From: an uncultured Dehalococcoidia bacterium
GTDB lineage: Bacteria > Chloroflexota > Dehalococcoidia > DSTF01 > RBG-16-68-14
Reading direction: 5' to 3'
Assembly (NCBI GenBank): GCA_964418365.1
Contig: CAYQLM010000001.1
Location: 24,490-88,489 of the forward strand
Length of the DNA: 64,000 nucleotides
In this document: piece by piece, positions 1 through 64,000 of the stretch
How the letters are laid out: each line of letters starts with the position of its first letter
Position numbering within the stretch: position 1 is the stretch's first letter
Translations under genes and position numbers: made by a program
Notes under the pieces: generated by a model
Databases searched by the model: none
Told to the model about the DNA's origin: nothing
What the model saw: only the letters and a program-made list of their open reading frames with translations

Positions 1-531
1 CCGGGCGCCTTCCTCATCGGTATTCGCCGTCGTGACGATGTTGACCTGCAACCCACGAACGCGATCGACCTTGTCGTACTCGATCTCGGGGAAGATCAGC
101 TGCTCGCGCACGCCCAGACTGAAGTTGCCGCGCCCATCGAACGCGTTGCGCGAGACGCCGCGGAAGTCGCGGATGCGGGGCAGGGCGGCGTTCAGCAACC
201 TATCGAGGAACTCCCACATGCGGGCGCCGCGCAGCGTCACCGTCAGGCCGATTGGGTTGCCTTCGCGGAGCTTGAAGTTCGCGATCGAGCGCTTCGCCCG
301 CCTGATCACCGGCTTCTGCCCTGTGATGGTGGCGATGTCCTGTGACGCGGAATCGAGCGCCTTGGCGTCCTGCGTGGCTTCGCCCATGCCGATATTCACG
401 GCGACCTTCTCAACGCTCGGCACCTGCATCACGTTCTGATAGCCGAACTCGCGCATCAGCGCCGGCGCGATCTCGTCGCGGAAGCGCTGCTTCAATCTCG
501 GGACCATCGCCGTCGGTGTTGGAGCGGCCAT
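1..531 (-). CDS. rplE: 50S ribosomal protein L5, N-terminal part (gene runs off the window start)
   Basis: Reverse complement of 420-531 translates [38 protein letters not shown], a typical L5 N-terminus. Its ATG overlaps the rplX stop (TAATG). An alternative start is M9 at 507. Confidence 0.85.
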
Positions 532-848
532 TAGTCGATGTCCTGGTGACAGAGCCCGCACGTGCGTACCTTCACGCCGTCCGTGCGCACGCGAAAGCTC
601 ACGCGCGTCGGCTTCTGACACGCCCGGCAGATCAGCTTGACGTTCGAGACGTGAATCGGCGCCTCCTTGGCGATGATTCCCGCGGGCTCTCGCTCCGAGC
701 GCTGGCGCTCGTGACGCTTCACCATGTTCAGCCCCTGCACCACGACGCGCTGCGCTTTCGGCAGCACCTCGTGTACCAGGCCCTGCTTGCCCCGCTCCTT
801 GCCGGAGAGGACGAGGACGGTGTCGTTGCGCTTGATGCGCTGCATCAC
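531..848 (-). CDS. rplX: 50S ribosomal protein L24
   Basis: 105 aa with a KOW motif ([18 protein letters not shown]); position between L14 and L5. Confidence 0.93.
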
Positions 849-1213
849 ACCACCTCCGGCGCGAGCGAGATGATCTTCATGAAGCGCCGCTCCCGCAGCT
901 CGCGCGCGACCGGCCCGAAGATGCGCGTGCCGCGCGGGTTCTCTTTGTCGGCGAGGACGACGGCCGCGTTGTCATCGAACCGGATGCTGGAGCCGTCAGC
1001 GCGCTGCCAGCCCTTCGCCGTGCGTACGATGACCGCCCTCACAACGTCGCCCTTCTTGATCGGCGCGCCGGCCTGCGCCTGCTTCACCGACGCAACGACG
1101 ATGTCGCCGACGCGCGCGTAGCGCCGCCGCGTGCCGCCGAGCACCTGGATGCACATGATCTGGCGAGCACCAGAGTTGTCGGCGACCTTCAGCCGCGAAT
1201 ACTTCTGGATCAC
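845..1213 (-). CDS. rplN: 50S ribosomal protein L14
   Basis: 122 aa, [17 protein letters not shown]...; classic L14 N-terminus; 4-nt overlap with rplX. Confidence 0.95.
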
Positions 1214-1677
1214 GGCGCTTCCTCGTCCTCGCTTGCGGTGTCCTCGGCCACTGCGGGCTCTTCTTCCGCTTCCGCATCGGTCGATGGGGCGTGCTCGTCC
1301 ATCTCCGTCGCCTGTTCGTCGACGGCCTCGCCGCCTTCGGCGGCGGCCTGCGCCATCGGCGCGGCCGGCTCTTCCTTCTCACGAACGCGGCTCAGGTACT
1401 CGACGTCAATCTCGCGCGGCGCGATCTCCGCCACGTCGCCGCGCTCGACGATTTCGGCGACGCGCCAGCGCTTCAGCTTCGACAACGGCCGCGTCTCCTC
1501 GATCCGAACGGTGTCGCCGCGCTTCGCCTCAAGGTGGTCGTCGTGCGCCAGGTAGCGCTTCGAGCGGCGCATGATCTTCTTGTAAAGGCGATGGCGCGTC
1601 GTGCGCTCCACCTGCACGACGACGGTCTTCTCCATCTTGTCGCTCACGACGGTGCCGGTGATGCTCTTCTGCGTCAT
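1210..1677 (-). CDS. rpsQ: 30S ribosomal protein S17 with a roughly 70-aa acidic C-terminal extension
   Basis: The first ~85 aa match S17 ([14 protein letters not shown]...[11 protein letters not shown]). The tail is Glu/Asp/Ala-rich ([17 protein letters not shown]). Confidence 0.9.
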
Positions 1678-1680
1678 CGC

Positions 1681-1920
1681 CTATCCCTCGACCGCTACCG
1701 CGTGCGCGGCGAGCTGGCGTTCGCGCTGGATCGTCTTGATACGCGCCGCGTGGCGACGCAGCTTGCGCGGCAGCGACGTGTTCGCGAGCTGTCGCGTTGT
1801 CGTCTGGAGACGGGACACGAACATCTGTCGATAGGTGTCATCCAATTCTTTCACGAGATCTCCATCCGACATATCGCGCAGCGATTGCGTCTCTTCTTTT
1901 CGCTTGCGGTTCCGCGCCAT
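1681..1920 (-). CDS. rpmC: 50S ribosomal protein L29
   Basis: 79 aa, L29-like helical protein (LRDMSDGDLVKELDD...). Confidence 0.85.
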   Translation of the reverse strand: MARNRKRKEETQSLRDMSDGDLVKELDDTYRQMFVSRLQTTTRQLANTSLPRKLRRHAARIKTIQRERQLAAHAVAVEG

Positions 1921-1922
1921 CG

Positions 1923-2342
1923 TTAGAACTCCTGGTGCTCGCGCAGGACGAAGCGCGTCTGGATCGGCAGCTTGTGCGCAGCGAGGCGCAGCGCCTCCCG
2001 CGCGACGTCTTCTTTCACGCCTGCGACCTCGAACAGCATGCGGCCGCGCCGGACCACGGACACCCAGAACTCGGGCGGGCCCTTGCCGCTACCCATGCGC
2101 GTCTCCAGCGGCTTCTTCGAGACCGGCTTGTCGGGGAAGATGCGGATCCAGACCTTTCCACCGCGCTTCATCTCGTGCGTGATCGCGCGGCGCGCGGCCT
2201 CGATCTGGCGGGCCGTGACCCACGCGTTGGCCAGCGCCTGCAGCCCGAACTCGCCGAACGAGACCTGGTTGCCGGCCTGGGCCACGCCCCGCCGTCTGCC
2301 TCGATGCGACCTGCGCCACTTGATCCGCTTCGGTTGCAGCAT
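1923..2342 (-). CDS. rplP: 50S ribosomal protein L16
   Basis: 139 aa, [16 protein letters not shown]...; canonical L16. Confidence 0.95.
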
Positions 2343-2348
2343 CGTTCG

Positions 2349-3155
2349 CTAGGCGTCCTTCGTCTCCGGCTCCGCTGCCGGCGGCTGTCCGGCTTGCGCG
2401 ACGCCTTCCGCCGCTGCTGCGGCGGGCGCGACGCTCGGTGCCGGGCTTTCCGCAATCGCCTGTGCGGGAGCGGGGGTGGCTCTTTCTTCCTGCTCGCTCG
2501 GCCGCGACTCGGCGCGCGCTGGCTTGTCCTCGATCGATTCGCCCTTGTAGATCCAGACTTTCACGCCGATACGGCCGAACGTTGTGTGTGCCTCTGCGCG
2601 CCCGAAGTCGATGTCGGCGCGGATGGTGTGGAGCGGCACGCGGCCTTCCATCACCGCTTCGCGCCGCGACATCTCCGCGCCGCCCAGGCGGCCGGCCACC
2701 ATCGCCTTGCAGCCCTGGGCGCCGCGCGCCATCGTGCGCCCGACGGTCTGGCGCAGCGCGCGACGGAACGCCACGCGGCGCTCCAGCTGGTCGGCGATGT
2801 TACGCGCGACGAGCTGTGCGTCGAGCTCCGCCATGCGGATCTCCTGGATGTTCACGCGCACGCGCTTGCCGGTGAGCTTCTCGAGGTTCGTGCGCAGCTC
2901 GTCGACCTTCTGTCCGCTGCGGCCGATGACGATGCCCGGCTTCGCGGTGTGGATCGTGACGGTGATGATGTTGGCATTACGTTCGATCTCGACTCGCGAG
3001 ACTCCAGCGTCCCTCATGTTCTTTTCGATGTAAAGGCGGATCGAGAGGTCTCCCTTAAGCAGCTCGCGGTACGTTGGCCGCCCTGCGAACCACTTGCTTT
3101 GCCAGTCGTAGATGATCCCCAGGCGGAAGCCGGTGGGGTGTACCTTCTGTCCCAT
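2349..3155 (-). CDS. rpsC: 30S ribosomal protein S3 with an Ala/Pro/Glu-rich C-terminal extension
   Basis: 268 aa, [14 protein letters not shown]...; KH domain; tail ...[23 protein letters not shown]... Confidence 0.95.
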
Positions 3156-3156
3156 A

Positions 3157-3498
3157 TCAGCTCCCTTCCCGTTCGTCGACCACGATCGTCACATGGCTGG
3201 TGCGCCGGACGTACGGGTGATAGCGCCCGCGCGCGGCCGGCCGGTAGCGGCGGTCGCGACGGCCATCGTCCGCGATGGCGCGCTTGATGAACAGGCTGTC
3301 CGGGTCCATCGCGAAATTGTTCTCAGCGTTCGCTGCCGCCGACTTCACGATCTTCGCCACCTCCCGCGCGTGCGGGGACGGGAAGAACTTCAGCAGGTTC
3401 AGCGCGTCCTCGACCGACTGGCCTGGCAGGTGCTCAAGCACGAGCCGCGCCTTCTGCGGCGAGATGCCGATGTGCCGGTGGGTTGCCCTAACTTCCAT
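3157..3498 (-). CDS. rplV: 50S ribosomal protein L22
   Basis: 113 aa, [20 protein letters not shown]...; L22 signature. Confidence 0.93.
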
Positions 3499-3506
3499 AA
3501 CTCTCG

Positions 3507-3830
3507 TTACCTACTCGGCGCAGCCGCGGCCGGCGCAGCCGCGGCCGGACGCACCGTTGTGGTGCGCTCGGTCTTCTGCGTGTGACCGCGGAAGTGGCGC
3601 GTGAGCGCAAACTCGCCGAGCTTGTGGCCGACCATATTCTCGGTGATGAAGATGGGCACATGCCGCCGCCCGTCGTGCACGGCGATCGTCATGCCGACCA
3701 TCTGCGGCAGGATCGTGCTCGCGCGCGACCACGTCTTGATCACGGTGCGCTCGCCGCTGCGGCGGACGGCCTCCACCTTCTTCAACAGCTTCGGGTGAAT
3801 GAACGGGCCCTTCTTTGTCGATCGCGACAT
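3507..3830 (-). CDS. rpsS: 30S ribosomal protein S19 with a short Ala-rich tail
   Basis: 107 aa, [19 protein letters not shown]...[16 protein letters not shown]; S19. Confidence 0.95.
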
Positions 3831-4664
3831 CTACTTCGCTCCGTACCTGCGCCGGACGATGAACTTGTCCGACTGCTTCTTGCCTCGCGTGCGAACACCG
3901 CGCGCGCGCTTGCCCCATGGCGTCTTCGGGCTGGACATGCCGATGGGCGACTTGCCCTCGCCGCCACCGTGGGGGTGGTCACGCGGGTTCATCACCACGC
4001 CTCGTACGGACGGCCGGCGGCCGCGCCAGCGCGAACGCCCGGCCTTGCCCAGCTTGGTGAGCGCGTGCTCCACGTTGCCCATCTGCCCGATGGTCGCGAG
4101 GCAGGCCGACGGCACGCGCCGCATCTCGCCCGAGGGGAGGCGCAGCAGGCACATTGCGCCTTCGCGCGCCATTACCTGCGCCGCAGCGCCCGCGCCGCGT
4201 ACCATCTGTCCGCCGCGGCCCGGATTAAGCTCGATGTTGTGCACCATCATGCCGGTCGGGATGCTCGTGAGCGGGAGGGCGTTGCCGTTCTTCAGCTCCG
4301 CCTCCGGCCCCGAAGAGACGTTGTCGCCCACCTTGAGTCCGCTGGGCGCCAGGATGTAGCGCTTGTCGCCGTCGGCGTAGTGCACCAGCGCGATGCGCGC
4401 CGTGCGGTTCGGGTCGTACTCGATCGACGCGACCTTGCCCGGCACGCCGAAGTTGTCGCGCTTGAAATCGATGATGCGGATCTTGCGCTTCGGGCCCGCG
4501 CCGCGATGTCGTACCGTAATCCGGCCCTGCTGGTTGCGCCCGGCGTGCGCCTTGCGCGGCCGGGTCAGGTTCTTCTGCGGCGTCTTCTCCGTGATCTCAT
4601 CGAACGAGAAGCCGATCATGCCGCGACGGCCGGGGCTGGTGGGCTTGAAATGCTTTGTTGGCAT
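3831..4664 (-). CDS. rplB: 50S ribosomal protein L2
   Basis: 277 aa, ...[16 protein letters not shown]...[14 protein letters not shown]; L2 signature. Confidence 0.97.
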
Positions 4665-4665
4665 C

Positions 4666-4962
4666 TTAGAGTCCCTCGAAGAGCTGAATCGAATCGCCTT
4701 CGGCCAGCGTTACGATCGCCTTCTTCCAGCTTTTCGTGCGCGACTGCAGCCGCCCGCGACGGCGTCGCTTGCCGTGGACGGTCAGCGTGTTGACCTTCGT
4801 GACGCTCACGTTGAACGCGTGGTGCACCGCGTCGCGGATCTGGTTCTTGTTCGCGTGGCTCGCCACCTCGAACGCGTACTTGCGCTCGCCGGCGAGGATC
4901 GTCGCCTTCTCGGTGATCAGCGGCCGCACGATGACCTGGTAGGGGTGGATCGCCTTAGGCAT
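4666..4962 (-). CDS. rplW: 50S ribosomal protein L23
   Basis: The ORF runs 4666..5028, but the L23 homology starts at [21 protein letters not shown] (internal M at 4962). That start overlaps rplD by 8 nt. Confidence 0.88.
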
Positions 4963-5626
4963 TCGTCGCCTCCGGCAGGGGAGCGCGGCGCTTCTTCGCG
5001 CGTTCGCCGCCCCACAGCCCCTCCGCAATGCGCAGGGCGTCTTCCGTCATCAGCAGACTGCGGTACGAGAGCAGATCGAGCACGTTTAGGTATGCGGCGG
5101 GCAGCCACTTCACGCGCGGCATGTTGCCCGCGCTGCGCTTGATCATCGGTTCGGGCTGCGCGGTCACGACCAGCGTCTTGCGCTCGAATCCCAGCGTCTC
5201 GAGCAGCGACTGCAGCTCCTTCGTCTTCGGCTTCTCGAACGAGAGCATATCGATTACGCGCAGGTCGCCGTCGGCCGCCCTTGCTGACAGGACCGATCGG
5301 ATCGCGAGGCGTCGCATGCGCTTCGGCAGGTCCTGCTTGTAGCTGCGCGGCTTCGGCCCGAAGACGATGCCGCCGCCGCGCCGGTGCGGCGCCCGGATCG
5401 ATCCCTGGCGCGCGCGGCCGGTGCCTTTCTGCCGGAAGAGCTTGACCGTGCTGCCCGCGACCTCGCCACGCGTCTTGGTGCTGTGCGTCCCGCGCCGCTG
5501 GTTCGCGCGCTGCGCGAGCAGCGCCTGGTGCACCACTGCGCGCCGCGGCTTGAGCCCGAAGACCTGCTCGTCCACTTCGATGGACTTTACCTTGCTGCCG
5601 CTGCTGTTGATGACGTCCAGCTCCAT
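4955..5626 (-). CDS. rplD: 50S ribosomal protein L4
   Basis: 223 aa, ...FRQKGTGRARQGSIRAPHRRGGGIVFGPKPRSY...; L4. Confidence 0.95.
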   Translation of the reverse strand: MELDVINSSGSKVKSIEVDEQVFGLKPRRAVVHQALLAQRANQRRGTHSTKTRGEVAGSTVKLFRQKGTGRARQGSIRAPHRRGGGIVFGPKPRSYKQDLPKRMRRLAIRSVLSARAADGDLRVIDMLSFEKPKTKELQSLLETLGFERKTLVVTAQPEPMIKRSAGNMPRVKWLPAAYLNVLDLLSYRSLLMTEDALRIAEGLWGGERAKKRRAPLPEATNA

Positions 5627-6429
5627 TACGCCTTTTCTTCTGCCGAGCCTTCGTCGGCGGTTGCGCTGTCGTCGTTCGGTTCCACTTCGGTTTGGGCGAC
5701 GGCCGTCGCTGTCGCTGCCGGCTCGCCGGCCGCCGCGGCGGGCGCCTCTTCTTCCTCCGGCTCGGGCTCTGGCTCGATGACCTTGCGCTTGCCGGAGTGC
5801 GCCGCTGCCAGCGTGTCCTTCGAGAAGCGGATCTTGATGAGCCCGTTGCGCGCGCCCGGCACCGCTCCGCCAACGATGATTAGCCCGCGCGCTATGTTCG
5901 TCTCGAGCACTTCCAGGTTTCGAGTGGTGACCTGCTCCGCGCCCATGTGTCCCGGCATACGCATGCCCTTAAAGGTGCGGCCGGGTGTGTTGCCGGCGCC
6001 GATGGCGCCGGGCGCCCGGTGCCTGTCCGACTGGCCGTGCGTCTTCGGGCCGCCGGCGAAACCGTGGCGTTTCACGACCCCCGCGAAGCCGCGTCCCTTG
6101 CTCACACCCGTCACGTCGACGAGGTCGCCTTCTTGGAAGAGATCCGCGCCGTAGCGGTCGCCCAGCTTGTGGTGACTGACGTCGTCGACGCCTACCTCAC
6201 GGAGGTAGCGGAAGTCGCCGAGGCGCTTCAGGTGGCCGCGCGCCGGCTTGTTCAGCCGCTTCTTCGTGCCGAAGCCGAGCTGCACTGCCGTGTAGCCGTC
6301 CTTGATCTCTGTGCGTAGCTGTGTAATGAGGCACGGGCCGGCTTCGATCACCGTCCCGCCGCGCAGGTGGCCCTTCTTGTCGAAGACCTGGACCATGCCG
6401 AGCTTTCGCCCGAGCAGCGCCTCGATCAC
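5626..6429 (-). CDS. rplC: 50S ribosomal protein L3 with a roughly 60-aa acidic/Ala-rich C-terminal extension
   Basis: 267 aa, [20 protein letters not shown]...; tail [27 protein letters not shown]... Confidence 0.95.
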
Positions 6430-6734
6430 AGCTTCACCTCGATGTCCACACCGGCGGGCAGCTGCAGGCGCATCAGCGTGTCGACGGTGCGCGATGTCGG
6501 ATTCAGGATGTCGATCAGCCGCTTGTGCGTCCGGATCTCGAACTGCTCGCGTGAATCCTTATCGATGAACGGCGAGCGGATCACAGTGAACTTCTTGATG
6601 TCTGTTGGTAGGGGGATGGGCCCCGCAACCGCGGCGCCGGTGCGCTCCGCCGCTTCTACGATCTGCTCCGCCGACTGATCGAGGATGCGGTGGTCGTATG
6701 CCTTGAGCCGGATGCGGATCTTCTGCTGCGGCAT
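6426..6734 (-). CDS. rpsJ: 30S ribosomal protein S10
   Basis: 102 aa, [27 protein letters not shown]...; S10. Starts 3 nt after the fusA stop. Confidence 0.96.
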
Positions 6735-6737
6735 CGC

Positions 6738-8831
6738 TTAGGCCCTCACCGGTTGCCTTTTCGTCGCGCTGCCAGTGATGCGGTCGGCGACATCCGGCGG
6801 CACGCGCTCGTAATGGTCGAACTCCATGCTGTAAGTGCCGCGCCCCTGCGTCAGCGAGCGCAGACCGGTCGCGTAGCCGAACGATTCCGCCAGCGGCACC
6901 AGCGCGCGAATGACCTGCAGCTTGCCGCGCGCCTCGACGCCGTGGATCTGCCCGCGCCGGCTGTTCAGATCGCCCAGCACATCACCGAACGATTCCTCCG
7001 GCGTGACGATCTCGAGCTTCATGATCGGCTCGAGCAGCATCGGGTCGGCGCGGTCCATCGCCTCGCGAATCGCGAGGATGCCCGCGTTGCGAAACGCGAT
7101 CTCGGACGAGTCGACGGGGTGGTACTTGCCGTCGAGCAGCGAGACCTGCACGTCGATGACCGGGTAGCCGCCGAGGATGCCGGTGTCGAGCGCTTGCTGC
7201 ACACCCGTCTTGACCGCCGGTATGTATTCCTTCGGGATCGAGCCGCCCTTGGTCGCGTCGACGAACTCGAAGCCGGCCCCGCGCTGTCGGGGCGCTACTT
7301 CGATCTCGACGACGCCGAACTGGCCGTGGCCGCCGGTCTGCTTGATGAAGCGTCCCTCTGCGCGCGCGCCGCGGCCGATCGCTTCCTTGTAGGCGACCTG
7401 CGGTTGGCCGATGTTGGCCTCAACGCGAAACTCGCGCAAGAGCCGGTCGGCGATGACTTCCAAGTGCAGCTCGCCCATGCCGGAGATGATCGTCTGGCCG
7501 GTCTCTTCGTCGTAGCGCGTGCGGAAGGTGGGGTCCTCTTCCGCCAGGCGGCGCAGGCTCTCGCCCAGACGCTCCTGGTCTTCCTTGCTCTTCGGCTCGA
7601 TCGCGCGCGACACCACCGGTTCTGGGAAGCGGATCGATTCGAGGACGATCGGTTGGTTTGGATCGCAGAGGGTGTCGCCGGTAAACGTGTTCTTGAAGCC
7701 GATCGCCGCGGCGATGTCGCCTGCGAAGACCTCGCTAATCTCCTCGCGCGCGTTCGCGTGCATGCGCAGCAGGCGCCCGAAGCGCTCCTTCTTGCGCTGG
7801 CCGCTGCTCATGATCTGATCGCCCTCCTTGGCGTGGCCGGAGTAGACGCGGAAATATGCCAAGCGACCCACGTATGGGTCGCTCACGATCTTAAAGGCAA
7901 GCGCGCAGAACGGCGCCGAGTCTTCGGCGTGCCGCTCCGCGAGCTCGCCGGTCTCCGGGTGGTGACCGACGATCGGGGGCACGTCAGCCGGTGATGGTAG
8001 GTAGTCAACGACGGCGTCGAGCAACGGCTGGATTCCCTTGTTCCGCAGCGAAGCGCCGCAGAGCACGGCCGTGCCCTTGCTCGCCAGCGTGATCCGGCGC
8101 AGCGCCTTCTTCAGCTCTGCCGTCGTCACCACGTGTCCCTCGACGTAGCTGATCATGAGCTGGTCGTCGAGCTCCGCCGCGCGCTCGATGAGCTTCTCGC
8201 GGTGCGATGCCGCTTCGGCTGCTAGGTTCGCCGGGATGTCTTTCACTTCTGCTTCGGCGCCCTGCTCGCCCGAGAAGACCCACGCCTTCTGCTCGATCAG
8301 ATCGATGACGCCCCGGTGGTCAGCTTCGACTCCGAGTGGGATCTGGATGGGTAGGGGGTGCGCTTCGAGGCGTTCTTTGATCATGTCGATCGTCCGCCAG
8401 TAGTCGGCGCCGACGCGGTCCATCTTGTTCACGAAGCAGATGCGCGGCACGCGATAGCGATCGGCCTGCCGCCACACGGTCTCGGACTGCGGCTCGACAC
8501 CGTGTACTGCGTCGAACACGACGATGCCGCCATCGAGCACGCGCAGGCTGCGCTCTACCTCGACGGTGAAATCGACGTGGCCCGGCGTATCGATGATGTT
8601 GATGCGGTGGCCGCTCCAGTCGGTGGTCGTCGCGGCGGCGGTGATCGTGATACCCCGCTCGCGCTCCTGCGCCATCCAGTCCATCACGGCGGTGCCTTCA
8701 TGCACCTCACCGATCTTGTACGTGCGGCCGGTGTAAAAGAGGATACGCTCGGTCACCGTCGTCTTACCCGCATCGATGTGGGCGATGATGCCGATGTTTC
8801 GTATCTGCTCGATTGGTATCTCTCGTGTCAT
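6738..8831 (-). CDS. fusA: Translation elongation factor G
   Basis: 697 aa with GTPase motifs [21 protein letters not shown]; EF-G domain order. Confidence 0.97.
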
Positions 8832-8880
8832 CTCTTACTCAATAGTTCGGGGCCGTTTACTGAGCGGCCCCGGTACTGTC

Positions 8881-9351
8881 CTACCAGCGATAATGAGCAA
8901 AGGCGCGGTTCGCCTCCGCCATCCGGTGCATGTCCAGCTTCTGCTTTACGGTGTTGCCCTGGTTCTGCGAGGCGTCCAGCAGCTCCGCTGCGAGGCGGTC
9001 CGCCATCGTGCGGCCCTTGCGTGCGCGCGACGCGTTGACGAGCCAGCGCAGCGCCAGTGCGAGCCGCCGGTCGGGGCGAATGTCGATCGGCACCTGGTAC
9101 GTTGCGCCGCCGACGCGTCGCGGTTTCACCTCGACGACGGGCGTGACATTGCGTACCGCTTCTTCGAACACCTCGACGGGGCTGCGGTTGACCTGCTGCT
9201 CGATCTGATCGAACGCCTTGTAGACGAGGCGCTCCGCGATGCTCTTCTTGCCCGAGCGCATCACCTTATTAATGAACATCGCAACGATCTGGTTGCCGTA
9301 CTTGGCATCCAGCGGAATCTTTCGCTTCGTGATTCGTGCCCGTCTTGGCAT
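8881..9351 (-). CDS. rpsG: 30S ribosomal protein S7
   Basis: 156 aa, [23 protein letters not shown]...; S7. Confidence 0.96.
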
Positions 9352-9436
9352 CTATATGCTCCGTGGGACAGGCGCCAGCCTGTCGCCTCTCTCTAATCTT
9401 TCCGGACGGCAGGTTTCGGCCCGCCGCGCTCTCCAA

Positions 9437-9468
9437 CGAAAAGTCGCCCCGATAGAACCGGGGCGCCT
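9437..9468 (-). terminator. Terminator-like or attenuator hairpin in the rpsL-rpsG intercistronic region
   Basis: The minus-strand RNA reads GCGCCCCG-GUUCUAUC-CGGGGCGAC followed by UUUUCGUU. A second perfect 7-bp hairpin (GACAGGC-UGGC-GCCUGUC, 9367-9384) sits just upstream of the rpsG SD. Confidence 0.35.
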
Positions 9469-9498
9469 GTGACTGGACGAGGCGCGATTCGAACCTAG

Positions 9499-9930
9499 TT
9501 ACGCGCCTCCGCCGGGAACGCCTCCCTTGCGGGTGCCGTACTTGCTTCGACCGCGCTGTCTGCCGGACACGCCGGCCGCGTCCAGTGCGCCGCGAATGAT
9601 GTGGTAGCGCACGCCCGGCAGGTCCTTCACGCGGCCGCCGCGGATCAGCACGACCGAGTGCTCCTGCAGGCTGTGCCCTTCGCCCGGGATGTACGCCGTC
9701 ACCTCGATACCGTTGGTGAGCCGCACGCGGGCGATCTTGCGCAGCGCGGAGTTGGGCTTCTTCGGCGTCATGGTGCGCACCTGCGTGCAGACGCCGCGCT
9801 TCTGCGGCGAACCTTTGCCGCGCACCATTCTGTTCTTCAGCGCGTTGTAGCGAAAGCGAAGCGCGGGCGCCTTCGTTTTCTTCGTGCCCTGCTTGCGTCC
9901 CTTACGAACGAGCTGACTGATCGTCGGCAA
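9499..9930 (-). CDS. rpsL: 30S ribosomal protein S12, probable TTG start
   Basis: The ORF extends to 10038, but the S12 homology begins at (L/M)[16 protein letters not shown] at 9930 is preceded by a GGAGAGG Shine-Dalgarno. Motif ...KKPNSALRK... Confidence 0.9.
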
Positions 9931-10231
9931 GAAGCCTCTCCTTGGCGCCCTTGTTGAAGACACAGTGAAGGCCAAAAGCCTGTTCCGAAGCCTGACCCGG
10001 CGTGGGAACGAATCCCCACTTGCGCCGGCGGTCATCACGGTCGGGGCCTTTGGCCGCGACTGAAGCTCTTCGATAGGCGCCGAAGGTGAAGTGTAACGGC
10101 CTCTCTATCGAGTGTCAAGCGAATCTGGCTTGCCTGTCGGGTGTTTCACTCAAGGCTGGCCGCGGACGCGCCGATAACTCTTGCGGGACACCCCTACGGA
10201 ACAACCCTCTTCCACAGGAGTAAGAACGCGC

Positions 10232-11101
10232 ATGCGGTTCCCCAAAGCCTGGTTGGCGAAGCACCGGACCGCAGTCTTGCGAGGAGGGCTCATGGCCGGC
10301 GGCCTGGCCCTCATCGTCGGGGCAACGGCTTTCATGCTCGGCGGAAGTTGGAGCCAGACTCGAGAGGGGGCTTCCGCCTTCGCTCCGCAGGAGACCGTCG
10401 TGCAGATTCAGCCGGCCGCGACGCCGGACGCGCCCATCGCGACGAGGGCTAGCACGGCTGTTCCAATACCTCCCGCCATCAGTTGGGCCGATGCCGCCCA
10501 GAACTGGTCTGTTATCGCACATATGCTCGTATTGACGCCGACTGCGCTGCCGCCGGCTCCGGCCTCGGCGCCGCAGCAGGTCTCGGCCCCGCCGCCGGCC
10601 TCTCAGCGCGTCGTACCCACGGCCACGCCGTTCCCGCAGCAGCAGGAGCCGCCGCCCGCGCCGGCAACGCCGACGCCTACGAGCTGTCCGACGGCGACGA
10701 TGTCCGGCTTCGCGCTCCAGCTCTTCAACGACATCAACGACCAGCGAGCGCAGAACGGCGTCCCCGCCCTGGCCGCCGACGACTGCGTGACCTACGTGGC
10801 GCAGGAGCGCTCGACCGACATGGCAACGCGCAACTACTTCTCGCACAGCAGCCCGGAGGGCACGGGCGCGTTCGATCTGCTCACGGCGAATGGGGTGCTG
10901 TACGGGTGGGCGGGCGAGAACCTGGCGCGCAACAACTACCCGGACGACCAGACGGTCGACGTCGCCATCCGCGACCTGATGGCGAGCGAGGGCCACCGCG
11001 ACAACATGCTCAGCACGAACTACACCGCCATGGGCGTCGCCGCCGTCAACGACGGCACGGGCATGTGGTACTTCACCATGGTCTTCATCGGCCCGCCGTA
11101 A
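10232..11101 (+). CDS. Membrane-anchored CAP/SCP/PR1-like domain protein (YkwD-like) with a Pro-rich linker
   Basis: N-terminal TM (LMAGGLALIVG), PAPA linker, C-terminal CAP motifs (NYFSHSSPEG, GENLARNNY, GHRDNML). ATG at 10232 with an AGGAG Shine-Dalgarno; ORF upstream extension from 10181. Confidence 0.75.
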   Translation: MRFPKAWLAKHRTAVLRGGLMAGGLALIVGATAFMLGGSWSQTREGASAFAPQETVVQIQPAATPDAPIATRASTAVPIPPAISWADAAQNWSVIAHMLVLTPTALPPAPASAPQQVSAPPPASQRVVPTATPFPQQQEPPPAPATPTPTSCPTATMSGFALQLFNDINDQRAQNGVPALAADDCVTYVAQERSTDMATRNYFSHSSPEGTGAFDLLTANGVLYGWAGENLARNNYPDDQTVDVAIRDLMASEGHRDNMLSTNYTAMGVAAVNDGTGMWYFTMVFIGPP

Positions 11102-11126
11102 TTTCCGCAAGATACGGTAGTTTGCC

Positions 11127-11155
11127 TTGACTTGCACCATATCTCGGGTATAATT
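11127..11155 (+). promoter_or_regulatory. Consensus sigma70-type promoter TTGACT-17 nt-TATAAT
   Basis: TTGACT at 11127-11132, 17-nt spacer, TATAAT at 11150-11155, inside an AT-rich stretch about 85 nt upstream of the 11242 gene. Confidence 0.5.
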
Positions 11156-11241
11156 AAGCTGGACTTTGATCCCCAAATCAAGTCTGCTGAGTTCGTCAAT
11201 CATCGGATAGCTAGTCTCTCCTCTGCGAAAGGAGTCGCCCC

Positions 11242-12204
11242 GTGGGTCGTAAGGCTAATCGAGCACGACGCGGTTCTCTAACAAGGCCACAGCCCGCTAT
11301 CCCAAGCCTGGCAATGCCCGCGTCAGCGTCTGCGGCAACCGCACAGTATCGCCGCGCTCGCGCCCTAATCGGTTTCCTTCCAGAACCAGAGGCAGTGAGA
11401 CTTCTGCTCGGGCGCCTTCCGACTCCTGGCGAGGATACTGCTGTCACTGAGAAAGAGGCCGCCAGAAAGCGGTCAAATGTAGAGACTCGACGGCCGTATG
11501 AGCCGTCGGATCCTGAAATTTCCATTGATGATCGCTCAGGTCTTGAGGAAATCGCGAGGCGGCCCGAAATTCAGGCTTCGTTTGCTCCTTTCAACTGGCG
11601 GATCGCCCAAATCGACTTGACTCGGGTGCTGGCCTTTCAGCCGTTGGTCAGCCTACAGAATCTGGACGCCCGGATGATGGGTGTGCTCGAGGGGAGGGAG
11701 TCCCTCTCTGAATTCTGTCTGCCGAATGACCAGACGCCATCTTCAGCGGCATTCTCTCAAGATTCAGACAGTAGGGGCGTAGCCATCAGCTCGCCAAACC
11801 CGAATCTGCGCATAGCCGGTTCTGGAGTTGCCAATGTCGAAGTGCCAGGGCCGGCCGGCTCGCCGCCACTGAAGGCAGTGGCTCTTCAAACGTTTGTGAC
11901 ACTCAATTGCAGCTCCGTGCAGGTAGTTCGGTACTCCAATCGCTCTTTCATAAGAGATGGATATCATCGAGCCGCGGGTCTTCTGCGCGCAGGAATCAAC
12001 AATTGTCCGTGTATCTTCATTGAAGCTCGGAGCATGGATGAAATCGGTCGCGGCGCAGGGACAGTTCCTGAACAAGTTCTATTTGGCGACCGGCCGCCTC
12101 TTCTCGCCGACTTTTGGAACGATGAGGTGTCGAGTGAGGTAGCTCAGGCCGTGACGATGAAAGTTGTGAGAATGCGTGGCGATGAGTTCATGGTCCCGAT
12201 TTGA
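11242..12204 (+). CDS. Hypothetical protein encoded on a low-GC (about 54%) island
   Basis: 320-aa ORF with GTG start after a GAAAGGAG Shine-Dalgarno. No recognisable domain. Codon usage is A/T-ending, atypical for the window. Confidence 0.55.
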   Translation: MGRKANRARRGSLTRPQPAIPSLAMPASASAATAQYRRARALIGFLPEPEAVRLLLGRLPTPGEDTAVTEKEAARKRSNVETRRPYEPSDPEISIDDRSGLEEIARRPEIQASFAPFNWRIAQIDLTRVLAFQPLVSLQNLDARMMGVLEGRESLSEFCLPNDQTPSSAAFSQDSDSRGVAISSPNPNLRIAGSGVANVEVPGPAGSPPLKAVALQTFVTLNCSSVQVVRYSNRSFIRDGYHRAAGLLRAGINNCPCIFIEARSMDEIGRGAGTVPEQVLFGDRPPLLADFWNDEVSSEVAQAVTMKVVRMRGDEFMVPI

Positions 12205-12224
12205 CCGACTTTTACGTCTAACGT

Positions 12225-13586
12225 TTACGCGACCCTCTCTAGCTCTACGAAGTAGGAGGCGCAGGCGAGGTCGAGCCACTCCGCCGTGAGCGTGGGCTCT
12301 TTGCCGTAGAACTTCGTGATGTCGACAAGCAGCTCGACCAGGTCGCGCGGGTGGCATGCCTTCGGCTGCTGCGACTGGTTGCTCCGGTACATCTGCAGCA
12401 AGTACTGCGCGCCCTCGTCGCTGTAGGCAACGCCCTTCTGCGCACAGACGCGCCGCAGGATCTCCAAGTAGTCTTCCTCGGTCGGGTTCGGCACCTCAAC
12501 CTTGTGCCGGATGCGGCGGAAGAACGCCTCGTCGCCCAGCTTCCCGGGCGGGATGTTCGACGAAAAGACGAGCAGCACGTCGAACGGCAACTCTACCGTG
12601 TCGCCGGTGTGCACCGAGAGGTGGTCCGTACCCTGCTCCATCGGCACGATCCAGCGGTTCAGCAATTCCTGCGGCTGGATGGCCTGGCGGCCGAAGTCGT
12701 CGATGATCAGCACGCCGCTGTTCGCCTTCCACTGCAGCGGCGCGATGTAGAACTGCGAGATCGATGAATAGCGCAGCTCCAGGTCCTGCAACGTCAGCTC
12801 GCCGCCCACGCTCACCAACGGGCGCTTGGTCAGCGCCCAGCGCGCGTCTCGCCGGCGCTCCCGGCCGGCGATCGTCTGCGCCAGGCGGCGGCGCTCTTCC
12901 AGGATCAGCGGGTCGATGCGCTTGTGCAGCCTCGGGTCGAAGACCTTCACGATCTGCCCGTGCACGACGACCGCGTACGGTACCACGACTTCGCCGGGCA
13001 GCATGTCACCGATCGCCGTGGTGATCGAGCTCTTGCCATTGCCAGCGCCGCCGTAGATCAGTAGCGATCGCGCGGAGTTCAGCGCCGGACCCAGTCGCGC
13101 GAGCACCGTCTTGTTCAGTACCAGGTGCGACAGGCCGTTCATGTAGGTCTCGGTGTCGATCTCGATGCTGGTGACCGACTGGCGGCGCAGCACCTCGACG
13201 TACAGCTCGAAGGGCACCGGCGTCGGGCCGACGTAATGGCTGCGCGCGAGCGCTTCTTCCGCTTTCTTGCGTCCGCGGTCGGTCAGCGAGTACTGGTACG
13301 CCTGCTCGCCGACGCCCGCGCTGCCGACGACTTCGAGCACCTGCTCGCGGCGCAGGAACGTGATCAGCTCGGTCATGACGGGGAACGAAAGGCACAGCTG
13401 GTCAGAAAGCACCCGGCCGGAAGGCCGGCCGTAGAAGTAGATCGTCTTCAGTGTGAGATCGACCAGCATCGAGAGCTCGAGGCCGGTCTCTTCGACCGAG
13501 CTCGGCTGCGAGACGAACGGCGCTTCGCCGTCTGCGGATTGGTCGTGGTCTACCGTTACGGAGAGCGTTGGGGACTCTGCAATCAT
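12225..13586 (-). CDS. P-loop NTPase of the AAA+ superfamily with an N-terminal winged-helix-like domain
   Basis: Walker A LLIYGGAGNGKSSI; Walker B VLIIDDFGRQ followed by SSNIPP. This resembles the IstB/DnaC/TniB-style motifs, but the protein is 453 aa and no transposase is nearby. Confidence 0.6.
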   Translation of the reverse strand: MIAESPTLSVTVDHDQSADGEAPFVSQPSSVEETGLELSMLVDLTLKTIYFYGRPSGRVLSDQLCLSFPVMTELITFLRREQVLEVVGSAGVGEQAYQYSLTDRGRKKAEEALARSHYVGPTPVPFELYVEVLRRQSVTSIEIDTETYMNGLSHLVLNKTVLARLGPALNSARSLLIYGGAGNGKSSITTAIGDMLPGEVVVPYAVVVHGQIVKVFDPRLHKRIDPLILEERRRLAQTIAGRERRRDARWALTKRPLVSVGGELTLQDLELRYSSISQFYIAPLQWKANSGVLIIDDFGRQAIQPQELLNRWIVPMEQGTDHLSVHTGDTVELPFDVLLVFSSNIPPGKLGDEAFFRRIRHKVEVPNPTEEDYLEILRRVCAQKGVAYSDEGAQYLLQMYRSNQSQQPKACHPRDLVELLVDITKFYGKEPTLTAEWLDLACASYFVELERVA

Positions 13587-13639
13587 CGTTTTATACCCCC
13601 TAGGATTATCGCGTGGCTGCCGCCGTCCTGAAGAGCAGG

Positions 13640-14065
13640 TCAGCTGGCCAAAACCAACTCCTGCGTCAGATCGCCCCAGCTGAAGAAGACGGCGGAGAGG
13701 CGAACGCCCGCCTGCTCGAAGACGCCGTCCGCAGCCCAGCGCGCCAGCATCGCTCGTGTTTCAGCTTCGACCTCTCCCGTATAGAAGCCGGTAGGCCTCA
13801 GGACCGAGAAGTTCGCGCTCGCGAGCGGTGCCTGGCCTTCGCCCGCGGCCGCGATCGCCAGCGAGACGCTATCGACGCCGTACGGACGGTGCATCGCGCC
13901 GAGCTGCTCGCGGCACCAGGCGATCAGCTCCCCCGCGATGGCGTCGCTCGCGCCGAGCGTTACCGGCCAGCTCGTGTGGTACAGGCCGACGCCCGAATCG
14001 AGCGCCTGGCGCACGGCCCGGCGTAACGAACGGCGTTGCAAGAGTCGTGAGATGGCGTTCGCCAT
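13640..14065 (-). CDS. Hypothetical 141-aa protein, probably co-transcribed with the downstream AAA+ ATPase
   Basis: ORF in the same orientation, 53-nt gap to the ATPase start; no recognisable motifs. Confidence 0.45.
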   Translation of the reverse strand: MANAISRLLQRRSLRRAVRQALDSGVGLYHTSWPVTLGASDAIAGELIAWCREQLGAMHRPYGVDSVSLAIAAAGEGQAPLASANFSVLRPTGFYTGEVEAETRAMLARWAADGVFEQAGVRLSAVFFSWGDLTQELVLAS

Positions 14066-14129
14066 CGAATCTCCCCCGGCGTCAGGAAATCGCCTAGGGG
14101 AGTATCGGCAGCAGATCGAGGGGTCTCGA

Positions 14130-14456
14130 TTAGGGAGCGGGCGTCCGGCGCGGCGAAAGTGCGCCCTGGATCATCAGCGCGCCCGCGATCACGAGCGCGA
14201 TCCCTGCGAACTTCGACCACGCGATGCCCGCCACCGCGCTGCCCGAGCCGGATGCCGGCAGCGTGATCGACTGACGCGGCGGGTGGACGGACACAGGGCC
14301 CAGCTCGGAAACGTACGTCGCGGTCGGTAACGGCGCGGCCGCGACCGATGACGTCTCGCTGAGTGCATGCGAGCTTCCGCCGGCCGCGAGCGAAGCGCCG
14401 ACCGTCACTCCGATGACGGCGAGGAACGTGATAGCGGCGATTGTGGCGAGGCGCAT
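14130..14456 (-). CDS. Small secreted protein with a signal peptide and a C-terminal LPXTG-like sortase sorting signal
   Basis: Internal ATG at 14456 gives MRLATIAAITFLAVIGVTVGASLAAG (signal peptide). The C-terminus has LPASG, a hydrophobic stretch and an RRTPAP tail. The ORF upstream extension to 14753 is probably not translated. Confidence 0.5.
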   Translation of the reverse strand: MRLATIAAITFLAVIGVTVGASLAAGGSSHALSETSSVAAAPLPTATYVSELGPVSVHPPRQSITLPASGSGSAVAGIAWSKFAGIALVIAGALMIQGALSPRRTPAP

Positions 14457-14990
14457 AGCTCCGTAGATAACAAGACCGCCGTCTTCAGCAAGACGGCGGC
14501 TGAAGATCCTCCGAGCGTATCCTCTTCGGTAGCCCGGCTGTCGCTCCTGGAAGTGGAGTCGATCCTGGGGCTTTGCGTGGCCCTTCGCGTGACGGGCCGT
14601 GCCCTTTCGGAGGCTTCTATTCGATTGTTGGGTGGGGCCAGGGGACGCCTGCCAGGCCCCGCCTCCTGAACGCGCGTCCCCTGGGCCCGTAGCCCGATCG
14701 CACCCGCCTAAGGCGGGAGGATCGCTCCAGGAATGGCGAACCATCCCGGCCAAGTGGCTCGCGCTGCGCGCCGGCCCCGGCCTCCTGCTGCCCGGCGGCG
14801 GTCATCGCCTTCAGGGCTTCCCGCCCTGAACTGGACGGTCTACCCGTCCGATAACTCTCTAGGGTGTCTGATCCGACGGCCACCCTTCGCGGACCGGCCG
14901 CGGCGTCGGGTCGGGCCGCATTGTGTCACAGGGTTGGCGATATGTCAAGCGCATCAGCACCCAACGCCTAAAACGGGAGCGCTTTCGGCG

Positions 14991-17072
14991 ATGTTACAGA
15001 CTTCGACGATCCGTCATCGGACCTCCTGGCTACGCGCTGTTCTCGTCGCGCTCTTTGTGCTGGCGTTCACGATTGCCGGCTCACGCGATCTGCTCGCGCA
15101 GCAGCCGACGCCGCTGACCGTCAAGATCAACGGCTTTGCCGGCGGCGACTTGTCGCACGCGCAGGTAGTTGTCACGGTGCTGGACAACGCGGGGCATCCC
15201 CTCTCCGGCCTGACGAAGGACAGCTTTCACGCGCGGCTGAACGACGCTGACGCGATCACGATTGGGCTGAGCCAGGGCGTCGACAGCAGCGTGCCGCTTA
15301 CCGTCGTGCTGGCGATCGACGTCAGCGCCGGTATGGCAGGCCCGGCTATGGAACAGGCGAAGACCGCGGCTGGCGGTTTCGTCGATGGACTGGGGCCGCA
15401 AGATAGCGTCGCTGTGTTCGCGTTCAACGACACGGCGAATCTCGTCCAGCCGTTCACGCAGGATCACGCCGCTGCGCACAACGCCATCGACTTCTTAGGC
15501 GCGACTGGTGGCTCGCAGCTGTACCAGGCGACGCTGCAGAGCATCCTGCAGGCGTCCGCCAGCGCCGACACCGGCCGTCGCGCTGTCGTGCTGCTCAGCG
15601 GCTCCACAGACACGAGCGCGGCGACACCGGACCAGGCGCTGTTCGCTGCGCAGGCGCTCGGCGTACCGATCTTCGACATCGCGGTCGGCACGAGTGTCGA
15701 TAACGAGTATCTACGCAAGCTTGCCGACGTGAGCGGCGGCCAGTTCACGCAGGCATCCGGGCCGGAGGCGCTCGTACCGCTGTACCAGAACCTGGGCGAG
15801 CTGCTGCGCGATCAGTATGTGCTGACGCTCGACGCCTCGGCCGTGCAGCTGGGCAAGTCGCAGCCGGCGACGCTATCGATCACGGCGACCGCGGGCGACA
15901 GCAGCGGCAGCGACCAGCGTGTCGTGTGCCCGCAGCGCCTCTGCGTCACGCTCGACAACATCGCGGCCGGCGACAAGGTGGACGCCGCGCGCATCGTGAC
16001 CGCGAGTGTCGTCGCCACCGATCCGGTGACGTCGGTCACCTTCCTGGTCGATGGCCAGGTGGCGTCCACCGCCACGGCATCGCCGTACCAGTTCACGTTC
16101 GATCCGAAGCAGTACGGCAACGGAAAGCATCTCTTGGCTGCTGAAGTGGCATCGGGAAGCGCCACGGCGCGGACGGATGACGTGCAGATACAGTTGGGAG
16201 CGGCAAAGTCCGGCAGCAAGCTGATCGCCATGGGCGCCCTCGGTGCGCTCGGGCTGGTCGCGGTATTGCTCGTCTTGTTTGTCGTACTCCGTCGTCGTGG
16301 CCGGGGCGAGCGTCCTAAGCCTGTCGCGCCGTCCGACACGCCTAAAGTCGGCCCCATTTTGAAGGGCCGCGGACGGCTGCGCATACTCGAACCCGACGAG
16401 GCGCCGGCGGCGCCCGCCGCTGCAGCGCCCGCTGCGCTGGTGGGGCAGCTCCATGTCACGAGTGGCCCAATGGCGGGCCAGTCCTTCGCGATTGGTAGCA
16501 CGCCTGTCAGCATCGGGTCTGGCCATCGTTGCACGATCCGCCTCCCACGCGATCTCGATGAAGGCGGCGAAATCGCTCCCGAGTTCGCCCGCATCTGGGT
16601 GCGTAACGACCAGCTCATGGTGCACGAGCTGCGCCGGCTGACCGTCGCCGGTCCTGTGGGAGGCCGCTGGGAGATGCTGGAGAACGGTGACACCTTCTCC
16701 ATCGGATCGTGCGCCTTCCGCTTCGAGCTCGGCACGGGCGACGACAAGACAGAGGAAACGAAGCCCGCGGAGCCGCCGCCCGACATCCTCCGCAGCAGGG
16801 AAGGCAGCGATGCCTGGCCGGCCGCGTCTGCGACCTTCGCGGCACCGGCGCTACAGGCACCGGCGCAGCGCGCGCAAGAGCTTGCCGTAGAACCGCCGCC
16901 GGACATCTTCCGCAAGAGAGAACAGTCCGCTGCCGCGGCCTCATCCTCGGACACTCCGCCCTTGCCGACGCCGTTGCCCAGCGCTCAGAAGCAGGAGCTC
17001 GAGAACGGCCAGGGGAGGCAGGCGGAGGATTCGGGCCCCGATAGCCCCCCTCAGGCCGCCGCCGCCCCTTAG
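14991..17072 (+). CDS. Single-pass membrane protein: signal peptide, extracellular VWA domain, Ig-like region, TM, cytoplasmic FHA domain, Pro-rich tail
   Basis: VWA MIDAS motif (VVLAIDVSAGM) and TM (LIAMGALGALGLVAVLLVLFVVL). FHA-like region (GQLHVTSGP...SIGSGHRCTIRL...RIWVRNDQLMVHEL...NGDTFSIGSCAFRFE). Tail carries two EPPPDI(L/F)RxRE motifs. Start ATG 14991; the ORF extends up to 14733. Confidence 0.75.
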   Translation: MLQTSTIRHRTSWLRAVLVALFVLAFTIAGSRDLLAQQPTPLTVKINGFAGGDLSHAQVVVTVLDNAGHPLSGLTKDSFHARLNDADAITIGLSQGVDSSVPLTVVLAIDVSAGMAGPAMEQAKTAAGGFVDGLGPQDSVAVFAFNDTANLVQPFTQDHAAAHNAIDFLGATGGSQLYQATLQSILQASASADTGRRAVVLLSGSTDTSAATPDQALFAAQALGVPIFDIAVGTSVDNEYLRKLADVSGGQFTQASGPEALVPLYQNLGELLRDQYVLTLDASAVQLGKSQPATLSITATAGDSSGSDQRVVCPQRLCVTLDNIAAGDKVDAARIVTASVVATDPVTSVTFLVDGQVASTATASPYQFTFDPKQYGNGKHLLAAEVASGSATARTDDVQIQLGAAKSGSKLIAMGALGALGLVAVLLVLFVVLRRRGRGERPKPVAPSDTPKVGPILKGRGRLRILEPDEAPAAPAAAAPAALVGQLHVTSGPMAGQSFAIGSTPVSIGSGHRCTIRLPRDLDEGGEIAPEFARIWVRNDQLMVHELRRLTVAGPVGGRWEMLENGDTFSIGSCAFRFELGTGDDKTEETKPAEPPPDILRSREGSDAWPAASATFAAPALQAPAQRAQELAVEPPPDIFRKREQSAAAASSSDTPPLPTPLPSAQKQELENGQGRQAEDSGPDSPPQAAAAP

Positions 17073-17175
17073 GCCCCCACGTTCCGTCGCAAGCCAAGCC
17101 CTCTAGCGCCCAGGCGCTCCTGCCGAACCTTACCTGGGGACGATTTCGACTCACCCAATTGCGAACGACAAGCTT

Positions 17176-17775
17176 ATGGCACTTGCCACACCGAACATCG
17201 AAGAAGCCAGCCTCGTGCGCCGCGCCATTATGCGCGACCGCGAGGCGTTCGGCGAGCTGTACGACCGGCACGTCGTGCGCGTCTACCGGCACATCTACTA
17301 CCTCGTCGGCAACGCGGCCGAGGCGGAAGACCTCACGGCGCAGGCGTTCCTGCAAGCCTGGGAGGCGATCGACCGCTATCAGATGCGTGGTGCGCCCTTC
17401 GTTTCGTGGCTGCTGCGCATCGCGCACAACCTGGCCGTGAGCCACCTGCGGTCACGCAAGGACCGCTCGGAGCTGCCGGACACGCTGGTGGACCACAGCC
17501 GCCTGGGCAATCCGGAGGAAATGGTCCAGCAGACCGCGGAAGGTGAGCGCGTTCGCGCTGCGATTCTGCGCCTGCGCGAAGAGCAGCGTCAGGTGATCAT
17601 GCTGCGCTTTGTCGAGGACCTCGAGTACCCGGAAGTGGCGGAGATCGTCGGGAAGAGCGTCGCGGCCGTACGCGTCATCCAGCACCGCGCGCTCAACGCG
17701 CTGCGAAAGCAGATCGGAAACGAGCCCACGCCGGTGCGCCACCGCAGAGCGACTCGTTTCTCAGCCTCCGGTTAG
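17176..17775 (+). CDS. ECF-type RNA polymerase sigma factor (sigma-70 regions 2 and 4)
   Basis: 199 aa; region 2 (YRHIYYLVGNAAEAEDLTAQAFLQAW) and region 4 (EQRQVIMLRFVEDLEYPEVAEIVGKSVAAVRVIQHRAL). Confidence 0.88.
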   Translation: MALATPNIEEASLVRRAIMRDREAFGELYDRHVVRVYRHIYYLVGNAAEAEDLTAQAFLQAWEAIDRYQMRGAPFVSWLLRIAHNLAVSHLRSRKDRSELPDTLVDHSRLGNPEEMVQQTAEGERVRAAILRLREEQRQVIMLRFVEDLEYPEVAEIVGKSVAAVRVIQHRALNALRKQIGNEPTPVRHRRATRFSASG

Positions 17776-17776
17776 T

Positions 17777-19030
17777 CTACGCGGCGTACGCCTGCTGCGG
17801 CGCCTTCTCCGTTTCGCTCGACGTCGCGATGCTCTCCTGCGCTGGCCAACGGAACGACACGCAGAGATAGCCCGCGAGCACGAAGAAGCCCGTCAGCGAT
17901 AGCCCCTGGATCGCGATCACGGGCAGGACGAACAGCAGCGTAAACGATAGGAGCAGCGCGTTCGTCGCGCGCCGCGTCGCTTCGACGCTCGAGTTCGCCG
18001 TAAGGTACGCGCGCAGCGCAAGCGTCGCGGGTAACAGCATGAGCACCAGGCTCTGCGTGTGTACGTGTGGCGAAGCGATCAGCGGCAGCAGCACCGCGAT
18101 GCTGTAGTCGCGTTCGAGCGAGCCGCTGGCCCGCCAGCGCGCCACCGCGACCGCGATCGCGCCCGCCGCGATGATCGCGGAGCCCGGCGCCCAGTAGACT
18201 AGCCTGTCGCTGTTCGTCGCGCTGACGATGAAGCCCCGCCAGTTGGCCATGAACTGCGCATTCACCGTCAGCCGTCCGCCTGAGCCGTACGTGGCCAACT
18301 CCTTCACGTTGTCGAACAGCGTCGATGGGGCGGTCAGCAAGGCCGGGACGATCAGGAGCGCTAGGCCGGCACACGCCAGCGTTCCCAGCGTCCGCCAATC
18401 ACGTCGCAGTAGTAACAGGAGTACGACGCCGATCAAGAAGTGCGGCTTTATGAGCACGAGGCACAGGGTCAGGCCGGCGAGCACGCGTCGATCTGCGCGC
18501 AGGAGCAGGTAGCCGCCCAGCAGGCCAGCCAGCGCGACAAGATCGACCTGGCCGAAAACGATCGTCGCGAGCGAGGGCATGGCGAAGGCGGCGCAGGCGA
18601 GAAACAGCCAGCGCACACGCCCGGGAAGGTCTTTGAGCTCCTCGCCGAGCAGCCGGAGCAGGCCGCCTAGCAGGCAGGCCATCAGTGACATGTAGAGGGA
18701 GAACGCGGCCGTGAAAGGCAACCGCGATAGCGGCGCGAAGAGCCAGGCGGCGAAGACGGGCAGGGGGTAGCCGATCGCCTCGTCGAAGCCGCCCGGGTAC
18801 AGGTGGCGCTGGGTCGCTTCGATGGCCGCGGGATCGTAGAGGTGGGCGCCATGGCCCGTTCGAACGAGGAATCCCGCGGCGTAGAACGACAGGAAATCGC
18901 CGGTGGCGCCGTAGGCGTTCGTCGCGATGTGCTGGAGGACCGTCCCGAAGATGGCGATACTGCCGGCGGCGGCGATCGCGGCCGCCGCGGAGAGCGCCAC
19001 CGTCAGGGCCGAGAACTCTCGGAGCTTCAC
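17777..19030 (-). CDS. Polytopic membrane glycosyltransferase-like protein (DUF2029/GT87-like)
   Basis: 417 aa, about 10 TM segments, motif TNAYGATGDFLSFYAAG typical of DUF2029 mannosyltransferase-like proteins. Confidence 0.55.
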   Translation of the reverse strand: MKLREFSALTVALSAAAAIAAAGSIAIFGTVLQHIATNAYGATGDFLSFYAAGFLVRTGHGAHLYDPAAIEATQRHLYPGGFDEAIGYPLPVFAAWLFAPLSRLPFTAAFSLYMSLMACLLGGLLRLLGEELKDLPGRVRWLFLACAAFAMPSLATIVFGQVDLVALAGLLGGYLLLRADRRVLAGLTLCLVLIKPHFLIGVVLLLLLRRDWRTLGTLACAGLALLIVPALLTAPSTLFDNVKELATYGSGGRLTVNAQFMANWRGFIVSATNSDRLVYWAPGSAIIAAGAIAVAVARWRASGSLERDYSIAVLLPLIASPHVHTQSLVLMLLPATLALRAYLTANSSVEATRRATNALLLSFTLLFVLPVIAIQGLSLTGFFVLAGYLCVSFRWPAQESIATSSETEKAPQQAYAA

Positions 19031-19247
19031 CTCCCTAGCATCGACTCACCTTCATCTTACGGGCAGTCTGCGAAGCCCCTATCGGCCGGAGTTCGAGTCT
19101 GGAGCCGCATGTCTTTCGACCCCTTCAGATGGGCTAGGGGTTTACCGATGATGTCATCAGGGAACACACGTAAGGGAATGCCCGGCGAACATGGCGCTCC
19201 TAGAGCGGCCCGCGTCGGAGTCTGGAGAAGGGAAAGGAGGACAACGA

Positions 19248-19463
19248 ATGCAACTGCTCAACGAAGCGCTGCTGCGTATCCTCACCGGTTGGCACGGGCT
19301 TCAGGCTCGGGCGCAGGATGAGGAAGGGCAGACCCTGGCGGAGTACGGCCTGATTATGGCCGTCATCGCCGTGGCGGTCGTGGTTCTTGCGGTGACCGTG
19401 TTCCGCAACGCGATCGTGGGTGCCTTCAACGGCGCCGTCGACTGTCTAGACGGAAGCTGCTAA
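19248..19463 (+). CDS. flp: Flp-family type IVb prepilin, copy 1
   Basis: Leader MQLLNEALLRILTGWHGLQARAQDEEG, then QTLAEYGLIMAVIAVAVVVLAV (Flp G/xxxxEY motif). ATG 19248 with a GGAAAGGAGG Shine-Dalgarno. The ORF N-terminal extension from 19191 is unlikely. Confidence 0.85.
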   Translation: MQLLNEALLRILTGWHGLQARAQDEEGQTLAEYGLIMAVIAVAVVVLAVTVFRNAIVGAFNGAVDCLDGSC

Positions 19464-19479
19464 CCAGCAGCGGATTAGT

Positions 19480-19515
19480 GAAGAAGGGCCCCGCTCTGCA
19501 GCGGGGCCCTTCTTC
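19480..19515 (+). terminator. Rho-independent terminator after flp copy 1
   Basis: Perfect 15-bp stem GAAGAAGGGCCCCGC-tctgca-GCGGGGCCCTTCTTC, then TTCTGG. Confidence 0.7.
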
Positions 19516-19746
19516 TTCTGGCAAGCTGCTGTTCCGAAATATGGATGTCAATTTCCACATTCCATGTTCGTGAAAGATGTCGCAAGCCGATACTAGCACT
19601 AGGAGTAGACATGTAGCCTTCGGCGGTAAGCACAAGGATGGTGCGTAACGGTTCGCCACCGAAGACTGTTCCAACTATTGGACGCCCGGCGATAAGACGG
19701 AGATTCCTCCGCCCGTCGGAGCCTGTGAAGGAGGGAGGGCAAACAT

Positions 19747-19962
19747 ATGCAACTGCTGAATGAAGCCCTGCTCCGCATCCTCACTGGGTGGCACGGGCTC
19801 CAGGCTCGGGCCGAGGACGAGGATGGGCAGACGCTGGCAGAGTACGGCCTCATTATGGCCGTCATCGCCGTGGCGGTTGTCGTCCTGGCCGTGACCGTGT
19901 TCCGCAACGCGATCGTAGGGGCCTTCAACGGCGCCGTCGACTGTCTAGACGGAAGCTGCTAA
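19747..19962 (+). CDS. flp: Flp-family type IVb prepilin, copy 2 (tandem paralog)
   Basis: 71 aa, identical mature region. Two conservative leader differences (Q to E, E to D). GGAGGGAGGG Shine-Dalgarno. Confidence 0.85.
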   Translation: MQLLNEALLRILTGWHGLQARAEDEDGQTLAEYGLIMAVIAVAVVVLAVTVFRNAIVGAFNGAVDCLDGSC

Positions 19963-19993
19963 GCGCAGCCATCCCGCGAACATGCGACCGCGC

Positions 19994-20020
19994 GGAGGGG
20001 GTCCCCTTCGGGACCCCTCC
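19994..20020 (+). terminator. GC-rich hairpin after flp copy 2 (terminator-like, no U-tract)
   Basis: GGAGGGGGTCCC-cttc-GGGACCCCTCC. Confidence 0.4.
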
Positions 20021-20170
20021 GGCGGCAACGCCAGGAGACTCGTCCTCGGCTGGGGCGGGCCTTATAAAGCCCGACTCGAATCCGACCGATACATCTCATA
20101 GGCCTGCATAAGGCCGAAGGCTCTATCTCATTCGATAGGCCGAGTATTCCACTGGTAGCGAGGGAAGCGC

Positions 20171-21010
20171 ATGGCTCAGACAATCACGACCGCTGCAGTT
20201 AGTCGAGTAAACCGCCGGTTTCTGCTCCTGGCCATCGTACTGGCCATCTTGAGTGCGGTGCTGGTCTACGCCCAGCTCTCTCACTCGGGCTCCAATAGCA
20301 GCAGCAGCTCGGGCGGCGGCGATGTGTCCGTTGTCGTGGCGAAGGCCGCGGTTCCGGCCGGGACACGGATCACGGCAGACATGGTCGAAATTCGCTCGTT
20401 CGGCCAGAATGACGTGGGCTTTCAGGCCCTGACCGCAAGCGAGCAGGCTGTCGGACAGGTCGCGCGCTATCCGATCGCCGCGGGCGAGCAAGTGCTGTCG
20501 TCGAAGCTCGTCGACACAACGGTCTCGTCCAGCAGCAACCTCGCCTTCGTCCTCCAAAACGGCATGCGCGGCGTCGCGATGCACGTCGACCCCGTGACGG
20601 CCGCCGGCGGGCTCGTGTTGCCGGGCGATCACGTGGATGTGCTGTGGATCCCGTTCAAGGCCGCGCCCGTATACATCATGCTCTCGGACGTCGAAGTGAC
20701 CGCGGTAAGCCAAACCGTTGTCGATGTGGCGCCCGCGGCTCCTGGTCTGCAAAAGGACCCGAACGCACCGCAGACGGGCAATCGTACGCGCATCTCGGAA
20801 GGCAACCCTGACCCGGCGGCGGACACTGTGACGTTCATGGTGTCGCCGGAACAAGCAATGTCGCTGATCTGCGGCACGAGCATTGCGCAGGCGTATGGCG
20901 GGACCATCAGCCTGTCAGTGCGGAGCTTCGGCGACACGGCCCCGCTGGCGGTCAATGCGCCGCCTTGTCCGCCGACGGAGCTGATGCGACAGCTGGGGAT
21001 CATTCAGTAG
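20171..21010 (+). CDS. cpaB: Flp pilus assembly protein CpaB/RcpC (SAF domain)
   Basis: 279 aa, N-terminal TM (FLLLAIVLAILSAVLVYA), SAF-like VAKAAVPAGTRITADMVEIRSF. Confidence 0.8.
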   Translation: MAQTITTAAVSRVNRRFLLLAIVLAILSAVLVYAQLSHSGSNSSSSSGGGDVSVVVAKAAVPAGTRITADMVEIRSFGQNDVGFQALTASEQAVGQVARYPIAAGEQVLSSKLVDTTVSSSSNLAFVLQNGMRGVAMHVDPVTAAGGLVLPGDHVDVLWIPFKAAPVYIMLSDVEVTAVSQTVVDVAPAAPGLQKDPNAPQTGNRTRISEGNPDPAADTVTFMVSPEQAMSLICGTSIAQAYGGTISLSVRSFGDTAPLAVNAPPCPPTELMRQLGIIQ

Positions 21011-21049
21011 CGCGTAGCAACACGCGAAGACGCGGAGAGGCAGGAGACC

Positions 21050-22243
21050 GTGCCACGCGACCCTGAAATCATCATTGTCGACCCCGACCTCGATACTCGG
21101 GCCGACCTGAAGCATATGCTCGGGCTCGCGAAGCTGGCGGTCGTGGGCGAGGCGGACTACGGCATCGAGGCTGCCACCGTCTCCCAGGAGCACCCGCCGG
21201 ACGTCTTCCTCATCAGCATGGAGGAGCCGGCCGCCCGCGCGATCCAGACAGTGGAGATGCTCGGCTCGGTGGCGCCGCGCGCGGCGATCATTGTCTACTC
21301 CTCGTTGACGGATGCGGCGTCGGTCCGCCGCGCGATGGTGGCCGGGGCGCGTGACTATTTGATCAAGCCTCTCCGTCCCGAAGACGTCAGCCGCGCCGTT
21401 TACGGCATCCTCGAGCAGGAGGAGCGCCGCCGGCTTCAAACGGAAGGCGACCACAGCGAGGCGGTCGCGCACGGCACCGTGGTTACCATCTTCGGTGCGA
21501 AGGGTGGCATTGGAAAGACCACCATCGCGACCAACCTCTCGGCCGCGCTCGTGAACACGACGCAGTCGAACGTGGCGCTGGTCGACATGGACACACGCTT
21601 CGGCGACGTCGCCATCATGATGGACATCGCCGTGGAACATAGTATCGCCGACCTGGGCCGGCGAATCGACTCTCTGGACCGCGAGTCGATCAAGGACAGC
21701 CTCGCGCGGCACCACACCGGCGTTTCGATCCTGCCGGCGCCGCTGCACCCGACGGAGTGGCGTGACCTGACGCCGCAGCACATCGAGCGGATCGTCGACT
21801 TGCTGGCCCAGGGCTATGACTGGGTCGTCATCGACACGCCCGGGACGTTCAACGAGATCATCGCCGCGACGCTGGAGATCGGCGACATCATCCTGCTGGT
21901 CACCAGCATGGACATCGCCAGCATCAAGGACACGGCTCTGGCGCTAGAGATGCTGCGAGCAGCCGATGTATCAGAAGACAAAGTGAAGCTGGTCATCAAC
22001 CACTCCACATCGGCGAACAGCCTGCGTGAGGAGGATGTGGAGCGGGTGCTGGAGTACAAAGTGACCTGGCGCATTCCGCACGATTACAACGTGGCAAGCG
22101 CGAACCAGCTCGGCATTCCTATCGTAACGGCGAAGCCGTACGCTCGTGTGTCGCGCGCCATTGTGGATATGGCCTATGACCTTACGGGCGTTTCCAGAGA
22201 GCGAAAGGGCTTCCTGGAGCGGTTCCTGGGCCGGGCCTCGTAA
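21050..22243 (+). CDS. tadZ: Flp pilus assembly protein TadZ/CpaE (receiver-like N-domain plus ParA/MinD-like ATPase)
   Basis: 397 aa, GTG start, deviant Walker A (IFGAKGGIGKTTIATNLS), MinD fold. Confidence 0.85.
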   Translation: MPRDPEIIIVDPDLDTRADLKHMLGLAKLAVVGEADYGIEAATVSQEHPPDVFLISMEEPAARAIQTVEMLGSVAPRAAIIVYSSLTDAASVRRAMVAGARDYLIKPLRPEDVSRAVYGILEQEERRRLQTEGDHSEAVAHGTVVTIFGAKGGIGKTTIATNLSAALVNTTQSNVALVDMDTRFGDVAIMMDIAVEHSIADLGRRIDSLDRESIKDSLARHHTGVSILPAPLHPTEWRDLTPQHIERIVDLLAQGYDWVVIDTPGTFNEIIAATLEIGDIILLVTSMDIASIKDTALALEMLRAADVSEDKVKLVINHSTSANSLREEDVERVLEYKVTWRIPHDYNVASANQLGIPIVTAKPYARVSRAIVDMAYDLTGVSRERKGFLERFLGRAS

Positions 22244-22273
22244 CACAACTCAGGGAAAGAAGGTTAGCGAGAG

Positions 22274-23623
22274 ATGAGTCAATTCTCGTGGCACCCACGA
22301 AGCGGAAGCGGAACTGAAACTCCGGAGCGGCCGTTCCAGCGGCGCAGCCAGAGCGTCGAGGCCGTCAATGAGCTGAAGTTCACGCTGCACCAGCGCCTCA
22401 TCGAGGAGCTGGACCCGACCAAGCTCCAGGGGCTGGAGCCGGATCGCGCGCGCGACGCTGTCGTCGCCGCCGCGCGATCGCTCATCGCTCAGGAGATGCC
22501 GGGCATCGTCGGCGCCGTGCGCGACGAGCTCGTGCAGTCGGTCGCGGACGAAGTGCTGGGCCTCGGCCCGATCGAACCGTTGATCAGGGACGTAGCCGTC
22601 TCAGAAGTGATGGTCAACGCCCCCGATCAGGTCTTCTATGAGAAGGAAGGCCGGCTCTATCTGAGCTCCGTTCGCTTCCGCGATCAGGCGCACATCATGC
22701 GCATCGTCGAGCGCATCGTGGCGCCCCTTGGCCGTCGTGTGGATGAATCGTCGCCTATGGTGGACGCTCGTTTGCCCGATGGCTCCCGCGTGAACGTCAT
22801 CATCCCGCCTGTCGCGCCGAAGAGCCCGACGATCACCATCCGGAAGTTCCAGGCCGACAAGATGACGATCGAGGACCTGATCGGCATCGGCAGCTTGACG
22901 CGCGAGCTGGCGGAGTTCTTCCGGGCCTGCGTACAGGTGCGGCTGAACATCATTGTCTCCGGCGGTACCGGCACCGGCAAGACGACCATGCTGAACGCAC
23001 TCTCGTCCTTCATTCCAGACACCGAGCGCATCGTCACCATTGAGGACCCGACGGAGCTCAGGCTCCAGCAGGGCCACGTCGTGAGCCTTGAGGCGCGGCC
23101 ACCCAGCCTGGAGGGCAAGGGTGAGGTGACGCAGCGAGACCTAGTCCGCAATTCGCTACGTATGCGCCCCGACCGCATCATCGTCGGTGAGGTGCGCGGC
23201 GCGGAATCCTTCGACATGATGCAGGCGATGAACACCGGCCACGAAGGATCGCTCGGCACGGTGCACGCCAACACGCCCCGAGACGCCCTCGCCCGTATCG
23301 AGAACATGGTCCTGATGGCCGGGCTCGATCTGCCGATGCGCGCGATCCGCGAGCAGATCTCTTCCGCGATCCACATCGTCACCCAGCTCACCAGGATGGC
23401 CGACGGGACGAGAAAGGTCACGCACGTATCCGAGATCGCCGGCATGGAGGGCGACATCGTGACGATGCAGGACCTGTTTCGGTACGAACAGCGTGGTGTG
23501 GACAGCGACGGCCGTGTCATCGGTGAGTTCCGCGCGACGGGAATCCGCCCGCGCTTCGCAGAGAAGTTCGAAGTAGCCGGCATCCGGCTGCCGCCGGACA
23601 TGTTCATGCCGGGAAGGCTGTAA
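22274..23623 (+). CDS. tadA: Tad secretion ATPase TadA/CpaF (VirB11-like)
   Basis: 449 aa, Walker A (VSGGTGTGKTTMLNAL), Walker B/Asp box; His box region HTGHEGSLGTVHAN. Confidence 0.92.
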   Translation: MSQFSWHPRSGSGTETPERPFQRRSQSVEAVNELKFTLHQRLIEELDPTKLQGLEPDRARDAVVAAARSLIAQEMPGIVGAVRDELVQSVADEVLGLGPIEPLIRDVAVSEVMVNAPDQVFYEKEGRLYLSSVRFRDQAHIMRIVERIVAPLGRRVDESSPMVDARLPDGSRVNVIIPPVAPKSPTITIRKFQADKMTIEDLIGIGSLTRELAEFFRACVQVRLNIIVSGGTGTGKTTMLNALSSFIPDTERIVTIEDPTELRLQQGHVVSLEARPPSLEGKGEVTQRDLVRNSLRMRPDRIIVGEVRGAESFDMMQAMNTGHEGSLGTVHANTPRDALARIENMVLMAGLDLPMRAIREQISSAIHIVTQLTRMADGTRKVTHVSEIAGMEGDIVTMQDLFRYEQRGVDSDGRVIGEFRATGIRPRFAEKFEVAGIRLPPDMFMPGRL

Positions 23624-23626
23624 GCC

Positions 23627-24595
23627 ATGGACCCAATCGCGCTCTTAACCGCCGCTTCGGTCCTCGTGGCCGTCCTCTCGTTCGGCCTGGCGTTTGCTAC
23701 CACGCCGGTGAGCGCGCAGATGCGCGCTCGCCTCCACGGCGTGCTCGCCGCTCAGACCGGCATCGCTGACCGCGGCGCCTCGGACGCGCCGCTGCGGGCG
23801 CGCCGCGGGCTTGGCGTGTTCCAAACGCTCATCTCTGGTGGCTGGCTGGCGCGGATGGAGACAGACCTTCGCCTGGCGGACAGTCGGCTCCACCCGGGCG
23901 ATTACCTCGCGCTGCGGGTCGGGGTGGCAGGACTGGGCTTTGTCGCGCCGTTTCTCGCCCTCGGCGGGGGGATGGGCCTCATTCTCGGAATCATCGCCGG
24001 CGCGGCCGGGTTCCAGGTGCCACAGTTCTGGATCGGCAACCGAAAGGCCAGCCGCGCCAGGAAGCTGGAGGCCCAGCTCCCGGAAGCGCTCACGATGGTG
24101 GCGAACTCGCTCAAGGCCGGCTTTGGCTTGCTGCAGGCGCTCAGCCTTGCCGCAGAGCAACTCGAACATCCGGTCAGCACGGAGCTCGCGCAGGCCGTGC
24201 AGGAGACGAACATCGGCTCCAGCGTGGAGGAAGCATTCCGTCAGCTCAGCGAACGGAATGGCAACTACGATCTCGACATGGTGGTGACCGCGATCATGGT
24301 GCAGCGGACGGCTGGCGGTAACCTGTCCGAGATCCTGGAGACGGTCACCGCAACCATGCGCGAACGCGTGCGCATCAAGGGCGAGATCCAGACGCTTACC
24401 GCGCAGCAGAAGCTGACGGGAATCGTCATCGCGCTGCTGCCGGTAGGGGTGGCTGGCTTGTTCGTTGTGATCAGCCCGGAATACATCAAGCCTTTGTTCA
24501 CGGACCCGCTGGGCCGGGTCATGCTGGGCGTGAGTACCTTCCTTGAAGTCATCGGCGTGCTCGTGATCCAGAAGATCCTGTCAATCGAGGTGTAG
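23627..24595 (+). CDS. tadB: Tad inner-membrane platform protein TadB (T2SS F domain)
   Basis: 322 aa, GspF-like domain, TM segments. Confidence 0.82.
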   Translation: MDPIALLTAASVLVAVLSFGLAFATTPVSAQMRARLHGVLAAQTGIADRGASDAPLRARRGLGVFQTLISGGWLARMETDLRLADSRLHPGDYLALRVGVAGLGFVAPFLALGGGMGLILGIIAGAAGFQVPQFWIGNRKASRARKLEAQLPEALTMVANSLKAGFGLLQALSLAAEQLEHPVSTELAQAVQETNIGSSVEEAFRQLSERNGNYDLDMVVTAIMVQRTAGGNLSEILETVTATMRERVRIKGEIQTLTAQQKLTGIVIALLPVGVAGLFVVISPEYIKPLFTDPLGRVMLGVSTFLEVIGVLVIQKILSIEV

Positions 24596-24600
24596 GCGTC

Positions 24601-25506
24601 ATGCCAATGCTTGCCGCGCTAGTCTTCGCTTCCGCTGTCTTCGTATTCGTCCTGTCCTTTAGTGGCGGCGAAGCGCGCATTCGCTCTCGCCTCCAGGCGC
24701 TGCGCGGCCCCGACGTGCATGACCAGTCACGCGAGGCGCTCACGCTGAAGCAGCGCATGTTTCTGCCCATCACGGACGGCATCATGCAGTCTGTGTCGCG
24801 CTACCTGCCGTCCGGCGTCATGTCGCGCATGGAGGAGAAGCTGGTGATCGCTGGCGAGCCGATGTCGGCGAACACGTTCATGGCCGTCCGGCTGATCTGC
24901 TTCGCGTTGCTGGCGGGTCTGCCCGTGCTGCTGCTTACGGCCGGCATGATCAAGCTGAGCATGACGGGCATCGTCTTCATCGGGGCATTTACGGTAGCCG
25001 GGATCATGCTGCCCACCGTGTGGCTGTCGCAGCGCGTAGGGCAGCGTCAGAGCACGATCATCAAGAGCCTACCCGATGCCTTCGATCTCATCACGACATG
25101 CGTGGAGGCTGGCCTCGGACTGGACGCCGCGCTCGCCCGCGTCGCGGACAAGGTCGAGGGCCCGTTCGCCGATGAGCTATCGAGGGCGTTGCGCGAGATC
25201 GGTCTCGGCAGGATGCGCCGTGAAGCGCTACGCGAGCTCGGTTCGCGCACTGGCGTGCCCGACCTGATCACGTTTGTCAACGCCGTGATTCAGGCTGAAC
25301 TTATGGGCTCCAGTGTCGGTGCGGTGTTGCGCGTACAGGCGGAACAGCTTCGCATGCGCCGCCGCCAGCGCGCGGAGGAGCAGGCCTACAAGGCGCCGGT
25401 AAAGATGATCTTCCCCCTTGTGCTCTTCATCTTCCCGACGCTCTTCATCGTCATCTTGGGCCCGGCCATGATCACGATCATGAAGGACTTTCCTGGCGGG
25501 AAGTAG
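24601..25506 (+). CDS. tadC: Tad inner-membrane platform protein TadC (T2SS F domain)
   Basis: 301 aa, second GspF-like paralog directly after tadB. Confidence 0.82.
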   Translation: MPMLAALVFASAVFVFVLSFSGGEARIRSRLQALRGPDVHDQSREALTLKQRMFLPITDGIMQSVSRYLPSGVMSRMEEKLVIAGEPMSANTFMAVRLICFALLAGLPVLLLTAGMIKLSMTGIVFIGAFTVAGIMLPTVWLSQRVGQRQSTIIKSLPDAFDLITTCVEAGLGLDAALARVADKVEGPFADELSRALREIGLGRMRREALRELGSRTGVPDLITFVNAVIQAELMGSSVGAVLRVQAEQLRMRRRQRAEEQAYKAPVKMIFPLVLFIFPTLFIVILGPAMITIMKDFPGGK

Positions 25507-25515
25507 CCGGCTGGC

Positions 25516-25860
25516 GTGCGGATAACCAACCAGACGAAGGGGACGGAGCTGGCGAGCGCTGCTCGCGTCGCCCGCAGCCTCTCGTCTCGAACCATTGGCT
25601 TGCTTGGCAAGCGCGCGTTGCCTCAGGGTGAGGCGCTCGTCATCGATCCCTGTTCGTCGGTTCACACCGCCTTCATGCGCTTCACGATTGACGTCCTGTA
25701 CCTGGACCCGTCGAAGCGTGTCATCAAGGCCGTCGCGGATCTGAAGCCGTTCCGCATCAGCGGCGTCCTGCGCGGCAAGTGTTCGGTGATCGAGCTGCCG
25801 CGGGGCGCTATCGCCGCGAGCAACACTGCCCCCGGCGACCAGCTCGCCTTCGATTCCTAG
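25516..25860 (+). CDS. DUF192 (COG1430) domain protein
   Basis: 114 aa, GTG start; motif RTIGLLGKRAL...GEALVIDPCSSVHTAFMRFTIDVLYLD typical of DUF192. Confidence 0.65.
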   Translation: MRITNQTKGTELASAARVARSLSSRTIGLLGKRALPQGEALVIDPCSSVHTAFMRFTIDVLYLDPSKRVIKAVADLKPFRISGVLRGKCSVIELPRGAIAASNTAPGDQLAFDS

Positions 25861-25870
25861 GCCGCCCGGT

Positions 25871-28066
25871 CTAGCGAGTGCAGCTGACGTTGTACTCACT
25901 GATCGAGATCCGGATATCGATTACGGTGACGGTTCCGTCGCTGTTTAAGTCCGCCCGCGGATCGTCCATGCGGTGGTAGTGCTGGAGTACATAGATGATG
26001 TCGTTGATCGTCACCTTGCCGTTGCCGTCGAAGTCGGCGCAGGGCCAGGGCATCGGCGTCGGCGTCGGGGTGATCGTCGGTGTCGGCGTGATGGTCGGCG
26101 TGTTGGTGATCGTCGGCGTGTTGGTCGCCGTGAACGTGGGCGTCGGCGTCGGAGCGAGGATGAGGGTCTGCACCTGGGCGATATTGTTGGCGTATGACGA
26201 CTCCGGCGCGACATTGGTTACGAGCAAGCGGTTGGCCGCGGCTGAAGCCGTTAGGGTCGTATCGGAGGACACGGCGACGCGCCCGCTCAACGTGATCGTC
26301 GCCCTGTCATTCGGATGGAACGTTCCAGGGAAGGAGCAACTGAGCGTGCCCGTGGAAACGATGACGCACGTACCGCAAAAGAGCCCGCCGCCGGTAAGCG
26401 TGATGCAGGTACCGGTGAAGTCCGTTGTAAAGGTGGCGATGACGAGGCTTGGGGCATACTGCACGAGCGCTTCGATGAAATATGGCCGGCCGGTCGTCGG
26501 GTTGATGTCATTCACAACGTCGAGCCCGCCAATGTTCGTAACAGCGGCGGTATAGGTGAATATGGATCCGCTTGGTACTGGGTTTTGACTAACGTCCATG
26601 GTCGCCGCCAGATCGCCTGGGGGTGGCGCCGGCGTTGGGCTGGGCGTCGGTGTTCTTGTAGGCGTGGGCGGCGGGGAGACCGTGATCGAGGCCTGGGCAT
26701 CGTTGTTCGCCTCACTGAACTCAGCTACCTCATCAAACGGATCGACGGTGGCCGAATCCACAAAGACGCCCTCCTGCGTCATGTAGCCGCCGATCGTGAC
26801 CGTGGCCACCCCGCCTGCCGGCAGCGCGCCCAGATCGCAGTCCAGCTCTCCGCCAGTCAGAGACCCCAGCAGCGTGCAACTTCCAGCCGAAGCCGAGAAC
26901 GATGTATAGACGAAGTCAACGGGCGGGTTGTGCGCCAGCCGCACCGGCGCCACGGCTTGGCCGCCCACGTTGCGCACCTGGACCGTAAGCGTAAGCGGAT
27001 CGTTGCCTCGAACGGGGTTCGGAGTGGGGACGATCGTTACGGTCAGGTCGCCAGTGAGCGGCGTGGGTGTGAACGTAGCGGTAACCGTAGGCGTATTGGT
27101 CGGCGTGGCGGTCGATGTCGGCGTGCGGGTCGCCGTCGGCGTGCCAGGCGTCGGTGTTCGCGTGGCCGTGCGGGTCGATGTCGCCGTATCCGTAACTGTC
27201 GCCGTGGGCGTTGCCGTGGGCGCCAGCACCTGCGTCGTCGCTAGGGACGTGTTATTCGCCTCGTTCGACTCCGTCACGATGTTGTTAGGGTCGACGGTCG
27301 CCGTGTTCGTGACATTCGTGTCGACGCCTGCCGCGACGTAGCCGGTGACCGTCACCGTCGCGATGGCGCTCGGCCCCGTGCCGAAGGCGCCGAGGTCGCA
27401 GTCCAGCAGGCCGCCGGTGACGCCGTTCCTGAGCGAGCAGGCGCCACGCGTTGTGCTGAAGCCGGTGTACGTGAAATTGGCCGAGGGCTGGTCGATCAGG
27501 CGGACCGCGCTCGCGGGGGCGTTGCCCAAGTTGCGCACCTTGAGGGTGTAGTTCAGTGGCGCCCCGCCCACTACCGGGTCCGGGCTGTCTGTCGTCGTCA
27601 CGATCAAATCGACTCCGTTTGCCAGTGTCGCGGTCGGGGTGAAGGTGTTGGTCGGCACGGGCGTGAAGGTGTTCGTGGGCACGGGCGTGTTGGTAGCCGT
27701 AGGTGTGAATGTGTTGGTCGCCGTCGGCGTAAAGGTATTCGTTGGTGTTGGCGTAAGGGTGTTGGTCGGCGACGGCGTGAAGGTGTTGGTCGGTGAAGGC
27801 GTGAAGGTGTCGGTTGGCGTTGGGGTGAGAGTGTCGGTCGGCGACGGCGTGAAGGTGTCGGTTGGCGTTGGGGTGAGAGTGTCGGTTGGCGTTGGGGTGA
27901 GAGTGTCGGTCGCCGTTGCCGTCTCGGTGGGAGTATCCGTCTCACCCAGCGCCATGCCAGGGCGGGACGGCTGGCTGGACAGGGCGACGAGGGACACGGC
28001 AACGAGCGCGCCCACGAGGAGGCCCGCCACGATGCCCAGCCTGAGGTGTGGCAGCGCCCGACTCAT
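25871..28066 (-). CDS. Secreted protein with DUF11-type repeat domains, Thr/Pro linkers and a C-terminal dockerin-like module
   Basis: 731 aa with a signal peptide. Two DUF11-like repeats ([20 protein letters not shown]..., [20 protein letters not shown]...). The C-terminus has paired Ca-loop-like motifs ([40 protein letters not shown]). Confidence 0.75.
27798..27925 (-). repeat. Tandem 48-bp coding repeat (about 2.7 units) encoding a [16 protein letters not shown] linker
   Basis: Near-identical units GGCGTGAAGGTGTCGGTTGGCGTTGGGGTGAGAGTGTCGGTCGGCGAC on the plus strand. Confidence 0.8.
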
Positions 28067-28409
28067 GCTTTTGAGCCACCTGTCTCATGATGGCCGAGGC
28101 CGCCGTCTTGAGGCCGGCCAGGCCGTCTTGGTCCGTGCGTAGGAATCTATCCTCTCCCCATATCTACTAACGGCCGGCGGGGACGCTCGGTTGCAGCCGA
28201 GCGGTCCGGTCGGAGTAGAACATGCCTTCGGCGAGATGCCGGTCCGAGGGTGCCACCAGCTCTGGCTCCTCTCCCGCCATCATAGGGGCTGGGAGGCCTC
28301 GCGGCGGTTAATCATAACCCAACGATACGTAAAATAACGGCCAACTCCGGCCGTCGTGCCCATCGAATACGCCTGCGCTATACTCCCGCGGGACGAGAAG
28401 GGAGGCGTC

Positions 28410-29345
28410 GTGGAATACAAGAACGTAGGCCGCTCCGGGCTGGTGGTCTCCGCTGGCGGGCTGGGCTGCAACAACTTCGGCCGTCGCTGCGACGTGGGGC
28501 AGGCCGCGGCCGTGGTCGGCAGGGCCTTGGATCTGGGCGTCACCTTCTTCGACACCGCCGACATCTACGGCCCCCGGGGCGTCTCCGAGGAGTACCTGGG
28601 CAAGGCCCTGCAAGGGCACAGGCGCGACGCTGTCATCGCCACCAAGTTCGTCGGCCCGATGGGCGAAGGCCCGTTGTGGGAGGGGGCATCGCGCCGCTAC
28701 ATCTTCGAGGCCGTCGACGGCAGCCTGGGGCGCCTCGGCACCGACTACATTGACCTGTACCAGATCCACTTTCCGGACACGCGTACTCCCATCGAGGAGA
28801 CGCTGCGTGCGCTCGATGACCTGGTGCGCGCGGGCAAGATCCGCTACTTCGGCTGCTCCAACTTCGCTGGCTGGCAGGTCGTCGAGGCGCAATGGATCAC
28901 GCGTGTTCACCACTTTTCGCCGCTGGCCTCCGCGCAGAACCAGTACAACCTGCTCGACCGCCGCATCGAGCGCGAGTTGGTGCCCGCGTGTAAGAGCTAC
29001 GGCCTGGGCGTGCTGCCGTACTTCCCGCTGGCGAACGGCTTCCTGACCGGCAAGTACCGTCCCGGCCAGCCGGCGCCCGAAGGCACACGGCTCGCGACCG
29101 GCATGGGCGAGCGCGTCCTCACCGAAGAGAACTTTGCGAAGCTGACAAAGCTCGAAGACTTCGCCCAGCAGCGCGGCCACACGATGCTCGAGCTGGCGAT
29201 CGGATGGCTGGCGAGCCAGCCGCACGTCGCGAGCGTGATCGCGGGCGCGACAAAGCCGGAGCAGATCGAGCAGAACGTCAAGGCTGCCGAATGGCGGCTG
29301 ACCGCGGATGAGCTAGCTGAAGTCGATCGCCTGACGCAGCGCTAG
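28410..29345 (+). CDS. Aldo/keto reductase family oxidoreductase
   Basis: GTG 28410 after an AAGGGAGG Shine-Dalgarno gives MEYKNVGRSGLVVS...; AKR motifs (TFFDTADIYG, IDLYQIH). The ORF extension from 28356 is unlikely. Confidence 0.88.
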   Translation: MEYKNVGRSGLVVSAGGLGCNNFGRRCDVGQAAAVVGRALDLGVTFFDTADIYGPRGVSEEYLGKALQGHRRDAVIATKFVGPMGEGPLWEGASRRYIFEAVDGSLGRLGTDYIDLYQIHFPDTRTPIEETLRALDDLVRAGKIRYFGCSNFAGWQVVEAQWITRVHHFSPLASAQNQYNLLDRRIERELVPACKSYGLGVLPYFPLANGFLTGKYRPGQPAPEGTRLATGMGERVLTEENFAKLTKLEDFAQQRGHTMLELAIGWLASQPHVASVIAGATKPEQIEQNVKAAEWRLTADELAEVDRLTQR

Positions 29346-29354
29346 CTGACCGCA

Positions 29355-29933
29355 ATGTCGGCGACGACCGCGGTCATCATCGTCTGCCGGCTCCTCGTAC
29401 CCCTCAGCATCTTCCGCTGGCCCTTCATCGGGGCGGTGCTCTCCATCCTCGCGGATGCGCTCGACATCGTCATCGCGACGCTGATGGTGCGCTACCTACA
29501 CGGCGGCGACGTCTGGAGCTATCACCAGCTCGATAAGTACCTCGACACCTACTATCTCTTCATCGAGTGGATCGTGGCGCAGCGCTGGCCGGCGCTGCCG
29601 CGCTGGACGGCGAATGCGCTGTTCGGCTACCGGCTCCTGGGCGTGGTCCTCTTCGAGGTGACGGACGCCCGTGTCCTGCTCGTGGTGTTCCCTGCGCTGT
29701 TCGACTTCTACTTCCTCTACTACGCCTTCTGCAGCGACTACGTGCCGTGGTACGAAGTCACGCCCGCGCGGCTGTTCACCTGGCTCGCCGTGCTGGCCGT
29801 GCCGAAGATGGCGCAGGAGTACGCCCTGCATTACAAGCACTGGCTGGACAACGTCGTCGCCGTCGACGTGATCACGGGGGTCTACCACACGATCATCCGG
29901 TGGTTCCGACGCGCCATTGGCGCGGTGTTCTGA
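29355..29933 (+). CDS. Hypothetical membrane protein
   Basis: 192 aa, several hydrophobic and aromatic-rich segments, no clear family. Confidence 0.5.
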   Translation: MSATTAVIIVCRLLVPLSIFRWPFIGAVLSILADALDIVIATLMVRYLHGGDVWSYHQLDKYLDTYYLFIEWIVAQRWPALPRWTANALFGYRLLGVVLFEVTDARVLLVVFPALFDFYFLYYAFCSDYVPWYEVTPARLFTWLAVLAVPKMAQEYALHYKHWLDNVVAVDVITGVYHTIIRWFRRAIGAVF

Positions 29934-29941
29934 GTGCGCGG

Positions 29942-30970
29942 TTAGGGCAGCCTCAGGACGGAGATCCCGTCGGGGAAGCTGAGCCCCTGCCCCATGATCT
30001 GCGGCGCCTGCGGTCTGCCGAGGTCGTCGAACGTCACCTTGCGCACCGTTCCCTTGCCGCGCTGCGGACCGGGCAGCTTACCCTGCTCCTGCACGAGCCC
30101 GAGGTCGGCGTAATAGATCGTCCCCTTCGAATCGACGGCGATCCCTTCCGGGTTCCCGATGTCGGTTCCGGTGATAATGTTGCGGACGAGGTGGCCGTCC
30201 TTGTCGTACTCGTTGATCGCCGGCGGCACGAACACGCTCGATACGTACCAGTCGCCGTTCGGCGCGCGGACGATGCCCGCTGGACTGACCATGTTCGGGT
30301 CCTGGATGAAGACCGAGCTGTTCGCCGGCTTCGATTCGCACTCGTCCGCGTTGTCGGGGAAGGGCGGCGAAAAGCGCAGCACGTCGGCGCCGGCCGACTC
30401 CGCCACGAGGACGCTTGCGGTGTCGGTATCGAACGCCACTGTGCCTGCCGTGCGCAGCTTGTCAGAGAGGATGCAGTACGTGCTGTAGTCGGGCGGGAAG
30501 AACACGATGAGCTTGCCGCTCGCAGCTGTGAAGCTCCCTTCGCCGACATCCGTCACGAACAGCCGCTTGTCGTTGTCGAACACGCAGCCCATCGGATCGA
30601 GGGACTTCGGCTCATTGGTCGGGCTGCTCGGCTCCGGTATCTTGCGCACGAACTTGCCGTCACTCGAGAAGATGCTCCAGCCGGAGTGCACGCCCTTCTC
30701 TTCGTCCTTGTCCTCCGCCATGAGGAGGCTGTTGCTGCCGTCCGGCACGAGGCACACCTGCCCGTTTACCCAGCCGGTGACCGGGATCAGCACCGTCATC
30801 TTGCCCGAGGAGAGGTCGTAGACATCCAGCTCTTCGTTCTGCGGGCTGTACAGCTTCTCGGTGCCCTTCGATCCGCCCGTGCTGCCCTTGCAGGCGCTCA
30901 GCGCGATCATCGCGCCGGCCAGCGCGGTCGCCAACAACAAGAGAGTTCCAATGTGCTTACTGCGCTCCAC
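29942..30970 (-). CDS. Probable lipoprotein with an NHL/SGL-like beta-propeller
   Basis: GTG 30970 after an AGGAGG Shine-Dalgarno. Signal peptide plus lipobox (LAGAMIALSAC), NHL-like motif (NPEGIAVDSKGTIYYADLG). Confidence 0.6.
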   Translation of the reverse strand: MERSKHIGTLLLLATALAGAMIALSACKGSTGGSKGTEKLYSPQNEELDVYDLSSGKMTVLIPVTGWVNGQVCLVPDGSNSLLMAEDKDEEKGVHSGWSIFSSDGKFVRKIPEPSSPTNEPKSLDPMGCVFDNDKRLFVTDVGEGSFTAASGKLIVFFPPDYSTYCILSDKLRTAGTVAFDTDTASVLVAESAGADVLRFSPPFPDNADECESKPANSSVFIQDPNMVSPAGIVRAPNGDWYVSSVFVPPAINEYDKDGHLVRNIITGTDIGNPEGIAVDSKGTIYYADLGLVQEQGKLPGPQRGKGTVRKVTFDDLGRPQAPQIMGQGLSFPDGISVLRLP

Positions 30971-32594
30971 CGGGACAACCCTCCTCGCCTTGGACACAAA
31001 ACGCCCACACAGCCGCCGGATTCTGCGCAAGCTGGCGCGAGATATCCGGACCCGTGCTGCCTCCCGTGCCGAACCCCGAACCGATGTAGACGACGCCATC
31101 GACGATCGCCGCTGACGAGAACCCGAGGCCTTCCAGCTTGTACGCCGCGAGCATGTTGCCGCTGCCGGCGTCGTAGACGTGCAGTTGCGTGTCGATGCCG
31201 CCGGTGAAAATTAGGCCCGGCGCTGCGCTCGAGGCGCCGTAGAACGGGACGCCCTTCGGCTGCGACCAGATCACGCTGCCGTCGTTGCCGTTGAGCGCCC
31301 ACGCGGGGGCGCCGTCGCTGATCGCCGTCACCACGTAGATTGTGCTGCCGAGGACGGCGGCGGTGCCGGTCATCCCCGCGGCGTCGCCTCCGGAGACGAG
31401 GTGCTTCGTCCAGTACGGCTCGATCTTGTTCGTGAGCTTATTCGTGCCTTCGCGATCGAGCAGGTAGTACGTGCCGTCCTTGCCGCCCACGCCGACAACG
31501 TCGCGCGACGTTCCGCCGATCGTTGCGCTCAGCAAGTTCGGGCCGGCGCCGAAGTCGAGGTCGTCGTTGTCGACCTCACGCGGTCGCCACGTCCACGCGG
31601 GAGAGCCGTCGTAGTTCAGCGCAACGATGGCGTCGTCGTACTTCGGCATCGGCGGGAGCGGCTTCGGCGTCGACGGGTCGTTGTCGGTGTCACAGTTGCC
31701 GGTCGTGAAGTAGACGAGCTTGCGCTTCTCATCGACCGACACCGGCGACCAGACGTTGCCGCAGGCGGTCTCGGTCCGGTCGAAGCCACAGCCTGGGCGC
31801 GATGACAGGAAGCCATCGGGCAGGCCGAGCTGCTGTTCGGTATGGAAGCCGTCGAAGCGCCGGATGTTGTCGCCCGAATTGGGCGTGCAGGTCGCGCCCG
31901 CATCGATGTCGAAGTACCAGCGCAGGCGGCCGTCCTTTGCCGAGAGCGCGTAGAAGCCGCCCTTGCCCGGCGTCCGGTCGTTCGTGTCGGTGCCGAAGAG
32001 CACCAGGTCCTGGTCCGGCAGCACCGCGGCGGAAGAGAGGATCTCGTTGCGCTCCGTCTGCGCGTCGCACGTCGTGCAGCCCGTGCCGGCGTCGAACTCC
32101 CAGAGCTTTTCGCCCGTACCGGCGTCGAGCGCGTACATCGTCTCGCCGCCCGCCGCGAACACGGTCCATTTGCCGTGCAGCTTAACAATCGATGGTGTCG
32201 CGGCGATGACGCCGTAGGAGATGCCCGGCTGCGGCTTCACTGTGAAGCGCCAGATCTCCTTGCCGTCCGAGGCGCGGATCGCGTAGACGTTCCCGTCGTA
32301 CGAGCCCGCGACGACGATGCGCTCCTTGCCCTCGTTCGGCACGTCGACCGTCGCGACGACGGGTGAGGACGCGACGGGGCCGGCGGTGGGGAACTTCCAC
32401 TTCACGACGAGGCTGGCGACGTTGTCCTTGGTGATCTTCGTTTCGCCAACATTGGCGCCGGTGCGGGCGAGGTTGGCGGAGAGGGTGGGCCATTCGCCGT
32501 CGGAGCTCGAGGCGGCCTTCTTGCCACCGCTGCACGCCAGCGCCGCTAGCGCGAGCACGCCAGTGAGCAGCACGAGGAGTCGACCAGCGCTCAT
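30957..32594 (-). CDS. Secreted PQQ-like beta-propeller repeat protein (BamB-like fold)
   Basis: 545 aa, signal peptide, repeated YA(L/I)xAxxGxxxW motifs (GNVYAIRASDGKEIWRF, TMYALDAGTGEKLWEF, GFYALSAKDGRLRWYF). Confidence 0.7.
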   Translation of the reverse strand: MSAGRLLVLLTGVLALAALACSGGKKAASSSDGEWPTLSANLARTGANVGETKITKDNVASLVVKWKFPTAGPVASSPVVATVDVPNEGKERIVVAGSYDGNVYAIRASDGKEIWRFTVKPQPGISYGVIAATPSIVKLHGKWTVFAAGGETMYALDAGTGEKLWEFDAGTGCTTCDAQTERNEILSSAAVLPDQDLVLFGTDTNDRTPGKGGFYALSAKDGRLRWYFDIDAGATCTPNSGDNIRRFDGFHTEQQLGLPDGFLSSRPGCGFDRTETACGNVWSPVSVDEKRKLVYFTTGNCDTDNDPSTPKPLPPMPKYDDAIVALNYDGSPAWTWRPREVDNDDLDFGAGPNLLSATIGGTSRDVVGVGGKDGTYYLLDREGTNKLTNKIEPYWTKHLVSGGDAAGMTGTAAVLGSTIYVVTAISDGAPAWALNGNDGSVIWSQPKGVPFYGASSAAPGLIFTGGIDTQLHVYDAGSGNMLAAYKLEGLGFSSAAIVDGVVYIGSGFGTGGSTGPDISRQLAQNPAAVWAFCVQGEEGCPGGAQ

Positions 32595-32649
32595 GGGCTT
32601 AGCCTGTATCAGAGCGTGGCTCCGCTGTCAAGCGCTGGGACGCGACGGG

Positions 32650-33427
32650 CTACCAGGTGCCGCGCGGCGCGTCCGTTTCCTCGCCGTTGCCCGCGAGGTG
32701 CGCGTGCAGGAACTCGCGCACCCGCTCCATCGCCTCGCGCGGCACGCCGGAGTGCGGCCCAGGGAAGTAGAACACGCGCTTCGGCCCGGCGAGCTTGTCG
32801 TACAGGCGGAAGGTCGACTCGCGCGAGAAGATCTCGTCGTCCGACTGGTTGATCATCAGCACCGGCCGGTCGATCGTCGCGGCTGCGTCCGCGAGCGGAT
32901 TCGCGCCGTCGCCCAGGATGCCGCCGACCGCGAACACCGCGCAGCCGATGCGCGGCTCGCGCGCCACCGTCATGATGCCCAGCACGCAACCCATCGAGAA
33001 GCCCATGTAGGCGGCGCGATCGTTGCCTACGTTCGGCAGCTCCCCGCAAGCATCGAGCGTGCGCTGCCAGTCGGCCGCCATCCCTTCGTACGTCGCCGGC
33101 GAAACGAGAGCCTGGCGCGCCTCGAGACCGACGTTGCCGTTCGCCGACTGCCGCCGCTCGCCGTGCACCGGCCCGTCGATGATGGCGACGGCGAACGCCT
33201 CACGCCGCGCGAGCCAGCGCGCGATCTGCAGCATCTGCGCCTCGTCTTTCGATCCGCCGGCGCCGTGGCCGAGCAGCACGACAGGCCGCGAGCCTTCGGC
33301 GTCCTCCGGCGTGAGCACCAGCGCGGGCACGCGCCGGCCTTCGTGCCCGGAGACCCACAGATGTTGGGTGGTGACTCCCTTTTCGGTCTGCGGCGGGTCG
33401 AGATCGAGAACTGCGGTAGTTGCCACG
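32650..33427 (-). CDS. Alpha/beta-hydrolase fold protein (dienelactone hydrolase-like)
   Basis: GTG 33427 after an AGGAGG Shine-Dalgarno; nucleophile elbow GFSMG; HGAGGSKD. Confidence 0.7.
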
Positions 33428-33485
33428 ATGGACCTCCTTCTGCGAAGAGCACTCCAATAGTGCGTCCGGCTCGGCCGGTTGTCAA

Positions 33486-34382
33486 CTACTGTCCGGGCTG
33501 CATCCTCAGCCACGCAAAGTACCGGTCGATGCCATCCTTGTAGCCCTGCGCGATCGCCTGGCGGGTCTCGTCGCGCTGGAGGACGGCGGCCTCCGTATCG
33601 TTCGAGACGAAGAGCGCCTCTCCGATCATGCCCGGCATGTTTGTCGGCCGAAAGCCGGGCACATCGCCCAGGAGGAACGTGTGGCCCTCGCCCGTGAGCG
33701 CTGCCGCCGCCGTCGCGCTGTCGCTCAGCACGCCACGTGGCGGCGACTCGTAGCCGCCGTCGCGCAGCCGCGCGATGATCTCGTTGTAGATGTCCGTCGC
33801 CAGGACACCGCTCGCCGCTCCGAAGGAGCGATCGGGATTGTAGTAGACCGACGTCCCGGCCTGGCGCGCGTCGTTCGAGCCGTTGTGGTGGATCGCGAGG
33901 ATGATGTCGGCGCCCGCTGCGTTCGCCTTGTCCGCGCGCGCCTGCGATTCGTTGCGCGTCGTGGCGGCGAAGTCGCCGGGGACGGCCGGCGTGAGGCCGT
34001 AGTCGTCGTCGCGGATCATCACCGTCCGGTAGCCGCCGGCGCGCAGGAGCAGATCGAGGCGTCGCGCGACGTCTAGATTGAGGTCCTTTTCGACGAGATC
34101 GACCTCACCCTGGGCGTTCTTGTGCACAGCGCCGACGTTGTCGGGGCCGCCGTGCCCGGCGCTGATCGCGACGGTGTAGGTGCGCGGCTGCGGCGTCTCC
34201 GCCGTGGCGACGGGCGTCACCGCGGCTGCTGGGGGCGGAGTTCTCGACGCTGCCGTCCCCGTCGGGAGCGCCGTTCGCGGAGTCGGAAGGGATGATGTGT
34301 CGCGCGTGCTGCATCCGGCGCCCAGTAGGAACAGGGTGACGCTCGATAGAGCAACGAGGCGTGGGAGCGATAAGAGGCGCAT
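33486..34382 (-). CDS. N-acetylmuramoyl-L-alanine amidase (Amidase_3), probable lipoprotein
   Basis: Signal peptide plus LLGAGCS lipobox. Catalytic region VAISAGHGGPDNVGA...E...LAIHHN; start taken at the internal ATG 34382. Confidence 0.78.
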   Translation of the reverse strand: MRLLSLPRLVALSSVTLFLLGAGCSTRDTSSLPTPRTALPTGTAASRTPPPAAAVTPVATAETPQPRTYTVAISAGHGGPDNVGAVHKNAQGEVDLVEKDLNLDVARRLDLLLRAGGYRTVMIRDDDYGLTPAVPGDFAATTRNESQARADKANAAGADIILAIHHNGSNDARQAGTSVYYNPDRSFGAASGVLATDIYNEIIARLRDGGYESPPRGVLSDSATAAAALTGEGHTFLLGDVPGFRPTNMPGMIGEALFVSNDTEAAVLQRDETRQAIAQGYKDGIDRYFAWLRMQPGQ

Positions 34383-34434
34383 CGACTCTGGTGACGAGAG
34401 GTCGGTGAATCGTACCACGTGCTACCCTGCCCGC

Positions 34435-35322
34435 ATGCTCGCAACAACCGCCGTAATCGCCGGCCGCGAGGTCTCCTTCACCTGCCACAGCGCCTTGCTC
34501 GCCGGCATCGGGCTGCCGAACTCCTTAGCGGCGATGAGCGAGTGCCTTGACGCCGGCGCGGCCCGCATCGAGATCGATGTGCATTCGATCGCCGACGGCG
34601 AGTACCTCGTCTGCCACGCGAACCGGTTGGAGGAAGTATCGACGTCGGCCGGCGCGGTCGGGCGGCTGACGCTGGCCGAGGCGCTCGAGCTGCGCGACAA
34701 GCGCGATCCCTCGTCCCGGCTGCGGCTGCTGAGCGAGGTCGTCGAGCTGGTGCGCGGCCATAGCTCTGAGCTGCAGCTCGACCTCAAGGACTGGCGACCT
34801 CTCACCCCCGAGCGCGCCAGTGCCCTCGGCGAGCTGGTTCGGCCGCTCGAAGGGCGCGTGATCGTCTCGTCAGGCCAGGACTGGAACCTGCGCGCCCTCG
34901 CCCGCGCGGTCCCCAACCTCCGCCTCGGATTTGACCCCGACCGCTACATTTGCGCAGGCGCGCGCGATGACGCCCCAGTGCCCGGGCGGCTGGGAGCGTA
35001 TGGTTACAGGGACGATCACCCGCTCGCGCTCGGCCGCGCGCAAACGGCCGCAGACTACCTGCGCGACCGCTTCGAGATCCTGCTGGCGCAGTGCCCGGCC
35101 GCGGTCGAGCTCTTCATCGAGTATGGACTGCTGTTACAGGCGCAAGATGATGGCGTACTGCTGGCGGAGCGGCTGCACGAACGCGGCATCGCCGTCAGCG
35201 CGTGGACGCTGGACCTCGATGGCCCTGAGTCGCTCGCGGCGCTCGAGCGGCTCGCCTCGGCCGGCGTCGATCGCGTGACCACGAACACGACGCGGCAGTT
35301 CATCGAGGCGATGGCGCGCTAG
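34435..35322 (+). CDS. Glycerophosphodiester phosphodiesterase family protein
   Basis: Internal ATG 34435 gives MLATTAVIAGREVSFTCHSALLAG...PNSL...IEIDVHSIADGEYLVCHAN (GDPD motifs); the ORF extends from 34180. Confidence 0.65.
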   Translation: MLATTAVIAGREVSFTCHSALLAGIGLPNSLAAMSECLDAGAARIEIDVHSIADGEYLVCHANRLEEVSTSAGAVGRLTLAEALELRDKRDPSSRLRLLSEVVELVRGHSSELQLDLKDWRPLTPERASALGELVRPLEGRVIVSSGQDWNLRALARAVPNLRLGFDPDRYICAGARDDAPVPGRLGAYGYRDDHPLALGRAQTAADYLRDRFEILLAQCPAAVELFIEYGLLLQAQDDGVLLAERLHERGIAVSAWTLDLDGPESLAALERLASAGVDRVTTNTTRQFIEAMAR

Positions 35323-36056
35323 TACAGCCGGTACCGCCAGCCATCGCGGCGGAGCATCGCCTCACGTTCCTCAAAGTCAGGCATGGCGCTAGCGACCAAT
35401 CGCCAGAACCGCCGTCCGTGTCCGCGCTGTCGCAGGTGGCACAGCTCATGGACGACCAGGTAGTCGAGCACTGCCATGGGCGCCAGCATCAGGCGCCAGT
35501 TGAAGTACAACGTGCCGTGCTTGCCGCAGCTCCCCCAGCGCGTCTTCTGATCTCGTACCACCAGGCCTGTTGGGGTGACGCCGGCGAGCGGCGCGAAGTG
35601 GCGGACGCGCTCCGAAAGCACCTCCTGCGCCCGGTCCTTGTACCAGCGCTCGATGACGGCGATCGCTGCGGCACGGCGTCCGCTGGCGCTCGCGGTTTGA
35701 GGCAATTCGACGCGGAGGCGGTCGCCGGCTCGCTCGACGTGGGAACGGGTTCCGTCCTGCGCCTCCAGTACGATCAACTCCAACGTGCCGCCCAAGTAGG
35801 GTAGTGACTCGCCGCTGACGAAGCGCCGCTGGTGATGCAGTGTGCGTGTGTGCGCCTCCTTGAGCGCCCGCCGGATCCAGCGCTCTTTTCTGCGCACGAA
35901 GGCGTCGATTTCGTGCTGTGTTGCCCGAGCCGGCGCGGCGACGACGAGCCCCAGGGTGGCGTGAATCGACAGCTCGATCGTTCTGCGGCGCCGGGAGCTG
36001 CGCCGCAGCGTGTAAGACGGAGGTGGATCAGACTCGTAGAGCTGTGTGTCGTTCAC
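35319..36056 (-). CDS. DUF45/YgjP-like zinc metallohydrolase (M48-like HExxH)
   Basis: 245 aa, HELCHL motif near the C-terminus, typical of the YgjP/DUF45 family. Confidence 0.7.
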   Translation of the reverse strand: MNDTQLYESDPPPSYTLRRSSRRRRTIELSIHATLGLVVAAPARATQHEIDAFVRRKERWIRRALKEAHTRTLHHQRRFVSGESLPYLGGTLELIVLEAQDGTRSHVERAGDRLRVELPQTASASGRRAAAIAVIERWYKDRAQEVLSERVRHFAPLAGVTPTGLVVRDQKTRWGSCGKHGTLYFNWRLMLAPMAVLDYLVVHELCHLRQRGHGRRFWRLVASAMPDFEEREAMLRRDGWRYRLY

Positions 36057-36127
36057 AGAAGGGAGCTGGCGCCGGCTACGCGTAGCTGATCGTCGATCTG
36101 CGGGGCGCGGCGGCTCGCTCGAGGGCG

Positions 36128-38464
36128 TCAGTTGCAGTTCTGGTGGTACAGCCGCGCGATCAAGAGGATGTCGTCGGTGCTCATCTTGCCGTTCGGCGGG
36201 CCTAGGTTCCAGTAGTTCGGCCCGACGAGTGTCCGGTCGTAGTCAGGTGAGTAGTCCGGCGAGCTCGACGTCTGGCCATACTGCCGAGCGACGAGGAGGA
36301 CGTCAGCCATCGTGTGCTGCCCATCGTGGTTCGGGTCGAAGAAGTCCCACTGGTTCACCGGGTCCCGGCGTCCGCCGAACCACTCATTGGGCCCGAGCTC
36401 CCGCGTATCGCCGCAGGCATCGTGGTCTGTATCAGCGCCCGAGCCCTGGTCGAGGTTGGTGGGTGAGGCGCAGTGAATGTGCACCGAGTCCGCGACCTGC
36501 GTACCGCCCTTCGTGTAGGAGTTCAGCCAGATGCGGTTGCCGTAGATCGATGGGCGGTTGAAGAAGCTCACGGTCGCGCCGGCGCCGCCGACGATGTCGA
36601 TCTGGCCAGCGGTCGTCCCCGCGCCACAGGAGAAGTGGATGTTGGCCAGGATTCCGCGGTAGCTCTCCAGCGTGCCTTTGCATACCAGGACGTACTGTCC
36701 GGGTTGGCCGTTCGCCGGCTGCGTAAGCGTATCTGAACCGTAGTTGGGGCAACCGGGCCAGCGGTTCTCCGTGATCCCCTGCTGGTCCCAGAGCGTGAGG
36801 TTGCCGGTGTAGCGGATGACGATCTGGTAGCCGCTGAAACCTCTGGGGGGCGGCGAGCTCTTTACATCGACGCTGAAGAACGAGCTCGGCAGCAACGAAC
36901 ATGTTCGGCCCACAACTCCCGGCCCGCACACGAGCGGCGACTTGCTCCAGTTCGGGTAGACCAGCTCTTGCATCGCTGGTCCAGGCACGTCCGTCGGAGA
37001 CGGCGTAAAGGTCGGCGTGCTCGTGCGGGTGGCCGTCCGCGTCGGCGTGTTGGTCTTCGTCGGCACCAGCGTTGCGACTACCACCGTGCTTGTCGGTGTG
37101 CTCGTGCGCGTCGGGCTAAAGGTCGGCGAAGGCGTAGCCGTCGCCGTATTGGTCGGCGTAAAGGTGTCGGTCGGTGTATTGGTCGACGTTGGCGTGTCGG
37201 TCGGCGTGAAGGTGTCCGTCGGCGTCGGCGTCTTGGTCGCCGTGCCCGTTGCTGTTGGCGTAAAGGTGTTCGTCGGCGTTGCGGTGTCGGTCGGAGTATC
37301 GGTCACCGTGGGCGTGTCGGTGACCGTTGGCGTGTTGGTCGGCGTGAACGTCGGCGAAGGGGTGATGGTATTGGTCGGCGTGAAGGTATCCGTCGGCGTC
37401 GGCGTGATCGTCGGCGTATCCGTCGCCGTAGGAGTGTCTGTCGGCGTCGGCGAATGAAGGAACGTGGGGGTCACCGTCGGCGTGCTGGTCGGCGTGCTGG
37501 TGGCCGTTGGCGTGAACGTGTTGGTTGCCGTTGGTGTCGCTGTGTCGGTTGCGGTCGCCGTGTTCGTAGGCGTGCTGGTAGCCGTATTCGTCGCCGTATT
37601 CGTCAGTGTGTTGGTGGGCGTATTCGTTGCGGTGTTCGTTGCCGTACTGGTGGGTGTCGGGGTTCGGGTGGCCGTATTGGTCGGGGTCGATGTGATGGTA
37701 GGCGTCCGGGTGGCTGTTGGCGTCAAGGTGCGCGTCGGCGTCAAGGTAATCGTTGGCGTCCGAGTGGCTGTTGGCGTCAAGGTCCGCGTCGGTGTCCGCG
37801 TTGGAGTCAGCGTGGGGCCCCCCGGCGTGATCGTACGGGTTGGCGTCGACGTGATCGTCGGAGTCGGCAACACCTGGCAGTTAATCGTCAGCGACTCGTC
37901 CGCCGCCTCCGAGTGCGGCGCTAAGCTTGCATCGACAAGGTCAGTACTGCCGTCCCCGTGTACAAGGGTGAGGATCCCCTGTCCGACGCTGTCGCAATGG
38001 AAGTCCAGATGCATGAGCTGGCCGACGTAGAAGGAGGTGCCGAAGGACGCGCAGGCGGTCTTCGCGTCGCCGGCGCCAAAGCCGCCTTCACCGGTCGGGA
38101 ATGTGCAATCCGGCCAGTTGCCCGCCCCCTGCTGTGACAGGGAGCCGGCGGCGTAGCTGATCGCGCCGGAGTACATAATCTCCACGTCATAGCCGGCGTA
38201 TCCGCCGGCCGTGAGCGCGGCTCCAAGGGCCTTGACGTTGAAGCCCACCGTGAAATTGGCACCACTGCCCGCGATGCACGTGGTTGGCCCCGAGCTGCTG
38301 TCGCACGTGCCCGTTGAGATCGAGAGGTCGAGCCCTGGTTCGACGACGGCGTGGGCGTTGCCCAAATGACTTGCCAGGAGCCAGCTAACGGTGCCTAGCG
38401 TAGCTACGACGAGGACGAGGGCAACAGCGAAGCGTGGGGAGTACCAGATGCGCAAATTCGCCAT
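36128..38464 (-). CDS. Secreted protein: two paralogous Cys-containing domains separated by a roughly 315-aa Thr/Pro linker, with a C-terminal dockerin-like module
   Basis: 778 aa, signal peptide. The C-terminus has [24 protein letters not shown]...[23 protein letters not shown]. Roughly 65% identical to the C-terminus of the 58118-59965 protein. Confidence 0.75.
36920..37865 (-). repeat. Extended low-complexity coding repeat (TPTxTxTPT linker) within the 36128-38464 gene
   Basis: Degenerate 6-12 bp periodicity (GGCGT/GGTGT/GTCGG). It generates spurious ORFs on other frames (e.g. 36968..37924, 37017..37457, 37464..38030). Confidence 0.8.
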
Positions 38465-39170
38465 CCTAGGAAGCTAGCAGCTCGCTTTCGATCTCTTGCG
38501 GGCAGTATGGTCTGCCTGCAACAGGCGTCGCACAACGATAAAACCAGCGGCCTTGCAGGTTTGTTTCAACGGGCAGTGGCTGGCTGCGGCCTGCGGGGAG
38601 GGAGTGCGCCAGAAGGTGAGGATCGCCGTTCATGCTCCGCATTAAGCGTGACCTTCAGCGCGGGGTGGGGCCGAAGGAATGACTCCCCCGTGAGCTCGCA
38701 GGAGTATAGCAGGAAGCGGGCGGCCGTGACCAGTCTCGCGGGTCTCAGTTGACATAAGAACCCAGCTCGGCGGTGGCCCGCCCTGTGCCGACGGCCTGGC
38801 AGCGGCGGGGTCAACCCGGTAGGCGCGGCGCTCATCCTCCGGATGGAGGCCGGGCTCCTCCCACTGGGCTCGCTCAACTGTATGTGGAGGGAACAGGCAC
38901 AAAGACTCAGGGGGCATGGCACAGAGGCTATGCTCGCCCCTCTGGCGTTCAGCCAGATTCGCGGCGGATGCCGCCCTGGGCATCGGGGCCCGTTTGGGAT
39001 ATACTGGGCCAACATCATATTCCTCATCCTCGGCCCACCGCACCCATCCCTCCTCTGCACTGGATCGTGCCGGCGCGGGACACGTCGCAGGGCAGCGCTC
39101 GTGCCACAACGTGGCGTTCCCACATTCAGGGCCGGGCCAACCAGTAGGAAAGCTGAAAGGAACCGGCCAA

Positions 39171-40397
39171 TTGTCTTCGTTTGACGAATACCCCCTCCGC
39201 CCGTCGAGCTTTCAGGCTCTCGAGCGCCAAGACATCGATACCCCAACGTCCATCCAGCTAAGGGCCATCCCTGTCCTTCTCGAGGGCAAGGACCTCATCG
39301 CCCAGGCGCAGACAGGCTCTGGGAAGACCCTGGCGTTCGGGCTGCCGCTGCTGGAAGGCTGTGACCCGGGCGTTGACCATGTGCAAGCGCTCGTCCTGAC
39401 GCCCACCAGGGAGCTCGCGCGACAGGTAGGGTCTGTGCTGCAAGATCTTGCTCGTGACTCCGGCCTCCGCGTCCTCCTCCTGTATGGCGGCGCGTCCTTG
39501 GTCAATCAGGAGAAGGCGCTCAAGGGTCGCACGCACATCGTCGTAGGGACGCCGGGGCGGGTGCTCGATCACCTGACGCGCCGCACGCTGAAGCTCGGTC
39601 ACGTGCGGCTGCTCGTGCTCGACGAGGCCGATGAAATGCTCGACAGGGGCTTCGCGCCGGACGTCGAGCGGATCATCTCGCAGACGCCGAGCGCCAGGCA
39701 GACCGCCCTCTTCTCGGCCACCACGCCCGGCTGGGTGCACGACATCTCCGCGAAGTACCTCAAGACGCCGACCGTCATCACGTCGGACGAAGCAACCGAC
39801 ATGGAGCCCGACATCGAGCACACAGTCGTGGAGGCCTTCAGCGGCGATAAGTTCTCGGTGCTGCTGCGCCTCTTGCGAGAGCCTGTCGACGGCGATGGCA
39901 CAACGCTCGTCTTCGGCCGCACGAAACATGGCGTGCGGAAGCTCGGAGATAAGCTCCTCGATGCGGGCTTCAACGTTGCGGTCCTGCAAGGGAACCTCGG
40001 CCAGAACCAGCGCGACCGGGAGATGAAGCGCTTCCGTTCCGGCAGCGCGACGGTGCTGGTCGCGACGAACATCGCCGCCCGTGGGCTCGACGTCCTGCAC
40101 ATCGGCCGCGTGATCAACTATGACCTGCCGGATACGCTCGATTTGTTTACGCATCGGGTAGGCCGGACCGGCAGGATGGGAAGGTCCGGGCAGGCGATCA
40201 CGATTGTCGCCGCCACAGACCTAGCGATGCTGCACGAGATCGAACGCGGCCTCGGCAGGAAGCTTCCCCGGTCCGGCCTGCGCGCCACCAATGGGGGAAC
40301 GCCTTCCCCGACGCCGGCCTCCTCTCCCGCGTTGCCCCAACCATCCCTGTCACGGCGTTGGTCAACGCGAAGACGAAGCTCTAGTCGCAGCCGCTAG
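39171..40397 (+). CDS. DEAD-box ATP-dependent RNA helicase
   Basis: Q motif, AQAQTGSGKT, VLDEADEML, SAT, HRVGRTGRMG; Gly/Pro/Ser-rich C-tail. Proposed TTG start 39171 after a GAAAGGA Shine-Dalgarno; the in-frame ORF extends to 38916. Confidence 0.85.
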   Translation: MSSFDEYPLRPSSFQALERQDIDTPTSIQLRAIPVLLEGKDLIAQAQTGSGKTLAFGLPLLEGCDPGVDHVQALVLTPTRELARQVGSVLQDLARDSGLRVLLLYGGASLVNQEKALKGRTHIVVGTPGRVLDHLTRRTLKLGHVRLLVLDEADEMLDRGFAPDVERIISQTPSARQTALFSATTPGWVHDISAKYLKTPTVITSDEATDMEPDIEHTVVEAFSGDKFSVLLRLLREPVDGDGTTLVFGRTKHGVRKLGDKLLDAGFNVAVLQGNLGQNQRDREMKRFRSGSATVLVATNIAARGLDVLHIGRVINYDLPDTLDLFTHRVGRTGRMGRSGQAITIVAATDLAMLHEIERGLGRKLPRSGLRATNGGTPSPTPASSPALPQPSLSRRWSTRRRSSSRSR

Positions 40398-40547
40398 ACG
40401 ACGACGCACGCCGCGTGCCTGCGCGCAGTCCTGAGAGTACCGCCTGCTGATCTCGACGCTGTCCCGCGAGCGGATCGTGCCGTCCGGTGGCCGCACTCAG
40501 GACTCCGTACTGCTCTAGTGAAGATGAGACACCTGGGCTAGAATGGC

Positions 40548-41882
40548 TTGCTGGAACACAGGAGTCTGCAGTTGACAGATCGCTGGCAGGAGCTGTACCA
40601 CGCGAAGCTGAAGTCGCCGGACGAGGCCGTCGCGCTCATCCCCGACGGCGCGAGCATCGTCCAGCCGATCATTGCCGGCGAGCCGCCGGCCCTGCTGGCC
40701 GCCATCGCGAGCGCGGCGCGCCAGGGCCGCTTCTCGAAGCTCACCATGCGCGCGCTCCTGCCGTTCGTCGCCACAAAGGCCACCGTGCTCCAGCCCGACC
40801 TCAAGGAGATCATTCGCTGGGAGTCGCTCTTTCTCGGTGGGGCCGACCGCGACGCCGTGAAGGAAGGGCGCGCCGGCTTCACGCCAAACTACTTCCACCA
40901 GGTACCTCGCCTGCTCTCTGAGTTCATTCCCGTCGATGTCTGCATCGCGACAGTCTCGCCGATGGACAAGCATGGCTACATGAGCCTCGGCGTCGCCGTC
41001 GATTACACGTCCACCGCCGCGCGGGTGGCCAGGGTGCTGTTGCTCGAAGTGAACGAACACATGCCGCGCATTCACGGCCGCTCGTTCATTCACATCGCCG
41101 AAGCGACGGCCGTGGTTGAGAACAACGCGCCGCTGCCCGAGCTGCCGCCGCCGGCGCCCCGGCCGGAGGACGAAGCGATCGGCCGCGCCATCGCCGAGAT
41201 GGTGCCGGACGGTGCCACGGTGCAGCTTGGCATCGGCGGCGTCCCGAACGCTGTCGCGCAGTACCTCCACGATCATCGCGAGCTCGGCATCCACTCTGAA
41301 ATGTTTACGGACAGCATGGTCGATCTGATCGAGGACGGTGTCGCGACGGGCACGCGCAAGACGTTGCATCCGCAGAAGGCCGTCTTTACCTTCGCGGCGG
41401 GATCGCAGCGCACCTATCGCTTTCTCGACGACAATCCGTACTGCGAAGCGCACCCGGTCTCATACACGAACGATCCGGCGACCATCGCGCGCAACAACGA
41501 CCTCATCTCAGTCAACGCCGCGATCGAGGTGGACCTGACCGGGCAGTGCTGTTCTGAATCGATGGGGCCGGTGCAGTTCAGCGGCACCGGCGGGCAGGTG
41601 GATTTCGCTCGCGGCGCGTTCAACTCGCCGGGCGGGAAGAGCTTCATCGCCTTCTATTCGACTGCAAAGTCGGGCGAGGTCTCGCGCGTGGTGCCCACGC
41701 TCACTCCGGGAGCGGCCGTCACGACGCCGCGCCAAGAGGTGCACTACCTCGTCTCAGAGCACGGCGTGGCGCTGCTGAAGGGGAAGTCTGTCCCCGAACG
41801 CGCGCAGGCGATCATCGGGCTGGCGCATCCCAAGTTTCGTGAGTTGCTCACGCACGGAGCGCGCCAGCTCGGCTATCTGTAG
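40548..41882 (+). CDS. Acetyl-CoA hydrolase/CoA-transferase family protein (4-hydroxybutyrate/succinyl-CoA:acetate CoA-transferase-like)
   Basis: About 440 aa with the two-domain family size and a conserved GIGG region (VQLGIGGVPNAV). Alternative TTG start at 40572 after GGAG. Confidence 0.7.
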   Translation: MLEHRSLQLTDRWQELYHAKLKSPDEAVALIPDGASIVQPIIAGEPPALLAAIASAARQGRFSKLTMRALLPFVATKATVLQPDLKEIIRWESLFLGGADRDAVKEGRAGFTPNYFHQVPRLLSEFIPVDVCIATVSPMDKHGYMSLGVAVDYTSTAARVARVLLLEVNEHMPRIHGRSFIHIAEATAVVENNAPLPELPPPAPRPEDEAIGRAIAEMVPDGATVQLGIGGVPNAVAQYLHDHRELGIHSEMFTDSMVDLIEDGVATGTRKTLHPQKAVFTFAAGSQRTYRFLDDNPYCEAHPVSYTNDPATIARNNDLISVNAAIEVDLTGQCCSESMGPVQFSGTGGQVDFARGAFNSPGGKSFIAFYSTAKSGEVSRVVPTLTPGAAVTTPRQEVHYLVSEHGVALLKGKSVPERAQAIIGLAHPKFRELLTHGARQLGYL

Positions 41883-41887
41883 GTAGC

Positions 41888-42766
41888 TTACGCGCCTGCG
41901 GTGATGTCGCGGCGTCGATAGACGTAGAAGCCAAGCGCGACGAAGGCGATCGTATACAGCGCCAGGATGATCGCGGCCTGCGCGACCGAGTTCGACGCCG
42001 CATCGCCCAGCTCGCTGCCCGGACCGACGCGGAGCACCTCGGGCAGGCTGTTCTGCAGCAGGATGACCTGCTTGTTCGCGCTTGGCAGATAGTTCGGGAT
42101 GTGCGCCCAGCGGCCGCCGGCGGCGCGCATCAGACTGCTGATGATCGGCTCGAGAAACGTAAAGCCAAGCCCCGCGCCCACGCCAGACAGCGTTGACCGT
42201 CCGATCACGGCCGCCGCGAATGCAATCGCGACGAACGGGGACAGCACGAACAGCGTGCGCGCGTACGCCGCGCTCTGGTGTCCGACGAACGCGGCGGTCA
42301 AGAAACTGAAGTCGGCCCCGCCGCTGATCGACATGATGATGCTGCTGTAGATCAGCCCTGCCGCTACCGCCAGCAGCGCTCCGACCGCGATCAGCCCGCA
42401 GACAACGGCGAGCTGCGCCCCGAGTAGCCGCAGCCTGCCGCACGCTGCCGTCGCGGTGAGCCGGATCGTTCCCCACGCGTACTCGCTCCCGATCGCTCCC
42501 GCCATGAGGATCACGGCGAAGAGCGTGCCGAAGCTGGAGACAAGCTGCAGCGAAAACGGCACGGACGACTGGAGGAAGAGCGCCTTGCGGAGCTGCGACG
42601 CGGTGAACTGGTGGTGCTCGCCGAATGTCTGCGCGTGGCCGCTGATGCTCCACAGGATCGAGTACAGCAGGACAACGATGCCCACGATCAGGAGAGCGAG
42701 CACCCAGGTCATCATCCGCTTTCGCAGCTTGAAGAACTCCGCCAAGGCGAGCTGCCTCATGTTCAT
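41888..42766 (-). CDS. ABC-2 type exporter permease
   Basis: Internal ATG 42766 (MNMRQLALAEFFKLRKRMMTWVLALLIVG...), 6 TM segments, ATGA overlap with the upstream ATPase gene. ORF extension to 43114 is unlikely. Confidence 0.75.
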   Translation of the reverse strand: MNMRQLALAEFFKLRKRMMTWVLALLIVGIVVLLYSILWSISGHAQTFGEHHQFTASQLRKALFLQSSVPFSLQLVSSFGTLFAVILMAGAIGSEYAWGTIRLTATAACGRLRLLGAQLAVVCGLIAVGALLAVAAGLIYSSIIMSISGGADFSFLTAAFVGHQSAAYARTLFVLSPFVAIAFAAAVIGRSTLSGVGAGLGFTFLEPIISSLMRAAGGRWAHIPNYLPSANKQVILLQNSLPEVLRVGPGSELGDAASNSVAQAAIILALYTIAFVALGFYVYRRRDITAGA

Positions 42767-43686
42767 GCTTCGATCTCCTCGCTGGTGAGCTCCAGGAAGA
42801 GACTCTCCAGCTCGACTTCCCAGCGCGACAGCTCGTTCAGGTAGATCTCCTGCTGTGCCAGCGCCTTGTTCAGCTCGCCGGCCTTCGCGATCGGCGCTGC
42901 TGCCCGCACGTACCCGTCGATGCGCTCCGCGGAGGTCACGAAGGGGATGCCGCCCAGCGCGCGCAACAGCGCGTCGTTGTCGCCTGCCTGCAGACGCAAG
43001 TACTGCCCGCGGCCGAGGAGCTCGCTCACGGTCCCCTGCGCCACCATCCGGCCCTTCTTGACGATCGCGACGCGGTCGCTCACGGCCTGTACCTCGTGCA
43101 GCAGGTGGCTGCACAGAAACACAGCCCTGCCTTGCCGGGCCAGCTCCGGGATCAGCTCGCGTATCTCGCGCGTGCCCGCAGGATCGAGCCCGTTTGTCGG
43201 CTCGTCCAGGATCACGAGCTGCGGGTCACGCAGCAGCGTCGACGCGATGCCGAGCCGCTGCTTCATGCCGAGGGAGTACTCCTTGAACGCATCGCGTCCG
43301 CGCTCGCGCAGGCCCACCAGCTCCAGCATCTCATCGATGCGAGCGCGCGGGACATCGCCGAGCGCGATGGCGAGGCATCTCAGGTTGTCGTAGCCCGAGA
43401 GATACGGATAGAACGCCGGCGTTTCGATCACGGCGCCGATCTGTCGCAGCGCGGGCCAGGGATGCAGTGCCATGTCGCTTCCGAACGCGAGCACGCGACC
43501 CTGTGTCGGGCGCACAAGGCCCAGGATCATCCCGACGGTGGTGCTCTTACCGGAGCCGTTCGGGCCGAGGAAGCTGTAGACCTCGCCGCCGAAGACCTGT
43601 AGATGCATGTCGGCCACGGCCGTAACCGGCCCGTACTGTTTCCACAGCCCCTCGGTGCGAAGGACCTCGCGGCCGTTCGATATCAT
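42763..43686 (-). CDS. ABC transporter ATP-binding protein
   Basis: Start ATG 43686 (MISNGREVLRTEGLWKQYG...). Walker A (GPNGSGKST), signature LSLGMKQRL, Walker B VILDEPT. Confidence 0.88.
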   Translation of the reverse strand: MISNGREVLRTEGLWKQYGPVTAVADMHLQVFGGEVYSFLGPNGSGKSTTVGMILGLVRPTQGRVLAFGSDMALHPWPALRQIGAVIETPAFYPYLSGYDNLRCLAIALGDVPRARIDEMLELVGLRERGRDAFKEYSLGMKQRLGIASTLLRDPQLVILDEPTNGLDPAGTREIRELIPELARQGRAVFLCSHLLHEVQAVSDRVAIVKKGRMVAQGTVSELLGRGQYLRLQAGDNDALLRALGGIPFVTSAERIDGYVRAAAPIAKAGELNKALAQQEIYLNELSRWEVELESLFLELTSEEIEA

Positions 43687-43813
43687 GCGCTCAGGATAGC
43701 TCGTCTCTTCATCGCTGGCCGAGCAGCCTGCTCTCGCACCAGGGAAGCTCGAAGGCCTGTGCGGATGGTTACCGAAGTGTGACGATTGTCTGAGGGGGCG
43801 CAAGAGCACCCGT

Positions 43814-45094
43814 CTACTCGTGGCGCAGCGCCTCGATCGGATCGAGCCGCGACGCGCGCCACGCCGGGTACACTCCCGCCACGAGGCCCGTCGCGGCGGC
43901 TACAGCTAACCCGGCGATGATCCAGAACGGCGTCACCGTGTACGGGTTGTCGCCGCCGATCTGGAAGCGCTGCGCGATCTGTGTCGCGCTGACACCGGCT
44001 ATCACGCCAAGAACGCCGCCAAACGTTGTCACGACGAGTGATTCGACCAAGAACTGCCACAAGATGTCGAGCCGTTTGGCGCCGATCGCCTTGCGGATGC
44101 CGATCTCGCGCGTGCGCTCGGTGACCGACACGAGCATGATGTTCATGATCCCGATCCCGCCCACGACGAGCGAGATCAACGCGATCGACACGACAAGGAC
44201 TTGCAGCGAGCGCTGTACCGCAGTGGCGGTGGCGAGGATGTCGGTCTGCGTCTGGATGCGGAAGTCGTTGTCGTCGACGTTGTGACGCTGTCGGAGAAGC
44301 GCGCTGATGTCCTCCGTCGCCTGGCCCGCCTTCGAGCGGTTCGTGAGCTTGATATTGATCTGCGTCACATTCGTGAAGCCGCGCGGATTGCGGATGAACG
44401 GGATGCGCGCCTGGAACGACGGCAGCGGGACGATCACGACATCGTCCTGGTCTGTGCCGGCAGCGGCACCCTTTCGCTCCATCACGCCGACGATGGTGAA
44501 GTTGAAGCCGATGGCAAAGCTTCCCGGTCCGACGGCAATACGGACCGTCTGCCCGATCGGGTCTTCGGCGTCGAACAGGTCGTCCGCAACCTCCGCGCCG
44601 AGCACCGTGACCAGCGCCTTCTTGGTGAGGTCGTCCTCGCTGATGAACCGCCCGGTTTGGACGTAGAAGTCACGGACGAACTCGTATGATGGCTCCGTGC
44701 CCAGCAGCACCGTGTTCTTGTTCTGTCCCAGGTGGATCACCTGTGTGGTGAGGATGCCCGCGGCCGGCCCGCCGACGCTGGCCTGAGCAGCCACGTCGGC
44801 GACGTACGGGAAGCCGGCATCTTGGATCGCCCGGGCGTCCTCCAGGTAGAGGCTCGCTCCCGAGCCGGGGAGCTGGACGCCGGCCTGCTCGACGGCGCCC
44901 GGCCGGACGAACATCAAGTTGCTGCCCAGCCCTCGGATGCGGTTGCCGACGCCCTTTTGCGCCCCCTGGCTCGCGGCGGTGAGCGTGATGACCGCAGCGA
45001 TGCCGATGACGATGCCGAGCATGGTAAGCAGCGTGCGCAGCAGATTGCTGCGCAGCGCTGAAAGCGCCGTGACGATGACATCGGCCAGTGTCAC
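43814..45094 (-). CDS. MacB/FtsX-like ABC exporter permease
   Basis: 426 aa, N-terminal TM, large periplasmic domain, C-terminal FtsX 3-TM bundle. Confidence 0.82.
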   Translation of the reverse strand: MTLADVIVTALSALRSNLLRTLLTMLGIVIGIAAVITLTAASQGAQKGVGNRIRGLGSNLMFVRPGAVEQAGVQLPGSGASLYLEDARAIQDAGFPYVADVAAQASVGGPAAGILTTQVIHLGQNKNTVLLGTEPSYEFVRDFYVQTGRFISEDDLTKKALVTVLGAEVADDLFDAEDPIGQTVRIAVGPGSFAIGFNFTIVGVMERKGAAAGTDQDDVVIVPLPSFQARIPFIRNPRGFTNVTQINIKLTNRSKAGQATEDISALLRQRHNVDDNDFRIQTQTDILATATAVQRSLQVLVVSIALISLVVGGIGIMNIMLVSVTERTREIGIRKAIGAKRLDILWQFLVESLVVTTFGGVLGVIAGVSATQIAQRFQIGGDNPYTVTPFWIIAGLAVAAATGLVAGVYPAWRASRLDPIEALRHE

Positions 45095-45813
45095 GGCGCG
45101 ACCTGCTCCACAGGTGCGGGCGGCGCCGTTGCGTACGACGGCGTGTTCGGCACGTCGGAGATGATCGCTCCGTCTCGGAGCGAAACGATCCGGCGCGTGT
45201 AGGCCGCCACGTCGCGCTCGTGTGTGACGAAGGCGATGGTGATTCCAAGCTCCTCGTTGAGCTTGCGCAATACGTCCATCACGTCCAGGCTCGTCTTGGA
45301 ATCGAGCGCGCCGGTCGGTTCGTCGGCAAGAATGATCGCCGGCCGGCTGACGAGCGCCCGCGCGATGGCGACGCGCTGTTGCTGGCCGCCGGACAGCTGC
45401 GTGGGCTTGTGATGCGCGCGATTCGAGAGGCCGACGAGGTCGAGCGCGGCCGCGGCGACCTTACGTCTATTGAGCGCTCCGCGATACACGAGAGGCAACG
45501 CGACCTGGTCGATCGCACTGAGACGCGGCAGCAGGTTGAAGGACTGGAAGACGAACCCGAGTCGCCGGTTGCGCAGGATCGCGAGCTGGCTGTCGCCGAG
45601 CTTGTTCACATCGATCCCATCGAGCTCGTACGTGCCGCGCGTTGGCCGGTCCAGGCAGCCGACGATGTTCATGAGCGTCGACTTGCCGGATCCAGACGGC
45701 CCCATGATCGCCAGGAACTCACCTTTGACGACCTCGAGGTCGATGTTGTGCAGCGCGAGGACGCGCTCCGGCCCGACGCGATACTCTTTTGTGACGCCGC
45801 GCAGCCGGATCAT
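45091..45813 (-). CDS. MacB/LolD-type ABC ATP-binding protein
   Basis: Start ATG 45813 (MIRLRGVTKEYRVG...). Walker A (GPSGSGKST), LSGGQQQRVAIARAL, ILADEPTGALD. Confidence 0.9.
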   Translation of the reverse strand: MIRLRGVTKEYRVGPERVLALHNIDLEVVKGEFLAIMGPSGSGKSTLMNIVGCLDRPTRGTYELDGIDVNKLGDSQLAILRNRRLGFVFQSFNLLPRLSAIDQVALPLVYRGALNRRKVAAAALDLVGLSNRAHHKPTQLSGGQQQRVAIARALVSRPAIILADEPTGALDSKTSLDVMDVLRKLNEELGITIAFVTHERDVAAYTRRIVSLRDGAIISDVPNTPSYATAPPAPVEQVAP

Positions 45814-45820
45814 GCGTGCG

Positions 45821-48109
45821 TCATCTGATACCGGACGGCAGCGTCGGCTTTCGATTCGGCTGAGATGCCGAGCCGGAAATGAGAACGGGAACGACGATCG
45901 TATCGCCCTCCTGCAATCCGGACAGGATCTCAACGTTGTTGGTGTCAGAAAATCCCGTCGTGACGACTTGGTCTTCGACGGTACCGTTGCGGCGCACCTC
46001 GACCACCTGATCCGTGCCCTTTCGGCGAATGGCGCGCGGCGGTACGGAGATGACGTTCGGCCGCGATTCGGTGACGATCTGGCCGTTGGCGCTCATGCCT
46101 GGCGCGGGCAGGGGGGTGCCAGCCGGGATGTCCATGGCGGCCGTTACCTGATACGTGACGACTCCCTGGGTCACCGTGGGGCTAAGGCCGAGCTGCGCCA
46201 CCGTGAAGGGGTAAGGTTTTCCTGGAAGGGCATCAAACAGGGCGATGCCGCGTTGATCGAGCTTGACGTTCGGGTAGTCGGTCTCGCCCACCTGCATCTT
46301 GAGCACGATCGTGTCGGGCGTCAGCAGCACGATGGCTGGCGTGGTCGACCCGACGCCGGTGAACTCCCCCGGCTTGAGGTTGAGCGCCGCGACCGTGCCG
46401 TTGAACGGCGAGATGATCTGCGCGTTGCGGACCCGGATCTGCGCGGCTTCTACGGCCAGCTGCGCAACGCGGACCGACTGGGTCTGCCCTTCGATCTGGC
46501 TCGGCCGCGCTCCGCGCGCCGTCTCGGTCTGGTTGGCGATCGCCGAATCGAGGCTGCCTTGCGCGGAGCGCGCCGCATCTTCTGCCGAATTGAGCGTTGA
46601 GTCATTCGGCCCACCGAGCAGGTCGTTGCGTTTCGCCACAGCCGCGTCCAGGGCGGCCTGGGCGGACTGAACCGCTGACTCGGCAGCGGCGACATCGTCC
46701 GCCGTCGGCGGCGCGATGAGGTGATCGCGCTGCGCGACGGCAGCATCGAATACTGCTTGCGCCGAAGTCACAGCGTCCTCCGCGTTGGAGAGTTGGTCGG
46801 CCGTGGGGCCATCGGTCAAGTTATCGAGGTTGACCTGCGCCAGGGCGCGCGCCTGCTCCGCTGCCGTGACAGCCGCCTGCGCCGCAGCCAGGTCGCCCGC
46901 ATCTGGCGCCGCTTGGAGCGCCGCCAGCGCAGCCTGCGCTGAGCTGAGCTGCGCCTGGGCCGTAGTCACCGCGCTCTGGGCGGTGTCCACCGAGTTGAGC
47001 GCCACGACATAGCCCGTATTGGCCTGGATCAGCGTGTTGATCGGCGACAGCAGAGACGGGTCTGTGGCGGGGTTGCTCAGCGCGTCCAAGAGGTCGTCCA
47101 CAGTGCCACTCGGGATCGGAATCACAACCGAAGCGCAGAGCGAATCGCCGGGAGCGGCGGTGCAATACGTGGTGCGCGCGGCTCGCAGCGCCGACTCCGT
47201 CGAGTTGACGTTCGAGTGCGCGTTATCGAGCGCGTTCTGAGCGCTGCTCACCCCCTGCTCCGCCGCGGCGACCGATGCCTGCGCTGCGGAGATCTGAGCT
47301 GACGACGCGCCGTCGTTCAGATTGGCCAGCGCCGCCTGCGCGGACGCCAGGTTCGCGTCCGCCGCGGCGAGCTGCTGCTGCGCCGCAGCGAGCTGGGCGT
47401 CGGTTGGCCCGTCGCGCACCGTGTCGAGCGCGCGCTGCGCGCCGTTCAGCGCAGTCTGCGCCGAGGCCACCACCTGGTTCGCGCTCGCCACCTGCGAGGC
47501 GGTCGCGCCGTCCAACAGCGTTGTGCGGCTGTTTTGAGCCTGGTCAAGGCCCGCTTGAGCAGCGGCGACGGCTTGATCGGCCGCCGTCCTCTCCGGCGAC
47601 GTGGGAGTCCCGAACAGGTCCGACACGTCGCGAGCGGCGCGGTCCTGGTTGGCCTGGGCTGACACCACGGACTGATCGGCTGCGGCGCGCTCCGCGTCGG
47701 TCGCGCCCTCCAGCAGCTCCTTGAGCCGCGCCTGCGCGAGCGCCAGGTTCGCCTGGGCCGACTGGACGCTGTTCGCCAGGTCCTCGGATTCGAGCGCCGC
47801 CAGGACATCGCCCTTGTGGACCGTGTCGCCCACCTTGACTTGAACGGAATCGACGCGACCCGAGGACTGAAAGGAGAGGTCGCTGATGAGTTGAGCGTCC
47901 GCGACGCCGGAGATGAGGAGATTGGCGTTGATCGTCGCGCGGCCAACCTTCAGGTCTTCTGTCGCGCGTGTCTGCTGTGACGAGCCTCGAAAGAAGAAGA
48001 CATACGAGAGGATGCCAACCAGCGCCACCCCGCCGGCGAGTATCGCGAGTGTGAGCAGCCGTCCCCGCCGGTGGCCCTCCGAAATGCCAAGGTCGCGTTC
48101 GAGATCCAT
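45821..48109 (-). CDS. HlyD/MacA-family periplasmic adaptor with a greatly expanded repetitive coiled-coil region (about 760 aa)
   Basis: ATG 48109 after an AAGGGAG Shine-Dalgarno, TM anchor (LLTLAILAGGVALVG). At least 8 repeats of about 33 aa (DGPTDAQLAAAQQQLAAADANLASAQAAL...). C-terminal beta-barrel/MP domains. Confidence 0.75.
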   Translation of the reverse strand: MDLERDLGISEGHRRGRLLTLAILAGGVALVGILSYVFFFRGSSQQTRATEDLKVGRATINANLLISGVADAQLISDLSFQSSGRVDSVQVKVGDTVHKGDVLAALESEDLANSVQSAQANLALAQARLKELLEGATDAERAAADQSVVSAQANQDRAARDVSDLFGTPTSPERTAADQAVAAAQAGLDQAQNSRTTLLDGATASQVASANQVVASAQTALNGAQRALDTVRDGPTDAQLAAAQQQLAAADANLASAQAALANLNDGASSAQISAAQASVAAAEQGVSSAQNALDNAHSNVNSTESALRAARTTYCTAAPGDSLCASVVIPIPSGTVDDLLDALSNPATDPSLLSPINTLIQANTGYVVALNSVDTAQSAVTTAQAQLSSAQAALAALQAAPDAGDLAAAQAAVTAAEQARALAQVNLDNLTDGPTADQLSNAEDAVTSAQAVFDAAVAQRDHLIAPPTADDVAAAESAVQSAQAALDAAVAKRNDLLGGPNDSTLNSAEDAARSAQGSLDSAIANQTETARGARPSQIEGQTQSVRVAQLAVEAAQIRVRNAQIISPFNGTVAALNLKPGEFTGVGSTTPAIVLLTPDTIVLKMQVGETDYPNVKLDQRGIALFDALPGKPYPFTVAQLGLSPTVTQGVVTYQVTAAMDIPAGTPLPAPGMSANGQIVTESRPNVISVPPRAIRRKGTDQVVEVRRNGTVEDQVVTTGFSDTNNVEILSGLQEGDTIVVPVLISGSASQPNRKPTLPSGIR

Positions 48110-48233
48110 AGCTCCCTTTCCGTGGCGGTCTGGTGACAGGTCGTCGGGGGCCGGCGCCATTATGTCACACGGAAGCTGCTGCCACAAATGGGCGGGGGAG
48201 CCCATTGGAAGGGGGCCACGGCTCTTGCGCCGG

Positions 48234-48614
48234 CTACGATTCGACCGGCAGCCCGGCAGCGCGCCAGCCATCGGTGCCACCGTCCAGGCTGGTCACGTTG
48301 TCGAGGCCCGTCTGGCGCAAAAAGGCGGCGCATTTGGCTGAGCGCATGCCGCCCGCGCAGACGACGAGCACCTCGCGGGCCTTCGGGATCTCGGCGAGGC
48401 GCGTCGCCAAGTCCGCCTGTGGAATCGAGATCGCGCCGGGCAGGTGACCCGCGAGATGCTCTTGCGGCTCGCGCACGTCGAGTACGGTTGCGTTGCGCTG
48501 GGCGAGCCACGCCGGCGCTTCGTCGACGCTGATCGTTGGCGCATCCTCGGCGTGGCGCAATTGCGCCCAAGCGTGGTCGGCCGATCCGCGGTTCGTTTCG
48601 AGGATCGCCGTCAT
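48234..48614 (-). CDS. Rhodanese-like single-domain sulfurtransferase
   Basis: Internal ATG 48614 gives a 126-aa protein; the active-site loop reads CAGGMRS. Confidence 0.75.
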   Translation of the reverse strand: MTAILETNRGSADHAWAQLRHAEDAPTISVDEAPAWLAQRNATVLDVREPQEHLAGHLPGAISIPQADLATRLAEIPKAREVLVVCAGGMRSAKCAAFLRQTGLDNVTSLDGGTDGWRAAGLPVES

Positions 48615-48877
48615 GTTCAGCGGGCGGGCGGTCGGCTGTGATTCGAGGCGTAGGAACTCGTCACGGCCAAGCTGCAACACAGGGTTGTACGGGCGCTCGA
48701 AACCGATCGTGCTGCTGGGCCGGCCGGCCGACATCCCCCACGAAGAGGCAGTCGCCGTTGGAAGGCCCTCTCCTTCGCATCGTACGATCCGCCTCGGACG
48801 TTCGATCCTCGTTTGAGCCTGCCAGTTAGGGCCGGTCGGAGACCCGTCGGCAGCCTGATCCCTGCATCGGCTATACA

Positions 48878-50035
48878 TCACGGCCTAGGCGGCTCAGGCC
48901 CGAACCAGAGCTGGCGCCGTGATGCAGCGAACTCCTGCTTCTCCTCGGCCCCCTGCAAGGAAGCTTCGGTGAACGGAGCGATCACTGATGGGCCGGTCAA
49001 GAAGTCCACGTCGACACGCCCAACCTTATGGTTGCCGAACTCGATGAAGCAGGAGCCGGCACCATCGTACGGCTTGGCCGTGCCCGCTTGCCGCAAACGC
49101 ACTGTGAGGTGCTCTGCCACCGCGCGGCTGGCGCTTTCGGCGAAAATGCCAGCCTTGGGTACGGGCGCGCTGGTGACGTCGCCGACGGCGTACACGTCCG
49201 GGAACCGCGTCGAGAGATTCGCTTTGTCGACTGGGATCCAGCCGTCAACGGCGAGCCCCGAGGACTCGACAACGGCAGGGACGCGATGGACGGGGATGCC
49301 GAGAAAGAGGTCGTACGGCATCGTGCTTCCGTCTCGCAGTCGGGCGGTCTTGGTCGCCCCGTCGATCGACTCCACACCTTGGCTGCCAACCCATGTGATG
49401 TTCCGTTCGCGGAAGCGGGCCAAGATGGCGTCGGATGCCGGGCCGGAAGCGGGGATCGGGATTCCCCACGGTGAGACGACGCTGATGCCGATGTTGGCGC
49501 GAACGCCCCGTTCTGAGAAGTACTCGTCGAGCAGCATGGCCGCTTCACACGGCGCCGGTGGACACTTGAAGGGCTCACTCAGGACGGCGACGACCACAAT
49601 TCCTGTGGTGACCGTCGGGAGCAGGTCCCGCAAACGCAGGGCGCCGTCTACGGAGTAGAACTCGTGACCTCCCTCGACGAAGCCTGGTGTTGCGCCGAAG
49701 TCGTACTCGGCCCCGAGGGCAACGACGAGCACGTCGGCGGTGTAGGTGTCCCTGTCGGTCACCACGCGACGGGCGGCGGGATCGATCGATGTGATCAACT
49801 CCTGCCGGAACTCGACGCCGGGCTTCGCGATGGTCCGGTAATACGAGCTGACATCTTCGCGGCGCTGACGCCCAAACATCAGGTCGAACTTCGAGAAGCC
49901 AAAGATGAACGCGTCGTTCCTGTCAATAAGCGTGATCCTTATCCCGTCGGCGAACGCGGCGGATAGGCAAGCCGAGAGTTCGAGGCCGCCGAAGCCGGCT
50001 CCGAGAATGACTACGTGGGTCGCGTCGGTTGCCAC
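48878..50035 (-). CDS. FAD-dependent pyridine nucleotide-disulfide oxidoreductase, sulfide:quinone oxidoreductase-like
   Basis: Rossmann motif (VVILGAGFGGLE) and a second one (VVVALGAEY). Next to the rhodanese gene; an NDH-2 relative cannot be excluded. Confidence 0.65.
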   Translation of the reverse strand: MATDATHVVILGAGFGGLELSACLSAAFADGIRITLIDRNDAFIFGFSKFDLMFGRQRREDVSSYYRTIAKPGVEFRQELITSIDPAARRVVTDRDTYTADVLVVALGAEYDFGATPGFVEGGHEFYSVDGALRLRDLLPTVTTGIVVVAVLSEPFKCPPAPCEAAMLLDEYFSERGVRANIGISVVSPWGIPIPASGPASDAILARFRERNITWVGSQGVESIDGATKTARLRDGSTMPYDLFLGIPVHRVPAVVESSGLAVDGWIPVDKANLSTRFPDVYAVGDVTSAPVPKAGIFAESASRAVAEHLTVRLRQAGTAKPYDGAGSCFIEFGNHKVGRVDVDFLTGPSVIAPFTEASLQGAEEKQEFAASRRQLWFGPEPPRP

Positions 50036-50066
50036 GCCGGTCCTCCTTTGTGTTCAGCACCTGGAA

Positions 50067-50660
50067 TCATCCTCGCCTCCACGCCTTCAGGTGTCTCAGC
50101 ACCACGCCGCCATGCATGGTCGGAAGCGGCGCCATGGCGATGGCGAAGAACGCGAGGTTAAGAATGGCCAAGAAAAGCACGAAGTGCCCGTCTAGCCCGG
50201 CTACGTACAGGATGAGCATGACAGCTCCCAGGAGCAGGTTCGCTGCGGGCTCTCCCAAGCCGCGAATGAGGTGAACGCGGCTCGGAAATTCCCGCGATTC
50301 GTCGTACTCGTTGTAAGGTAAGCTTGCCGTGAAGATCACTGAGAGCATAGGTGCCCCGACCACCTTTCCAGCGATCGCGCCCCCTAGTTGATGGATGATG
50401 ATGCTCGCCCCGATGAGGAGACCGTAAGCGAGACCGGCGAGAAGTCGTTCGCCCACGCTGGATCCGACTTCGGCGATGAAACTGATGATGACGCCAACCG
50501 CCGCGATCCAAACGGGCGCTGCGAGGGCAGTTGGCGTAGCCATCCAGTTGATGCCGAAGACGGAAACGAGCCGATGCGGACGCATGTGGGCCATGTTCTC
50601 GATCACATAGGGAGGTGAGTGCGGAGGTTCGTTGAGGATAAGGTCTTTGAACCAGGACAT
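50067..50660 (-). CDS. Hypothetical polytopic membrane protein
   Basis: 197 aa, 4-5 TM segments; no HExxH motif. Confidence 0.45.
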   Translation of the reverse strand: MSWFKDLILNEPPHSPPYVIENMAHMRPHRLVSVFGINWMATPTALAAPVWIAAVGVIISFIAEVGSSVGERLLAGLAYGLLIGASIIIHQLGGAIAGKVVGAPMLSVIFTASLPYNEYDESREFPSRVHLIRGLGEPAANLLLGAVMLILYVAGLDGHFVLFLAILNLAFFAIAMAPLPTMHGGVVLRHLKAWRRG

Positions 50661-50844
50661 GTCGTTCCTCAGGCGATGGACCGCGCTTTCGGGTTGGCGG
50701 GGGCGGGTTGCTTAGCATTATAGACCCAGGCCGCGTACCACGCGACGCCAGCTCTTGGCCGGGCGGACTGGTCGCGGATTGAAGCCTGGCCGAGGTCGTC
50801 GTGCAGGAACTGCTTGAAGGACATGACAGCGCCTCGACCGCGGA

Positions 50845-51378
50845 CTACTCTGCTATGGCTCGATACAGCCGGATCGGCTGCGGGATACCCTTCATCACGA
50901 CCGGCCCCAGTTCATCAAACTGCACGTTGGGCAGCTTGTCATTCACGCTCGTTCTGGTTGCGTCCGAGAGGAGGACTTCGCCCGGGCCGGCGACATCGAC
51001 GACGCGCGACGCGACGTTCACGTCGTGGCCGACCAGGTCCTCGCCGCGAAGCGTTTGCTGACCGGAGTGCATGCCGCAGCGCACCCAGAGCGGACTGTCC
51101 GACGTGGCCGACTCGCGCTCGAAGCGTTCCTGCAGCCGCAGCGACGTCTCGACCGCCTCGCACGCATTCTGGAACCAGAGCAGCAGGCCGTCGCCCAGTT
51201 CCTTAACGATGCGCGCGTTGGGAGGGAGCGTCTCGTTCACGAGCCGTTCCTGCGTCGCGAGCAGTGCGAGCGCTTCTTCGTCGCCACGCAGCGCGGTGTA
51301 CTCCGTGAAGCCAACGATGTCAGTGAAGACCACGGTGCCCTGAATCACGCGCGGCCGAGACGTCTTGGTAGCGATCAT
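50845..51378 (-). CDS. Stand-alone class III adenylate/guanylate cyclase catalytic domain protein
   Basis: 177 aa; VVFTDIVGFT metal-binding region, LGDGLLLWF, no sensor domain. Confidence 0.75.
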   Translation of the reverse strand: MIATKTSRPRVIQGTVVFTDIVGFTEYTALRGDEEALALLATQERLVNETLPPNARIVKELGDGLLLWFQNACEAVETSLRLQERFERESATSDSPLWVRCGMHSGQQTLRGEDLVGHDVNVASRVVDVAGPGEVLLSDATRTSVNDKLPNVQFDELGPVVMKGIPQPIRLYRAIAE

Positions 51379-52094
51379 CAGGCGCGGACGACCGTGATCC
51401 TGCCGCTCATGGAGCGCACCGCAACCTGGCAGTCGTTGCCTTCGGGGCAGTCGCAGCGCGGACGGCTCGTGAGGGAGTGGAGCTGGGCATTCGGCCGCAC
51501 GCCGTCGGGCACCTCGATCTTGACCGAGCCCGAGACGGTCTGCACCGCAACGTCGCCGTCGCGCTGCGTGCCAACTTCCACCGTGCCGCTGACGCTCTGC
51601 GCGCGCACGCGGCCCGTCGTCTCCTCAAAACGGATCGTGCCGGAGATGGTCGAGGCGCGCGCGTCGCGCGCGCTGGCGCACGTCGTGTGCCCGGTCTTGG
51701 TGCGCATAGAGCAGCGCCCCGTGCAACGGTCCACCTCGATATTGCCGGAGATGGTGCGCGCATCCAGCTCTTCCGCGCGCTCGACCGTCGCTGATCCACT
51801 CACGGTTGTAATGCGCACCCGGCCGAGCGGCCCGCGCAGCATCACGTTGCCCGAGATCGTCCCGGCGGTTACGTCCGTGCCTGCTGGGCAGCGCACGACG
51901 AGGTTCGCCGAGCCACCCCGCGCCGACCCGAGGCTGATCCGGCCGGTCGGGTCGACTTCCGGCCCGCGCGACGACCCGCCCTCTTCCGCGAAGACGTTCT
52001 CCCGTTCCTCAGCGATGACGGTGACGGTTCCCGATCGTGTCGCCACGTGCAGGTCAGCGTGGCCGTGAACGTCAATGCTGAACGTCGCCGGCAT
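51378..52094 (-). CDS. DUF4097-type beta-helical repeat protein (putative adhesin/LiaG-like)
   Basis: 238 aa with repeated (T/S)xSGx(V/I) strands. Its stop overlaps the cyclase start by 1 nt. Confidence 0.6.
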   Translation of the reverse strand: MPATFSIDVHGHADLHVATRSGTVTVIAEERENVFAEEGGSSRGPEVDPTGRISLGSARGGSANLVVRCPAGTDVTAGTISGNVMLRGPLGRVRITTVSGSATVERAEELDARTISGNIEVDRCTGRCSMRTKTGHTTCASARDARASTISGTIRFEETTGRVRAQSVSGTVEVGTQRDGDVAVQTVSGSVKIEVPDGVRPNAQLHSLTSRPRCDCPEGNDCQVAVRSMSGRITVVRA

Positions 52095-52226
52095 AAGATG
52101 TCTCCCAACCCGGGCGCAGTCCTCGGGCCTGGTGGCAAGGACCGCAATCGGATGCTACGGCGCCCGCGCCCGGAACCCCAGAATACCACAGTTTGTATCG
52201 CGCACGATGGCACATGGTGGTCGTCC

Positions 52227-53021
52227 CTAGACCGCCTGCCAGGTGCGCCGTCCGTCGACAAGGACGAGGCGGCCGAAGCTGTTCGGCGTGAAGTGCCCAG
52301 CGGCCACAAGCGCCTGCTCCGCAATCAGCCGTTCGGCCAGCGCGCGCTTCGTTCGGCGCGAAACGCGCGGCAGCTCATCGATGGCCGCGACCCAGAAGCG
52401 GATCAAATGCAGCGGATGATGCGCTACGTCGCCCAGGATGATCCCGCGCTCCCCGGCAGAAGTGACCGCGAGCGAGCAGTGCCCAGGCGTATGGCCTGGC
52501 GTCGGCAGCAGGCTGAGCTCCGGCGTGACGGCGGCCTCGCCATCGACGAGGCGCAGCTGCGGGCTATCTTGTAGCGGTAGGACATCGGTGCGCAGGTGCG
52601 GCCCTTCCTCGTCGATGATGGCCGGATCCGTCCAGAAGTCCCACTCCTTGCGCGCGATCCAGTACTCGGCGTTTGGAAACGTCGGGACGAACGCCCCGCC
52701 GCTGCGCAGGCAGTTCCAGCCGACGTGGTCGAAGTGCAAGTGCGTGTTGACGACGACATCGATGTCGGCCGGCCGCACCCCGAGGCGAGCGAGGTTCGAT
52801 AGCAGCTCGCCGCCCGGCAGCTGCGGGTTCTTGTCCCCGATCCCGGTATCGACGAGAATCGTCTGGCCGGAGCTGCGCACGAGGAACGAGCCGCGCTTGA
52901 TCGGCAGGGCGCCATCCGCGGTGAGCTCGTCGTCGCGCAACGCCGCCTGGTACATGGCGGGCGGCACGCCGGAGAAGAGGAACGACGGGTGAGCGGGCAT
53001 CAAACCGTCCGTGACGCTCAC
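52227..53021 (-). CDS. Metallo-beta-lactamase fold hydrolase
   Basis: HLHFDHVGW motif, 264 aa. Confidence 0.8.
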   Translation of the reverse strand: MSVTDGLMPAHPSFLFSGVPPAMYQAALRDDELTADGALPIKRGSFLVRSSGQTILVDTGIGDKNPQLPGGELLSNLARLGVRPADIDVVVNTHLHFDHVGWNCLRSGGAFVPTFPNAEYWIARKEWDFWTDPAIIDEEGPHLRTDVLPLQDSPQLRLVDGEAAVTPELSLLPTPGHTPGHCSLAVTSAGERGIILGDVAHHPLHLIRFWVAAIDELPRVSRRTKRALAERLIAEQALVAAGHFTPNSFGRLVLVDGRRTWQAV

Positions 53022-53120
53022 GATCTCGACGCTGCCGATGGCTACGCGCTCCGGTGCTGCACCTCCGATTAGCCAGAACCGGCCACAGATTGACTCAATG
53101 CTGCCGTGTCGCAGAGGACG

Positions 53121-53468
53121 TCACAACTCGCGCAGGCCAACGATCCTCGCGATGGGAAGCGCAATCAACGTTCCGTTGCCGCGCTCGTAGAGATCGCCAA
53201 GCACGCGCTCGGTTGCCGCGATGAGCGGGTCGACGATGTGGTCGGGCACGGTTGTGAAGATGATCCGCCTGGGCGCGTCGTCTGACTGCAGGAGGTCCCT
53301 GATCGAAGGAAGCAGCGGCAGATCGTCCCGGTGCAGCTGCTCCCACGGCAGGCGCGTGCCGACGCCGTCCATGATCGTGAGCTCGGCCGCACCATTATCG
53401 TGCCACGCAGTCACCACCTCCTCGAAGTGGTTCAGGTTGTACAGCACGAGCATCAGGAGATTAGGCAT
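53121..53468 (-). CDS. Small hypothetical cytoplasmic protein, probably co-transcribed with the antiporter
   Basis: 115 aa; start overlaps the antiporter stop by 8 nt; possible P-II-like fold (speculative). Confidence 0.4.
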   Translation of the reverse strand: MPNLLMLVLYNLNHFEEVVTAWHDNGAAELTIMDGVGTRLPWEQLHRDDLPLLPSIRDLLQSDDAPRRIIFTTVPDHIVDPLIAATERVLGDLYERGNGTLIALPIARIVGLREL

Positions 53469-54669
53469 AACGCGCCTCCTTAGTTTGCGGGAAGACGATG
53501 CGCAGCAGGAGAGGCGTAGCGAGCGTCGTTGCGAGCACGGTTAGCACAATGATCGAGTAGACGTCGGTCTCGATCAAGCCCTTGCTGAGTCCAACCGTGG
53601 CGATAATGAGCCCAACCTCTCCGCGGGAGATCATGCCGGTACCGATCTGGAGCGAGCTCCTCAGGGACTCGCCGCCGAGCAGTGCCCCGAGGCCACACCC
53701 GACGATCTTGGACGCAGCAGCGACAAGGAAAATCACAACAAGCAGTACGGCGTCCGATCCGTGGATATCGCGCGCGTTTGCCGCCAACCCGACGCCAACA
53801 AAAAAGATCGGCACGAAGAATCCATAGGCCAGCGCGCGCGAACGTTCGTCGATCAGCCTGTGGCCATCGGTCTGGCGGAGGAAGAGGCCAGCCATGAAGG
53901 CTCCCGTGATCGCGGCCACCTGGCCGACGTACTCGGCGAACCAAGCATACGTCAAGACCGTCACCACGGCTGCCGTCAGCGCCCCTTCGCTCATCGGTGC
54001 GTTCATCGCCCAGCGGACGAACGGTGGGAGCAGGAACCGCCCGACAATCAGCGCCGCCGCGAAGAAGCCGGCCACGCGGAGGACGATCAGGACGGCGTCG
54101 GCCGGGCCGCCCCCGCTATTGCCCTGCACTGCGAAGGCGATGAAGAACGAAAGCACGAGGAGCCCAATGACGTCGTCGATCACCGCCGCCGCGAGAATCG
54201 AGAGCCCCTGCCTGCTTTGCAGCACGCCCAGCTCCATCAACGTCCGCGCGGAGATGCTCACGCTGGTCGCGGAAAGGATGATGCCGATGAAGACGCACTC
54301 CTTCGCCGAGAAGCCGAAGGGCACGCTTGCGCCGGCGCCCATCAGGACGGGAAACAGCACGCCGATAGAACCGACGAGGAGTGCAACGCGGCGTACCTTG
54401 TTGACTTCGCCCAGGTCGGTCTCAAGACCTGCCAAGAACATGAGGAAGATTACGCCGAGCTCCGCCAGCAAGTGCGTCATCTCCTCTAAGTAGGGCGTGT
54501 CGAGAAAGCCGGCGCCAAAGAGGTTGATCAAGGATGGCCCCAGGATCACGCCGGCGAGGAGTTCTCCCAGCACGGCCGGCTGGCCGATGGCGGATGAGAC
54601 GAGACCGGAGCCCTTGGCCACGACCAGGACGATCACAAGGACAAACAGCAGTTGAAGTACATCAGACAT
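53461..54669 (-). CDS. Monovalent cation:proton antiporter (CPA family Na+/H+ exchanger)
   Basis: 402 aa, 11-12 TM segments, Na_H_exchanger-like topology. Confidence 0.78.
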   Translation of the reverse strand: MSDVLQLLFVLVIVLVVAKGSGLVSSAIGQPAVLGELLAGVILGPSLINLFGAGFLDTPYLEEMTHLLAELGVIFLMFLAGLETDLGEVNKVRRVALLVGSIGVLFPVLMGAGASVPFGFSAKECVFIGIILSATSVSISARTLMELGVLQSRQGLSILAAAVIDDVIGLLVLSFFIAFAVQGNSGGGPADAVLIVLRVAGFFAAALIVGRFLLPPFVRWAMNAPMSEGALTAAVVTVLTYAWFAEYVGQVAAITGAFMAGLFLRQTDGHRLIDERSRALAYGFFVPIFFVGVGLAANARDIHGSDAVLLVVIFLVAAASKIVGCGLGALLGGESLRSSLQIGTGMISRGEVGLIIATVGLSKGLIETDVYSIIVLTVLATTLATPLLLRIVFPQTKEARYA

Positions 54670-54934
54670 TGTCAGGCGCCATTGGTACGCTAGCGCGGCG
54701 CAGCGAGTTCAGCCCAGGCCCGACTGTTACGATCGTGTGTCGAAACGTTTGCGGGCGCACTTCGCTTGGCGCGGCCCGCCGGCCACGCCGAGCTCGCTGA
54801 CGTACGTACCATCATCACTCGCCTCCTGCAGCTCCCCCGGTCGCGCGCAACTGCGAATTAACGTGGCAGTAACGCGCCCGTCATTCGGCCGTAATGCGGC
54901 GTCACTATCCTGAAACAAACTCGGGCTAGACAGA

Positions 54935-55297
54935 GTGAACATGATGACAACGATCTTGCTCAAGGACACGCCTCCGGAACAAGGCTCGATCCTCTCGGCG
55001 GGCAATATTCGCGCCAGCGTGGCGCTCTATCAAGCCTGGGTTGGAGGAAAGCAAGTTGATCTCACCTATAAGGAGTTCGAGCTCTTGCGGCTTTTGCTCA
55101 GCAACCCCGATCGCATTCTGTCCTATGACGATCTCGTGGACGTTCTTTGGCCCGAAGGCGGGTCGGGCGTGCGCCGTCGTCTGGGAGTTGTTGTCTGCAG
55201 ACTGCGGGCAAAGCTTGCGGGTTCATGGCCGTATCGCATCCGGACGGTGCGGCATCGAGGTTACGGCTTGACGGCGACAAGAGGAGGCGAGGAGTAG
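54935..55297 (+). CDS. OmpR/PhoB-type winged-helix DNA-binding domain protein (no receiver domain)
   Basis: 120 aa; KEFELLRLLLSNPDRILSYDDLVDVLWPEG...RLRAKL matches trans_reg_C; possible ATG start at 54941. Confidence 0.7.
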   Translation: MNMMTTILLKDTPPEQGSILSAGNIRASVALYQAWVGGKQVDLTYKEFELLRLLLSNPDRILSYDDLVDVLWPEGGSGVRRRLGVVVCRLRAKLAGSWPYRIRTVRHRGYGLTATRGGEE

Positions 55298-55459
55298 CGA
55301 TGGCAGATCGAAACGGCGCGATACAGGCGTCGCGGTTACAGGGAAGCTTCACGCGCACGACAGGACCGCCGAAGTTGCCTGCCTGGGTGCGGGGAATATC
55401 GGCGCGTATTCGGAGGGGAGCGGACCAACTCAACAACCAACGCGAAGAAGGAGAAGACG

Positions 55460-55960
55460 ATGCTATTTCTGATGCTGTTCATGGCGATGCTGGGGCTGAT
55501 GCTGTTGCGGGTGCACATGCCAATTGGCGGAGCGAATCTCCGCGGGCGCGTTCTGAAGACAGTTAGCCTTTCGTTTCCGGAGCGGCTGCTCATGCAGCGC
55601 GTAAACACGTACTCAATCGCGGCCGTGTTGTTGCTGACCACGGTCACAGGCACGCTTCCGTCCGGCTTGGCGATCCCGATTGTGCTGATCGCAACCGGGA
55701 TCCTGTTGCTCCCGGTGCGCTACGTCGTCACCACCGAGGGCGTCGGGATCAACAACGTCGTCTTCCGGCCCTGGAACGAGCTTTCGGGCTTCGTCACGGA
55801 GCGGCGGCGGATCCGCCTGGAAGGCCGCGATGGAAACAGAGCGTTCAATCTGACGCTGCTAAGCGAGAACCAGCAGGCTGTGCTGCCCACGCTACGGCGC
55901 TTCTTGAAGCCAGCCGCAGTAAGCGGGGAGGCGCAGTCGTTCGCACAGCAGCCGCACTAA
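55460..55960 (+). CDS. Hypothetical membrane protein
   Basis: 166 aa, 2-3 TM segments, GAAGGAGAAG Shine-Dalgarno. Confidence 0.45.
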   Translation: MLFLMLFMAMLGLMLLRVHMPIGGANLRGRVLKTVSLSFPERLLMQRVNTYSIAAVLLLTTVTGTLPSGLAIPIVLIATGILLLPVRYVVTTEGVGINNVVFRPWNELSGFVTERRRIRLEGRDGNRAFNLTLLSENQQAVLPTLRRFLKPAAVSGEAQSFAQQPH

Positions 55961-56012
55961 CCGGACAGATCCTTCGGCAACCCAAGCACTACCACAAAGG
56001 GGGAAAACGACG

Positions 56013-57677
56013 TTGAGCTTCACAAGACTTCTCAAACTCAGAGCGATAGCGCTGGTCGCCGTCGCATTGGTGCTCGCGGCGACGGTGGCCTTCGCGTTGC
56101 AGGGCACGGTGTCCGCACAATCTCCCGACGCTACACCCGCGGCTTGCGGCGGGAATGCTTCTGGGCCAGGCGACCCTTGCGGTGAGAAGACCGGCGGCGC
56201 GACGGACGTCGTCGGTACCGACGAACCCACGCTCGACCAGGACACATTTGCAACCGTCGTTGACCAGGTCGGGAAGAACAAAGTCTCAGTCAATTTCACC
56301 TGGACCCTGCTCGCAGGGGCGCTCGTGCTCTTCTTCCAATCAGGCTTCGCGCTTGTGGAGACCGGGTTCACACGCGCAAAGAACGCCGCCCACACGATGA
56401 TGATGAACTTCGTCATCTTCGCCATCGGAGGCGTCGCCTGGTTTATCACCGGGTTCGCCTTGATGTTCGGTGGGGTCGGATCGCTTTCAGTCCTCGGCGG
56501 CGGGACGGGCGTTCTCGATGGGATCTACCACCTCGGCGGTAACGCCGACCTTGGCTTGTGGGGGACGAAGGGCTGGTTCCTCGCGGGGAACTCCTACGAC
56601 GTAGGCGTCATGGCGCTCTGGTTCTTCCAGCTCGTCTTCATGGACACGGCGGGCACCATCGTGACAGGCGCGATGGCGGAGCGGTGGAAGTTCTCAGCCT
56701 TCATCGTCTACTCGTTCTTTATGGCCGGCTTCCTGTACCCGCTTTTCGGGAACTGGGCGTGGGGCGGAGGGTGGCTTGCGCACCTGGGCACCTCCTCCTT
56801 AAGCTTGGGTCACGGGTACGTAGACTTCGCGGGATCAGGAGTGGTGCACGCCGTGGGCGGCCTTTCGGCCTTGGCAGGCGCCATCGTTATCGGCCCTCGG
56901 CTCGGCAAGTACAATAAGGACGGCACTGCCAACACGATCCCCGGTCATAGCTTAGTGCTTGCGATCCTCGGAGTGTTCATCCTTCTGTTTGGATGGCTCG
57001 GATTCAACGCCGGCAGCACGCTGGCAGCCACCGAGCTTCGCATCAGTTCGGTCATCGTCAACACGGTGGTCGCGTCCTGCACGGGCTTGCTCGCCGCGAT
57101 GTTCACAGCTTGGGCGTGGAAGAGCGCATGGGGAAAGCCGGATCCAGGCATGAGCTGCAACGGGATGCTCGCCGGTCTCGTGGCGATCACCGCGCCCTCC
57201 GGATTCGTCGCACCGTGGGCAGCCTTCGTGATCGGCGCGATCGCCGGCGTCCTCGTCGTCGTGGTTTATCGCTTCGTCGACACAAAGTTGAAAATCGACG
57301 ATCCGGTCGGCGCATTTGCTGTGCACGGTGCCAACGGCCTCTGGGGTGTCCTCGCCGTCGGGCTGTTCGCCGATGGCACGTATGGTGCAGGGTGGAACGG
57401 TGTCAGCGGCACGGTGACCGGACTCTTTTACGGAGATGCTGGCCAGCTCGGGGCGCAAGCCATTGGCGTTGTGACCTTAATCGTCTGGGCCTTCGGTGGA
57501 ACGTTCGTCTTCATGAAGCTCCAGAACATGATCATGGGCATCCGCGTGCCTGCCGACGTGGAAACGCAGGGGCTGGATATCCCAGAGATGGGCGCGCTCG
57601 GTTACGCGCCGGATGCTGAGCCGCATCGCGGGCCTGCTCCGAGTCCGATGCCGGCCGGTGCCGGCGGAGGGCGGTAA
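56013..57677 (+). CDS. amtB: Ammonium transporter (Amt family) with a roughly 90-aa N-terminal signal/Pro-Thr extension
   Basis: TTG start after AAGGGGG; 554 aa, 11 TM segments, Amt signatures (FQSGFALVETGFTRAKNAAHTMMMN...). Confidence 0.9.
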   Translation: MSFTRLLKLRAIALVAVALVLAATVAFALQGTVSAQSPDATPAACGGNASGPGDPCGEKTGGATDVVGTDEPTLDQDTFATVVDQVGKNKVSVNFTWTLLAGALVLFFQSGFALVETGFTRAKNAAHTMMMNFVIFAIGGVAWFITGFALMFGGVGSLSVLGGGTGVLDGIYHLGGNADLGLWGTKGWFLAGNSYDVGVMALWFFQLVFMDTAGTIVTGAMAERWKFSAFIVYSFFMAGFLYPLFGNWAWGGGWLAHLGTSSLSLGHGYVDFAGSGVVHAVGGLSALAGAIVIGPRLGKYNKDGTANTIPGHSLVLAILGVFILLFGWLGFNAGSTLAATELRISSVIVNTVVASCTGLLAAMFTAWAWKSAWGKPDPGMSCNGMLAGLVAITAPSGFVAPWAAFVIGAIAGVLVVVVYRFVDTKLKIDDPVGAFAVHGANGLWGVLAVGLFADGTYGAGWNGVSGTVTGLFYGDAGQLGAQAIGVVTLIVWAFGGTFVFMKLQNMIMGIRVPADVETQGLDIPEMGALGYAPDAEPHRGPAPSPMPAGAGGGR

Positions 57678-57701
57678 CCTGCGGAAAAGGGGAATACAGT
57701 A

Positions 57702-58040
57702 GTGAAAAAGATCGAAGCGATCGTCCGGCAGGAAAAACTAGAGCTCATCCGAAAGGCGCTAGAAGGAATTGGAACGCACGGCGTGACAATTACTGAGGTC
57801 AGAGGACACGGAACGCAGAAGGGCATCGTCCAACAGTGGAGAGGCGCCACCTATGCGGTTGACCTGCTTCCTAAGGTGAAACTCGAGACCGTCATCCCGG
57901 ATGAGCTCCTCGAGCAGGCTCTGCAGCTCATTCATGAGACCGGACGCACCGGCGAAATCGGGGACGGCAAGGTGTTTGTCTCAGAGATCATCGACGTGAT
58001 GCGTGTGCGTACGGGGGAACGCGGTAAGGCGGCTGTCTGA
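57702..58040 (+). CDS. glnK: Nitrogen regulatory protein P-II (GlnK)
   Basis: 112 aa, MKKIEAIVRQEKLELI...TEVRGHGTQKG; GTG start; immediately downstream of amt. Confidence 0.92.
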   Translation: MKKIEAIVRQEKLELIRKALEGIGTHGVTITEVRGHGTQKGIVQQWRGATYAVDLLPKVKLETVIPDELLEQALQLIHETGRTGEIGDGKVFVSEIIDVMRVRTGERGKAAV

Positions 58041-58117
58041 CGCACGTACGAATCTATGGGCGCGGCGTCTATCGCCGCGCCCATAGATGACCGCGAGCTT
58101 TCACTGTCTTCATCATG

Positions 58118-59965
58118 TCATGAGCAGTCGTGGTTGTACTGTCTTACGCTGTCCAGGATGTCATCGATGCGGATCTGGCCGTTCGGTGCCCCCAGGTTCC
58201 AACTGTTCGGGCCGATATAGGTGCGGTCGTAGTCGCTTGAGTAGCCCGCATCGCCTGTGTTCTTCCCGTAATGCGACGCAACGAGAAGGACATCATCGAT
58301 GCGGTTCTGGCCGTCGTGCGACGGATTGAAGTAGTCCCAGGGGTTGAGGTAGTCGCGCCGGCCACCGCTCGTCTGGCTGCCGATGGCCGTCTGCTGCTCC
58401 TTCAGGTCGGGACAGCCGTCGCCGTCGCTGTCTCCGGCCGTGCAGGCCACGGCGTTGTCGTAAAAGACCTGCTGGCCGGTGGCGGTGTTGCCCGTCCACA
58501 CCGCATGCGCGACCCGGCTGATGACCGCCACGCCGATGTACTCGCCGATGCGCAAGGTGCCCGAAGGGGGGAACCTGTCCGGCGCTCCCAGGTCGGGATC
58601 GAACGCCACGTCGTTGATCCGCACCTCGGGGCCGAAGGTGATGCCGCCGTTGCCGCTACTGCGCATGTACACGTCGAGGAGGAGATCGCCGCTCCCGTTC
58701 GTCGCGCCCGCCCGCGAGTCGTACCATTCAACGGTCAGGCACTGCGAGACAGGGTCGATCGCCGCCGTTGGGAAGAGCTGGTGGCTATTGCCGGGGCCTT
58801 TGTCGACTTGGACGGGCGCGCTCCAGGTCGCCCCGCTGTCGAACGAGCGGGTGATGTAGATAGCGGCGTCGTCGTTCGCGCCGCCATGCGCCGTGTTCGT
58901 GGGGTCATCGGACGCCACGACGAACACGACGTTCGCCGCTGCCGGATCCGGCAGCAGCCAAGCCTGTCCCGACCCGTGTGTCCACGTCCGGTTCTTGTTC
59001 AACGTCCTCGGCAGGCTTTGGATGTTGTACGTGATGTCGCCGTTGCCTGGGGTGTACGCCAGCGTCTTCTGCGGGTAGGTCAGGCCGCCGTCCGTCGAGC
59101 GGGCAACAAATATTTGCGCCGTAGTGCCGTCGGATATGAAGCCCGGCACGGAGCGGTACGAGACATACACGTCGCCATTGGCCGCGACGGCGTTGTGGGT
59201 CGGCGTCACGAGGCCGTCGGCGCCGGTCGAGAGCGTAACCGCCGGTGTCCACGTCTGGCCCTGATCGCCGGACGATGTGGCATTCACTTGATTCGGGATG
59301 ATGCAATTCGCCCCCGTGAACTGCGTCCAGACGATATACAGCCGGTCTTGGAAGGGGCTGCCCGCGAAGCGATCGGCCGCCGACCAGGCCTTGTCATGAC
59401 AGTTGCCGCTGATCCCTGGCAGGTTCACGCCGGGTGATGCTGTGACGTTGACAGGATAGCCCGCGAGGATGGCTCCCGTCGCCGGATTCACCTGCGCAAT
59501 GAAGATATCGATCTCGTTGTAGTTTGTGGCGATGCAGCCGAGGTACGTCCAGAAGAGCCGTCCGGCGCTGTCGAACGCTAGCGACGAGTCTCCGCATAGG
59601 ACGTGCGTCCCGGGGACAGATTCCGGTGTGGCAGTGGACCAGTTGATACCGGCGTCTGTTGAGACACGCAAGCTATACAGGTCGGCCGCCGCGATGTTCA
59701 TCGAGTTCAGCGGGTTCGCGGCGATGGCCGGCTCGTTCGTGCCACCAAAGGCAACATCCGCGCCCGCTGAACCTGCGGCCTGACCTGCACCTCGCGTGGG
59801 TAAGCTCGGGGCGCCCACCGCTGGCACGGCCGAGGGGCCGACGGAGGCCGGGGGCTGCTGCGCCGAGACGTCGTCGAGAAGGAGGGTGAGACTCGCGAGG
59901 ACGAGCGCCAGGGCAAGGAAGAGCACGACAGGAATCCGAGGTCTTGCGCGTCGAGAGGAAGGCAT
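58118..59965 (-). CDS. Secreted BNR/Asp-box repeat (sialidase-like beta-propeller) protein with a C-terminal dockerin-like module
   Basis: Five Asp-boxes (STDAGINWS, SGDQGQTWT, STDGGLTYP, SFDSGATWS, SGNGGITFG). C-terminus DYFNPSHDGQNRIDDVLLVASHYG...APNGQIRIDDILDSVRQYNHDCS. Start ATG 59965 (GGAGG Shine-Dalgarno); the ORF extends to 60025. Confidence 0.8.
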   Translation of the reverse strand: MPSSRRARPRIPVVLFLALALVLASLTLLLDDVSAQQPPASVGPSAVPAVGAPSLPTRGAGQAAGSAGADVAFGGTNEPAIAANPLNSMNIAAADLYSLRVSTDAGINWSTATPESVPGTHVLCGDSSLAFDSAGRLFWTYLGCIATNYNEIDIFIAQVNPATGAILAGYPVNVTASPGVNLPGISGNCHDKAWSAADRFAGSPFQDRLYIVWTQFTGANCIIPNQVNATSSGDQGQTWTPAVTLSTGADGLVTPTHNAVAANGDVYVSYRSVPGFISDGTTAQIFVARSTDGGLTYPQKTLAYTPGNGDITYNIQSLPRTLNKNRTWTHGSGQAWLLPDPAAANVVFVVASDDPTNTAHGGANDDAAIYITRSFDSGATWSAPVQVDKGPGNSHQLFPTAAIDPVSQCLTVEWYDSRAGATNGSGDLLLDVYMRSSGNGGITFGPEVRINDVAFDPDLGAPDRFPPSGTLRIGEYIGVAVISRVAHAVWTGNTATGQQVFYDNAVACTAGDSDGDGCPDLKEQQTAIGSQTSGGRRDYLNPWDYFNPSHDGQNRIDDVLLVASHYGKNTGDAGYSSDYDRTYIGPNSWNLGAPNGQIRIDDILDSVRQYNHDCS

Positions 59966-60046
59966 GTCGGGCCTCCAAGCTGTCGGAGGCGGGGGATGGC
60001 TCAGGCCATCAAGTCCGTCAATCATATTGCTTCGCCCAGGGGCGCG

Positions 60047-60562
60047 TCAAGTGAGCGCGAGACAGAGCGATACGGTTACGTGCTTGCCCGCGAGCACCGA
60101 GCGGCGGTTGTCAAACTCGAAGAGGTAGTCGCCCCCAGCCGGCGCGACGAACTGGAGCTGCTGGCTGTGCTGCGGAACGGGGCGGTCGAGGACGAGTCGA
60201 TTCCCCGGGGACCACACGCGAAGGCCGATGTCGTCTCGCTCATTCCCGACGACGGAAACCGTGCCGGACACCTGCTGCCCCACCTTGACCGGGAAGAGCC
60301 AGCGCCCCAGCGTGCGGGCGCCCAACTCGAAGTCGACGCTGCCGCAGAGGGCGCCCGCCTCATTCGGTTGGAGCTGGGCGGCCTCCGCGATGACGGCGGT
60401 CTTCGTGTCCAGCTGGCGGTAGAAGAGGTATGAGACTGCGAGCGCCAAGCCAAGCAGCAAGACCAATGCGGTGACGGCGGCCCAACGCATGGCATGGCCC
60501 CCTCGATAGATCGCTCTATTCATGATCGGCTGCCGGATGTCTGTACTGGAGAGAACCCGCAT
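60047..60562 (-). CDS. Hypothetical N-terminally anchored small protein
   Basis: TM segment (WAAVTALVLLLGLALAVSYLF); likely start at 60523 or 60490. Confidence 0.45.
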   Translation of the reverse strand: MRVLSSTDIRQPIMNRAIYRGGHAMRWAAVTALVLLLGLALAVSYLFYRQLDTKTAVIAEAAQLQPNEAGALCGSVDFELGARTLGRWLFPVKVGQQVSGTVSVVGNERDDIGLRVWSPGNRLVLDRPVPQHSQQLQFVAPAGGDYLFEFDNRRSVLAGKHVTVSLCLALT

Positions 60563-60631
60563 CAGATGATTGCGGGGACGGCGGTGTCTCGGATGGCGGT
60601 CCTGGGCTGTCGCAGCGGCGAGCCGTCGGCG

Positions 60632-63600
60632 CTACCAGCGGACGGCGTACGCGATGTGCCGGCCGGCCAAGCCCTTCAGCTCCAGCTCACGGGCTGCGTC
60701 GAACCGGAACTCGTGCGCGCCGTCGACAAGATCTCGAAGGACGGACGACACGAGGATCTCGCCGCCGTTGGCGGCGTCCGCGATGCGACCGGCGAGGTTG
60801 ACCGTCAGGCCGTAGAAGTCGTCCGCCTCTTTGACCGCGGCGCCCGTGTGCAGGCCGATGCGGACCGGCGGCTGCTCGTCTCCACGAGCTACGCGGTCCG
60901 CTAGCGCGCGCTGGATCGCTATGGCGCACTCGAGCCCGCGGCGGACGTTGCGGAACACGACCATGAAGCCGTCGCCGATCGCTTTGACGATCGTCCCCTC
61001 ATGCGCGGCGACGTGCTCGGTAACGATCGCGTTGTGCTGGCGCAGCAGCGCCATCCAGCGCTCGTCTCCCAAGCGTTCGTTCAGCGCTGTGGAGCCCTCG
61101 ATGTCTGTGAAGAGGATGGTCACCGTGCCGTCCGGCGCCGTGTAGAGCGAGACATCGGGCCGTTCGGCCAGCACCGTCTTGGAGACGGCGGCGATCGAGT
61201 TGCCGGTGTCGCGACCGTCCGCGCCCTGCAGCTTGAGCTTCAGCGCGAGACAGCGCTCGACGATGACCTTCATTCCCATGGCTTCGGCAGCTTGCAGAGC
61301 TTGCGTGGCGAGCTCCTGAGCGCGCTCGCGATCGCCCGGCGCGCCGCGCGCGACCAGCGCAGCAGCGTACCCGGCGCGAGTGCGCGTCAGGGCGACCTTC
61401 GCTTTGAACTTGGTGTTTGCTTCGAGCGCTTGATCGAAGTGCCGGATGGCGTCATCCCAGTGCCCCATGGTTTGCGCGAGCATAGCCAGGGGGAGCCAGG
61501 CTGAGCCGAAGCTAGCCGCGAACGGCGCGATGCAAAGGCCGCCGCTCGGCAGCAGCAAGTCATAGAGCAGTTGTGCTCGCTCAGCATCCTTGAGGAAGAG
61601 GCACGCCATGGAAAGGAGATACATGCCGGTAGACCAGAACATGTCTCGAGGAAACGCGTCAAAACCTTCAGCAGCGAGGCGCTCGAACTCTGCCCTGGCT
61701 TCCGGCTCCAGGCCAAGCTCGGAGCAGGCAGCAACAAGGCCGCAGCGCCACGCTGGAATGGCAGCAAACTGCGTCGAGAACTGACGAATTGCTGGAAGGA
61801 TCTCATCCAATCCGCCTATGTCGAAGCGCATCGCTCCCATCTGGAGCGCGTATAGCTGTAAGGCGTTGGGATTCTCCTGGCTTTGCCCGTAGGACAGGGC
61901 ATGTTCAGCTAAACGCCGGGCCTCCGCAAAGTTCCCCTCGTGCATGGCGAGGGTGGCGCGGATGACCTGCAGTACCCACATCTCGTAGCGCTGCTGCTGC
62001 TGCTCGACCGGTCCAGATATGGTCTGGATGTTCCTAACGATCTGGTCCATGTCGCCGACCTCAATGAGGACCGCGGTATGCCAGATCGTCGCCTCGTGAA
62101 GCAGTTGAGCAGCTCCCAACGCTTCAGTGATGCGGCGCGCTTCCTCGACCATGGCCAGGCGTTCCGCCACGTTATCTGGGCTCCACAGCGCCCAATTTGC
62201 ATGAATCAGCACAAAGGCAAGGACGCGGGGATTCCCGAGCTCACGAGCAGCCTGGATCGCGGTGTGGCACAGCTCGATCCGCCGTTCCTGACCATGCGAG
62301 TAGGTGAGCGCGCTCGCGAGCCGGGCGAGGATTTTGAGCCGGGTAGCGGAACGCTCGTCCCCCAGGAGGGCCAGGGCACTCTCCAGTAGGTCGATCACCT
62401 GATCGTCCTGTACGCCGACGCCGAACCCGGGCGTCTCGCCGCCATAGCCCAGCGCCGCGCGAGCGAGTTGTTCCCCTTCAGAATTCTCGCGAGCGGCCGT
62501 CCCAGCCTGATAGTAAAGGTCTCGCGACTTGCCGTAGTTGCCGGCGGCCCACTCCGCCTCGGCGAGAGCGAGGAGCCCTTCGCAGCGCTCTGTCTCGCCG
62601 GCGGAGTCGTCGAGTTCAAGCAACTGGAGCACGCGCTCGAAGTGGCCAGCCGCTTCTTCGTAGGCATACACGGCAGTCGCGCGCTCGCCCGCACGGCGGG
62701 CGTACTCGATCGCCTTTGTCACATCGCCGCCACCGAGCGCCGCCTCGCCGAAGTGGTGCGCCAGCTCCGCCAGATGGGCGTCCGCCTTGCTGCCGTAGAG
62801 CTGCTCCAACGCATCGCCGATCTGGCGATGCAGCCGGACGCGCCGGGCTGTTGTCAGCTCTTCGTAGAGCGTCTCGCGGATGAGCGCGTGCGAGAAGCGG
62901 TACGTCCCGGCGGGGCGCGGCAGCTCAGCAACGACGCGAGCGGCGACGGCCTCCTCGAGCGCATCAAGGAGTGGGTCCTCCTCCATTCCCGACACTCCTT
63001 GGAGGACGTCGATACTGAACTCGCGGCCGGCGACCGCCGCGATCGTGAGCAGACGGTTGCATTCGTCCGATAGCTGATCGAGCCGGCGTCCCACAACCTC
63101 GCGCACGCTCTGCGGTATGACGACCGTCCACGTCGTGCTGGGATCCTTGCGGCCGAGGCGGCCCTCGCTGGTGAGCAGGTTGACGATCTCCTTGACGAAG
63201 AAGGGGTTGCCTTCGGTTTCCTGATAGACGGTCGCGACCAAATCGGGTGGGGGCTCCTCGCCCGCGGTCATCTCGATGAAGCGCGCGACGTCGTGTTCCG
63301 AGAGGCCGTGCAGCACGATACGGTGGCTAAGCTGCTCGCGGGTGAGCTCGGCCAGCGTGTGGGACAGCGGGTGCTGCCGCCCCAGCTCGACATCGCGATA
63401 CGTACCGAGCACGACAAGCCGGGTTTCGCGCAGCTCGCGCGCGAGGAACTGCAGCAGCAGCAGCGATGGCTTGTCGGCCCAGTGCAGGTCGTCGAGCAGG
63501 AGGACCAGCGGCTGGCCGCGCGACGCGTTCTTGAGGAACGTGGTGACGCTATCGAAGAGCCGGAAGCGCGCTTGCTCCGGCTCGAGCGCAGGCGGAGGTG

Positions 63601-64000
63601 GAAGCCCGGGGAGCCGTTCACGCACTTCGGAGACGATCTGGGCGATGTCGCCGGCGCCGGTGCCGAGCTCGGACAGGAGCGCTTCGGGGGAGCGTTCGTA
63701 GACGTAGCTGCGGATCGCCTGCACCCACGGCCAGTACGCAGGCGCGCCTTCGCCTTCGTAGCAACGGCCCCAGACGACCTGCGCGCTCCGCAGGCGAGCG
63801 TATGTAGCGAGCTCTTCGGCCAGCCGCGTCTTGCCGATACCCGGCTCACCGGCGAGCAGGATCAGCCTGCCGCGATCGGTTAGTCCCTGATCGATCGCTG
63901 AACGCAACTCGGCCAGCTCGTCCTCTCGCCCGACGAAGATCCCGCCGGCGAGCCGGTCGAGCGGGTTGGCGTCTTCGCGCGGGGCCGCCTCCGGCTGCAC
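60632..64000 (-). CDS. Large signalling protein: AAA/STAND-type NTPase, TPR-like helical repeats, C-terminal class III adenylate/guanylate cyclase domain. The N-terminus lies beyond the window end.
   Basis: Walker A (GEPGIGKTRLAEEL) near the window edge, about 700 aa of helical repeats, C-terminal cyclase motifs (ILFTDIEGST, KAIGDGFMVVF). Confidence 0.8.
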   Translation of the reverse strand: MQPEAAPREDANPLDRLAGGIFVGREDELAELRSAIDQGLTDRGRLILLAGEPGIGKTRLAEELATYARLRSAQVVWGRCYEGEGAPAYWPWVQAIRSYVYERSPEALLSELGTGAGDIAQIVSEVRERLPGLPPPPALEPEQARFRLFDSVTTFLKNASRGQPLVLLLDDLHWADKPSLLLLQFLARELRETRLVVLGTYRDVELGRQHPLSHTLAELTREQLSHRIVLHGLSEHDVARFIEMTAGEEPPPDLVATVYQETEGNPFFVKEIVNLLTSEGRLGRKDPSTTWTVVIPQSVREVVGRRLDQLSDECNRLLTIAAVAGREFSIDVLQGVSGMEEDPLLDALEEAVAARVVAELPRPAGTYRFSHALIRETLYEELTTARRVRLHRQIGDALEQLYGSKADAHLAELAHHFGEAALGGGDVTKAIEYARRAGERATAVYAYEEAAGHFERVLQLLELDDSAGETERCEGLLALAEAEWAAGNYGKSRDLYYQAGTAARENSEGEQLARAALGYGGETPGFGVGVQDDQVIDLLESALALLGDERSATRLKILARLASALTYSHGQERRIELCHTAIQAARELGNPRVLAFVLIHANWALWSPDNVAERLAMVEEARRITEALGAAQLLHEATIWHTAVLIEVGDMDQIVRNIQTISGPVEQQQQRYEMWVLQVIRATLAMHEGNFAEARRLAEHALSYGQSQENPNALQLYALQMGAMRFDIGGLDEILPAIRQFSTQFAAIPAWRCGLVAACSELGLEPEARAEFERLAAEGFDAFPRDMFWSTGMYLLSMACLFLKDAERAQLLYDLLLPSGGLCIAPFAASFGSAWLPLAMLAQTMGHWDDAIRHFDQALEANTKFKAKVALTRTRAGYAAALVARGAPGDRERAQELATQALQAAEAMGMKVIVERCLALKLKLQGADGRDTGNSIAAVSKTVLAERPDVSLYTAPDGTVTILFTDIEGSTALNERLGDERWMALLRQHNAIVTEHVAAHEGTIVKAIGDGFMVVFRNVRRGLECAIAIQRALADRVARGDEQPPVRIGLHTGAAVKEADDFYGLTVNLAGRIADAANGGEILVSSVLRDLVDGAHEFRFDAARELELKGLAGRHIAYAVRW

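Follow-up and report, generated by a model that had tools for sequence, protein, structure and literature searches.

The locus and its composition

The window, by which we mean the whole 64-kb stretch of DNA analysed here, contains two native convergent genes, one for a CAP/SCP-domain protein and one for an AAA-type ATPase, whose intergenic segment is filled by a single-gene island (Table 1). The island gene, which we call T, ends 20 nt before the stop codon of the ATPase gene (12202-12204 and 12225-12227, respectively).

Table 1. Features of the island and its two flanking genes, in window coordinates
Feature	Position	Strand	Remarks
Native CAP/SCP-domain gene, left flank, outside island	10181..11101	+	Pfam CAP E = 1.8e-18; GC3 0.85; conserved in relatives
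Foreign island, whole CAP-ATPase intergenic segment	11101..12224	.	No homology with the same site in close relatives; lowest GC
Sigma70-type promoter-like site, TTGACT-16 nt-TATAAT	11127..11154	+	11/12 match; -35 at 11127-11132, -10 at 11149-11154
Shine-Dalgarno-like AAAGGAG	11228..11234	+	7 nt before GTG start of T, read from the sequence
Gene T, encoding 320 aa; uncharacterised family with a ParB/Srx fold	11242..12204	+	
Codons for D239-G-Y-H-R243, invariant motif at strand-helix junction	11956..11970	+	Corresponds to DGHHR of free serine kinase
Weak terminator-like hairpin over T stop codon, then ACTTTTACGT	12191..12207	+	5 pairs, 3 G-C
Native convergent AAA-type ATPase gene, right flank, outside island	12225..13586	-	Weak AAA_16 and IetA matches

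The first-pass annotation had described a low-GC island with A/T-ending codons, and both observations hold when computed. GC content is 55.3% over the intergenic segment (and likewise over 11100-12230), compared with a mean of 65.3% (sd 2.3%) for 1130-bp windows across the 64 kb, which places the island about 4.3 sd below the mean and makes it the lowest-GC window of that size in the whole stretch. First and second codon positions of T are host-like (GC1 0.65, GC2 0.51), whereas GC3 is 0.54 against a mean of 0.83 (sd 0.067) for the 60 called genes, the lowest value after T being 0.67. Because GC3 alone is aberrant, the pattern is the one expected for unameliorated foreign DNA. The 140 bp of noncoding DNA upstream of T are AT-rich as well.

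Expression signals

Upstream of T we find near-consensus -35 and -10 elements with a spacing inside the 16-18 nt range of sigma70-type promoters, the end of the -10 element lying 87 nt from the GTG start. The TTGACT and TATAAT hexamers ahead of the 320-aa ORF had been correctly recognised in the first-pass annotation; the spacer, however, is 16 nt rather than 17. The hexamers match the consensus at 11 of 12 positions. It is the only site with a match of at least 11/12 on either strand of the 64 kb, where Markov-1 simulations give an expectation of 0.03. T would presumably be transcribed from this promoter by the primary sigma factor of the host, and the combination of a consensus promoter with a good ribosome-binding site suggests that expression may be high. 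An alternative ATG at 11314 has no comparable Shine-Dalgarno-like motif ahead of it. The terminator-like hairpin at the end of the gene is a weak feature, since such sites in the region are no commoner than by chance. Folding of the T 5' UTR is no better than that of shuffled sequence (z = 0.31), and Rfam matched no noncoding RNA, whether at gathering thresholds in the 64 kb or at E <= 1 in 11000-12300.

The same site in related genomes

In three close relatives (L168, L169, and L170) the CAP and ATPase genes are adjacent, and the ATPase is 96% identical in amino acid sequence to that of the window, with a nucleotide identity of about 92.6%. By blastn, the alignment of these relatives with the window stops at 11100 and resumes at 12225; between these points they carry an unrelated spacer of 330 bp and 67% GC, which includes a second copy of the 3' end of the ATPase gene as well as MITE-like repeats, and the MITE-like repeat is not found in the window. 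Alignment up to and beyond the island with an unrelated spacer between supports the recent horizontal insertion that had been suggested in the first-pass annotation; the right edge proposed there, where the convergent ATPase gene stops, coincides with the point at which homology returns. T is also missing at this site in L171 and L172. A relative at 86% carries an ABC-transporter pair there and one at 80% carries two small ORFs, which marks the site as a variable hot spot. ATPase orthologs that are 60-96% identical occur across Chloroflexota, and T adjoins none of those examined; a functional link of T to the ATPase or the CAP gene was rejected, as neither gene has a relative in the T-family loci L001-L167. 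The CAP-T-ATPase order is identical in two separate Logan assemblies (SRA runs SRR6155509 and SRR6155504), which argues against an assembly artefact.

Both neighbours of the island are native genes, and no integrase, tRNA, target-site duplication, or inverted repeats were found flanking it, the direct and inverted repeats at its edges being short chance-level matches only. With no tRNA anywhere in the 64 kb, a tRNA integration site was rejected as the insertion point. Like ordinary genomic islets, in which single genes are inserted at intergenic hot spots, the island combines atypical GC and GC3 with absence from close relatives and variable site content, but it differs from them in having no recombinase, tRNA, or repeat signature and in the precision of the replacement, which runs from stop codon to stop codon. 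Since even the nearest homolog of T is no more than 51% identical, the donor cannot be named. The island is a routine, if unusually clean, case of one gene acquired at an intergenic hot spot of variable content.

A family with a ParB/Srx fold

T had been called an orphan gene with no recognisable domain. The former description does not survive searching, as 161 homologs were recovered with a word-indexed search and 1,524 cluster representatives with a profile search, distributed over many phyla. The latter is accurate insofar as the T of the window has no Pfam or NCBIfam match (ParBc PF02195, ParBc_2, and PFIN being among the models), yet a ParB/Srx fold is recognisable in the structural model. 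Other members give sub-threshold matches to PFIN (4 of 39) and, in one case, to ParBc_2 (E = 0.0067). Members share an N-terminal helical region followed by a ParB/sulfiredoxin-fold core that contains the motif R-D-G-Y-H-R; they are acidic and lack an HTH. Across 147 of them G240, H242, and R243 never vary, conservation is 99-100% at D239, and R238 and Y241 are 96-100% conserved. The predicted structure of T has the alpha/beta core of the superfamily, with RDGYHR at the strand-helix junction in the manner of its phosphate-binding G-x-x-R or DGHHR-type motif, and a profile search aligned the T motif to the DGHHR of SerK (5x0j).

Within the superfamily, the free L-serine kinase SerK (PDB 5x0b), SbnI (PDB 5ujd), and sulfiredoxin (6ky4, 1yzs) are nearest to T, although only about 85-110 of its 320 residues superpose, no Foldseek E-value is below 0.08, sequence profiles give no significant match, and the comparison with SerK and SbnI is one of fold and a single motif. 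Unlike these proteins, T has additional helices at its N terminus, an inserted beta-hairpin with the motif S-x-N-P-N-L, and a C-terminal PPxxxDF / KxxR segment, and all three elements are conserved inside the T family only. The C-terminal extensions of three members (P0344, P0347, and P0385) contain no Pfam domain. Overall, the T of the window is intact and belongs to an unnamed family with about 1,500 cluster representatives, from which it shows one deviation, a Pro where other members have K/R134, that could affect its activity. Carriage of the family by phages was rejected, as neither phage records nor IMG/VR yielded a match.

Distant branches in cobalamin operons and on plasmids

In cobalamin operons of Acidobacteriaceae, T relatives occupy a fixed slot, CobT-CobC-T-PduO-BluB-CobQ, in 57 of 69 loci, and the neighbours of this branch comprise CobU, CobT, CobS, CobC, PduO, BluB, CobQ, CbiB, and CobD. 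Apparent tandem paralogs of T in this group were an artefact of single-linkage clustering, the neighbours in question being CobC, PduO, CobD, and the like. One member is the Edaphobacter modestus homolog at L022 7791-8630. The branch keeps the same conserved residues, while the window's T is only 25-30% identical to it and has other surroundings. L-threonine kinase is the sole enzyme of the nucleotide loop without a gene in these operons; a regular expression of our own for GHMP kinase motif II, a weak test, was unmatched in the cob loci. The enzymes PduX, BluE, and DabA all belong to the GHMP kinases (PMC10906522), so that the L-threonine kinases PduX and BluE are unrelated to T in fold, and a functional analogy to them is possible for the Acidobacteriaceae branch only. 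In a second distant branch, represented by two plasmids, T relatives lie beside Ser-rich precursor peptides and a C39-ABC exporter; the pMNOD02 precursor is encoded at L175 5458-5613.

These contexts bear on whether T acts on DNA. T might be an NTP-gated DNA-binding protein of the ParB/KorB/Osa kind or a nuclease, for instance one used in defence or plasmid interference, but the model contains neither an HTH nor any other DNA-binding domain, T matches none of the PADLOC defence-protein models, the phage searches were empty, and biosynthetic operons have a fixed place for distant members that carry these motifs. We therefore rate a DNA-acting T as decidedly unlikely. An enzyme is favoured over a DNA binder by the acidic character of the family (median pI of about 5.4; 5.3 for the core of the window's T), the shared residues of the cobalamin branch, and the context of the plasmid branch.

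Gene contexts of the mobile branch

Closer to the T of the window, two recurrent contexts are found. Among the 77 close relatives with at least 700 bp of upstream sequence, 31 have T immediately downstream of an Xre-RES pair in one operon, and in two of these loci (L085 and L086) the start of T overlaps the RES stop by 4-11 nt. Pfam confirmed the RES genes, and a weak match to the NCBIfam model Xre_ParS supports the antitoxin. RES-Xre type II toxin-antitoxin modules (MbcTA / ParST; COG5654-COG5642) have been described as two-gene systems (Makarova et al. 2009; PMC2701414), whereas the operons of T relatives add T as a third gene and encode an antitoxin with an extra 170-aa N-terminal part. In the second context, an HTH/ImmA-IrrE gene pair or fusion (HTH with an M78 protein) lies beside T in 13 of the 168 analysed loci, in neighbourhoods with integrase, restriction, and defence genes. 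In the clade nearest the window's T the HTH-M78 gene is divergent, with a spacer containing repeated GTTTGACATCAGACGCA-like operators; a set of upstream ORFs labelled 'c3' turned out to be spurious antisense ORFs over a divergent HTH-M78 gene. Modules of COG2856 (ImmA/IrrE, Peptidase_M78) with Xre have a variable third gene, usually for a RelE or PIN toxin (PMC2701414), while in the T loci the third gene encodes the ParB/Srx protein, and the window itself has no such regulator. Further T genes of close relatives are solo.

The composition of T differs between these settings. In its branch T is usually a gene of 54-59% GC in hosts of 65-69% GC. Across the hosts, T genes lie below their own flanks in 72 of 82 loci. 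Low GC is typical of this branch, with a deficit relative to the flanks of a median 8.7% for RES-linked genes (n = 13) and of 4% in the other contexts. Such a widespread deficit might mean that T is native and old, with low GC as a family-specific constraint and loss by deletion in close relatives, whose spacer, with its repeats and duplicated ATPase end, is itself derived. We consider this very improbable: in settings of stable vertical descent (cob operons, NrdJ) T lies within 0-2% of host GC, in the window it is aberrant at third codon positions only, the AT-rich DNA upstream of it is unrelated to the relatives' spacer, and T is absent from the site in each of three progressively more distant relatives. 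The branch to which the window's T belongs instead appears to behave as mobile cargo.

The operon structure also raises the possibility that T is a regulatory or neutralising partner of RES-type NAD+-targeting toxins, either antitoxin-like or an enzymatic 'type VII' antitoxin, in which case the solo T of the window, with its strong-looking promoter, would be an orphan anti-addiction gene guarding its host against incoming Xre-RES cassettes. Tight coupling as a third gene, the overlapping reading frames, and the constitutive-looking promoter of the solo gene, which makes T itself an unlikely toxin, are consistent with such a role, and 30 of 39 members weakly match PF23719 'Antitoxin VapB-like'. 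Those matches, however, cover the DGYHR motif only and score 13-15 bits against a threshold of 27, and the Xre-RES operons already have a canonical Xre/ParS-like antitoxin. The conserved residues are the same in the toxin-free cobalamin operons, and an NJ tree places the window's T outside the RES-linked clade. The window's copy has neither RES nor Xre/ParS genes adjoining it, as a third component of the module would, and tblastn with four RES and three full-length Xre-like proteins found no such gene in the 64 kb, so that a RES or Xre remnant in the window was also rejected. On balance we view a toxin-partner role as doubtful, if less so than action on DNA.

Proposed function and significance

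Building on the compositional anomaly, the absence from close relatives, the family membership, the fold, and the gene contexts established above, we put a probability of about 80% on a joint reading in which the island is a recent single-gene cassette, T belongs to a family whose local branch travels as mobile cargo, and the protein has a phosphotransferase role. The segment 11101-12224 would be a recently and horizontally gained cassette of promoter, ribosome-binding site, and gene T that now takes up the spacer separating two convergent genes native to a soil Chloroflexota genome. T takes different forms by context: a solo gene preceded by AT-rich DNA of its own, as in the window, the gene that closes an Xre-RES operon, or a neighbour of HTH/ImmA-IrrE regulators. 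Our best guess is that the protein is a nucleotide-dependent phosphotransferase in the manner of SerK, SbnI, and sulfiredoxin and that it would act on a hydroxyl, be it of a free amino acid, a peptide, or a protein. A solo T could plausibly be a stand-alone modifying or neutralising enzyme, either left over from RES-type cassettes or protecting against them.

A much bolder and, taken jointly, improbable extension is that the T family forms an unrecognised clade of ParB/Srx-fold kinases for Ser/Thr hydroxyls with substrates specific to each branch. Were it true, the cobalamin branch would supply Acidobacteriaceae with the non-GHMP L-threonine kinase that they are missing, the plasmid branch would have Ser-rich double-glycine precursor peptides as the targets that it modifies, and the mobile branch, including the T of the window, would enzymatically modify the RES toxin or its target; Xre-RES-T would then be a new three-component type of toxin-antitoxin system, with solo copies as anti-addiction genes.

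In conclusion, the island is ordinary, while the T family is new and moderately interesting, as Pfam, NCBIfam, PADLOC, and PHROGs have no model for it and the papers searched contain no description of it, the motif DGYHR being met in one unrelated paper. The value of the island lies in gene T as a pointer to these roughly 1,500 clusters of the ParB/Srx superfamily and their three informative associations: as a third gene of Xre-RES operons, in a fixed slot of cobalamin operons, and next to a C39-ABC exporter and Ser-rich precursor peptides. Together, these associations could widen what is known of the chemistry of both ParB/Srx enzymes and RES-type toxin systems.

A foreign cassette between two native genes

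GC content falls from 0.67-0.70 to 0.53-0.60 over about 11050-12400, and the 11100-12230 interval, at 55.3% against a mean of 65.3% (sd 2.3%) over all 1130-bp windows, is the lowest-GC stretch of this length in the 64 kb. Within it, T has host-like first and second codon positions (GC1 0.65, GC2 0.51) and a GC3 of 0.54, versus a mean of 0.83 (sd 0.067) in the 60 called genes, the next lowest of which stands at 0.67. Direct calculation thus confirms the low-GC island described in the first-pass annotation. Besides the island, the lowest-GC 1-kb bin (60.6%) holds two tandem small genes with identical C-terminal 71 residues, whose position and size match a 71-aa Flp_Fap gene called in a relative, L172.

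Both flanks are native: on the left a CAP-domain gene (Pfam E = 1.8e-18), and on the right a convergent AAA-type ATPase gene with 60-96% identical orthologs on many contigs, the named ones all labelled Chloroflexi/Chloroflexota or Dehalococcoidia. This ATPase, for which 7,959 of 8,000 candidates scored are homologs at E <= 1e-20, has sub-threshold matches only (AAA_16, 24.5 bits; IetA/IteA anti-phage ATPase models, E = 4e-6 in PADLOC and 0.014 in NCBIfam), and is a highly conserved Chloroflexota gene without assigned function.

Three relatives (L168, L169 and L170; ATPase 96% identical) align collinearly with the window, with about 92.6% of nucleotides identical, up to precisely 11100 (the CAP stop codon) and again from precisely 12225 (the ATPase stop codon). 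Their CAP-ATPase spacer is 330 bp long, 67% GC and without similarity to the island; its two ~75-bp repeat copies (...TCCTGAGCCGAGAGGGGCGGGGAACGCAACGG...), GC-rich palindromes (GGGGCGCATGGCCATGCGCCCC) and duplicated ATPase 3' end suggest a MITE-like insertion, and the repeat was not found in the window. The spacer of L171, a relative at 86%, holds an ABC-transporter pair, and that of L172, at 80%, two short ORFs of 75 and 92 aa without a match in a Pfam search, possibly a toxin-antitoxin pair. Such different cargo marks the spacer as a recurrent hot spot for gene flux. The CAP-T-ATPase order also occurs in two separate Logan assemblies (SRA runs SRR6155509 and SRR6155504), which excludes a chimeric join. 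Searches around the island for an integrase, a tRNA or flanking repeats found none.

Unameliorated third codon positions, together with the absence of T from relatives some 7% apart in nucleotides, indicate that the gain was recent. Loss of a native gene by the relatives would also leave the site without T, but we consider this very improbable given the foreign GC3. The proposal of horizontal transfer therefore holds, and the T cassette is foreign.

Transcription and translation signals

The cassette carries a near-consensus promoter-like site, a ribosome-binding site and an intact gene. The consensus sigma70 promoter reported earlier is present as TTGACT and TATAAT, with the minor correction that the spacer is 16 nt rather than 17; it is the sole site matching at least 11/12 positions on either strand of the window, where 0.03 would be expected. 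The host's primary sigma factor would transcribe T from this site, and the high expression proposed earlier is a prediction. No significant structure was found in the T 5' UTR, and Rfam and tRNA searches gave no match for the island. Elsewhere, the rpsL-rpsG-fusA operon is preceded by a native promoter-like site, TTGACA-17-TACACT, which points away from the CAP gene and suggests that canonical sigma70-type promoters are in use in this host.

Features of the window and of the loci compared (L-numbers)
Feature	Location	Strand	Remarks
T ORF	11242-12204	+	GTG start, 320 aa
Promoter-like site	TTGACT 11127-11132, 16-nt spacer, TATAAT 11149-11154	+	11/12 match
AAAGGAG (ribosome-binding site)	7 nt upstream of T GTG start	+	
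AAA-type ATPase gene	12225-13586	-	
TTGACA-17-TACACT	10118	-	
Tandem small genes	19191-19463; 19747-19962	+	
Putative MITE-like spacer of closest relatives	L169 1027-1356; L168 602-931	reverse complement	330 bp
ABC-transporter pair	L171 7439-9225		
Two small ORFs	L172 7435-7937		
Xre-RES-T operons	L001 6652-8966; L085 1075-2512; L086 396-2712; L087 5466-7792; about 30 metagenome loci		
Three GTTTGACATCAGACGCA-like copies and TTGACA-18-TATCCT upstream of T	L004 about 7850-8000; also L005, L119, L133, L136, L142		
NrdJ-linked T	L007, L008, L159, L166, L167		Candidatus Sulfotelmatobacter/Acidoferrum-like; about 38% identity, host-like GC
Cobalamin-branch T	L022 7791-8630; 68 other loci among L012-L084		Edaphobacter modestus DSM 18101, NZ_SHKW01000001.1
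Plasmid branch	L175 5458-5613 and 5716-6675		Methylobacterium nodulans pMNOD02; NGHHRA motif
Plasmid branch	L174 5479-5631 and 5734-6711		Paracoccus liaowanqingii plasmid; NGYHRA motif

A widespread family with a ParB/Srx fold

T had been described as an orphan, a label that does not survive database searching: a word-indexed search recovered 161 homologous proteins of about 300 aa, about 40-51% identical and without exception unnamed or annotated as 'hypothetical'. An exhaustive profile search extended this to 1,524 cluster representatives at E <= 1e-3, of which 270 reach E <= 1e-30. The window's protein is the sole member of its 50% cluster, and none of the Pfam, NCBIfam, PADLOC or PHROGs models matched it significantly. 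Genome and metagenome scans added 160 loci (80 each), mostly from soil or peat, in Actinomycetota, Acidobacteriota, Saccharibacteria, Pseudomonadota, Bacteroidota, Vulcanimicrobiota and one Thermoplasmata MAG; source names of the word-indexed homologs also include Dormibacteria and Ktedonobacterales.

Fold comparison matched T to sulfiredoxin (scores of 9.7 and 8.0), PadC (8.1), Atu1540 (7.8), pNOB8 ParB-N (7.5), the free serine kinase SerK (7.5), SbnI (7.2) and KorB (6.4), and Foldseek returned the same proteins, all at E >= 0.08. A profile search of PDB sequences aligned the family's RDGYHRA motif with DGHHR of SerK (E about 0.5). Across 147 members from all contexts, the residues conserved in at least 86% are W119, D125, Q133, S184, N186, P187, R234, F236, R238-D-G-Y-H-R243, P256, P285-P286, D290-F291, K307, R310 and E315. 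The window's T retains every one of them. Three further well-conserved residues are replaced in it (Phe for W45, Pro for K/R134, Asn for G222), and it has an additional basic 36-aa N-terminus. Among other members, P0344, P0347 and P0385 are extended by C-terminal stretches of ~170 aa without a known domain, and P0258 (366 aa) shows an N-terminal sub-threshold match to Multiubiquitin (PF14452, E = 4.8e-5, 23.9 bits against a cutoff of 24.5), a domain of bacterial ubiquitin-like conflict systems.

Mobile and biosynthetic neighborhoods

At 34 of the 168 T loci analysed (31 of 77 when the count is restricted to close relatives with 700 bp or more upstream), T follows on one strand a ~275-aa Xre/ParS-like antitoxin gene (weak HTH_31 and NF049845 matches) and a ~185-aa RES-domain gene (Pfam, 35 and 25 bits; cutoff 23.2), and the start of T overlaps the RES stop or directly adjoins it. 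Whereas described RES-Xre systems have two genes, these operons have three. Such close linkage would suit an antitoxin-like partner of RES toxins, a role we consider unlikely; a rough neighbor-joining tree places the window's T outside the RES-linked clade, on a long branch beside the clade with HTH/Peptidase_M78 neighbors (ImmA/IrrE, COG2856-type). Genes of the latter kind adjoin T at 13 of the 168 loci, often divergently, with repeated operator-like GTTTGACATCAGACGCA motifs in the spacers; in the L004 clade, the three copies in the shared spacer, together with a TTGACA-18-TATCCT site, look like an operator array. Many other copies are solo, with opposite-strand flanking genes and an AT-rich upstream spacer, and some mobile-branch loci also carry an integrase, type III restriction-modification genes or GmrSD.

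The median GC difference between T and its flanks is -8.7% for RES-linked copies (n = 13), -4% in other contexts, -2.1% both beside HTH/M78 genes and in cobalamin operons, and -0.2% beside NrdJ; for the window copy it is -9.2%. Because the mobile branch lies systematically below host GC, the low-GC island is typical of this branch in high-GC genomes. The island itself is ordinary.

The largest context group (68-69 loci, mostly Acidobacteriaceae) has T within cobalamin operons, in the order CobT-CobC-T-PduO-BluB-CobQ at 57 of 69 loci, and shares the conserved motifs at 25-33% identity to the window's T. The Edaphobacter modestus operon (CobN, chelatase subunit, CobU, CobB, CobT, CobS, CobC, T, PduO, BluB, CobQ, CbiB, CobD) has a gene for every nucleotide-loop enzyme except L-threonine kinase, which makes T of this branch a candidate for an L-Thr kinase outside the GHMP family; GHMP proteins account for all the known L-threonine kinases, PduX, BluE and DabA (PMC10906522). 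Five further T loci lie directly 3' of the class II B12-dependent ribonucleotide reductase NrdJ, a second, independent B12 link.

Two megaplasmids of Alphaproteobacteria each carry a distant member as the first gene of an operon that also encodes an HlyD adaptor and a C39-peptidase ABC exporter. Upstream of it, both encode a conserved ~50-aa ORF that combines a VYGAG double-glycine-type leader with a repetitive, Ser-rich core; the Paracoccus record leaves this ORF unannotated. The arrangement resembles that of a RiPP or bacteriocin cluster.

Proposed function

We infer that T works as an enzyme and not by binding DNA, since proteins of this family are acidic (median pI about 5.4) and lack an HTH, and T has the same conserved residues as the branches fixed inside biosynthetic operons. 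A DNA-acting ParB/Osa-like protein seems quite improbable for such a family. As an enzyme, T may catalyze nucleotide-dependent phosphotransfer to a hydroxyl group, by analogy with SerK, SbnI and sulfiredoxin; the gap in the cobalamin operon and the Ser-rich plasmid ORFs fit this chemistry. Candidate substrates for mobile-branch T are the RES toxin, the RES target and a metabolite. T belongs to a ParB/Srx-fold family that has so far gone undescribed and whose gene associations are new and testable.

Follow-up and report, generated by a model that had tools for sequence, protein, structure and literature searches.

A winged-helix AAA+ ATPase encoded beside Tad/Flp pilus genes in an uncultured Dehalococcoidia bacterium

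The ATPase operon and its neighbours

The window considered here is the whole 64,000-nucleotide stretch of contig CAYQLM010000001.1 from an uncultured Dehalococcoidia bacterium. The original prediction described a two-gene operon in it, with ORFs for proteins of 141 and 453 aa. Both ORFs are real and their pairing stands; the gene number does not, as a 108-aa gene makes three. The order is probably the 108-aa LPXTG-like protein, the 141-aa protein and, last, the ATPase. The following features lie on the minus strand.

14948-14920, minus: sigma-70-like promoter (TTGACA, 17-nt spacer, CACAAT)
14615..14948, minus: conserved upstream leader, about 300 nt, with several predicted helices
14521..14614, minus: putative c-di-GMP-I-class (GEMM-I) riboswitch aptamer (Rfam clan CL00126, covariation)
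14475..14500, minus: terminator-like hairpin, an 11-bp stem followed by a T-rich tract
14130..14456, minus: 108-aa small secreted protein, probably the first gene (gene calls in relatives, alignments, hydropathy)
13640..14065, minus: 141-aa protein, cytoplasmic by sequence
12225..13586, minus: 453-aa wHTH-AAA+ ATPase (ORF, family match, AF2 model, fold matches)

The plus strand carries a divergent gene for a VWA protein, a sigma factor and the pilus genes.

14991..17072, plus: VWA partner (Pfam, topology, tail profile)
17176..17775, plus: ECF-type sigma factor, found beside the VWA gene in Chloroflexota with 61-97% identity
19248..25506, plus: Tad/Flp pilus core (Pfam)
19248-19463 and 19747-19962, plus: two Flp pilins, assigned via the L001 and L002 orthologues
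20171-21010, plus: RcpC/CpaB (Pfam)
21050-22243, plus: CpaE/TadZ with a receiver domain (Pfam)
22274-23623, plus: CpaF/TadA (Pfam)
23627-24595, plus: TadB (Pfam)
24601-25506, plus: TadC (Pfam)

The assignment of the last cluster to Tad/Flp follows from the presence together of a Flp pilin, RcpC/CpaB, CpaE/TadZ, CpaF/TadA and TadB/TadC in the window.

The 108-aa protein has a signal peptide, a conserved core (SETS..AAP.PT.TYVSELGP) and a C-terminal region of the sortase-signal type, with an LP[ALP][STA]G motif, a hydrophobic helix and a basic tail. The 141-aa protein has no hydrophobic segment and is distributed in one Dehalococcoidia subclade only. Neither of these two nor a 320-aa protein gave a match in Pfam, NCBIfam, PADLOC or PDB. 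In Gemmatimonadota the slot upstream of the ATPase, occupied here by the 141-aa ORF, is filled by DUF192; remote homology of the 141-aa ORF to DUF192 was rejected (hhalign probability 0.2%). A poorly conserved low-GC ORF lies next door to the ATPase locus.

The VWA partner, which probably starts at 14991 as opposed to 14733 in the listed ORF, is laid out as a signal peptide, VWA, Big_7, a transmembrane helix and a cytoplasmic FHA-fold domain (YscD-like). The assignment of this tail as FHA-like comes from profiles: it matches FHA proteins only among PDB entries, and Yop-YscD_cpl matches in 6 of 9 orthologues. In the alignment the tail has neither the Ser nor the His that canonically bind phosphothreonine. 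In all informative Chloroflexota loci (11/11) the VWA partner is adjacent.

The operon leader

Clan CL00126 matches were found in Rfam at the homologous site in the window and in four orthologous leaders, and the putative aptamer is the sole Rfam match in the whole window at E<=0.05. The window copy scores 28.5 bits with the GGC variant (gathering 59) and is under every gathering threshold. The L006 leader scores 27.9 bits, L001 41.3 bits (UAU variant, gathering 65.9) and L002 34.8 bits against a gathering value of 35; L008, with 39.3 bits against 35, is the sole one of the five leaders above the RF01051 gathering. A custom aptamer model found 28 copies, and in their alignment, which had been fitted to the aptamer model, 95.4% of the cells are paired and 13 of the 20 pairs show double changes. 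The real value was reached by 0 of 500 shuffles, and slid controls gave 24-45%.

The two-hairpin architecture and the conserved ACGCAAAGC junction are shared with the c-di-GMP-I riboswitches (RF01051, RF03167, RF03168), as is the placement in a leader upstream of pilus and surface-protein genes, the kinds of genes that known c-di-GMP-I riboswitches precede. Unlike them, the window copy is sub-gathering and forms part of a longer conserved leader (about 455 nt) that has further helices upstream of it. At what we take to be the equivalents of the ligand-contacting nucleotides G20, A47 and C92 of Vc2 (model positions 12, 41 and 86), the window carries G, A and C; the L001 aptamer presumably has C at the position equivalent to G20.

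The terminator-like hairpin, presumed to be the expression platform, separates the aptamer from the start codon of the 108-aa gene; thermodynamic folding prefers P1 and the terminator irrespective of ligand. With a c-di-GMP-I-class riboswitch and a terminator hairpin in the leader, operon expression is probably set by a cyclic dinucleotide, and the ATPase is presumably co-transcribed with the riboswitch. Rfam gave no riboswitch in more distant Chloroflexota loci, so such control would be lineage-specific.

The ATPase, its predicted fold and its family

The Walker A and Walker B motifs quoted in the original prediction are present in the ATPase, and its N-terminal winged-helix-like region is a MarR-like winged helix in a confident AF2 model (pLDDT 93.5, based on a 90-sequence alignment; a model from a shallow 28-sequence alignment reached a pLDDT of only 68.5 and was set aside). 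The predicted parts are listed below by residue, with window coordinates where these apply.

Residues 1-20: disordered N-terminus
Residues 38-115 (13242..13475, minus): winged helix, MarR/PadR-like
Residues 118-172: helical linker
Residues 173-365: AAA+ core, carrying the beta-rich insert
Residues 179-186 (13029..13052, minus): Walker A, GGAGNGKS
Residues 204-290 (12717..12977, minus): conserved 87-residue insert, beta-rich, lying between the two Walker motifs
Residues 292-297 (12696..12713, minus): Walker B strand, VLIIDD
Residues 320-334 (12585..12629, minus): beta-hairpin between helix alpha-3 and the sensor-1 strand (model and conservation)
Residues 370-445: lid domain

In the alignment (90 sequences) Walker A residues G179, G182, G184 and K185 are invariant. 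The Walker B acidic pair is DD, not DE. Within the insert D217, H221, D247, R249 and P256 are invariant, likewise P203 at its N-terminal edge, and GGEL at 261-264 is nearly so. Sensor-1 N344, the arginines R357/R358 and sensor-2 R414 lie C-terminal to the 320-334 hairpin. A hairpin tipped with GQ is likewise conserved. A reading of the insert as a PilZ-like c-di-GMP-binding domain was dropped, the RxxxR of the Chloroflexota sequences not being conserved family-wide. The winged helix is neutral to acidic in net charge; the family alignment has no conserved basic residues in the recognition helix and wing, and conserved acidic residues occupy the usual DNA-contact surfaces. Neither a signal peptide nor a membrane segment was found in the ATPase sequence.

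The fold predicted by the model is thus a MarR-like winged helix joined to an AAA+ core with a pre-sensor-1 hairpin, which places the core in the helix-2-insert/pre-sensor-1-hairpin type. The nearest structure is 8p49, a cryo-EM hexamer of the uncharacterised Pyrococcus furiosus protein Q8U0N8, followed by LonB, sigma-54 activators and MoxR proteins. The protein in 8p49 differs in being archaeal and shorter (the solved chains have at most 377 modelled residues) and has only 14-16% sequence identity to the ATPase; the one paper on 8p49 gives it no function. The family is one of cytoplasmic AAA+ ATPases with an N-terminal winged helix; they probably form rings, and we infer a hexamer.

The ATPase had been likened to the IstB/DnaC/TniB helpers or to helicase loaders, and a defence-type module of an undescribed family, taken here as a new type of anti-phage defence ATPase, had been suggested. 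It does share with the helpers a P-loop ATPase domain and an hhhhDD Walker B, LIIDDFG resembling the DD motif of DnaC/IstB; weak IetA matches in PADLOC (E 4e-6, 24 bits), a weak IteA match in NCBIfam and the low-GC, poorly conserved neighbouring ORF also speak for such a role. However, IstB_IS21, DnaC, TniB and DnaA-type profiles gave no Pfam match at E<=0.1, and the sole NCBIfam trace of the initiator clade is DnaA TIGR00362, which reaches 14.3 bits (cut-off 343.9) along 25 residues of the P-loop. A member of the initiator/loader clade would lack the pre-sensor-1 hairpin and have initiators or loaders as nearest structures; the ATPase has the hairpin and other neighbours, which puts it in a different AAA+ clade. 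No IstA/TniA transposase or replicative helicase was found in the window neighbourhood, as had been noted, or in the related loci examined. Membership of the IstB/DnaC/TniB group was rejected on profile, fold and context alike. The defence matches are short fragments far below cut-offs (IetA best over residues 168-216; IteA 14.5 bits against 510), no defence profile, like none of those for IstB, DnaC or TniB, matches beyond the P-loop, and neither an IetS-like protease nor any other defence gene is near, so a defence system was rejected as well. We regard these readings as largely refuted and give them hardly any credence.

The family comprises 1,085 clusters at 50% identity. That it is undescribed holds in the sense that its members are unnamed, databases giving them generic labels only ("ATP-binding protein"); the helicase-loader or defence character attached to that claim is not supported. 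Some members have FHA, PAS or HDOD domains fused at the N-terminus. The loci compared come from the 80 best-scoring relatives, not from a random draw of the family; among these, Tad core genes lie <=10 kb from the ATPase in 49 of 71 informative species-level loci, and the ATPase gene comes right after tadC in 41. The Tad-linked family occurs in at least five bacterial phyla, with members in Chloroflexota, Acidobacteriota, Gemmatimonadota, Planctomycetota and Elusimicrobiota. In Chloroflexota loci, the window included, the ATPase is divergent from a VWA/FHA-like membrane protein, the ECF sigma factor and the Flp/Tad cluster; in diderm phyla it stands among structural genes, with tadC or a tadD-like gene on one side and VWA genes on the other. 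A VWA neighbour was found at 30 loci, and no VWA match adjoins the ATPase gene in Gemmatimonadota loci. About 30% of the informative loci, namely Acidobacteriaceae/Terracidiphilus paralogues and a second Chloroflexia copy (L016), have no Tad genes <=10 kb away; the family is therefore not strictly a pilus component. To our knowledge, the ATPase is absent from the canonical Tad component lists in reviews, and our literature searches on a Tad-associated AAA+/VWA/FHA component, Chloroflexi Tad pili and DUF192 with Tad returned nothing about the family.

Overall, the observation in the original prediction is partly confirmed and its interpretation partly supported.

What the ATPase may act on

We believe it quite probable that the ATPase is a Tad-linked, signal-gated accessory ATPase. 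Within this, we lean only slightly towards a protein-directed output over a transcriptional one. Our best explanation as a whole, which we put forward tentatively, is that the family is accessory to the gene clusters for Tad/Flp pili and adhesins, and that an ATPase hexamer would act on a protein of the pilus or adhesin apparatus rather than on DNA. The target would be bound via the non-basic winged helix and conserved ring loops, and FHA-type domains would recruit or control the ATPase. For the Chloroflexota this domain may be the FHA-like tail that the adjacent VWA/Big_7 membrane protein has in the cytoplasm, on which the ATPase would dock; certain other lineages have an ATPase with an FHA domain of its own, joined to it by fusion, which may serve this purpose.

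Several points stand against this explanation, beside the loci that lack Tad genes. Bacterial MarR/PadR-type winged helices usually bind DNA, the closest functionally characterised AAA+ cores are those of transcription activators, and fusions to PAS or HDOD are commoner in signal-transduction regulators than in unfoldases. The tail, the one route by which the partner with its extracytoplasmic VWA domains could be contacted, also lacks the two canonical phosphothreonine-binding residues. A rival explanation is an ATP-dependent transcription factor that would do for Tad pili what PilR or FleQ do elsewhere and whose winged helix would bind operators in the divergent VWA/sigma/flp promoter region or, in other phyla, upstream of the Tad operon, and whose activator-like ring would remodel RNA polymerase or a sigma-factor complex without sigma-54. 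The ATPase does share the pre-sensor-1-hairpin type of core with the sigma-54 activators FleQ, NtrC, DmpR, FlrC, NifA and PilR; however, their HTH is C-terminal and Fis-type, its own winged helix is N-terminal and MarR-like, and it has the 87-residue insert, the DD of Walker B and no GAFTGA. PF00158 (Sigma54_activat) is absent for the window ATPase in Pfam and never exceeds the threshold (one relative reaches 18.3 bits, the cut-off being 20.2). The 34 Tad-linked loci show no enrichment of sigma-54 promoters (1 match against about 4.8 expected), with none in the Chloroflexota loci at the same threshold. A sigma-54 activator was rejected for the missing GAFTGA and the lack of -24/-12 promoter enrichment; against a transcription factor in general speak also the acidic surfaces of the winged helix and the position of the diderm gene among structural genes. 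We find this explanation possible and, on the whole, unlikely.

A MoxR-like chaperone modelled on RavA-ViaA, CbbQ-CbbO or NorQ-NorD would have the adjacent VWA protein as client and engage its VWA/MIDAS domain directly by the ring. In contrast to those pairs, the VWA partners here are secreted: sequence topology gives them signal peptides in both phyla and places their VWA domains outside the cell, and the ATPase stays in the cytoplasm. Any contact must therefore use the FHA-like tail, which only the Chloroflexota partner has. The window ATPase also has the winged helix and large insert in addition, and the MoxR-type models AAA_3, AAA_5 and bpMoxR give nothing above threshold on it (in relatives bpMoxR matches along its P-loop part alone, with scores no higher than the cut-off). 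With the Gemmatimonadota loci lacking an adjacent VWA match, we hold this mechanism to be quite improbable.

A bolder form of the accessory-ATPase explanation, which we consider unlikely, is that the family supplies Tad (type IVc) pili with a second ATPase in the cytoplasm, a motor or a regulator that has so far gone unrecognised. It would couple c-di-GMP levels and surface contact to pilus or adhesin output. Contact would be sensed through the VWA/FHA membrane proteins, and the outputs would be pilus assembly, retraction or adhesin loading; the role of the family would be analogous to that of FlaH/ArlH, the extra ATPase-like ring under the archaellum motor. If so, the kinship with 8p49 would point to an origin in archaea, one that the family and the Tad system have in common.

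Tad/Flp pili are widespread organelles of adhesion and colonisation, and their accepted set of components was drawn up from a small number of Proteobacteria and Actinobacteria. Environmental Tad systems may have a level of control or mechanics that is still to be studied: in five or more further phyla a conserved AAA+ ATPase is encoded in or beside the Tad operon, paired with adhesin-like VWA proteins and with modules of the FHA type, and in one lineage it follows a riboswitch of the c-di-GMP class. The Tad linkage also gives a functional context, and a testable one, to a family that counts over 1,000 sequence clusters, and perhaps to the orphan solved structure 8p49. The riboswitch, for its part, would extend c-di-GMP-I-type regulation to Dehalococcoidia-type Chloroflexota and connect such regulation with a pilus locus.

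The operon and its leader

The window has a G+C content of about 65%, at which long spurious reading frames are common, so that the ATPase and the 141-aa frame were both checked for being real genes. They lie exactly where the original prediction had placed them, and the motifs quoted for the ATPase are found in its sequence. ATPase homologues number in thousands. The 141-aa frame has 37 homologues of nearly equal length (50-100% identity); substitutions against its orthologue in L001, a related locus, are distributed 22/18/65 by codon position, with the peak moving as expected in the other two frames, and we therefore consider it protein-coding. The protein is limited to a Dehalococcoidia subclade, where its gene has the same slot upstream of the ATPase; a search for relatives in Pfam, NCBIfam, PADLOC and PDB found none. 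A 108-aa gene, also called by gene callers on related contigs, lies further upstream. Three genes most likely form the operon, because the gaps are short (64 and 53 bp), a Shine-Dalgarno-like sequence precedes each gene and no terminator is predicted between them.

Features at the ATPase locus
11242-12204, plus strand: 320-aa reading frame, convergent with the ATPase, in a lower-GC patch (0.567 vs about 0.65)
12225-13586, minus strand: 453-aa ATPase
13640-14065, minus strand: 141-aa protein
14130-14456, minus strand: 108-aa protein: signal peptide; conserved core SETS..AAP.PT.TYVSELGP; at the C-terminal end the motif LP[ALP][STA]G, then a hydrophobic helix, then a basic tail
14475-14500, minus strand: terminator-like hairpin, 3' of the aptamer
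14521-14614, minus strand: c-di-GMP-I-class riboswitch aptamer (Rfam match 14524-14612, c-di-GMP-I clan)
14615-14915, minus strand: upstream leader of about 300 nt, strongly conserved in five loci; several predicted helices, compensatory changes being present in a few of them

The 108-aa protein, which has no match in Pfam, is encoded by the first gene 3' of the riboswitch; its C-terminus resembles a sortase-type sorting signal, here in a Chloroflexota lineage. The 320-aa frame is not at the equivalent position in relatives, has no match in Pfam, NCBIfam, PADLOC or PDB, and is probably the "acquired" element of the original prediction; its DGYHRAAG motif presumably recalls ParB/sulfiredoxin-fold proteins.

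The leader runs for about 455 nt from a sigma-70-like promoter (14948-14920) to the start codon of the 108-aa gene; its DNA sequence is conserved among loci whose proteins share just 40-66% identity. The aptamer is the sole Rfam match at E<=0.05 in the entire 64 kb. Four orthologous leaders each give a single match, at the same site; one passes the RF01051 gathering score (39.3 vs 35) and another is narrowly below it (34.8). The site is kept in L001, L002, L006, L008 and L141, the last being an independent contig on which riboswitch, 109 aa, 149 aa and ATPase again follow one another. A covariance model seeded with the window aptamer recovered 28 full-length copies in 0.7 Mb; in their alignment, which had been fitted to the model, 95.4% of cells are paired and 13 of 20 pairs show double compensatory changes (0 of 500 shuffles match that pairing; slid controls give 24-45%). 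By inspection, the aptamer keeps what we take to be the three ligand-contacting nucleotides of the Vibrio Vc2 riboswitch. It could perhaps be an OFF switch, as its extended P1 helix overlaps a possible antiterminator. The upstream part of the leader matched no Rfam family; an inverted repeat of 15 bp in it (14634-14648 with 14674-14688) is almost without variation.

The position of a cyclic-dinucleotide-type riboswitch upstream of the ATPase is established for this lineage; more distant Chloroflexota loci lack the element. Other copies of the aptamer lie 5' of genes for secreted or surface proteins, for a type IV pilin-like product and for a sigma factor. In metagenomes, the genes seen 3' of the same subtype encode a type IV pilin-like protein, an RpoD-like sigma factor, a CAP-domain protein and numerous small secreted proteins (L123, L169, L156 and other loci of the riboswitch scan), which suggests that surface proteins of these uncultured lineages form a broad cyclic-dinucleotide regulon.

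Family and fold of the ATPase

Against curated families the ATPase has no match at threshold: AAA_16 reached 24.5 bits where 32.6 are required, and the remaining matches are short fragments, mostly at the P-loop. An exhaustive profile search (E<=1e-30) gave 1,085 clusters at 50% identity, nearly all aligning to the query over its full length; the combination of winged helix and AAA+ core is therefore the norm of the family. Public names of the relatives are generic. The AlphaFold model (90-sequence alignment; pLDDT 93.5, pTM 0.90) and the sequence give the following layout.

Parts of the ATPase
Residues 38-115: winged helix (model)
After the winged helix: helical linker (model)
Residues 204-290: beta-rich insert of 87 residues in the AAA+ core, between Walker A and Walker B (model)
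AAA+ core: Walker B motif of the DD type
Residues 320-334: beta-hairpin between helix alpha-3 and the sensor-1 strand (model)
N344, sensor-1; R357/R358, arginines; R414, sensor-2, in the lid domain

Nearest structures to the ATPase model (rank: structure, score)
1: 8p49, uncharacterised Pyrococcus hexamer, 19.5
2: FleQ, 16.3
3-4: LonB, two entries, 16.1 and 15.9
5-12: NtrC4, DmpR, FlrC, FleQ, NifA, CbbQ, NtrX, NorQ, about 15-16
29: DnaA, 13.8
48: MarR regulator, with the N-domain alone (90 residues), 13.3

The likeness to IstB and DnaC, which the original prediction had drawn from the motifs, is real as regards the P-loop and the DD Walker B, but is not carried through to profile, fold or context. 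None of IstB, DnaC and TniB is among the top 60 structural matches, and Foldseek concurs. The paper on 8p49 describes a hexamer, solved by cryo-EM, whose N-terminal domain is flexible, and assigns it no function. A sequence profile also detects the second region of homology of classical AAA proteins (TN.P..LDEAFFRR), which the ATPase shares with Vps4 and spastin. The ATPase has neither a signal peptide nor a membrane segment; we regard as established its cytoplasmic location, its place in the hairpin-bearing superclade of AAA+ proteins and the MarR-like nature of its N-domain.

Association with Tad/Flp genes and a VWA partner

The operon is divergent from a series that starts with a VWA/Big_7 membrane protein, an ECF sigma factor and a GT87 glycosyltransferase, and continues with two Flp pilins, RcpC/CpaB, CpaE/TadZ, CpaF/TadA, TadB and TadC.

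Further features of the divergent side
14991-17072, plus strand: type I membrane protein with VWA, Big_7, a transmembrane helix, a degenerate YscD-like FHA domain and a Pro/Ala-rich tail
17176-17775, plus strand: highly conserved ECF sigma factor after the VWA gene, with no obvious anti-sigma gene
19191-19962, plus strand: two tandem Flp pilin genes with nearly identical products; the upstream regions are duplicated too
25871-28066, minus strand: 731-aa DUF11/CARDB surface protein with a Pro-rich N-terminus, just after tadC; the stretch around it has a strong GC skew (+0.24)

A second skewed stretch lies at 37001-38000 (GC skew +0.25, AT skew -0.42). Biased and repetitive coding sequence is the probable cause in the two stretches.

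The arrangement is kept in 11 of 11 informative Chloroflexota loci (ATPase identity 50-96%), even where the flanking ribosomal-protein genes are gone. A scan of one genome per species gave 80 loci, which are the best-scoring relatives and not a random sample of the family; flanking sequence sufficed in 71 of them, and in 49 of the 71 Tad core genes lie no more than 10 kb from the ATPase. In 41 of these 49 (Gemmatimonadota, Vicinamibacteria/Acidobacteriota, Planctomycetota; ATPase about 40% identical) it is on the same strand, directly 3' of tadC. On annotation, these loci show canonical diderm Tad operons that include a secretin, and also genes for a TadE/G-like and a TPR (TadD-like) protein. 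DUF192 adjoins the ATPase in Gemmatimonadota, a secreted Big_7-VWA-VWA protein is immediately 3' of it in Vicinamibacteria, and a PAS-fused member in Elusimicrobiota neighbours three Flp genes, a prepilin peptidase, DUF192, PEGA and GT87. An accessory set of DUF192, PEGA-domain proteins, GT87 and TPR (TadD-like) recurs together with the ATPase in other phyla (L019-L034, L028, L079, L086); PEGA is also 3' of the ATPase in Acidobacteriaceae loci without Tad genes nearby.

It is established that Tad/Flp and VWA genes accompany the ATPase gene in many phyla. Since the linkage outlives such rearrangement in five phyla, it is strong evidence that the ATPase and these genes are functionally connected. 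The connection has exceptions: some 22 loci, mostly Acidobacteriaceae/Terracidiphilus paralogues and also a second copy in one Chloroflexia genome, stand in variable contexts with no Tad genes nearby.

The VWA partners carry signal peptides in both Chloroflexota and Vicinamibacteria, which places their VWA domains outside the cell. A direct, MoxR-style action of the cytoplasmic ATPase on these domains is therefore unlikely on grounds of topology. In Chloroflexota, one transmembrane helix of the partner leads to a cytoplasmic domain, the profile of which matched only FHA-domain proteins in PDB (GarA, OdhI, Mb1858, Ki-67; E 2e-4 to 0.07, and a weaker entry at E 0.36). Of nine orthologues, six also match the YscD-type FHA family in this domain; in the alignment, the canonical phosphothreonine-binding Ser and His seem to be replaced. 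Association of the ATPase family with FHA, PAS and HDOD modules is established: at the N-terminus, some of its proteins have an FHA (two cases), PAS or HDOD domain. As FHA is fused to the ATPase in some lineages and is on a conserved neighbour in others, joint action of the two is suggested. The VWA gene and the ECF sigma gene adjoin the ATPase in all informative Chloroflexota loci, and may constitute a surface-sensing module.

Possible role of the ATPase

We tentatively presume that the protein is an accessory ATPase under signal gating and that its target would be a protein of the pilus/adhesin apparatus. Several points favour a protein-directed role. With a median net charge of -1.5, the winged helix is neutral to acidic, and in Chloroflexota it has conserved glutamates at the positions where MarR proteins touch DNA; the gene sits amid structural genes in diderm phyla; the ring loops and the insert are the most strongly conserved; and LonB and classical AAA remodellers are among the relatives. 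A close rival, which we consider only slightly less likely, is a sigma-54-independent transcription factor. In its favour, the N-domain fold usually serves DNA binding, transcription activators have the nearest characterised cores, fusions to sensor domains are typically seen in regulators, the Chloroflexota gene is divergent from its putative target, and paralogues occur elsewhere in the genome. The classical sigma-54 mechanism is excluded, as GAFTGA is absent and there are no sigma-54 promoters.

None of the kinds involved here, AAA+ ATPases, Tad loci and c-di-GMP-I riboswitches, is new in itself. A systematic association of this family with Tad operons was not found in the searchable literature and appears to be new; so does the family itself, which has no curated model or characterised member and has an orphan archaeal hexamer as its nearest structure.

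Follow-up and report, generated by a model that had tools for sequence, protein, structure and literature searches.

A predicted Tad/Flp pilus cluster headed by genes for a VWA-FHA membrane protein and an ECF sigma factor in uncultured Dehalococcoidia-like Chloroflexota

The stretch of DNA analysed here (64 kb from an uncultured Dehalococcoidia bacterium, referred to as the window) carries a cluster of Tad/Flp pilus genes, preceded by a gene that combines VWA and FHA-fold domains and by a gene for an ECF-type sigma factor, with a divergent operon upstream. The features are listed by position. The Tad core genes, all assigned by Pfam, together occupy 20171..25506; the Flp pilins were assigned by sequence and by Flp_Fap matches in orthologous loci, and the 114-aa ORF by synteny and length only.

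12225..14948 (-), divergent conserved operon encoding proteins of 108 aa (anchored), 141 aa and 453 aa (weak AAA_16)
14500-14475 (-), terminator hairpin of the divergent operon
14612-14524 (-), candidate c-di-GMP-I riboswitch
14620-14700, invariant element
14827..14855 (+), promoter-like TGAACT-N16-CGATAA upstream of the VWA-FHA gene, non-canonical
14948-14920 (-), sigma-70-type promoter of the divergent operon
14991..17072 (+), VWA-FHA gene: signal peptide, beta-sandwich, VWA, Ig (Big_7), transmembrane (TM) helix, FHA-fold domain, disordered tail
15303..15752 (+), VWA domain, aa 105-254, extracytoplasmic
15948..16136 (+), Big_7 bacterial Ig-like domain, aa 320-382
16221..16295 (+), TM helix, aa 411-435, followed by a RRRGRGER stop-transfer sequence
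16428..16736 (+), FHA-fold domain, cytoplasmic
16770..16802 (+), tail motif copy 1, EPPPDILRSRE
16890..16922 (+), tail motif copy 2, EPPPDIFRKRE
17101..17131 (+), conserved promoter-like CTCTAG-N17-CCGAAC in the VWA-sigma gap
17176..17775 (+), ECF-type sigma gene, 199 aa
17777..19030 (-), GT87 glycosyltransferase gene between sigma and flp
19123-19152, promoter-like CTTCAG-N17-CCGATGAT of Flp pilin gene 1
19248..19463 (+), Flp pilin gene 1
19747..19962 (+), Flp pilin gene 2
20065..20092 (+), promoter-like TAAAGC-N16-CGATAC upstream of cpaB
20171-21010 (+), CpaB/RcpC
21050-22243 (+), REC-ParA TadZ/CpaE
22274-23623 (+), CpaF/TadA ATPase
23627-24595 (+), TadB
24601-25506 (+), TadC
25516..25860 (+), 114-aa ORF where related loci have the DUF192 gene

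The genes expected of a Tad/Flp locus (Flp, CpaB/RcpC, TadZ/CpaE, CpaF/TadA, TadB and TadC) were found clustered in the window. In related loci the cluster is closed by a DUF192 gene (called in L001, L002, L004, L006, L007, L009 and L010). Every related locus with both flanks readable had the order VWA-FHA, sigma, flp, cpaB, tadZ, cpaF, tadB, tadC. The arrangement VWA-FHA-sigma-(flp)-tad was present in L001, L002, L004, L006, L007 and L009-L013 and in many metagenome loci, all of the compared loci being metagenome-derived, and it held down to ~37% identity of the VWA-FHA protein. This synteny supports the functional link to the neighbouring pilus genes that was proposed in the preliminary description. 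As judged from the conserved gene order, the VWA-FHA and sigma genes are the first genes of the Tad (Flp) cluster in uncultured Dehalococcoidia-like Chloroflexota. Neither a secretin nor a TadD gene was seen in the Tad cluster, which fits a monoderm type of system.

The same pilus genes, in the usual order, make up the known Tad/Flp loci (Aggregatibacter tad, Caulobacter cpa), and TadZ/CpaE is here, as in those loci, a ParA-like protein with an N-terminal receiver. The window cluster differs in being headed by a VWA-Ig-TM-FHA protein and an ECF sigma factor, which are not described there, and our literature search found no paper on such a pair heading a Tad locus. The GT87 gene (Pfam GT87, E = 1.4e-25) is convergent with the sigma gene and abuts its stop codon. 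At the sigma-flp position it was found only in the window, L001, L007 and L008 and was absent from L002, L006, L009, L010 and L012; judged by this distribution, it is a lineage-specific insertion.

The product of the first gene is a type I membrane protein whose signal peptide is of the cleavable type and whose TM anchor is C-terminal. Because the VWA domain is placed between the signal peptide and the TM helix, it lies outside, and the FHA-fold domain lies inside. The architecture first read from the DNA, an extracellular VWA domain, a TM helix and a cytoplasmic FHA domain, was thereby upheld: Pfam recognized the VWA domain (E = 5.7e-13; 49.9 bits versus a gathering cut-off of 23.8), Foldseek matched it to VWA structures, ArnB/vWA2 among them, and the TM helix and the FHA fold were both recovered. 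In the alignment the MIDAS metal site of the window VWA was incomplete (DVSAG, GGS and LLSGS versus DxSxS, Thr and Asp). This erosion is a trait of the window's clade, and the more distant family members P0014-P0025 retain DxSxS, T and D. A conserved Cys pair (C313/C318) stands just ahead of the Big_7 domain. The VWA-FHA family comprised 254 representatives at E<=1e-10, and a genome-contig profile search with a narrower alignment returned a single locus, a Dehalococcoidia MAG. Beyond the family, the nearest VWA sequences were VWA+T2SSF (TadB) fusions, and the ectodomain profile also matched the TadG-like VWA pseudopilin gene of L011.

The cytoplasmic domain has the eleven-stranded beta-sandwich of the FHA fold. 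PF00498 was not reported for it in the Pfam scan, and the matches to Yop-YscD_cpl (17.6 bits versus a cut-off of 33.2) and to the NCBIfam models FhaB (22.6 versus 125) and TagH (19.1 versus 120) were below threshold. The window sequence has GS for GR and APEF for SRRH. Among 173 aligned members, the position of the GR arginine was S (122), T (28) or A (14) and never R, the SxxH serine position was mostly A, G or P, and the canonical Arg and Ser occurred together in none (0/173); the Asn loop is also replaced in the family. On this alignment the phosphothreonine-binding residues are lost across the VWA-FHA family and binding in the usual mode is not possible; the initial assignment of a phosphothreonine-binding FHA domain was not supported.

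The sigma factor contains Sigma70_r2 and r4 only (Pfam). It scored 100.7 bits against the ECF superfamily model TIGR02937 (cut-off 42.9), placing it among the ECF (group 4) sigma factors, and did not reach the cut-off of the nearest named NCBIfam family, BldN (TIGR02952; 142.9 bits versus 206.45). Whole-protein identity was 66-89% to the sigma factors of loci whose VWA-FHA protein is 37-59% identical. It is best read as the locus-dedicated ECF sigma factor of the Tad locus. No cognate anti-sigma gene adjoins it in the window, and a profile search did not find in the window the small protein described below. The observation that this sigma gene has no anti-sigma gene downstream thus stood, with the convergent GT87 gene abutting its stop; the lack proved not to be intrinsic, since relatives carry a translationally coupled small protein resembling an anti-sigma domain (ASD).

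In many related loci a gene for a soluble protein of ~85 aa directly follows the sigma gene, often overlapping it (it follows directly or overlaps the sigma stop in L011 and L013). This small-protein family (17 clusters) shows homology to the N-terminal part of TM+DUF5667 proteins, 270-390 aa long, encoded downstream of more distant sigma relatives, and an N-terminal domain followed by a TM helix and DUF5667 is a classic anti-sigma architecture. The NCBIfam 'putative anti-sigmaE' model gave weak, sub-threshold matches in 9/16 members; the small protein matched no Pfam family (including in a scan of the L004 ORF), and no known anti-sigma factor in a PDB sequence search. Its gene position, the architecture of the distant relatives and the sub-threshold NCBIfam matches suggest that the small protein acts as the cognate anti-sigma factor. 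Comparison among the loci shows its loss in the window's sub-lineage to be secondary.

The cytoplasmic part of the VWA-FHA protein, aa 436-693, consists of the FHA-fold domain and the disordered tail, not of the helical domain of class I anti-sigma factors. It did not resemble the relatives' anti-sigma-like profile (hhalign probability 0.1%), nor did the tail resemble the anti-sigma domain (hhalign). Tad-linked loci were scored for both candidate partners of the sigma factor. VWA-FHA was present in 26 and missing in two, L038 and L066; since both of these have the sigma and small-protein genes, the sigma-Tad module can exist without VWA-FHA. The small protein was missing from 15 of the scored Tad-linked loci, all of which retained VWA-FHA. 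The rule that the sigma gene never occurs with both partners missing was discarded: 0 Tad-linked loci lacked both, with ~1 expected by chance, which is not significant and not evidence.

The duplication EPPPDI(L/F)R(S/K)RE reported earlier for the tail was confirmed. In orthologs it proved to be an instance of a family-wide short linear motif with the consensus P-[ND]-[IV]-[LF]-[RK] in 1-5 copies, and the VWA-FHA tails of other clades bear different motifs. The idea that the motif replaces the lost small protein had fitted the first three sister loci and was rejected as a simple rule when L017 was found to have three PNVLR motifs alongside the small ~85-aa protein.

Housekeeping promoters here follow the canonical form, with TTGACA-N17-TACACT at rpsL and TTGACA-17-CACAAT in front of the riboswitch operon. 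The Tad locus has promoter-like elements of another kind, which are conserved across loci and comprise at least two -35 types. The pattern T[GA]AA[CG]-N16-17-CGATA occurred twice in the window versus 0.29 times expected, upstream of the VWA-FHA gene and of cpaB, and was kept at both orthologous positions in 8 loci. In the VWA-sigma gap, where no terminator was predicted, the CTCTAG-N17-CCGAAC element resembles the flp promoter-like element CCCTTCAG-N16-CCGATGAT. On these conserved motifs, the pilus locus would be the putative regulon of the sigma factor.

Several further candidates were rejected. As a general -10 element, CGATA was uninformative (180 matches to a loose pattern). A match to the flp-type pattern upstream of rpsL lies in the leader of that gene, the real promoter being the canonical one. 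A conserved block just upstream of the VWA start, considered as a second plus-strand promoter or a palindromic operator, is better explained as the minus-strand canonical sigma-70 promoter of the riboswitch operon.

Structural matches of the VWA-FHA protein included ArnA/ArnB. In Sulfolobus acidocaldarius, ArnA (FHA) and ArnB (VWA) form the module that represses the archaellum; both proteins are cytoplasmic, and their binding to one another depends on phosphorylation (PMC6509490). The window protein is not such a module: it has both domains in one chain, they cannot meet because they are on opposite sides of the membrane, and its FHA domain is without the phosphothreonine-binding residues. SctD of the type III secretion system (YscD/PrgH) has an N-terminal cytoplasmic FHA domain, a TM helix and then periplasmic ring-building domains; order and orientation are reversed in the window protein, which shares only the FHA fold and does not belong to that family. 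In comparison with the FHA modules of T3SS SctD (YscD, PrgH, MxiG), T7SS EssC, the KilF ATPase of Myxococcus, where the FHA domain is N-terminal (PMC8460266), and class III CpaF, where it stands in cis on the Tad motor (PMC12019362), the window protein has the opposite topology (N-out, C-in), a VWA/Ig ectodomain in place of ring-building motifs, and an FHA domain that is not fused to the ATPase and has a sub-threshold Pfam score.

An extracellular VWA domain is likewise tied to a Tad/type IV pilus machine in the TadG pseudopilin, PilY1-type tip proteins and VWA-TadB fusions; the window protein differs from these in that no prepilin-like N-terminus or Tad (PF13400) domain was found in it and in the eroded MIDAS of its clade. 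As in ECF sigma/membrane anti-sigma pairs, FliA-FlgM and HrpL, a group-4 sigma gene lies within the genes for a surface machine and presumably governs them. Distant sigma relatives, too, are followed by a gene for a single-pass anti-sigma-like protein with an N-terminal domain, a TM helix and DUF5667. The partner in the Tad-linked clade retains only the soluble N-terminal domain, and in the window genome (64 kb covered) it is absent.

The reading we prefer, and consider probable with some reserve, is that a monoderm-type Tad/Flp (type IVc) cluster starts with genes for a locus-dedicated ECF sigma factor and for a transmembrane coupling protein that works independently of phosphorylation. Most likely the sigma factor would recognize non-canonical promoters with a common CCGAT(A) -10-like element and from there transcribe the pilus locus and probably also the operon that encodes it. 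Its ancestral partner would have been an anti-sigma factor, the N-terminal domain of which became the free ~85-aa soluble protein in the Tad-linked clade; the gene for this protein, directly after the sigma gene, would then have been lost in the window's sub-lineage. With its VWA/Ig ectodomain outside and, inside, a putative phosphorylation-independent FHA-fold scaffold and a tail with P-[ND]-[IV]-[LF]-[RK] docking motifs, the VWA-FHA protein most likely connects an event outside the cell (contact with a ligand, a surface or a pilus) to a partner in the cytoplasm that belongs to the Tad system. This partner could be the sigma/anti-sigma pair, the TadZ ParA-like ATPase or the CpaF motor.

It is possible, though we think it doubtful, that the VWA-FHA protein is instead a structural or assembly subunit of the Tad machine without any control of sigma, in a role like the FHA modules of SctD or EssC, or as an in-trans counterpart of the FHA domain that class III CpaF and KilF have in cis. 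After the anti-sigma loss, the sigma factor would then be regulated only via its own transcription. The match of the ectodomain profile to the L011 pseudopilin and the VWA-TadB fusions as next-nearest VWA sequences agree with this, as do the FHA-ATPase fusions known in Tad systems (PMC8460266, PMC12019362) and the co-occurrence of tail motif and small protein in L017. Yet the gene always adjoins the sigma gene and is never among the tad structural genes, L038 and L066 have a Tad locus without it, the membrane orientation is opposite to that of SctD, and ring-building motifs were not detected. The earlier suggestion that the VWA-FHA protein gates the sigma factor amounts, for lineages without the small protein, to an unconventional anti-sigma factor in which the FHA domain and/or the PN[IV]LR tail sequesters sigma at the membrane until an extracellular VWA signal frees it. 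We hold this to be unlikely. The two genes are co-oriented with a gap of ~100-130 nt in >35 loci, 15/15 scored loci without the small protein keep VWA-FHA, an ASD-only soluble anti-sigma factor without a sensor of its own leaves room for a separate membrane sensor, and ArnA(FHA)/ArnB(VWA) regulate the expression of another type IV filament (PMC6509490); but profile searches found no anti-sigma domain in VWA-FHA, L017 speaks against the motif as a simple replacement, the absence of loci lacking both partners is not significant, and tails of other clades carry different motifs.

A related proposal, to which we give little credence at present, is that the VWA-Ig-TM-FHA protein regulates the ECF sigma factor across the membrane in a novel manner, without an anti-sigma domain: its phosphorylation-independent FHA scaffold and PN[IV]LR docking motifs would hold or release sigma, or the soluble ASD-only anti-sigma factor of sister lineages, when the external VWA domain meets a ligand, a surface or a pilus; if true, a surface-sensing circuit would be built into the Tad pilus locus. 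Very improbable, and already disfavoured, is the response to Ser/Thr kinases put forward initially, with the FHA domain reading a Hanks-kinase phosphothreonine mark and relaying it to pilus regulation. The FHA fold is present, and in the distant relative P0035 the VWA-TM-FHA layout recurs with an FHA domain that is canonical by Pfam; this relative belongs to a T7SS-like locus and is surrounded there by kinases and a PP2C phosphatase. Against such a relay stand the altered Arg, Ser and Asn-loop positions given above. In addition, a regex search of the 64-kb window in six frames for Hanks-kinase catalytic loops and canonical FHA signatures returned nothing meaningful, no kinase or phosphatase domain was found among the window ORFs scanned against Pfam, and none was called in any Tad-linked locus read; kinases, or an anti-sigma factor, may be encoded elsewhere than in the 64 kb of the genome covered.

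Tad pili serve in adhesion and surface sensing, and to our knowledge the way in which Tad genes are switched on is known for few Proteobacteria only. On the preferred reading of a dedicated sigma factor with a coupling protein, a large branch of uncultured Chloroflexota would have a Tad locus with its own, unusually conserved ECF sigma factor. The three states of the putative anti-sigma factor (full membrane protein, soluble domain only, lost) would offer a natural series for ECF control once the anti-sigma factor is reduced or lost, and the FHA domain with its short motifs would make a concrete candidate for FHA signalling that needs no phosphorylation within a pilus machine.

The divergent operon may be controlled by a c-di-GMP riboswitch. 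The candidate element in the window scored 28.5 bits, with the GGC-variant model only, and gave no match at the Rfam gathering threshold (RF01051). Elements at the same position in L001, L004, L009 and L011 passed the riboswitch threshold (38.8-64.4 bits versus 35). The candidate riboswitch would tie this region to the usual second messenger of adhesion.

The related loci that were compared (L001 to L093) all lie on metagenomic contigs, and the window covers 64 kb of this genome; species-representative genomes gave one match, a Dehalococcoidia MAG. The features at the head of the Tad/Flp locus, a type IVc pilus cluster, are as follows.

12225-14456, minus strand: conserved divergent operon of three genes
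14991-17072, plus strand: gene of the VWA-FHA protein
16770-16802 and 16890-16922, plus strand: two copies of the tail motif
17176-17775, plus strand: ECF-type sigma gene
17777-19030, minus strand: GT87 glycosyltransferase gene, convergent to the sigma gene, stop at 17777
Beyond the GT87 gene, plus strand: two Flp pilin genes, CpaB/RcpC, receiver-ParA TadZ, CpaF, TadB, TadC and an ORF at the DUF192 position

Of the sigma-70 regions, the sigma factor has just 2 and 4. Its score exceeds the cut-off of the ECF superfamily model and falls short of that of the BldN family model. The order VWA-FHA, sigma, (flp), cpaB, tadZ, cpaF, tadB, tadC was constant in all related loci with readable flanks, down to 37% VWA-FHA protein identity, and upholds the link to the neighbouring pilus genes proposed in the preliminary description. 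Only the window and its closest relatives, L001, L007 and L008, have a GT87 gene separating sigma from flp. Because the other loci have flp or cpaB immediately after sigma and in its orientation, the convergent GT87 gene, which made the sigma gene look isolated, is a local insertion. In L001 the insertion comes with a GtrA-like gene, and L019 and L032 carry a plus-strand GT87 at another place in the cluster; this may hint at glycosylation of pilin or envelope tied to the pilus locus. Within the locus, conservation is much higher for cytoplasmic proteins (sigma 70-97% identity to the window protein in tblastn local alignments, TadZ 71-97%) than for exposed ones (VWA-FHA 37-90%, CpaB 42-95%).

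The VWA-FHA gene sits in an ORF spanning 14733-17072, and homologues start at the MLQ encoded from 14991, giving 693 aa. Profile searches placed a VWA domain (aa 105-254) and a Big_7 Ig-like domain (aa 320-382) above the Pfam thresholds. At the N-terminus, basic residues, a hydrophobic segment and a conserved AQQ were seen; RRRGRGER follows a second hydrophobic helix (aa 411-435), and a nearly invariant cysteine pair (C313/C318) lies between the two segments. The N-terminal stretch and the second helix with its basic flank predict that the VWA/Ig part is extracytoplasmic and the C-terminal 258 residues cytoplasmic. The observation of a VWA-containing membrane protein with a duplicated tail motif, followed by an ECF sigma gene with no visible anti-sigma, was confirmed. 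VWA-FHA homologues were first met in Chloroflexi MAGs, and exhaustive searching with an FHA-domain profile gave 254 cluster representatives at E<=1e-10, most of them 600-750 aa long with the FHA domain at about residue 480-590. The window's sub-clade has an eroded set of metal-binding MIDAS residues (DVSAG at 15318-15332, GGS at 15519-15527, LLSGS at 15594-15608), which more distant family members keep intact (DxSxS, Thr, Asp), so ligand binding by the ectodomain may have changed in this sub-clade.

The FHA assignment fared differently from that of the VWA domain. The only Pfam match to the region was Yop-YscD_cpl (E 0.0048), under its cut-off, as were the NCBIfam FhaB/TagH matches. When the domain was aligned by HMM to GarA, the GR arginine fell on Ser and the SRRH motif on A-P-E-F, and the Asn loop had no counterpart. 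Among 173 family members in the domain profile alignment, none had R at the Arg position, which held S (122), T (28) or A (14); A, G or P mostly stood at the Ser position, and Arg and Ser occurred together in none. The preliminary description had taken this domain to bind phosphothreonine and perhaps to answer to Ser/Thr kinases; with Arg absent from 173 of 173 members and Ser mostly replaced, it is predicted not to be a standard phosphothreonine reader. No Hanks-kinase catalytic motif was found within the 64-kb window, no kinase or phosphatase domain among the window ORFs scanned against Pfam, and the related Tad-linked loci that were read gave no such calls. A kinase relay through the FHA domain is therefore considered very improbable. 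A kinase-coupled version of the architecture does exist, in a different system, since the gene of P0035, a distant relative with the same VWA-TM-FHA layout and a canonical Pfam FHA, lies among genes for kinases, WXG100, a PP2C phosphatase and an FtsK/EssC-type ATPase. L005 (contig ERZ27297441:k141_4511833, 1-17176) is a T7SS-like locus with a distantly related VWA-TM-FHA protein whose FHA is canonical. Besides WXG100 and a PP2C phosphatase, it encodes an FtsK/SpoIIIE ATPase of 1347 aa, another FHA protein and four or more Ser/Thr kinases that carry fused FGE-sulfatase-like domains.

The tail is predicted to be disordered (pLDDT<50). Codons of its two motif copies differ at synonymous sites, and the motif has therefore been kept at the protein level rather than freshly duplicated. 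Conservation extends to orthologues: in the window's wider clade, P-[ND]-[IV]-[LF]-[RK] is present in 1-5 copies per tail, most commonly as PNILR and PNVLR, of which PDILR and PDIFR in the window are variants. Other clades have other motifs at the same place, namely ELMP(R/K), (R/H)ELWP(R/S), PQEHGMALR or an amphipathic AVxEALxxxF segment. A tail of this type is what short linear motifs that dock a putative cytoplasmic partner would look like.

The absence of a visible anti-sigma is correct for the window, where a profile search of the whole stretch found none of the small protein described here; what it appears to reflect is a secondary loss, as relatives carry that protein. In L004, the most divergent of the loci found first, a short ORF directly follows sigma. 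It belongs to a family of ~81-92 aa (17 clusters) with no Pfam domain, and its overlap with the stop codon of sigma in L011 and L013 points to translational coupling of the two genes. A metagenome scan with the sigma alignment gave 80 loci, 41 of which had a small-protein profile match directly downstream. In seven loci with distant sigma relatives at 38-49% identity (L061, L070, L072, L083, L086, L092 and L093), the small-protein domain forms the N-terminus of 270-390-aa proteins, followed by a TM segment and DUF5667 (Pfam E 1e-15 to 2e-11). A textbook anti-sigma has an N-terminal cytoplasmic domain, one TM segment and an outer domain, and its gene lies just after that of the ECF sigma. The N-terminal part of the NCBIfam 'putative anti-sigmaE protein' model gave weak, sub-threshold matches to 9 of 16 domain sequences, and a PDB sequence search returned no anti-sigma match for the small protein. 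From this layout and the weak NCBIfam matches, the small protein is probably an anti-sigma domain, separated in the Tad-linked clade from the rest of its ancestral protein. It is absent from the window-like loci L001, L002, L006-L010, L012, L016, L019, L021, L023, L026, L027 and L032.

Whether the VWA-FHA protein has taken over as anti-sigma was weighed against these distributions. A rule that a locus has either the small protein or a PN[IV]LR tail, never both, fitted the first three sister loci and was broken by L017 (three PNVLR motifs plus the small protein). The scorable Tad-linked loci comprised 15 with VWA-FHA only, 11 with both and 0 with neither; this zero proves nothing, because only ~1 was expected from the marginal frequencies. 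The small protein occurs without VWA-FHA in two of the scored loci, L038 and the L066 locus whose sigma is on the minus strand. The cytoplasmic region showed no similarity to the anti-sigma-like profile (hhalign probability 0.1%), which speaks against direct gating of sigma by the VWA-FHA protein; such gating is possible but unsupported, and we regard it as unlikely. A purely structural role for the protein is somewhat less doubtful, and both alternatives overlap in part with the reading that we favour with moderate confidence: an ECF sigma dedicated to a Tad pilus locus of Chloroflexota, whose cognate anti-sigma domain protein was lost in this lineage, with a phospho-independent transmembrane coupler from VWA to FHA encoded just upstream and a putative cytoplasmic partner.

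Candidate targets of the sigma were found upstream of Tad genes. Housekeeping promoters of this lineage look canonical (TTGACA-N17-TACACT upstream of rpsL, kept in five loci; TTGACA-17-CACAAT with TG, minus strand, 14948-14920). The conserved Tad-locus elements instead carry a -10-like box of the form CCGAT(A). The VWA-FHA gene is preceded by TGAACT-N16-CGATAA and cpaB by TAAAGC-N16-CGATAC; across the 64 kb their pattern matched nowhere else (0.29 matches expected), and eight loci retain it at both positions. CCCTTCAG-N16-CCGATGAT lies upstream of most flp copies, and CTCTAG-N17-CCGAAC in the gap between the VWA-FHA and sigma genes resembles it. ECF promoters usually have an AAC-type -35 and a CG-containing -10; the -35 boxes of the candidate elements are of at least two types. 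The locus sigma would read these elements and drive the pilus genes and its own operon.

The cluster qualifies as a Tad system by its core genes, but its two head genes are absent from described Tad loci, and no literature was found on DUF5667 or on Tad loci that contain an ECF sigma. Among type IV filament systems, Kil of Myxococcus includes several FHA proteins as well as an ATPase with a fused FHA (PMC8460266), and class III CpaF orthologues have an N-terminal FHA (PMC12019362). Archaellum expression in Sulfolobus is repressed by ArnA, an FHA protein, acting together with the VWA protein ArnB (PMC6509490), and both appear as structural neighbours of the window's two domains. The Arn pair is cytoplasmic and phosphorylation-dependent, whereas here the domains lie across the membrane from each other and the FHA is degenerate. 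SctD of the T3SS shares a degenerate FHA and a TM segment, but the window protein has the reverse orientation and different outer domains. The VWA-FHA/sigma/Tad arrangement is a member of none of the families compared.

The divergent operon accompanies the Tad locus in most relatives. The product of its first gene, 108 aa long, starts with a signal peptide and has a hydrophobic C-terminal anchor preceded by LPASGSGS, a possible sorting signal; the other two genes encode a 141-aa protein of no family and a well-conserved 453-aa protein (65-96% identity) with just a weak AAA_16 match. Its leader holds a candidate c-di-GMP-I riboswitch (14524-14612, minus strand; 28.5 bits, sub-threshold, GGC-variant model), preceded by the canonical promoter at 14948-14920; at the corresponding position, single elements in L001 and L009 and tandem pairs in L004 and L011 pass the RF01051 gathering score. 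A terminator-like hairpin (14500-14475, minus strand) lies just 5' of the first gene. Between promoter and riboswitch, an ~80-nt element (14620-14700, either strand) is almost invariant where proteins differ by 30-60%, with too little variation for covariation; it matches no Rfam family and can fold as a long hairpin, GGGGCCAGGGGACGCC...GGCGUCCCCUGGCCCC, next to a hairpin that varies. The long leader between the rpsL promoter and the S12 start codon (9931-10190, minus strand), kept in five loci, had no Rfam match at the gathering threshold and may be a structured ribosomal-protein leader.

The tandem flp genes (19248-19463 and 19747-19962, plus strand) encode products 97% identical; copy number in relatives ranges from one to three. 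A hairpin in the 5' leader, GCCCGGCG...CGTCGGAGC, is conserved ahead of the ribosome-binding site of each gene, and a terminator-like hairpin is associated with the gene after the first flp. Adjoining the Tad cluster, 25871-28066 (minus strand) encodes a large surface-type protein with a Thr/Pro-rich repeat linker and DUF11 and CARDB domains, and a similar gene flanks the cluster in L007.

Follow-up and report, generated by a model that had tools for sequence, protein, structure and literature searches.

Tandem flp pilin genes are known in H. ducreyi (flp1-flp2-flp3) and A. actinomycetemcomitans (flp-1/flp-2) (PMC3201912). As in the locus described here, the tad operons of Pasteurellaceae are headed by two or three tandem Flp prepilin genes whose products have the processing motif G/XXXXEY and a long leader (PMC3201912, PMC4471445), which measures 26 aa in A. 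actinomycetemcomitans Flp1 (PMC4471445). The Pasteurellaceae flp paralogs are 50-80% similar, encode different mature proteins and are described as belonging to one polycistronic operon (PMC3201912). Closer in taxonomy, the Tad loci of Chloroflexales belong to the same phylum as our locus and share with it the core order rcpC/cpaB-tadZ-tadA-tadB-tadC together with flp (PMC7332563). That paper gives no description of flp copy number, an ECF sigma neighbor or UTR elements in Chloroflexales. A full-text literature search returned no paper joining flp pilin, tad and gene conversion, and a literature search returned none joining Flp pilin, tad and Chloroflexi.

The window, the whole stretch of DNA analyzed in this work, comprises 64,000 nt from an uncultured Dehalococcoidia-type Chloroflexota, and the flp pair heads a secretin-less cpaB-tadZ-tadA-tadB-tadC operon. 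On the basis of sequence anatomy, homology, conservation and substitution pattern, we consider with good confidence that the locus holds two functional tandem genes for the major pilin of a Tad (type IVc) pilus, whose duplication is old, whose 3' tails have been converted and which form self-contained cassettes. Both genes lie on the forward strand (copy 1 at 19248-19463, copy 2 at 19747-19962, an offset of 499 nt), and each has 216 nt and encodes a 71-aa prepilin with a leader at residues 1-27 and a mature part at 28-71. The original prediction of tandem Flp pilin paralogs about 500 bp apart was borne out by a match to the Pfam Flp_Fap family, by the G/QTLAEY motif, by a profile match to Tad pilins of known structure and by the tad operon that immediately follows the pair. 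This operon, also on the forward strand, consists of cpaB/rcpC (20171-21010; Pfam, and NCBIfam TIGR03177 CpaB above its cut-off), a tadZ/cpaE-like gene with REC and ParA-type ATPase domains (21050-22243; Pfam), tadA/cpaF (22274-23623; Pfam and the NCBIfam TadA family), tadB (23627-24595; Pfam) and tadC (24601-25506; Pfam). The flp-cpaB-tadZABC synteny is kept in 18 related loci, and two to three tandem flp genes were found at 23 of 50 related genome loci. No prepilin peptidase (Peptidase_A24), pseudopilin (TadE/F/G) or secretin was detected among the approximately 40 window ORFs scanned, so that leader processing is linked to no gene in this set; the A24 prepilin peptidase would be encoded elsewhere in the genome, outside the window. 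As regards these window ORFs, the locus differs from the Chloroflexales loci, which contain tadEEG. A GT87 gene is a neighbor of the locus. It differs from the Pasteurellaceae loci by an apparent promoter-like motif and UTR element for each gene, by the lack of rcpA/secretin and tadV, and by its origin in a Chloroflexota MAG. A megablast search of a plasmid collection gave no match.

The two flp copies differ at 22 nucleotides between gene positions 12 and 174, of which 20 fall in nt 1-144 and two at nt 171 and 174, with none in the last 42 nt. These counts are close to those first reported (about 18 mostly synonymous differences in the first 150 nt versus two in the last 70). All but two of the differences are synonymous, and the two exceptions are conservative and located in the leader (Q23E and E26D in copy 2). 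The mature 44-aa pilins are therefore identical, as the original prediction had stated, with no difference after G27, and their coding parts differ by ten synonymous substitutions and no amino-acid change. In contrast to the different mature proteins of the Pasteurellaceae paralogs, both genes thus give one and the same mature product. What the duplication would supply is dosage or differential expression rather than structural diversity. Between the copies, dS is ~0.50 and dN ~0.013 (dN/dS ~0.03). Their flanks are non-homologous. An independent MAG, L003, contains the same flp pair with the same 499-nt spacing and 16 shared paralog-specific sites. Judged by its substitutions, the duplication is old and under strong purifying selection.

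The identical 3' tract (19422-19463 in copy 1 and 19921-19962 in copy 2, forward strand) is proposed as the minimum extent of a gene-conversion tract. Between genomes, no part of the gene varies more than this tail, with 17 of 39 sites variable versus 46 of 174 in the rest. Among the clade-variable sites, however, none of the 18 in the last 42 nt differ between the copies, versus 22 of 54 upstream. Permutation over these sites gave p = 0.010 for the longest run and p = 0.0004 for the terminal run. By a plain codon-level longest-run test, clustering of the differences was marginal and not significant (p = 0.10); the uneven divergence initially suggested is significant for clade-variable sites and borderline for codons. 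In the comparison of the window with L003, the 16 sites in nt 15-174 show the ortholog pattern, whereas nt 193 (codon 65, D65N), the sole informative site of the tail, shows the within-genome pattern: the two genomes differ there and both copies are alike within each. Support for this grouping is modest, since it rests on a single site. The same comparison revealed recurrent mutation at nt 171.

The tail is hypervariable between genomes and yet identical between the two copies of the window, and codon 65 has changed in both copies together; these features favor gene conversion over sequence constraint as the cause of the identical tail. Of the two causes originally offered, gene conversion or strong constraint on the C-terminal tail, the first thus gained support, while the second fails to account for the nucleotide identity. 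Nucleotide-level constraint on the 3' tail was rejected on account of the same hypervariability. We suggest that the last 42 nt or more were homogenized by short-tract gene conversion, probably in more than one event, the evidence being a single tract of 42 nt and a single site that co-varies. General 3' homogenization between copies was not seen in other genomes. Concerted evolution by short-tract gene conversion is known between bacterial paralogs such as tufA/tufB. As in conversion of that type, the present locus combines old paralogs, a fully identical segment and substitutions found in both copies within a lineage. The tract is, however, very short (42 to ~75 nt) and lies entirely at the 3' end of a gene 216 nt long.

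It is unlikely, although worth weighing, that no conversion took place and that the identical tail reflects chance clustering of synonymous differences combined with purifying selection on the C-terminus or on an overlapping RNA element. Such an explanation would agree with the codon-level test, with small hairpins overlapping the stop codon of each gene, and with the confinement of the within-genome pattern to nt 193 in a gene where nt 171 mutates recurrently. It is contradicted by the variability of the tail between genomes, owing to which neither protein- nor RNA-level constraint explains full nucleotide identity, by the two permutation results obtained with variable sites as the denominator, and by the joint change of D65N. 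Moreover, the rate of the 5' part (22/174) predicts about five differences in 42 nt. We therefore retain gene conversion as the preferred reading of the tail.

Upstream of each gene, a 5'-UTR stem-loop was recognized on the forward strand. In copy 1 (19180-19222) it has the form GCCCGGCG-[25-nt distal hairpin]-CGUCGG-A-GU, and in copy 2 (19684-19723) the form GCCCGGCG-[22-nt distal hairpin]-CGUCGG-A-GC, while the consensus of the window's clade is GCCCGGCG...CGYCGGAGC. By explicit pair counts, the six central pairs are kept in all 50 distinct instances of the stem in relatives. The motif is concentrated at flp genes: 61 of its 72 matches in 669 kb fall within the 40 nt preceding the ATG of an flp gene. 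According to folding tests, the distal inserts form an extension of the stem. In sister clades, the stems of the UTR hairpin covary, and its loop, GCCCUCG, is conserved and resembles an anti-SD sequence. RNAalifold returned no structure on MAFFT alignments of the elements, because the variable insert and register shifts misaligned them. No known RNA family was found at 18500-20700 in Rfam at a permissive E-value; the sub-threshold matches there cover the terminator hairpin only and belong to sRNA families at 19-26 bits versus gathering scores of 39-90. Each copy also has its own Shine-Dalgarno sequence, as originally noted, with GGAGG placed 7 nt before the ATG of copy 1 (19236-19240) and 8 nt before that of copy 2 (19734-19738), both on the forward strand.

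A 10-mer repeat, GAGTCTGGAG, had been noted upstream of copy 1, together with the suggestion to look for a regulator that binds it. It does occur at 19095-19104 and 19218-19227 on the forward strand, exactly twice in the window versus 0.14 expected. The second occurrence, however, belongs to the 3' arm of the stem in the copy-1 UTR. Neither is intact in the sister genome: L003 carries AAATCTGGAG and GAGCCTGGAA at these places. A conserved regulator site was rejected on these grounds, and the repeat is probably due to chance.

The 3' flanks contain strong hairpins on the forward strand. Consensus scan and folding identified a terminator-like 16-bp GC-rich hairpin followed by TTCT after copy 1 (19480-19515), with the stem leading into a TTCTTCTTCT-like T-rich run; the 71-nt segment folds at -44.5 kcal/mol (z -6.4) and the hairpin is kept in L003. 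After copy 2, folding revealed a GC-rich hairpin without a U-tract (19988-20025; -43.6 kcal/mol, z -4.0), of which L003 keeps the stem with the loop inverted. A terminator had been assigned to each copy; a stable hairpin is indeed present at both, but the T-rich run follows the first only. Among 186 related flp genes, 94% are followed by such a hairpin, versus 34% of controls. In Pasteurellaceae, termination after flp-1 is said, in a 2008 J Bacteriol study by Kram et al., to yield an excess of pilin transcript, and the hairpin after each window copy resembles this arrangement.

Two promoter-like motifs complete the set of elements, both on the forward strand. P1, CCCCTTCAG-N16-CCGATGATG, is located at 19120-19153, about 95 nt upstream of copy 1, and is a single match in the window where none is expected. 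In about 30 related loci, the same motif precedes the first or only flp by 57-110 nt. A relaxed P1 pattern gave 78 matches versus 25 in shuffles (3-fold), and 42 of the 78 were upstream of flp. P2, TTCGT-N15-CCGATAC, is located at 19567-19593, about 155 nt upstream of copy 2; it is shared with the third flp of another related locus (GTTCGTGAA...GCCGATACT in L002) and has a near-match in L003. We infer a promoter function for both motifs from their conservation. A sigma-70 consensus scan found no promoter. An ECF sigma factor gene (17176-17775, forward strand) is preceded by CCCTCTAG-N16-CCGAAC at 17100-17127 and is syntenic with flp in 17 loci. Its upstream motif, CCCTCTAG-N16-CCGA(T/A)CC, was found in at least 15 loci and can be set beside flp P1 in the form CCCTTCAG-N16-CCGATGA. 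A candidate ECF-sigma-dependent promoter may be shared by flp and the adjacent sigma gene.

Each flp gene can accordingly be described as a putative cassette with a promoter-like motif, a 5'-UTR stem-loop, a Shine-Dalgarno sequence, an ORF and a strong 3' hairpin. This self-contained structure makes it probable that the two copies are transcribed as short, abundant and separate mRNAs, uncoupled from the assembly genes. The independent regulation originally envisaged for the copies is plausible in light of the conserved elements that each of them has. A more elaborate model is tentative, and we would sooner doubt it than accept it: the modular cassettes would be under the adjacent, autoregulated ECF sigma factor (CCCTyyAG-N16-CCGAT) and an undescribed 5'-UTR stem-loop, the tandem copies would give a differential, sigma-tuned pilin supply, and conversion would keep an exposed Cys-loop tail identical for co-assembly.

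One may ask whether copy 1 is the sole expressed gene, with copy 2 being either a cassette kept silent or in reserve, in the manner of pilS-type antigenic variation, or a pseudogene in the making. Copy 2 is without the P1 motif that precedes the first flp in most relatives, and it has the most divergent 5' part of the clade. We nevertheless regard its silence as very improbable. The ORF is intact, with its own Shine-Dalgarno sequence, conserved UTR stem-loop and 3' hairpin, the mature part has remained without amino-acid change despite ten synonymous differences, the P2 motif is common to another lineage, and the gene is kept in L003. Furthermore, a silent cassette encoding an identical product would bring no variation. 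Two functional genes remain the preferred reading.

Assignment of the products to the Flp family was based on several lines of evidence. Pfam PF04964 (Flp_Fap) scored 31.8 bits (E 1.2e-7) for copy 1 and 31.3 bits (E 1.8e-7) for copy 2, in both cases 0.4-0.9 bits under the gathering threshold of 32.2 bits. Nearly all close homologs have a precomputed match to PF04964. More than 815 homologs (clusters at 90% identity) were found, and those among the 120 listed are mostly full-length proteins of 71 aa. The processing motif G/XXXXEY is exact in both copies (DEEG27/QTLAEY and DEDG27/QTLAEY, respectively), with G27, E32 and Y33 invariant in 26 homologs, and is followed by the hydrophobic stretch GLIMAVIAVAVVVLAVTVF. 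The family profile matches two solved structures in the register of the mature pilin, Caulobacter PilA (PDB 8u1k, E 2.1e-4) and an Flp pilin (8u2b, E 1.2e-3); query residues 29-65 pair with residues 2-37 of these mature proteins of 45 aa. Since residue 29 aligns with mature residue 2, cleavage is placed after G27. In the AF2 model, a helix at residues 2-23 and a break at 24-29 are followed by a helix at 30-68 (pLDDT 83-96 in this second helix). These features predict a 27-aa cytoplasmic leader, to be cut after Gly27 by an A24 prepilin peptidase, and a 44-aa single-helix pilin with a conserved C-terminal Cys66-x4-Cys71 pair that would assemble into the pilus. For copy 1, a longer reading of 90 aa from a start at 19191 was rejected, as nearly all of the 120 listed homologs have 69-73 aa and align from residue 1; it is also disfavored by the conserved UTR stem and Shine-Dalgarno sequence that occupy 19191-19247.

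The leader had been described as unusually long at 28 residues. It proved to be 27 aa by the G/XXXXEY rule, and a conserved leader of 22-29 aa is the norm in the subfamily. The prepilin of Caulobacter has a leader of about 14 aa. Although the Caulobacter crescentus and 8u2b pilins are alignable by profile with the window pilin, for which a single helix is predicted, the short leader and absence of cysteines in the former set it apart from the window subfamily with its long leader and invariant C-terminal Cys pair.

The near-threshold Pfam score, and a Cys-x4-Cys tail that is absent from most classical Flp pilins and from 47 of 150 homolog matches (mostly more distant ones), could also suit small leader-containing secreted or membrane peptides that merely look like Flp, for example bacteriocin-like peptides with a C-terminal disulfide. 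We give such an identity hardly any credence, in view of the exact processing motif, the match to solved Tad pilins in the correct register, the synteny with cpaB-tadZABC in 18 loci and the absence of bacteriocin transporter or immunity genes adjacent to the flp pair. The pilin assignment is therefore maintained. Finally, the window probably comes from a metagenome-assembled genome, and MAGs make up all of its closest relatives. An artefact of assembly, whether through collapse or expansion of a repeat or as a two-strain chimera, had been raised at the outset as a possible objection, but it can be dismissed given the 22 differing sites, the unrelated flanks, the independent assembly of the same architecture, spacing and paralog-specific sites in L003, and the tandem arrays of two to three copies at 23 of 50 related loci.

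Uncultured Dehalococcoidia-like lineages are abundant in soils and sediments, and to our knowledge almost nothing is known about Tad pilus expression in them. In several Chloroflexota, no type IV-like filaments other than Tad pili have been reported, and these pili are candidates for a role in adhesion and surface motility (PMC7332563). The arrangement described here is ordinary for the family, tandem flp genes being already known elsewhere, and it leaves the accepted picture of how Tad pili work unchanged. The locus offers a clean and small case of apparent partial gene conversion between pilin paralogs. It also indicates two regulatory candidates: a conserved hairpin in the 5' UTR, and an ECF-type promoter that the adjacent sigma gene may have in common with flp. 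More generally, it points to a very large environmental Flp subfamily, the one represented by the clusters counted above, that typically has one to three self-contained pilin cassettes.

The Tad-pilus operon is headed by two tandem Flp prepilin genes, copy 1 at 19248-19463 (+) and copy 2 at 19747-19962 (+), each a 216-nt ORF for 71 aa, with a spacing of exactly 499 nt from one copy to the other. Their product reads MQLLNEALLRILTGWHGLQARA(Q/E)DE(E/D)G up to Gly27 and QTLAEYGLIMAVIAVAVVVLAVTVFRNAIVGAFNGAVDCLDGSC beyond it. Both proteins are matched by Flp_Fap (Pfam) with E ~1e-7, at 31.8 and 31.3 bits, just below the cut-off of 32.2, and the family profile matches the solved Tad pilins 8u1k (Caulobacter PilA) and 8u2b. 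Residue 29 aligns to mature residue 2 of these pilins, so cleavage is predicted after G27 and the leader has 27 residues rather than the 28 originally proposed. Nor is it unusually long, as had been claimed: leaders of 22-29 aa predominate among the 150 best representatives at 50% identity, and that of A. actinomycetemcomitans (Aa) Flp1 has 26 aa, the top of the quoted 6-26 range (PMC4471445). The AlphaFold2 model (leader helix 2-23, break 24-29, single long helix 30-68, pLDDT 83-96) has the shape expected of a Flp pilin. Directly downstream of the pair lie cpaB/rcpC, a REC and ParA-type tadZ, tadA/cpaF, tadB and tadC; Chloroflexales have rcpC-tadZABC, tadEEG and flp (PMC7332563). A DUF192 (COG1430) gene at 25516-25860 (+) comes immediately after tadC in the same orientation and may belong to the operon. 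A scan of ~40 window ORFs turned up no secretin, A24 prepilin peptidase or TadE/F/G homolog; the peptidase must be encoded elsewhere, outside the window.

The two copies differ at 22 nucleotides within gene positions 12-174. Twenty of these differences are synonymous, and the two replacements, Q23E and E26D, both fall in the leader, so that the 44 residues past Gly27 are the same in both copies and the mature pilins are identical, as predicted. The predicted contrast between a diverged 5' part and a nearly identical 3' part is likewise borne out: 20 differences lie in nt 1-144 and the other two at nt 171 and 174, so that the closing 42 nt are the same in both copies. Gapless homology is confined essentially to the ORF; a gapped alignment adds ~70 nt of common 5'-UTR, and the farther flanks are unrelated. 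An assembly artefact is ruled out, as an independently assembled sister MAG (L003, JBGQHA010000024.1), ~96% identical over 1.2 kb, carries the same pair with the 499-nt spacing, and 16 of the sites telling copy 1 from copy 2 are common to both genomes. These shared paralog-specific sites place the duplication before the split of the two genomes. By the Nei-Gojobori method, dS between the copies is 0.50 and dN 0.013 over the whole gene, and the mature part shows no non-synonymous change at all, which indicates strong purifying selection on both.

The identity of the 3' tails had been ascribed to either gene conversion or constraint on the C-terminus. When calculated by gene part, dS is indeed uneven, falling from 0.75 in codons 1-48 to 0.13 in codons 49-71 and to 0 in the last 13 codons, although a naive codon-level permutation test on the longest run without differences was not significant (p = 0.10). 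Comparison across genomes was more informative. In a set of 13 close sequences drawn from five sources, variability peaks in the last 39 coding nt, where 17 of 39 sites vary when the window is left aside, compared with 46 of 174 upstream. Not one of the 18 tail sites variable in the full set differs between the two window copies, and permutation on the clade-variable sites gave p = 0.010 for the longest run and p = 0.0004 for the terminal run. The first 174 nt of copy 2 are 27-34 nt from every gene of other genomes, while its tail is as close to them as that of copy 1. Furthermore, at nt 193 the window and the sister MAG differ (Asp65 or Asn65), yet both copies agree within each genome. We therefore reject constraint, whether on nucleotides or on protein, as the cause of the identity and favour short-tract gene conversion, over at least 42 nt and at most ~75 nt, which was probably recurrent; support is moderate because one tract and one co-varying site carry the case. 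General 3' homogenisation was not seen in other genomes with tandem flp genes, whose pairs range from near-identical cassettes to 30% divergence. At one extreme, the ORFs of the two cassettes of L009:3541-4216 differ by only 5 nt, and their 5' UTRs and upstream promoter-like motifs (P1, below) are identical; this suggests either a duplication of very recent date or conversion of the whole cassette, unlike the old pair of the window.

A consensus scan found no sigma-70 promoter at the flp region. Copy 1 is preceded by a promoter-like motif, P1 (CCCCTTCAG-N16-CCGATGATG, 19120-19153, +), kept in ~30 loci at 57-110 nt upstream of the flp that stands first or alone and still present at the orphan flp of L011; copy 2 has a variant, P2 (TTCGT-N15-CCGATAC, 19567-19593, +), in common with the third flp of L002. 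In 17 loci a 199-aa ECF sigma gene (68-97% identity; best NCBIfam match the BldN family, under cut-off) lies directly upstream of flp. Its own upstream region contains CCCTCTAG-N16-CCGA(T/A)CC in at least 15 loci, matching P1 in box shapes and 16-nt spacer. The relaxed motif has 78 matches, compared with ~25 in shuffles; 42 are upstream of flp and most others upstream of the sigma gene. Its occurrences in the 64-kb window are limited to sites upstream of flp copy 1, of sigma and of the gene for a small LPASG-type surface protein, and one more at 58189; the CCCTyyAG-N16-CCGA(T/A) architecture is found at 17100-17127 (+, sigma), 19120-19153 (+, flp copy 1) and 14525-14553 (-, a small divergent ORF). 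We infer from this motif pattern, which fits such a scheme, an autoregulated ECF sigma that would also drive flp. The small ORF (108 aa, 14133-14456, -), divergent from VWA-sigma genes, combines a signal peptide with an LPASG motif, a hydrophobic segment and a basic tail, an arrangement that looks like a sortase-type sorting signal. A GT87 gene separates sigma from flp in a few loci; in the window this membrane glycosyltransferase (17777-19030, -) is an insertion found only in the closest relatives (7 loci), and L002:3496-5355 has GT87-family and GtrA-like genes there. Related pilins have Ser/Thr-rich C-terminal loops (e.g. CLNNAPSSSAC), and with the GT87 neighbour this makes pilin glycosylation conceivable. 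A secreted protein of the window (778 aa, 36128-38464, -) has a central low-complexity linker of ~330 aa built of Thr-Pro-Thr-x repeats, degenerate in DNA (TRF periods 12-54), opposite which spurious 'VGVxV' ORFs appear on the + strand (37017-38030).

The 5' UTR of each copy contains a stem-loop, GCCCGGCG-[loop]-CG(U/C)CGG-A-GC, ending 20-24 nt ahead of the ATG in 44 of 50 distinct instances; across 669 kb, 61 of 72 occurrences lie within 40 nt upstream of a flp start. All 50 instances keep the six central pairs, and pair 6 is G-U in 35 and G-C in 15, consistent with a sense-strand RNA. Between the arms lies either a 3-5-nt loop or an 18-29-nt insert, a variability that argues against a dimeric DNA operator. 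Long-insert elements form one extended hairpin with the basal stem in the MFE structure (22/22 cases) and fold better than insert-shuffled controls (mean z -0.91, t = -4.9); covariation is uninformative either way on the basal stem, which hardly varies. Candidate roles are mRNA stabilisation or processing, or a protein-binding site. The 10-mer GAGTCTGGAG, first noticed at 19095 and 19218, does occur twice (0.14 expected), but its reading as a regulator site was not upheld: the counterparts in the sister MAG are AAATCTGGAG and GAGCCTGGAA, the first site falls where the intergenic region is least conserved, and the second belongs to the 3' arm of the copy-1 UTR stem. The recurrence of the 10-mer is most likely a coincidence.

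Sister clades with 25-aa and 29-aa leaders carry another 5'-UTR hairpin, whose stems covary and whose GCCCUCG loop is conserved (L016:3942-3972, L028:3645-3675, L117:930-960 and about 40 other loci). Pairing holds in 73.7% of cells, against 24-54% with the partner slid, and the covariation score is 0.348, against 0.22 in shuffles (0/500 as high). Counting one G-U pair, this loop is the complement of the AGGGGGA Shine-Dalgarno sequence ~20 nt downstream, so the hairpin may be a translational control element.

Separate terminators had also been proposed. Strong hairpins do follow both copies (-44.5 kcal/mol, z -6.4 and -43.6 kcal/mol, z -4.0 vs shuffles), but only the first is trailed by a T-rich run. 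Hairpins of -20 kcal/mol or lower within 90 nt downstream occur in 94% of 186 distinct flp regions, compared with 34% of random segments. Between the copy-2 hairpin (19988-20025) and its counterpart L003:4740-4777 the stem is kept, but the loop, CTTC in the window, is reverse-complemented to GAAG in L003. A small hairpin spans each stop codon (copy 1, 19456-19471, GCTGCT-AACC-AGCAGC; copy 2, 19955-19969, GCTGC-TAAGC-GCAGC), despite otherwise unrelated sequence past the stop.

The Flp subfamily comprises more than 815 clusters at 90% identity, its 120 listed members are mostly 71 aa long, and C-terminal cysteines number exactly two in 81 of the 150 best representatives at 50% identity. The nearest genomes are all uncultured Dehalococcoidia/Chloroflexota MAGs. 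An orphan flp pair outside any tad locus (L001:5642-7476, JGI Ga0643780_0000637) adjoins DsbA/thioredoxin-like and redoxin genes, neighbours that would fit a need of the invariant Cys66/Cys71 pair for disulfide formation. The related loci retrieved carry one flp gene in 27 cases, two in 20 and three in 3.

The original prediction was thus largely right, except for the 'unusual' leader, the constraint alternative and the 10-mer. Long leaders are already known and tandem flp genes well known: A. actinomycetemcomitans has two flp genes and H. ducreyi three, 50-80% similar to one another (PMC3201912). The window pair differs from these textbook cases in its identical mature products, in the separate cassette of each copy, in a tail that was probably converted in part, and in the sigma and UTR elements of the locus. 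These regulatory leads, the ECF sigma and the UTR element, are the only part that may be new.
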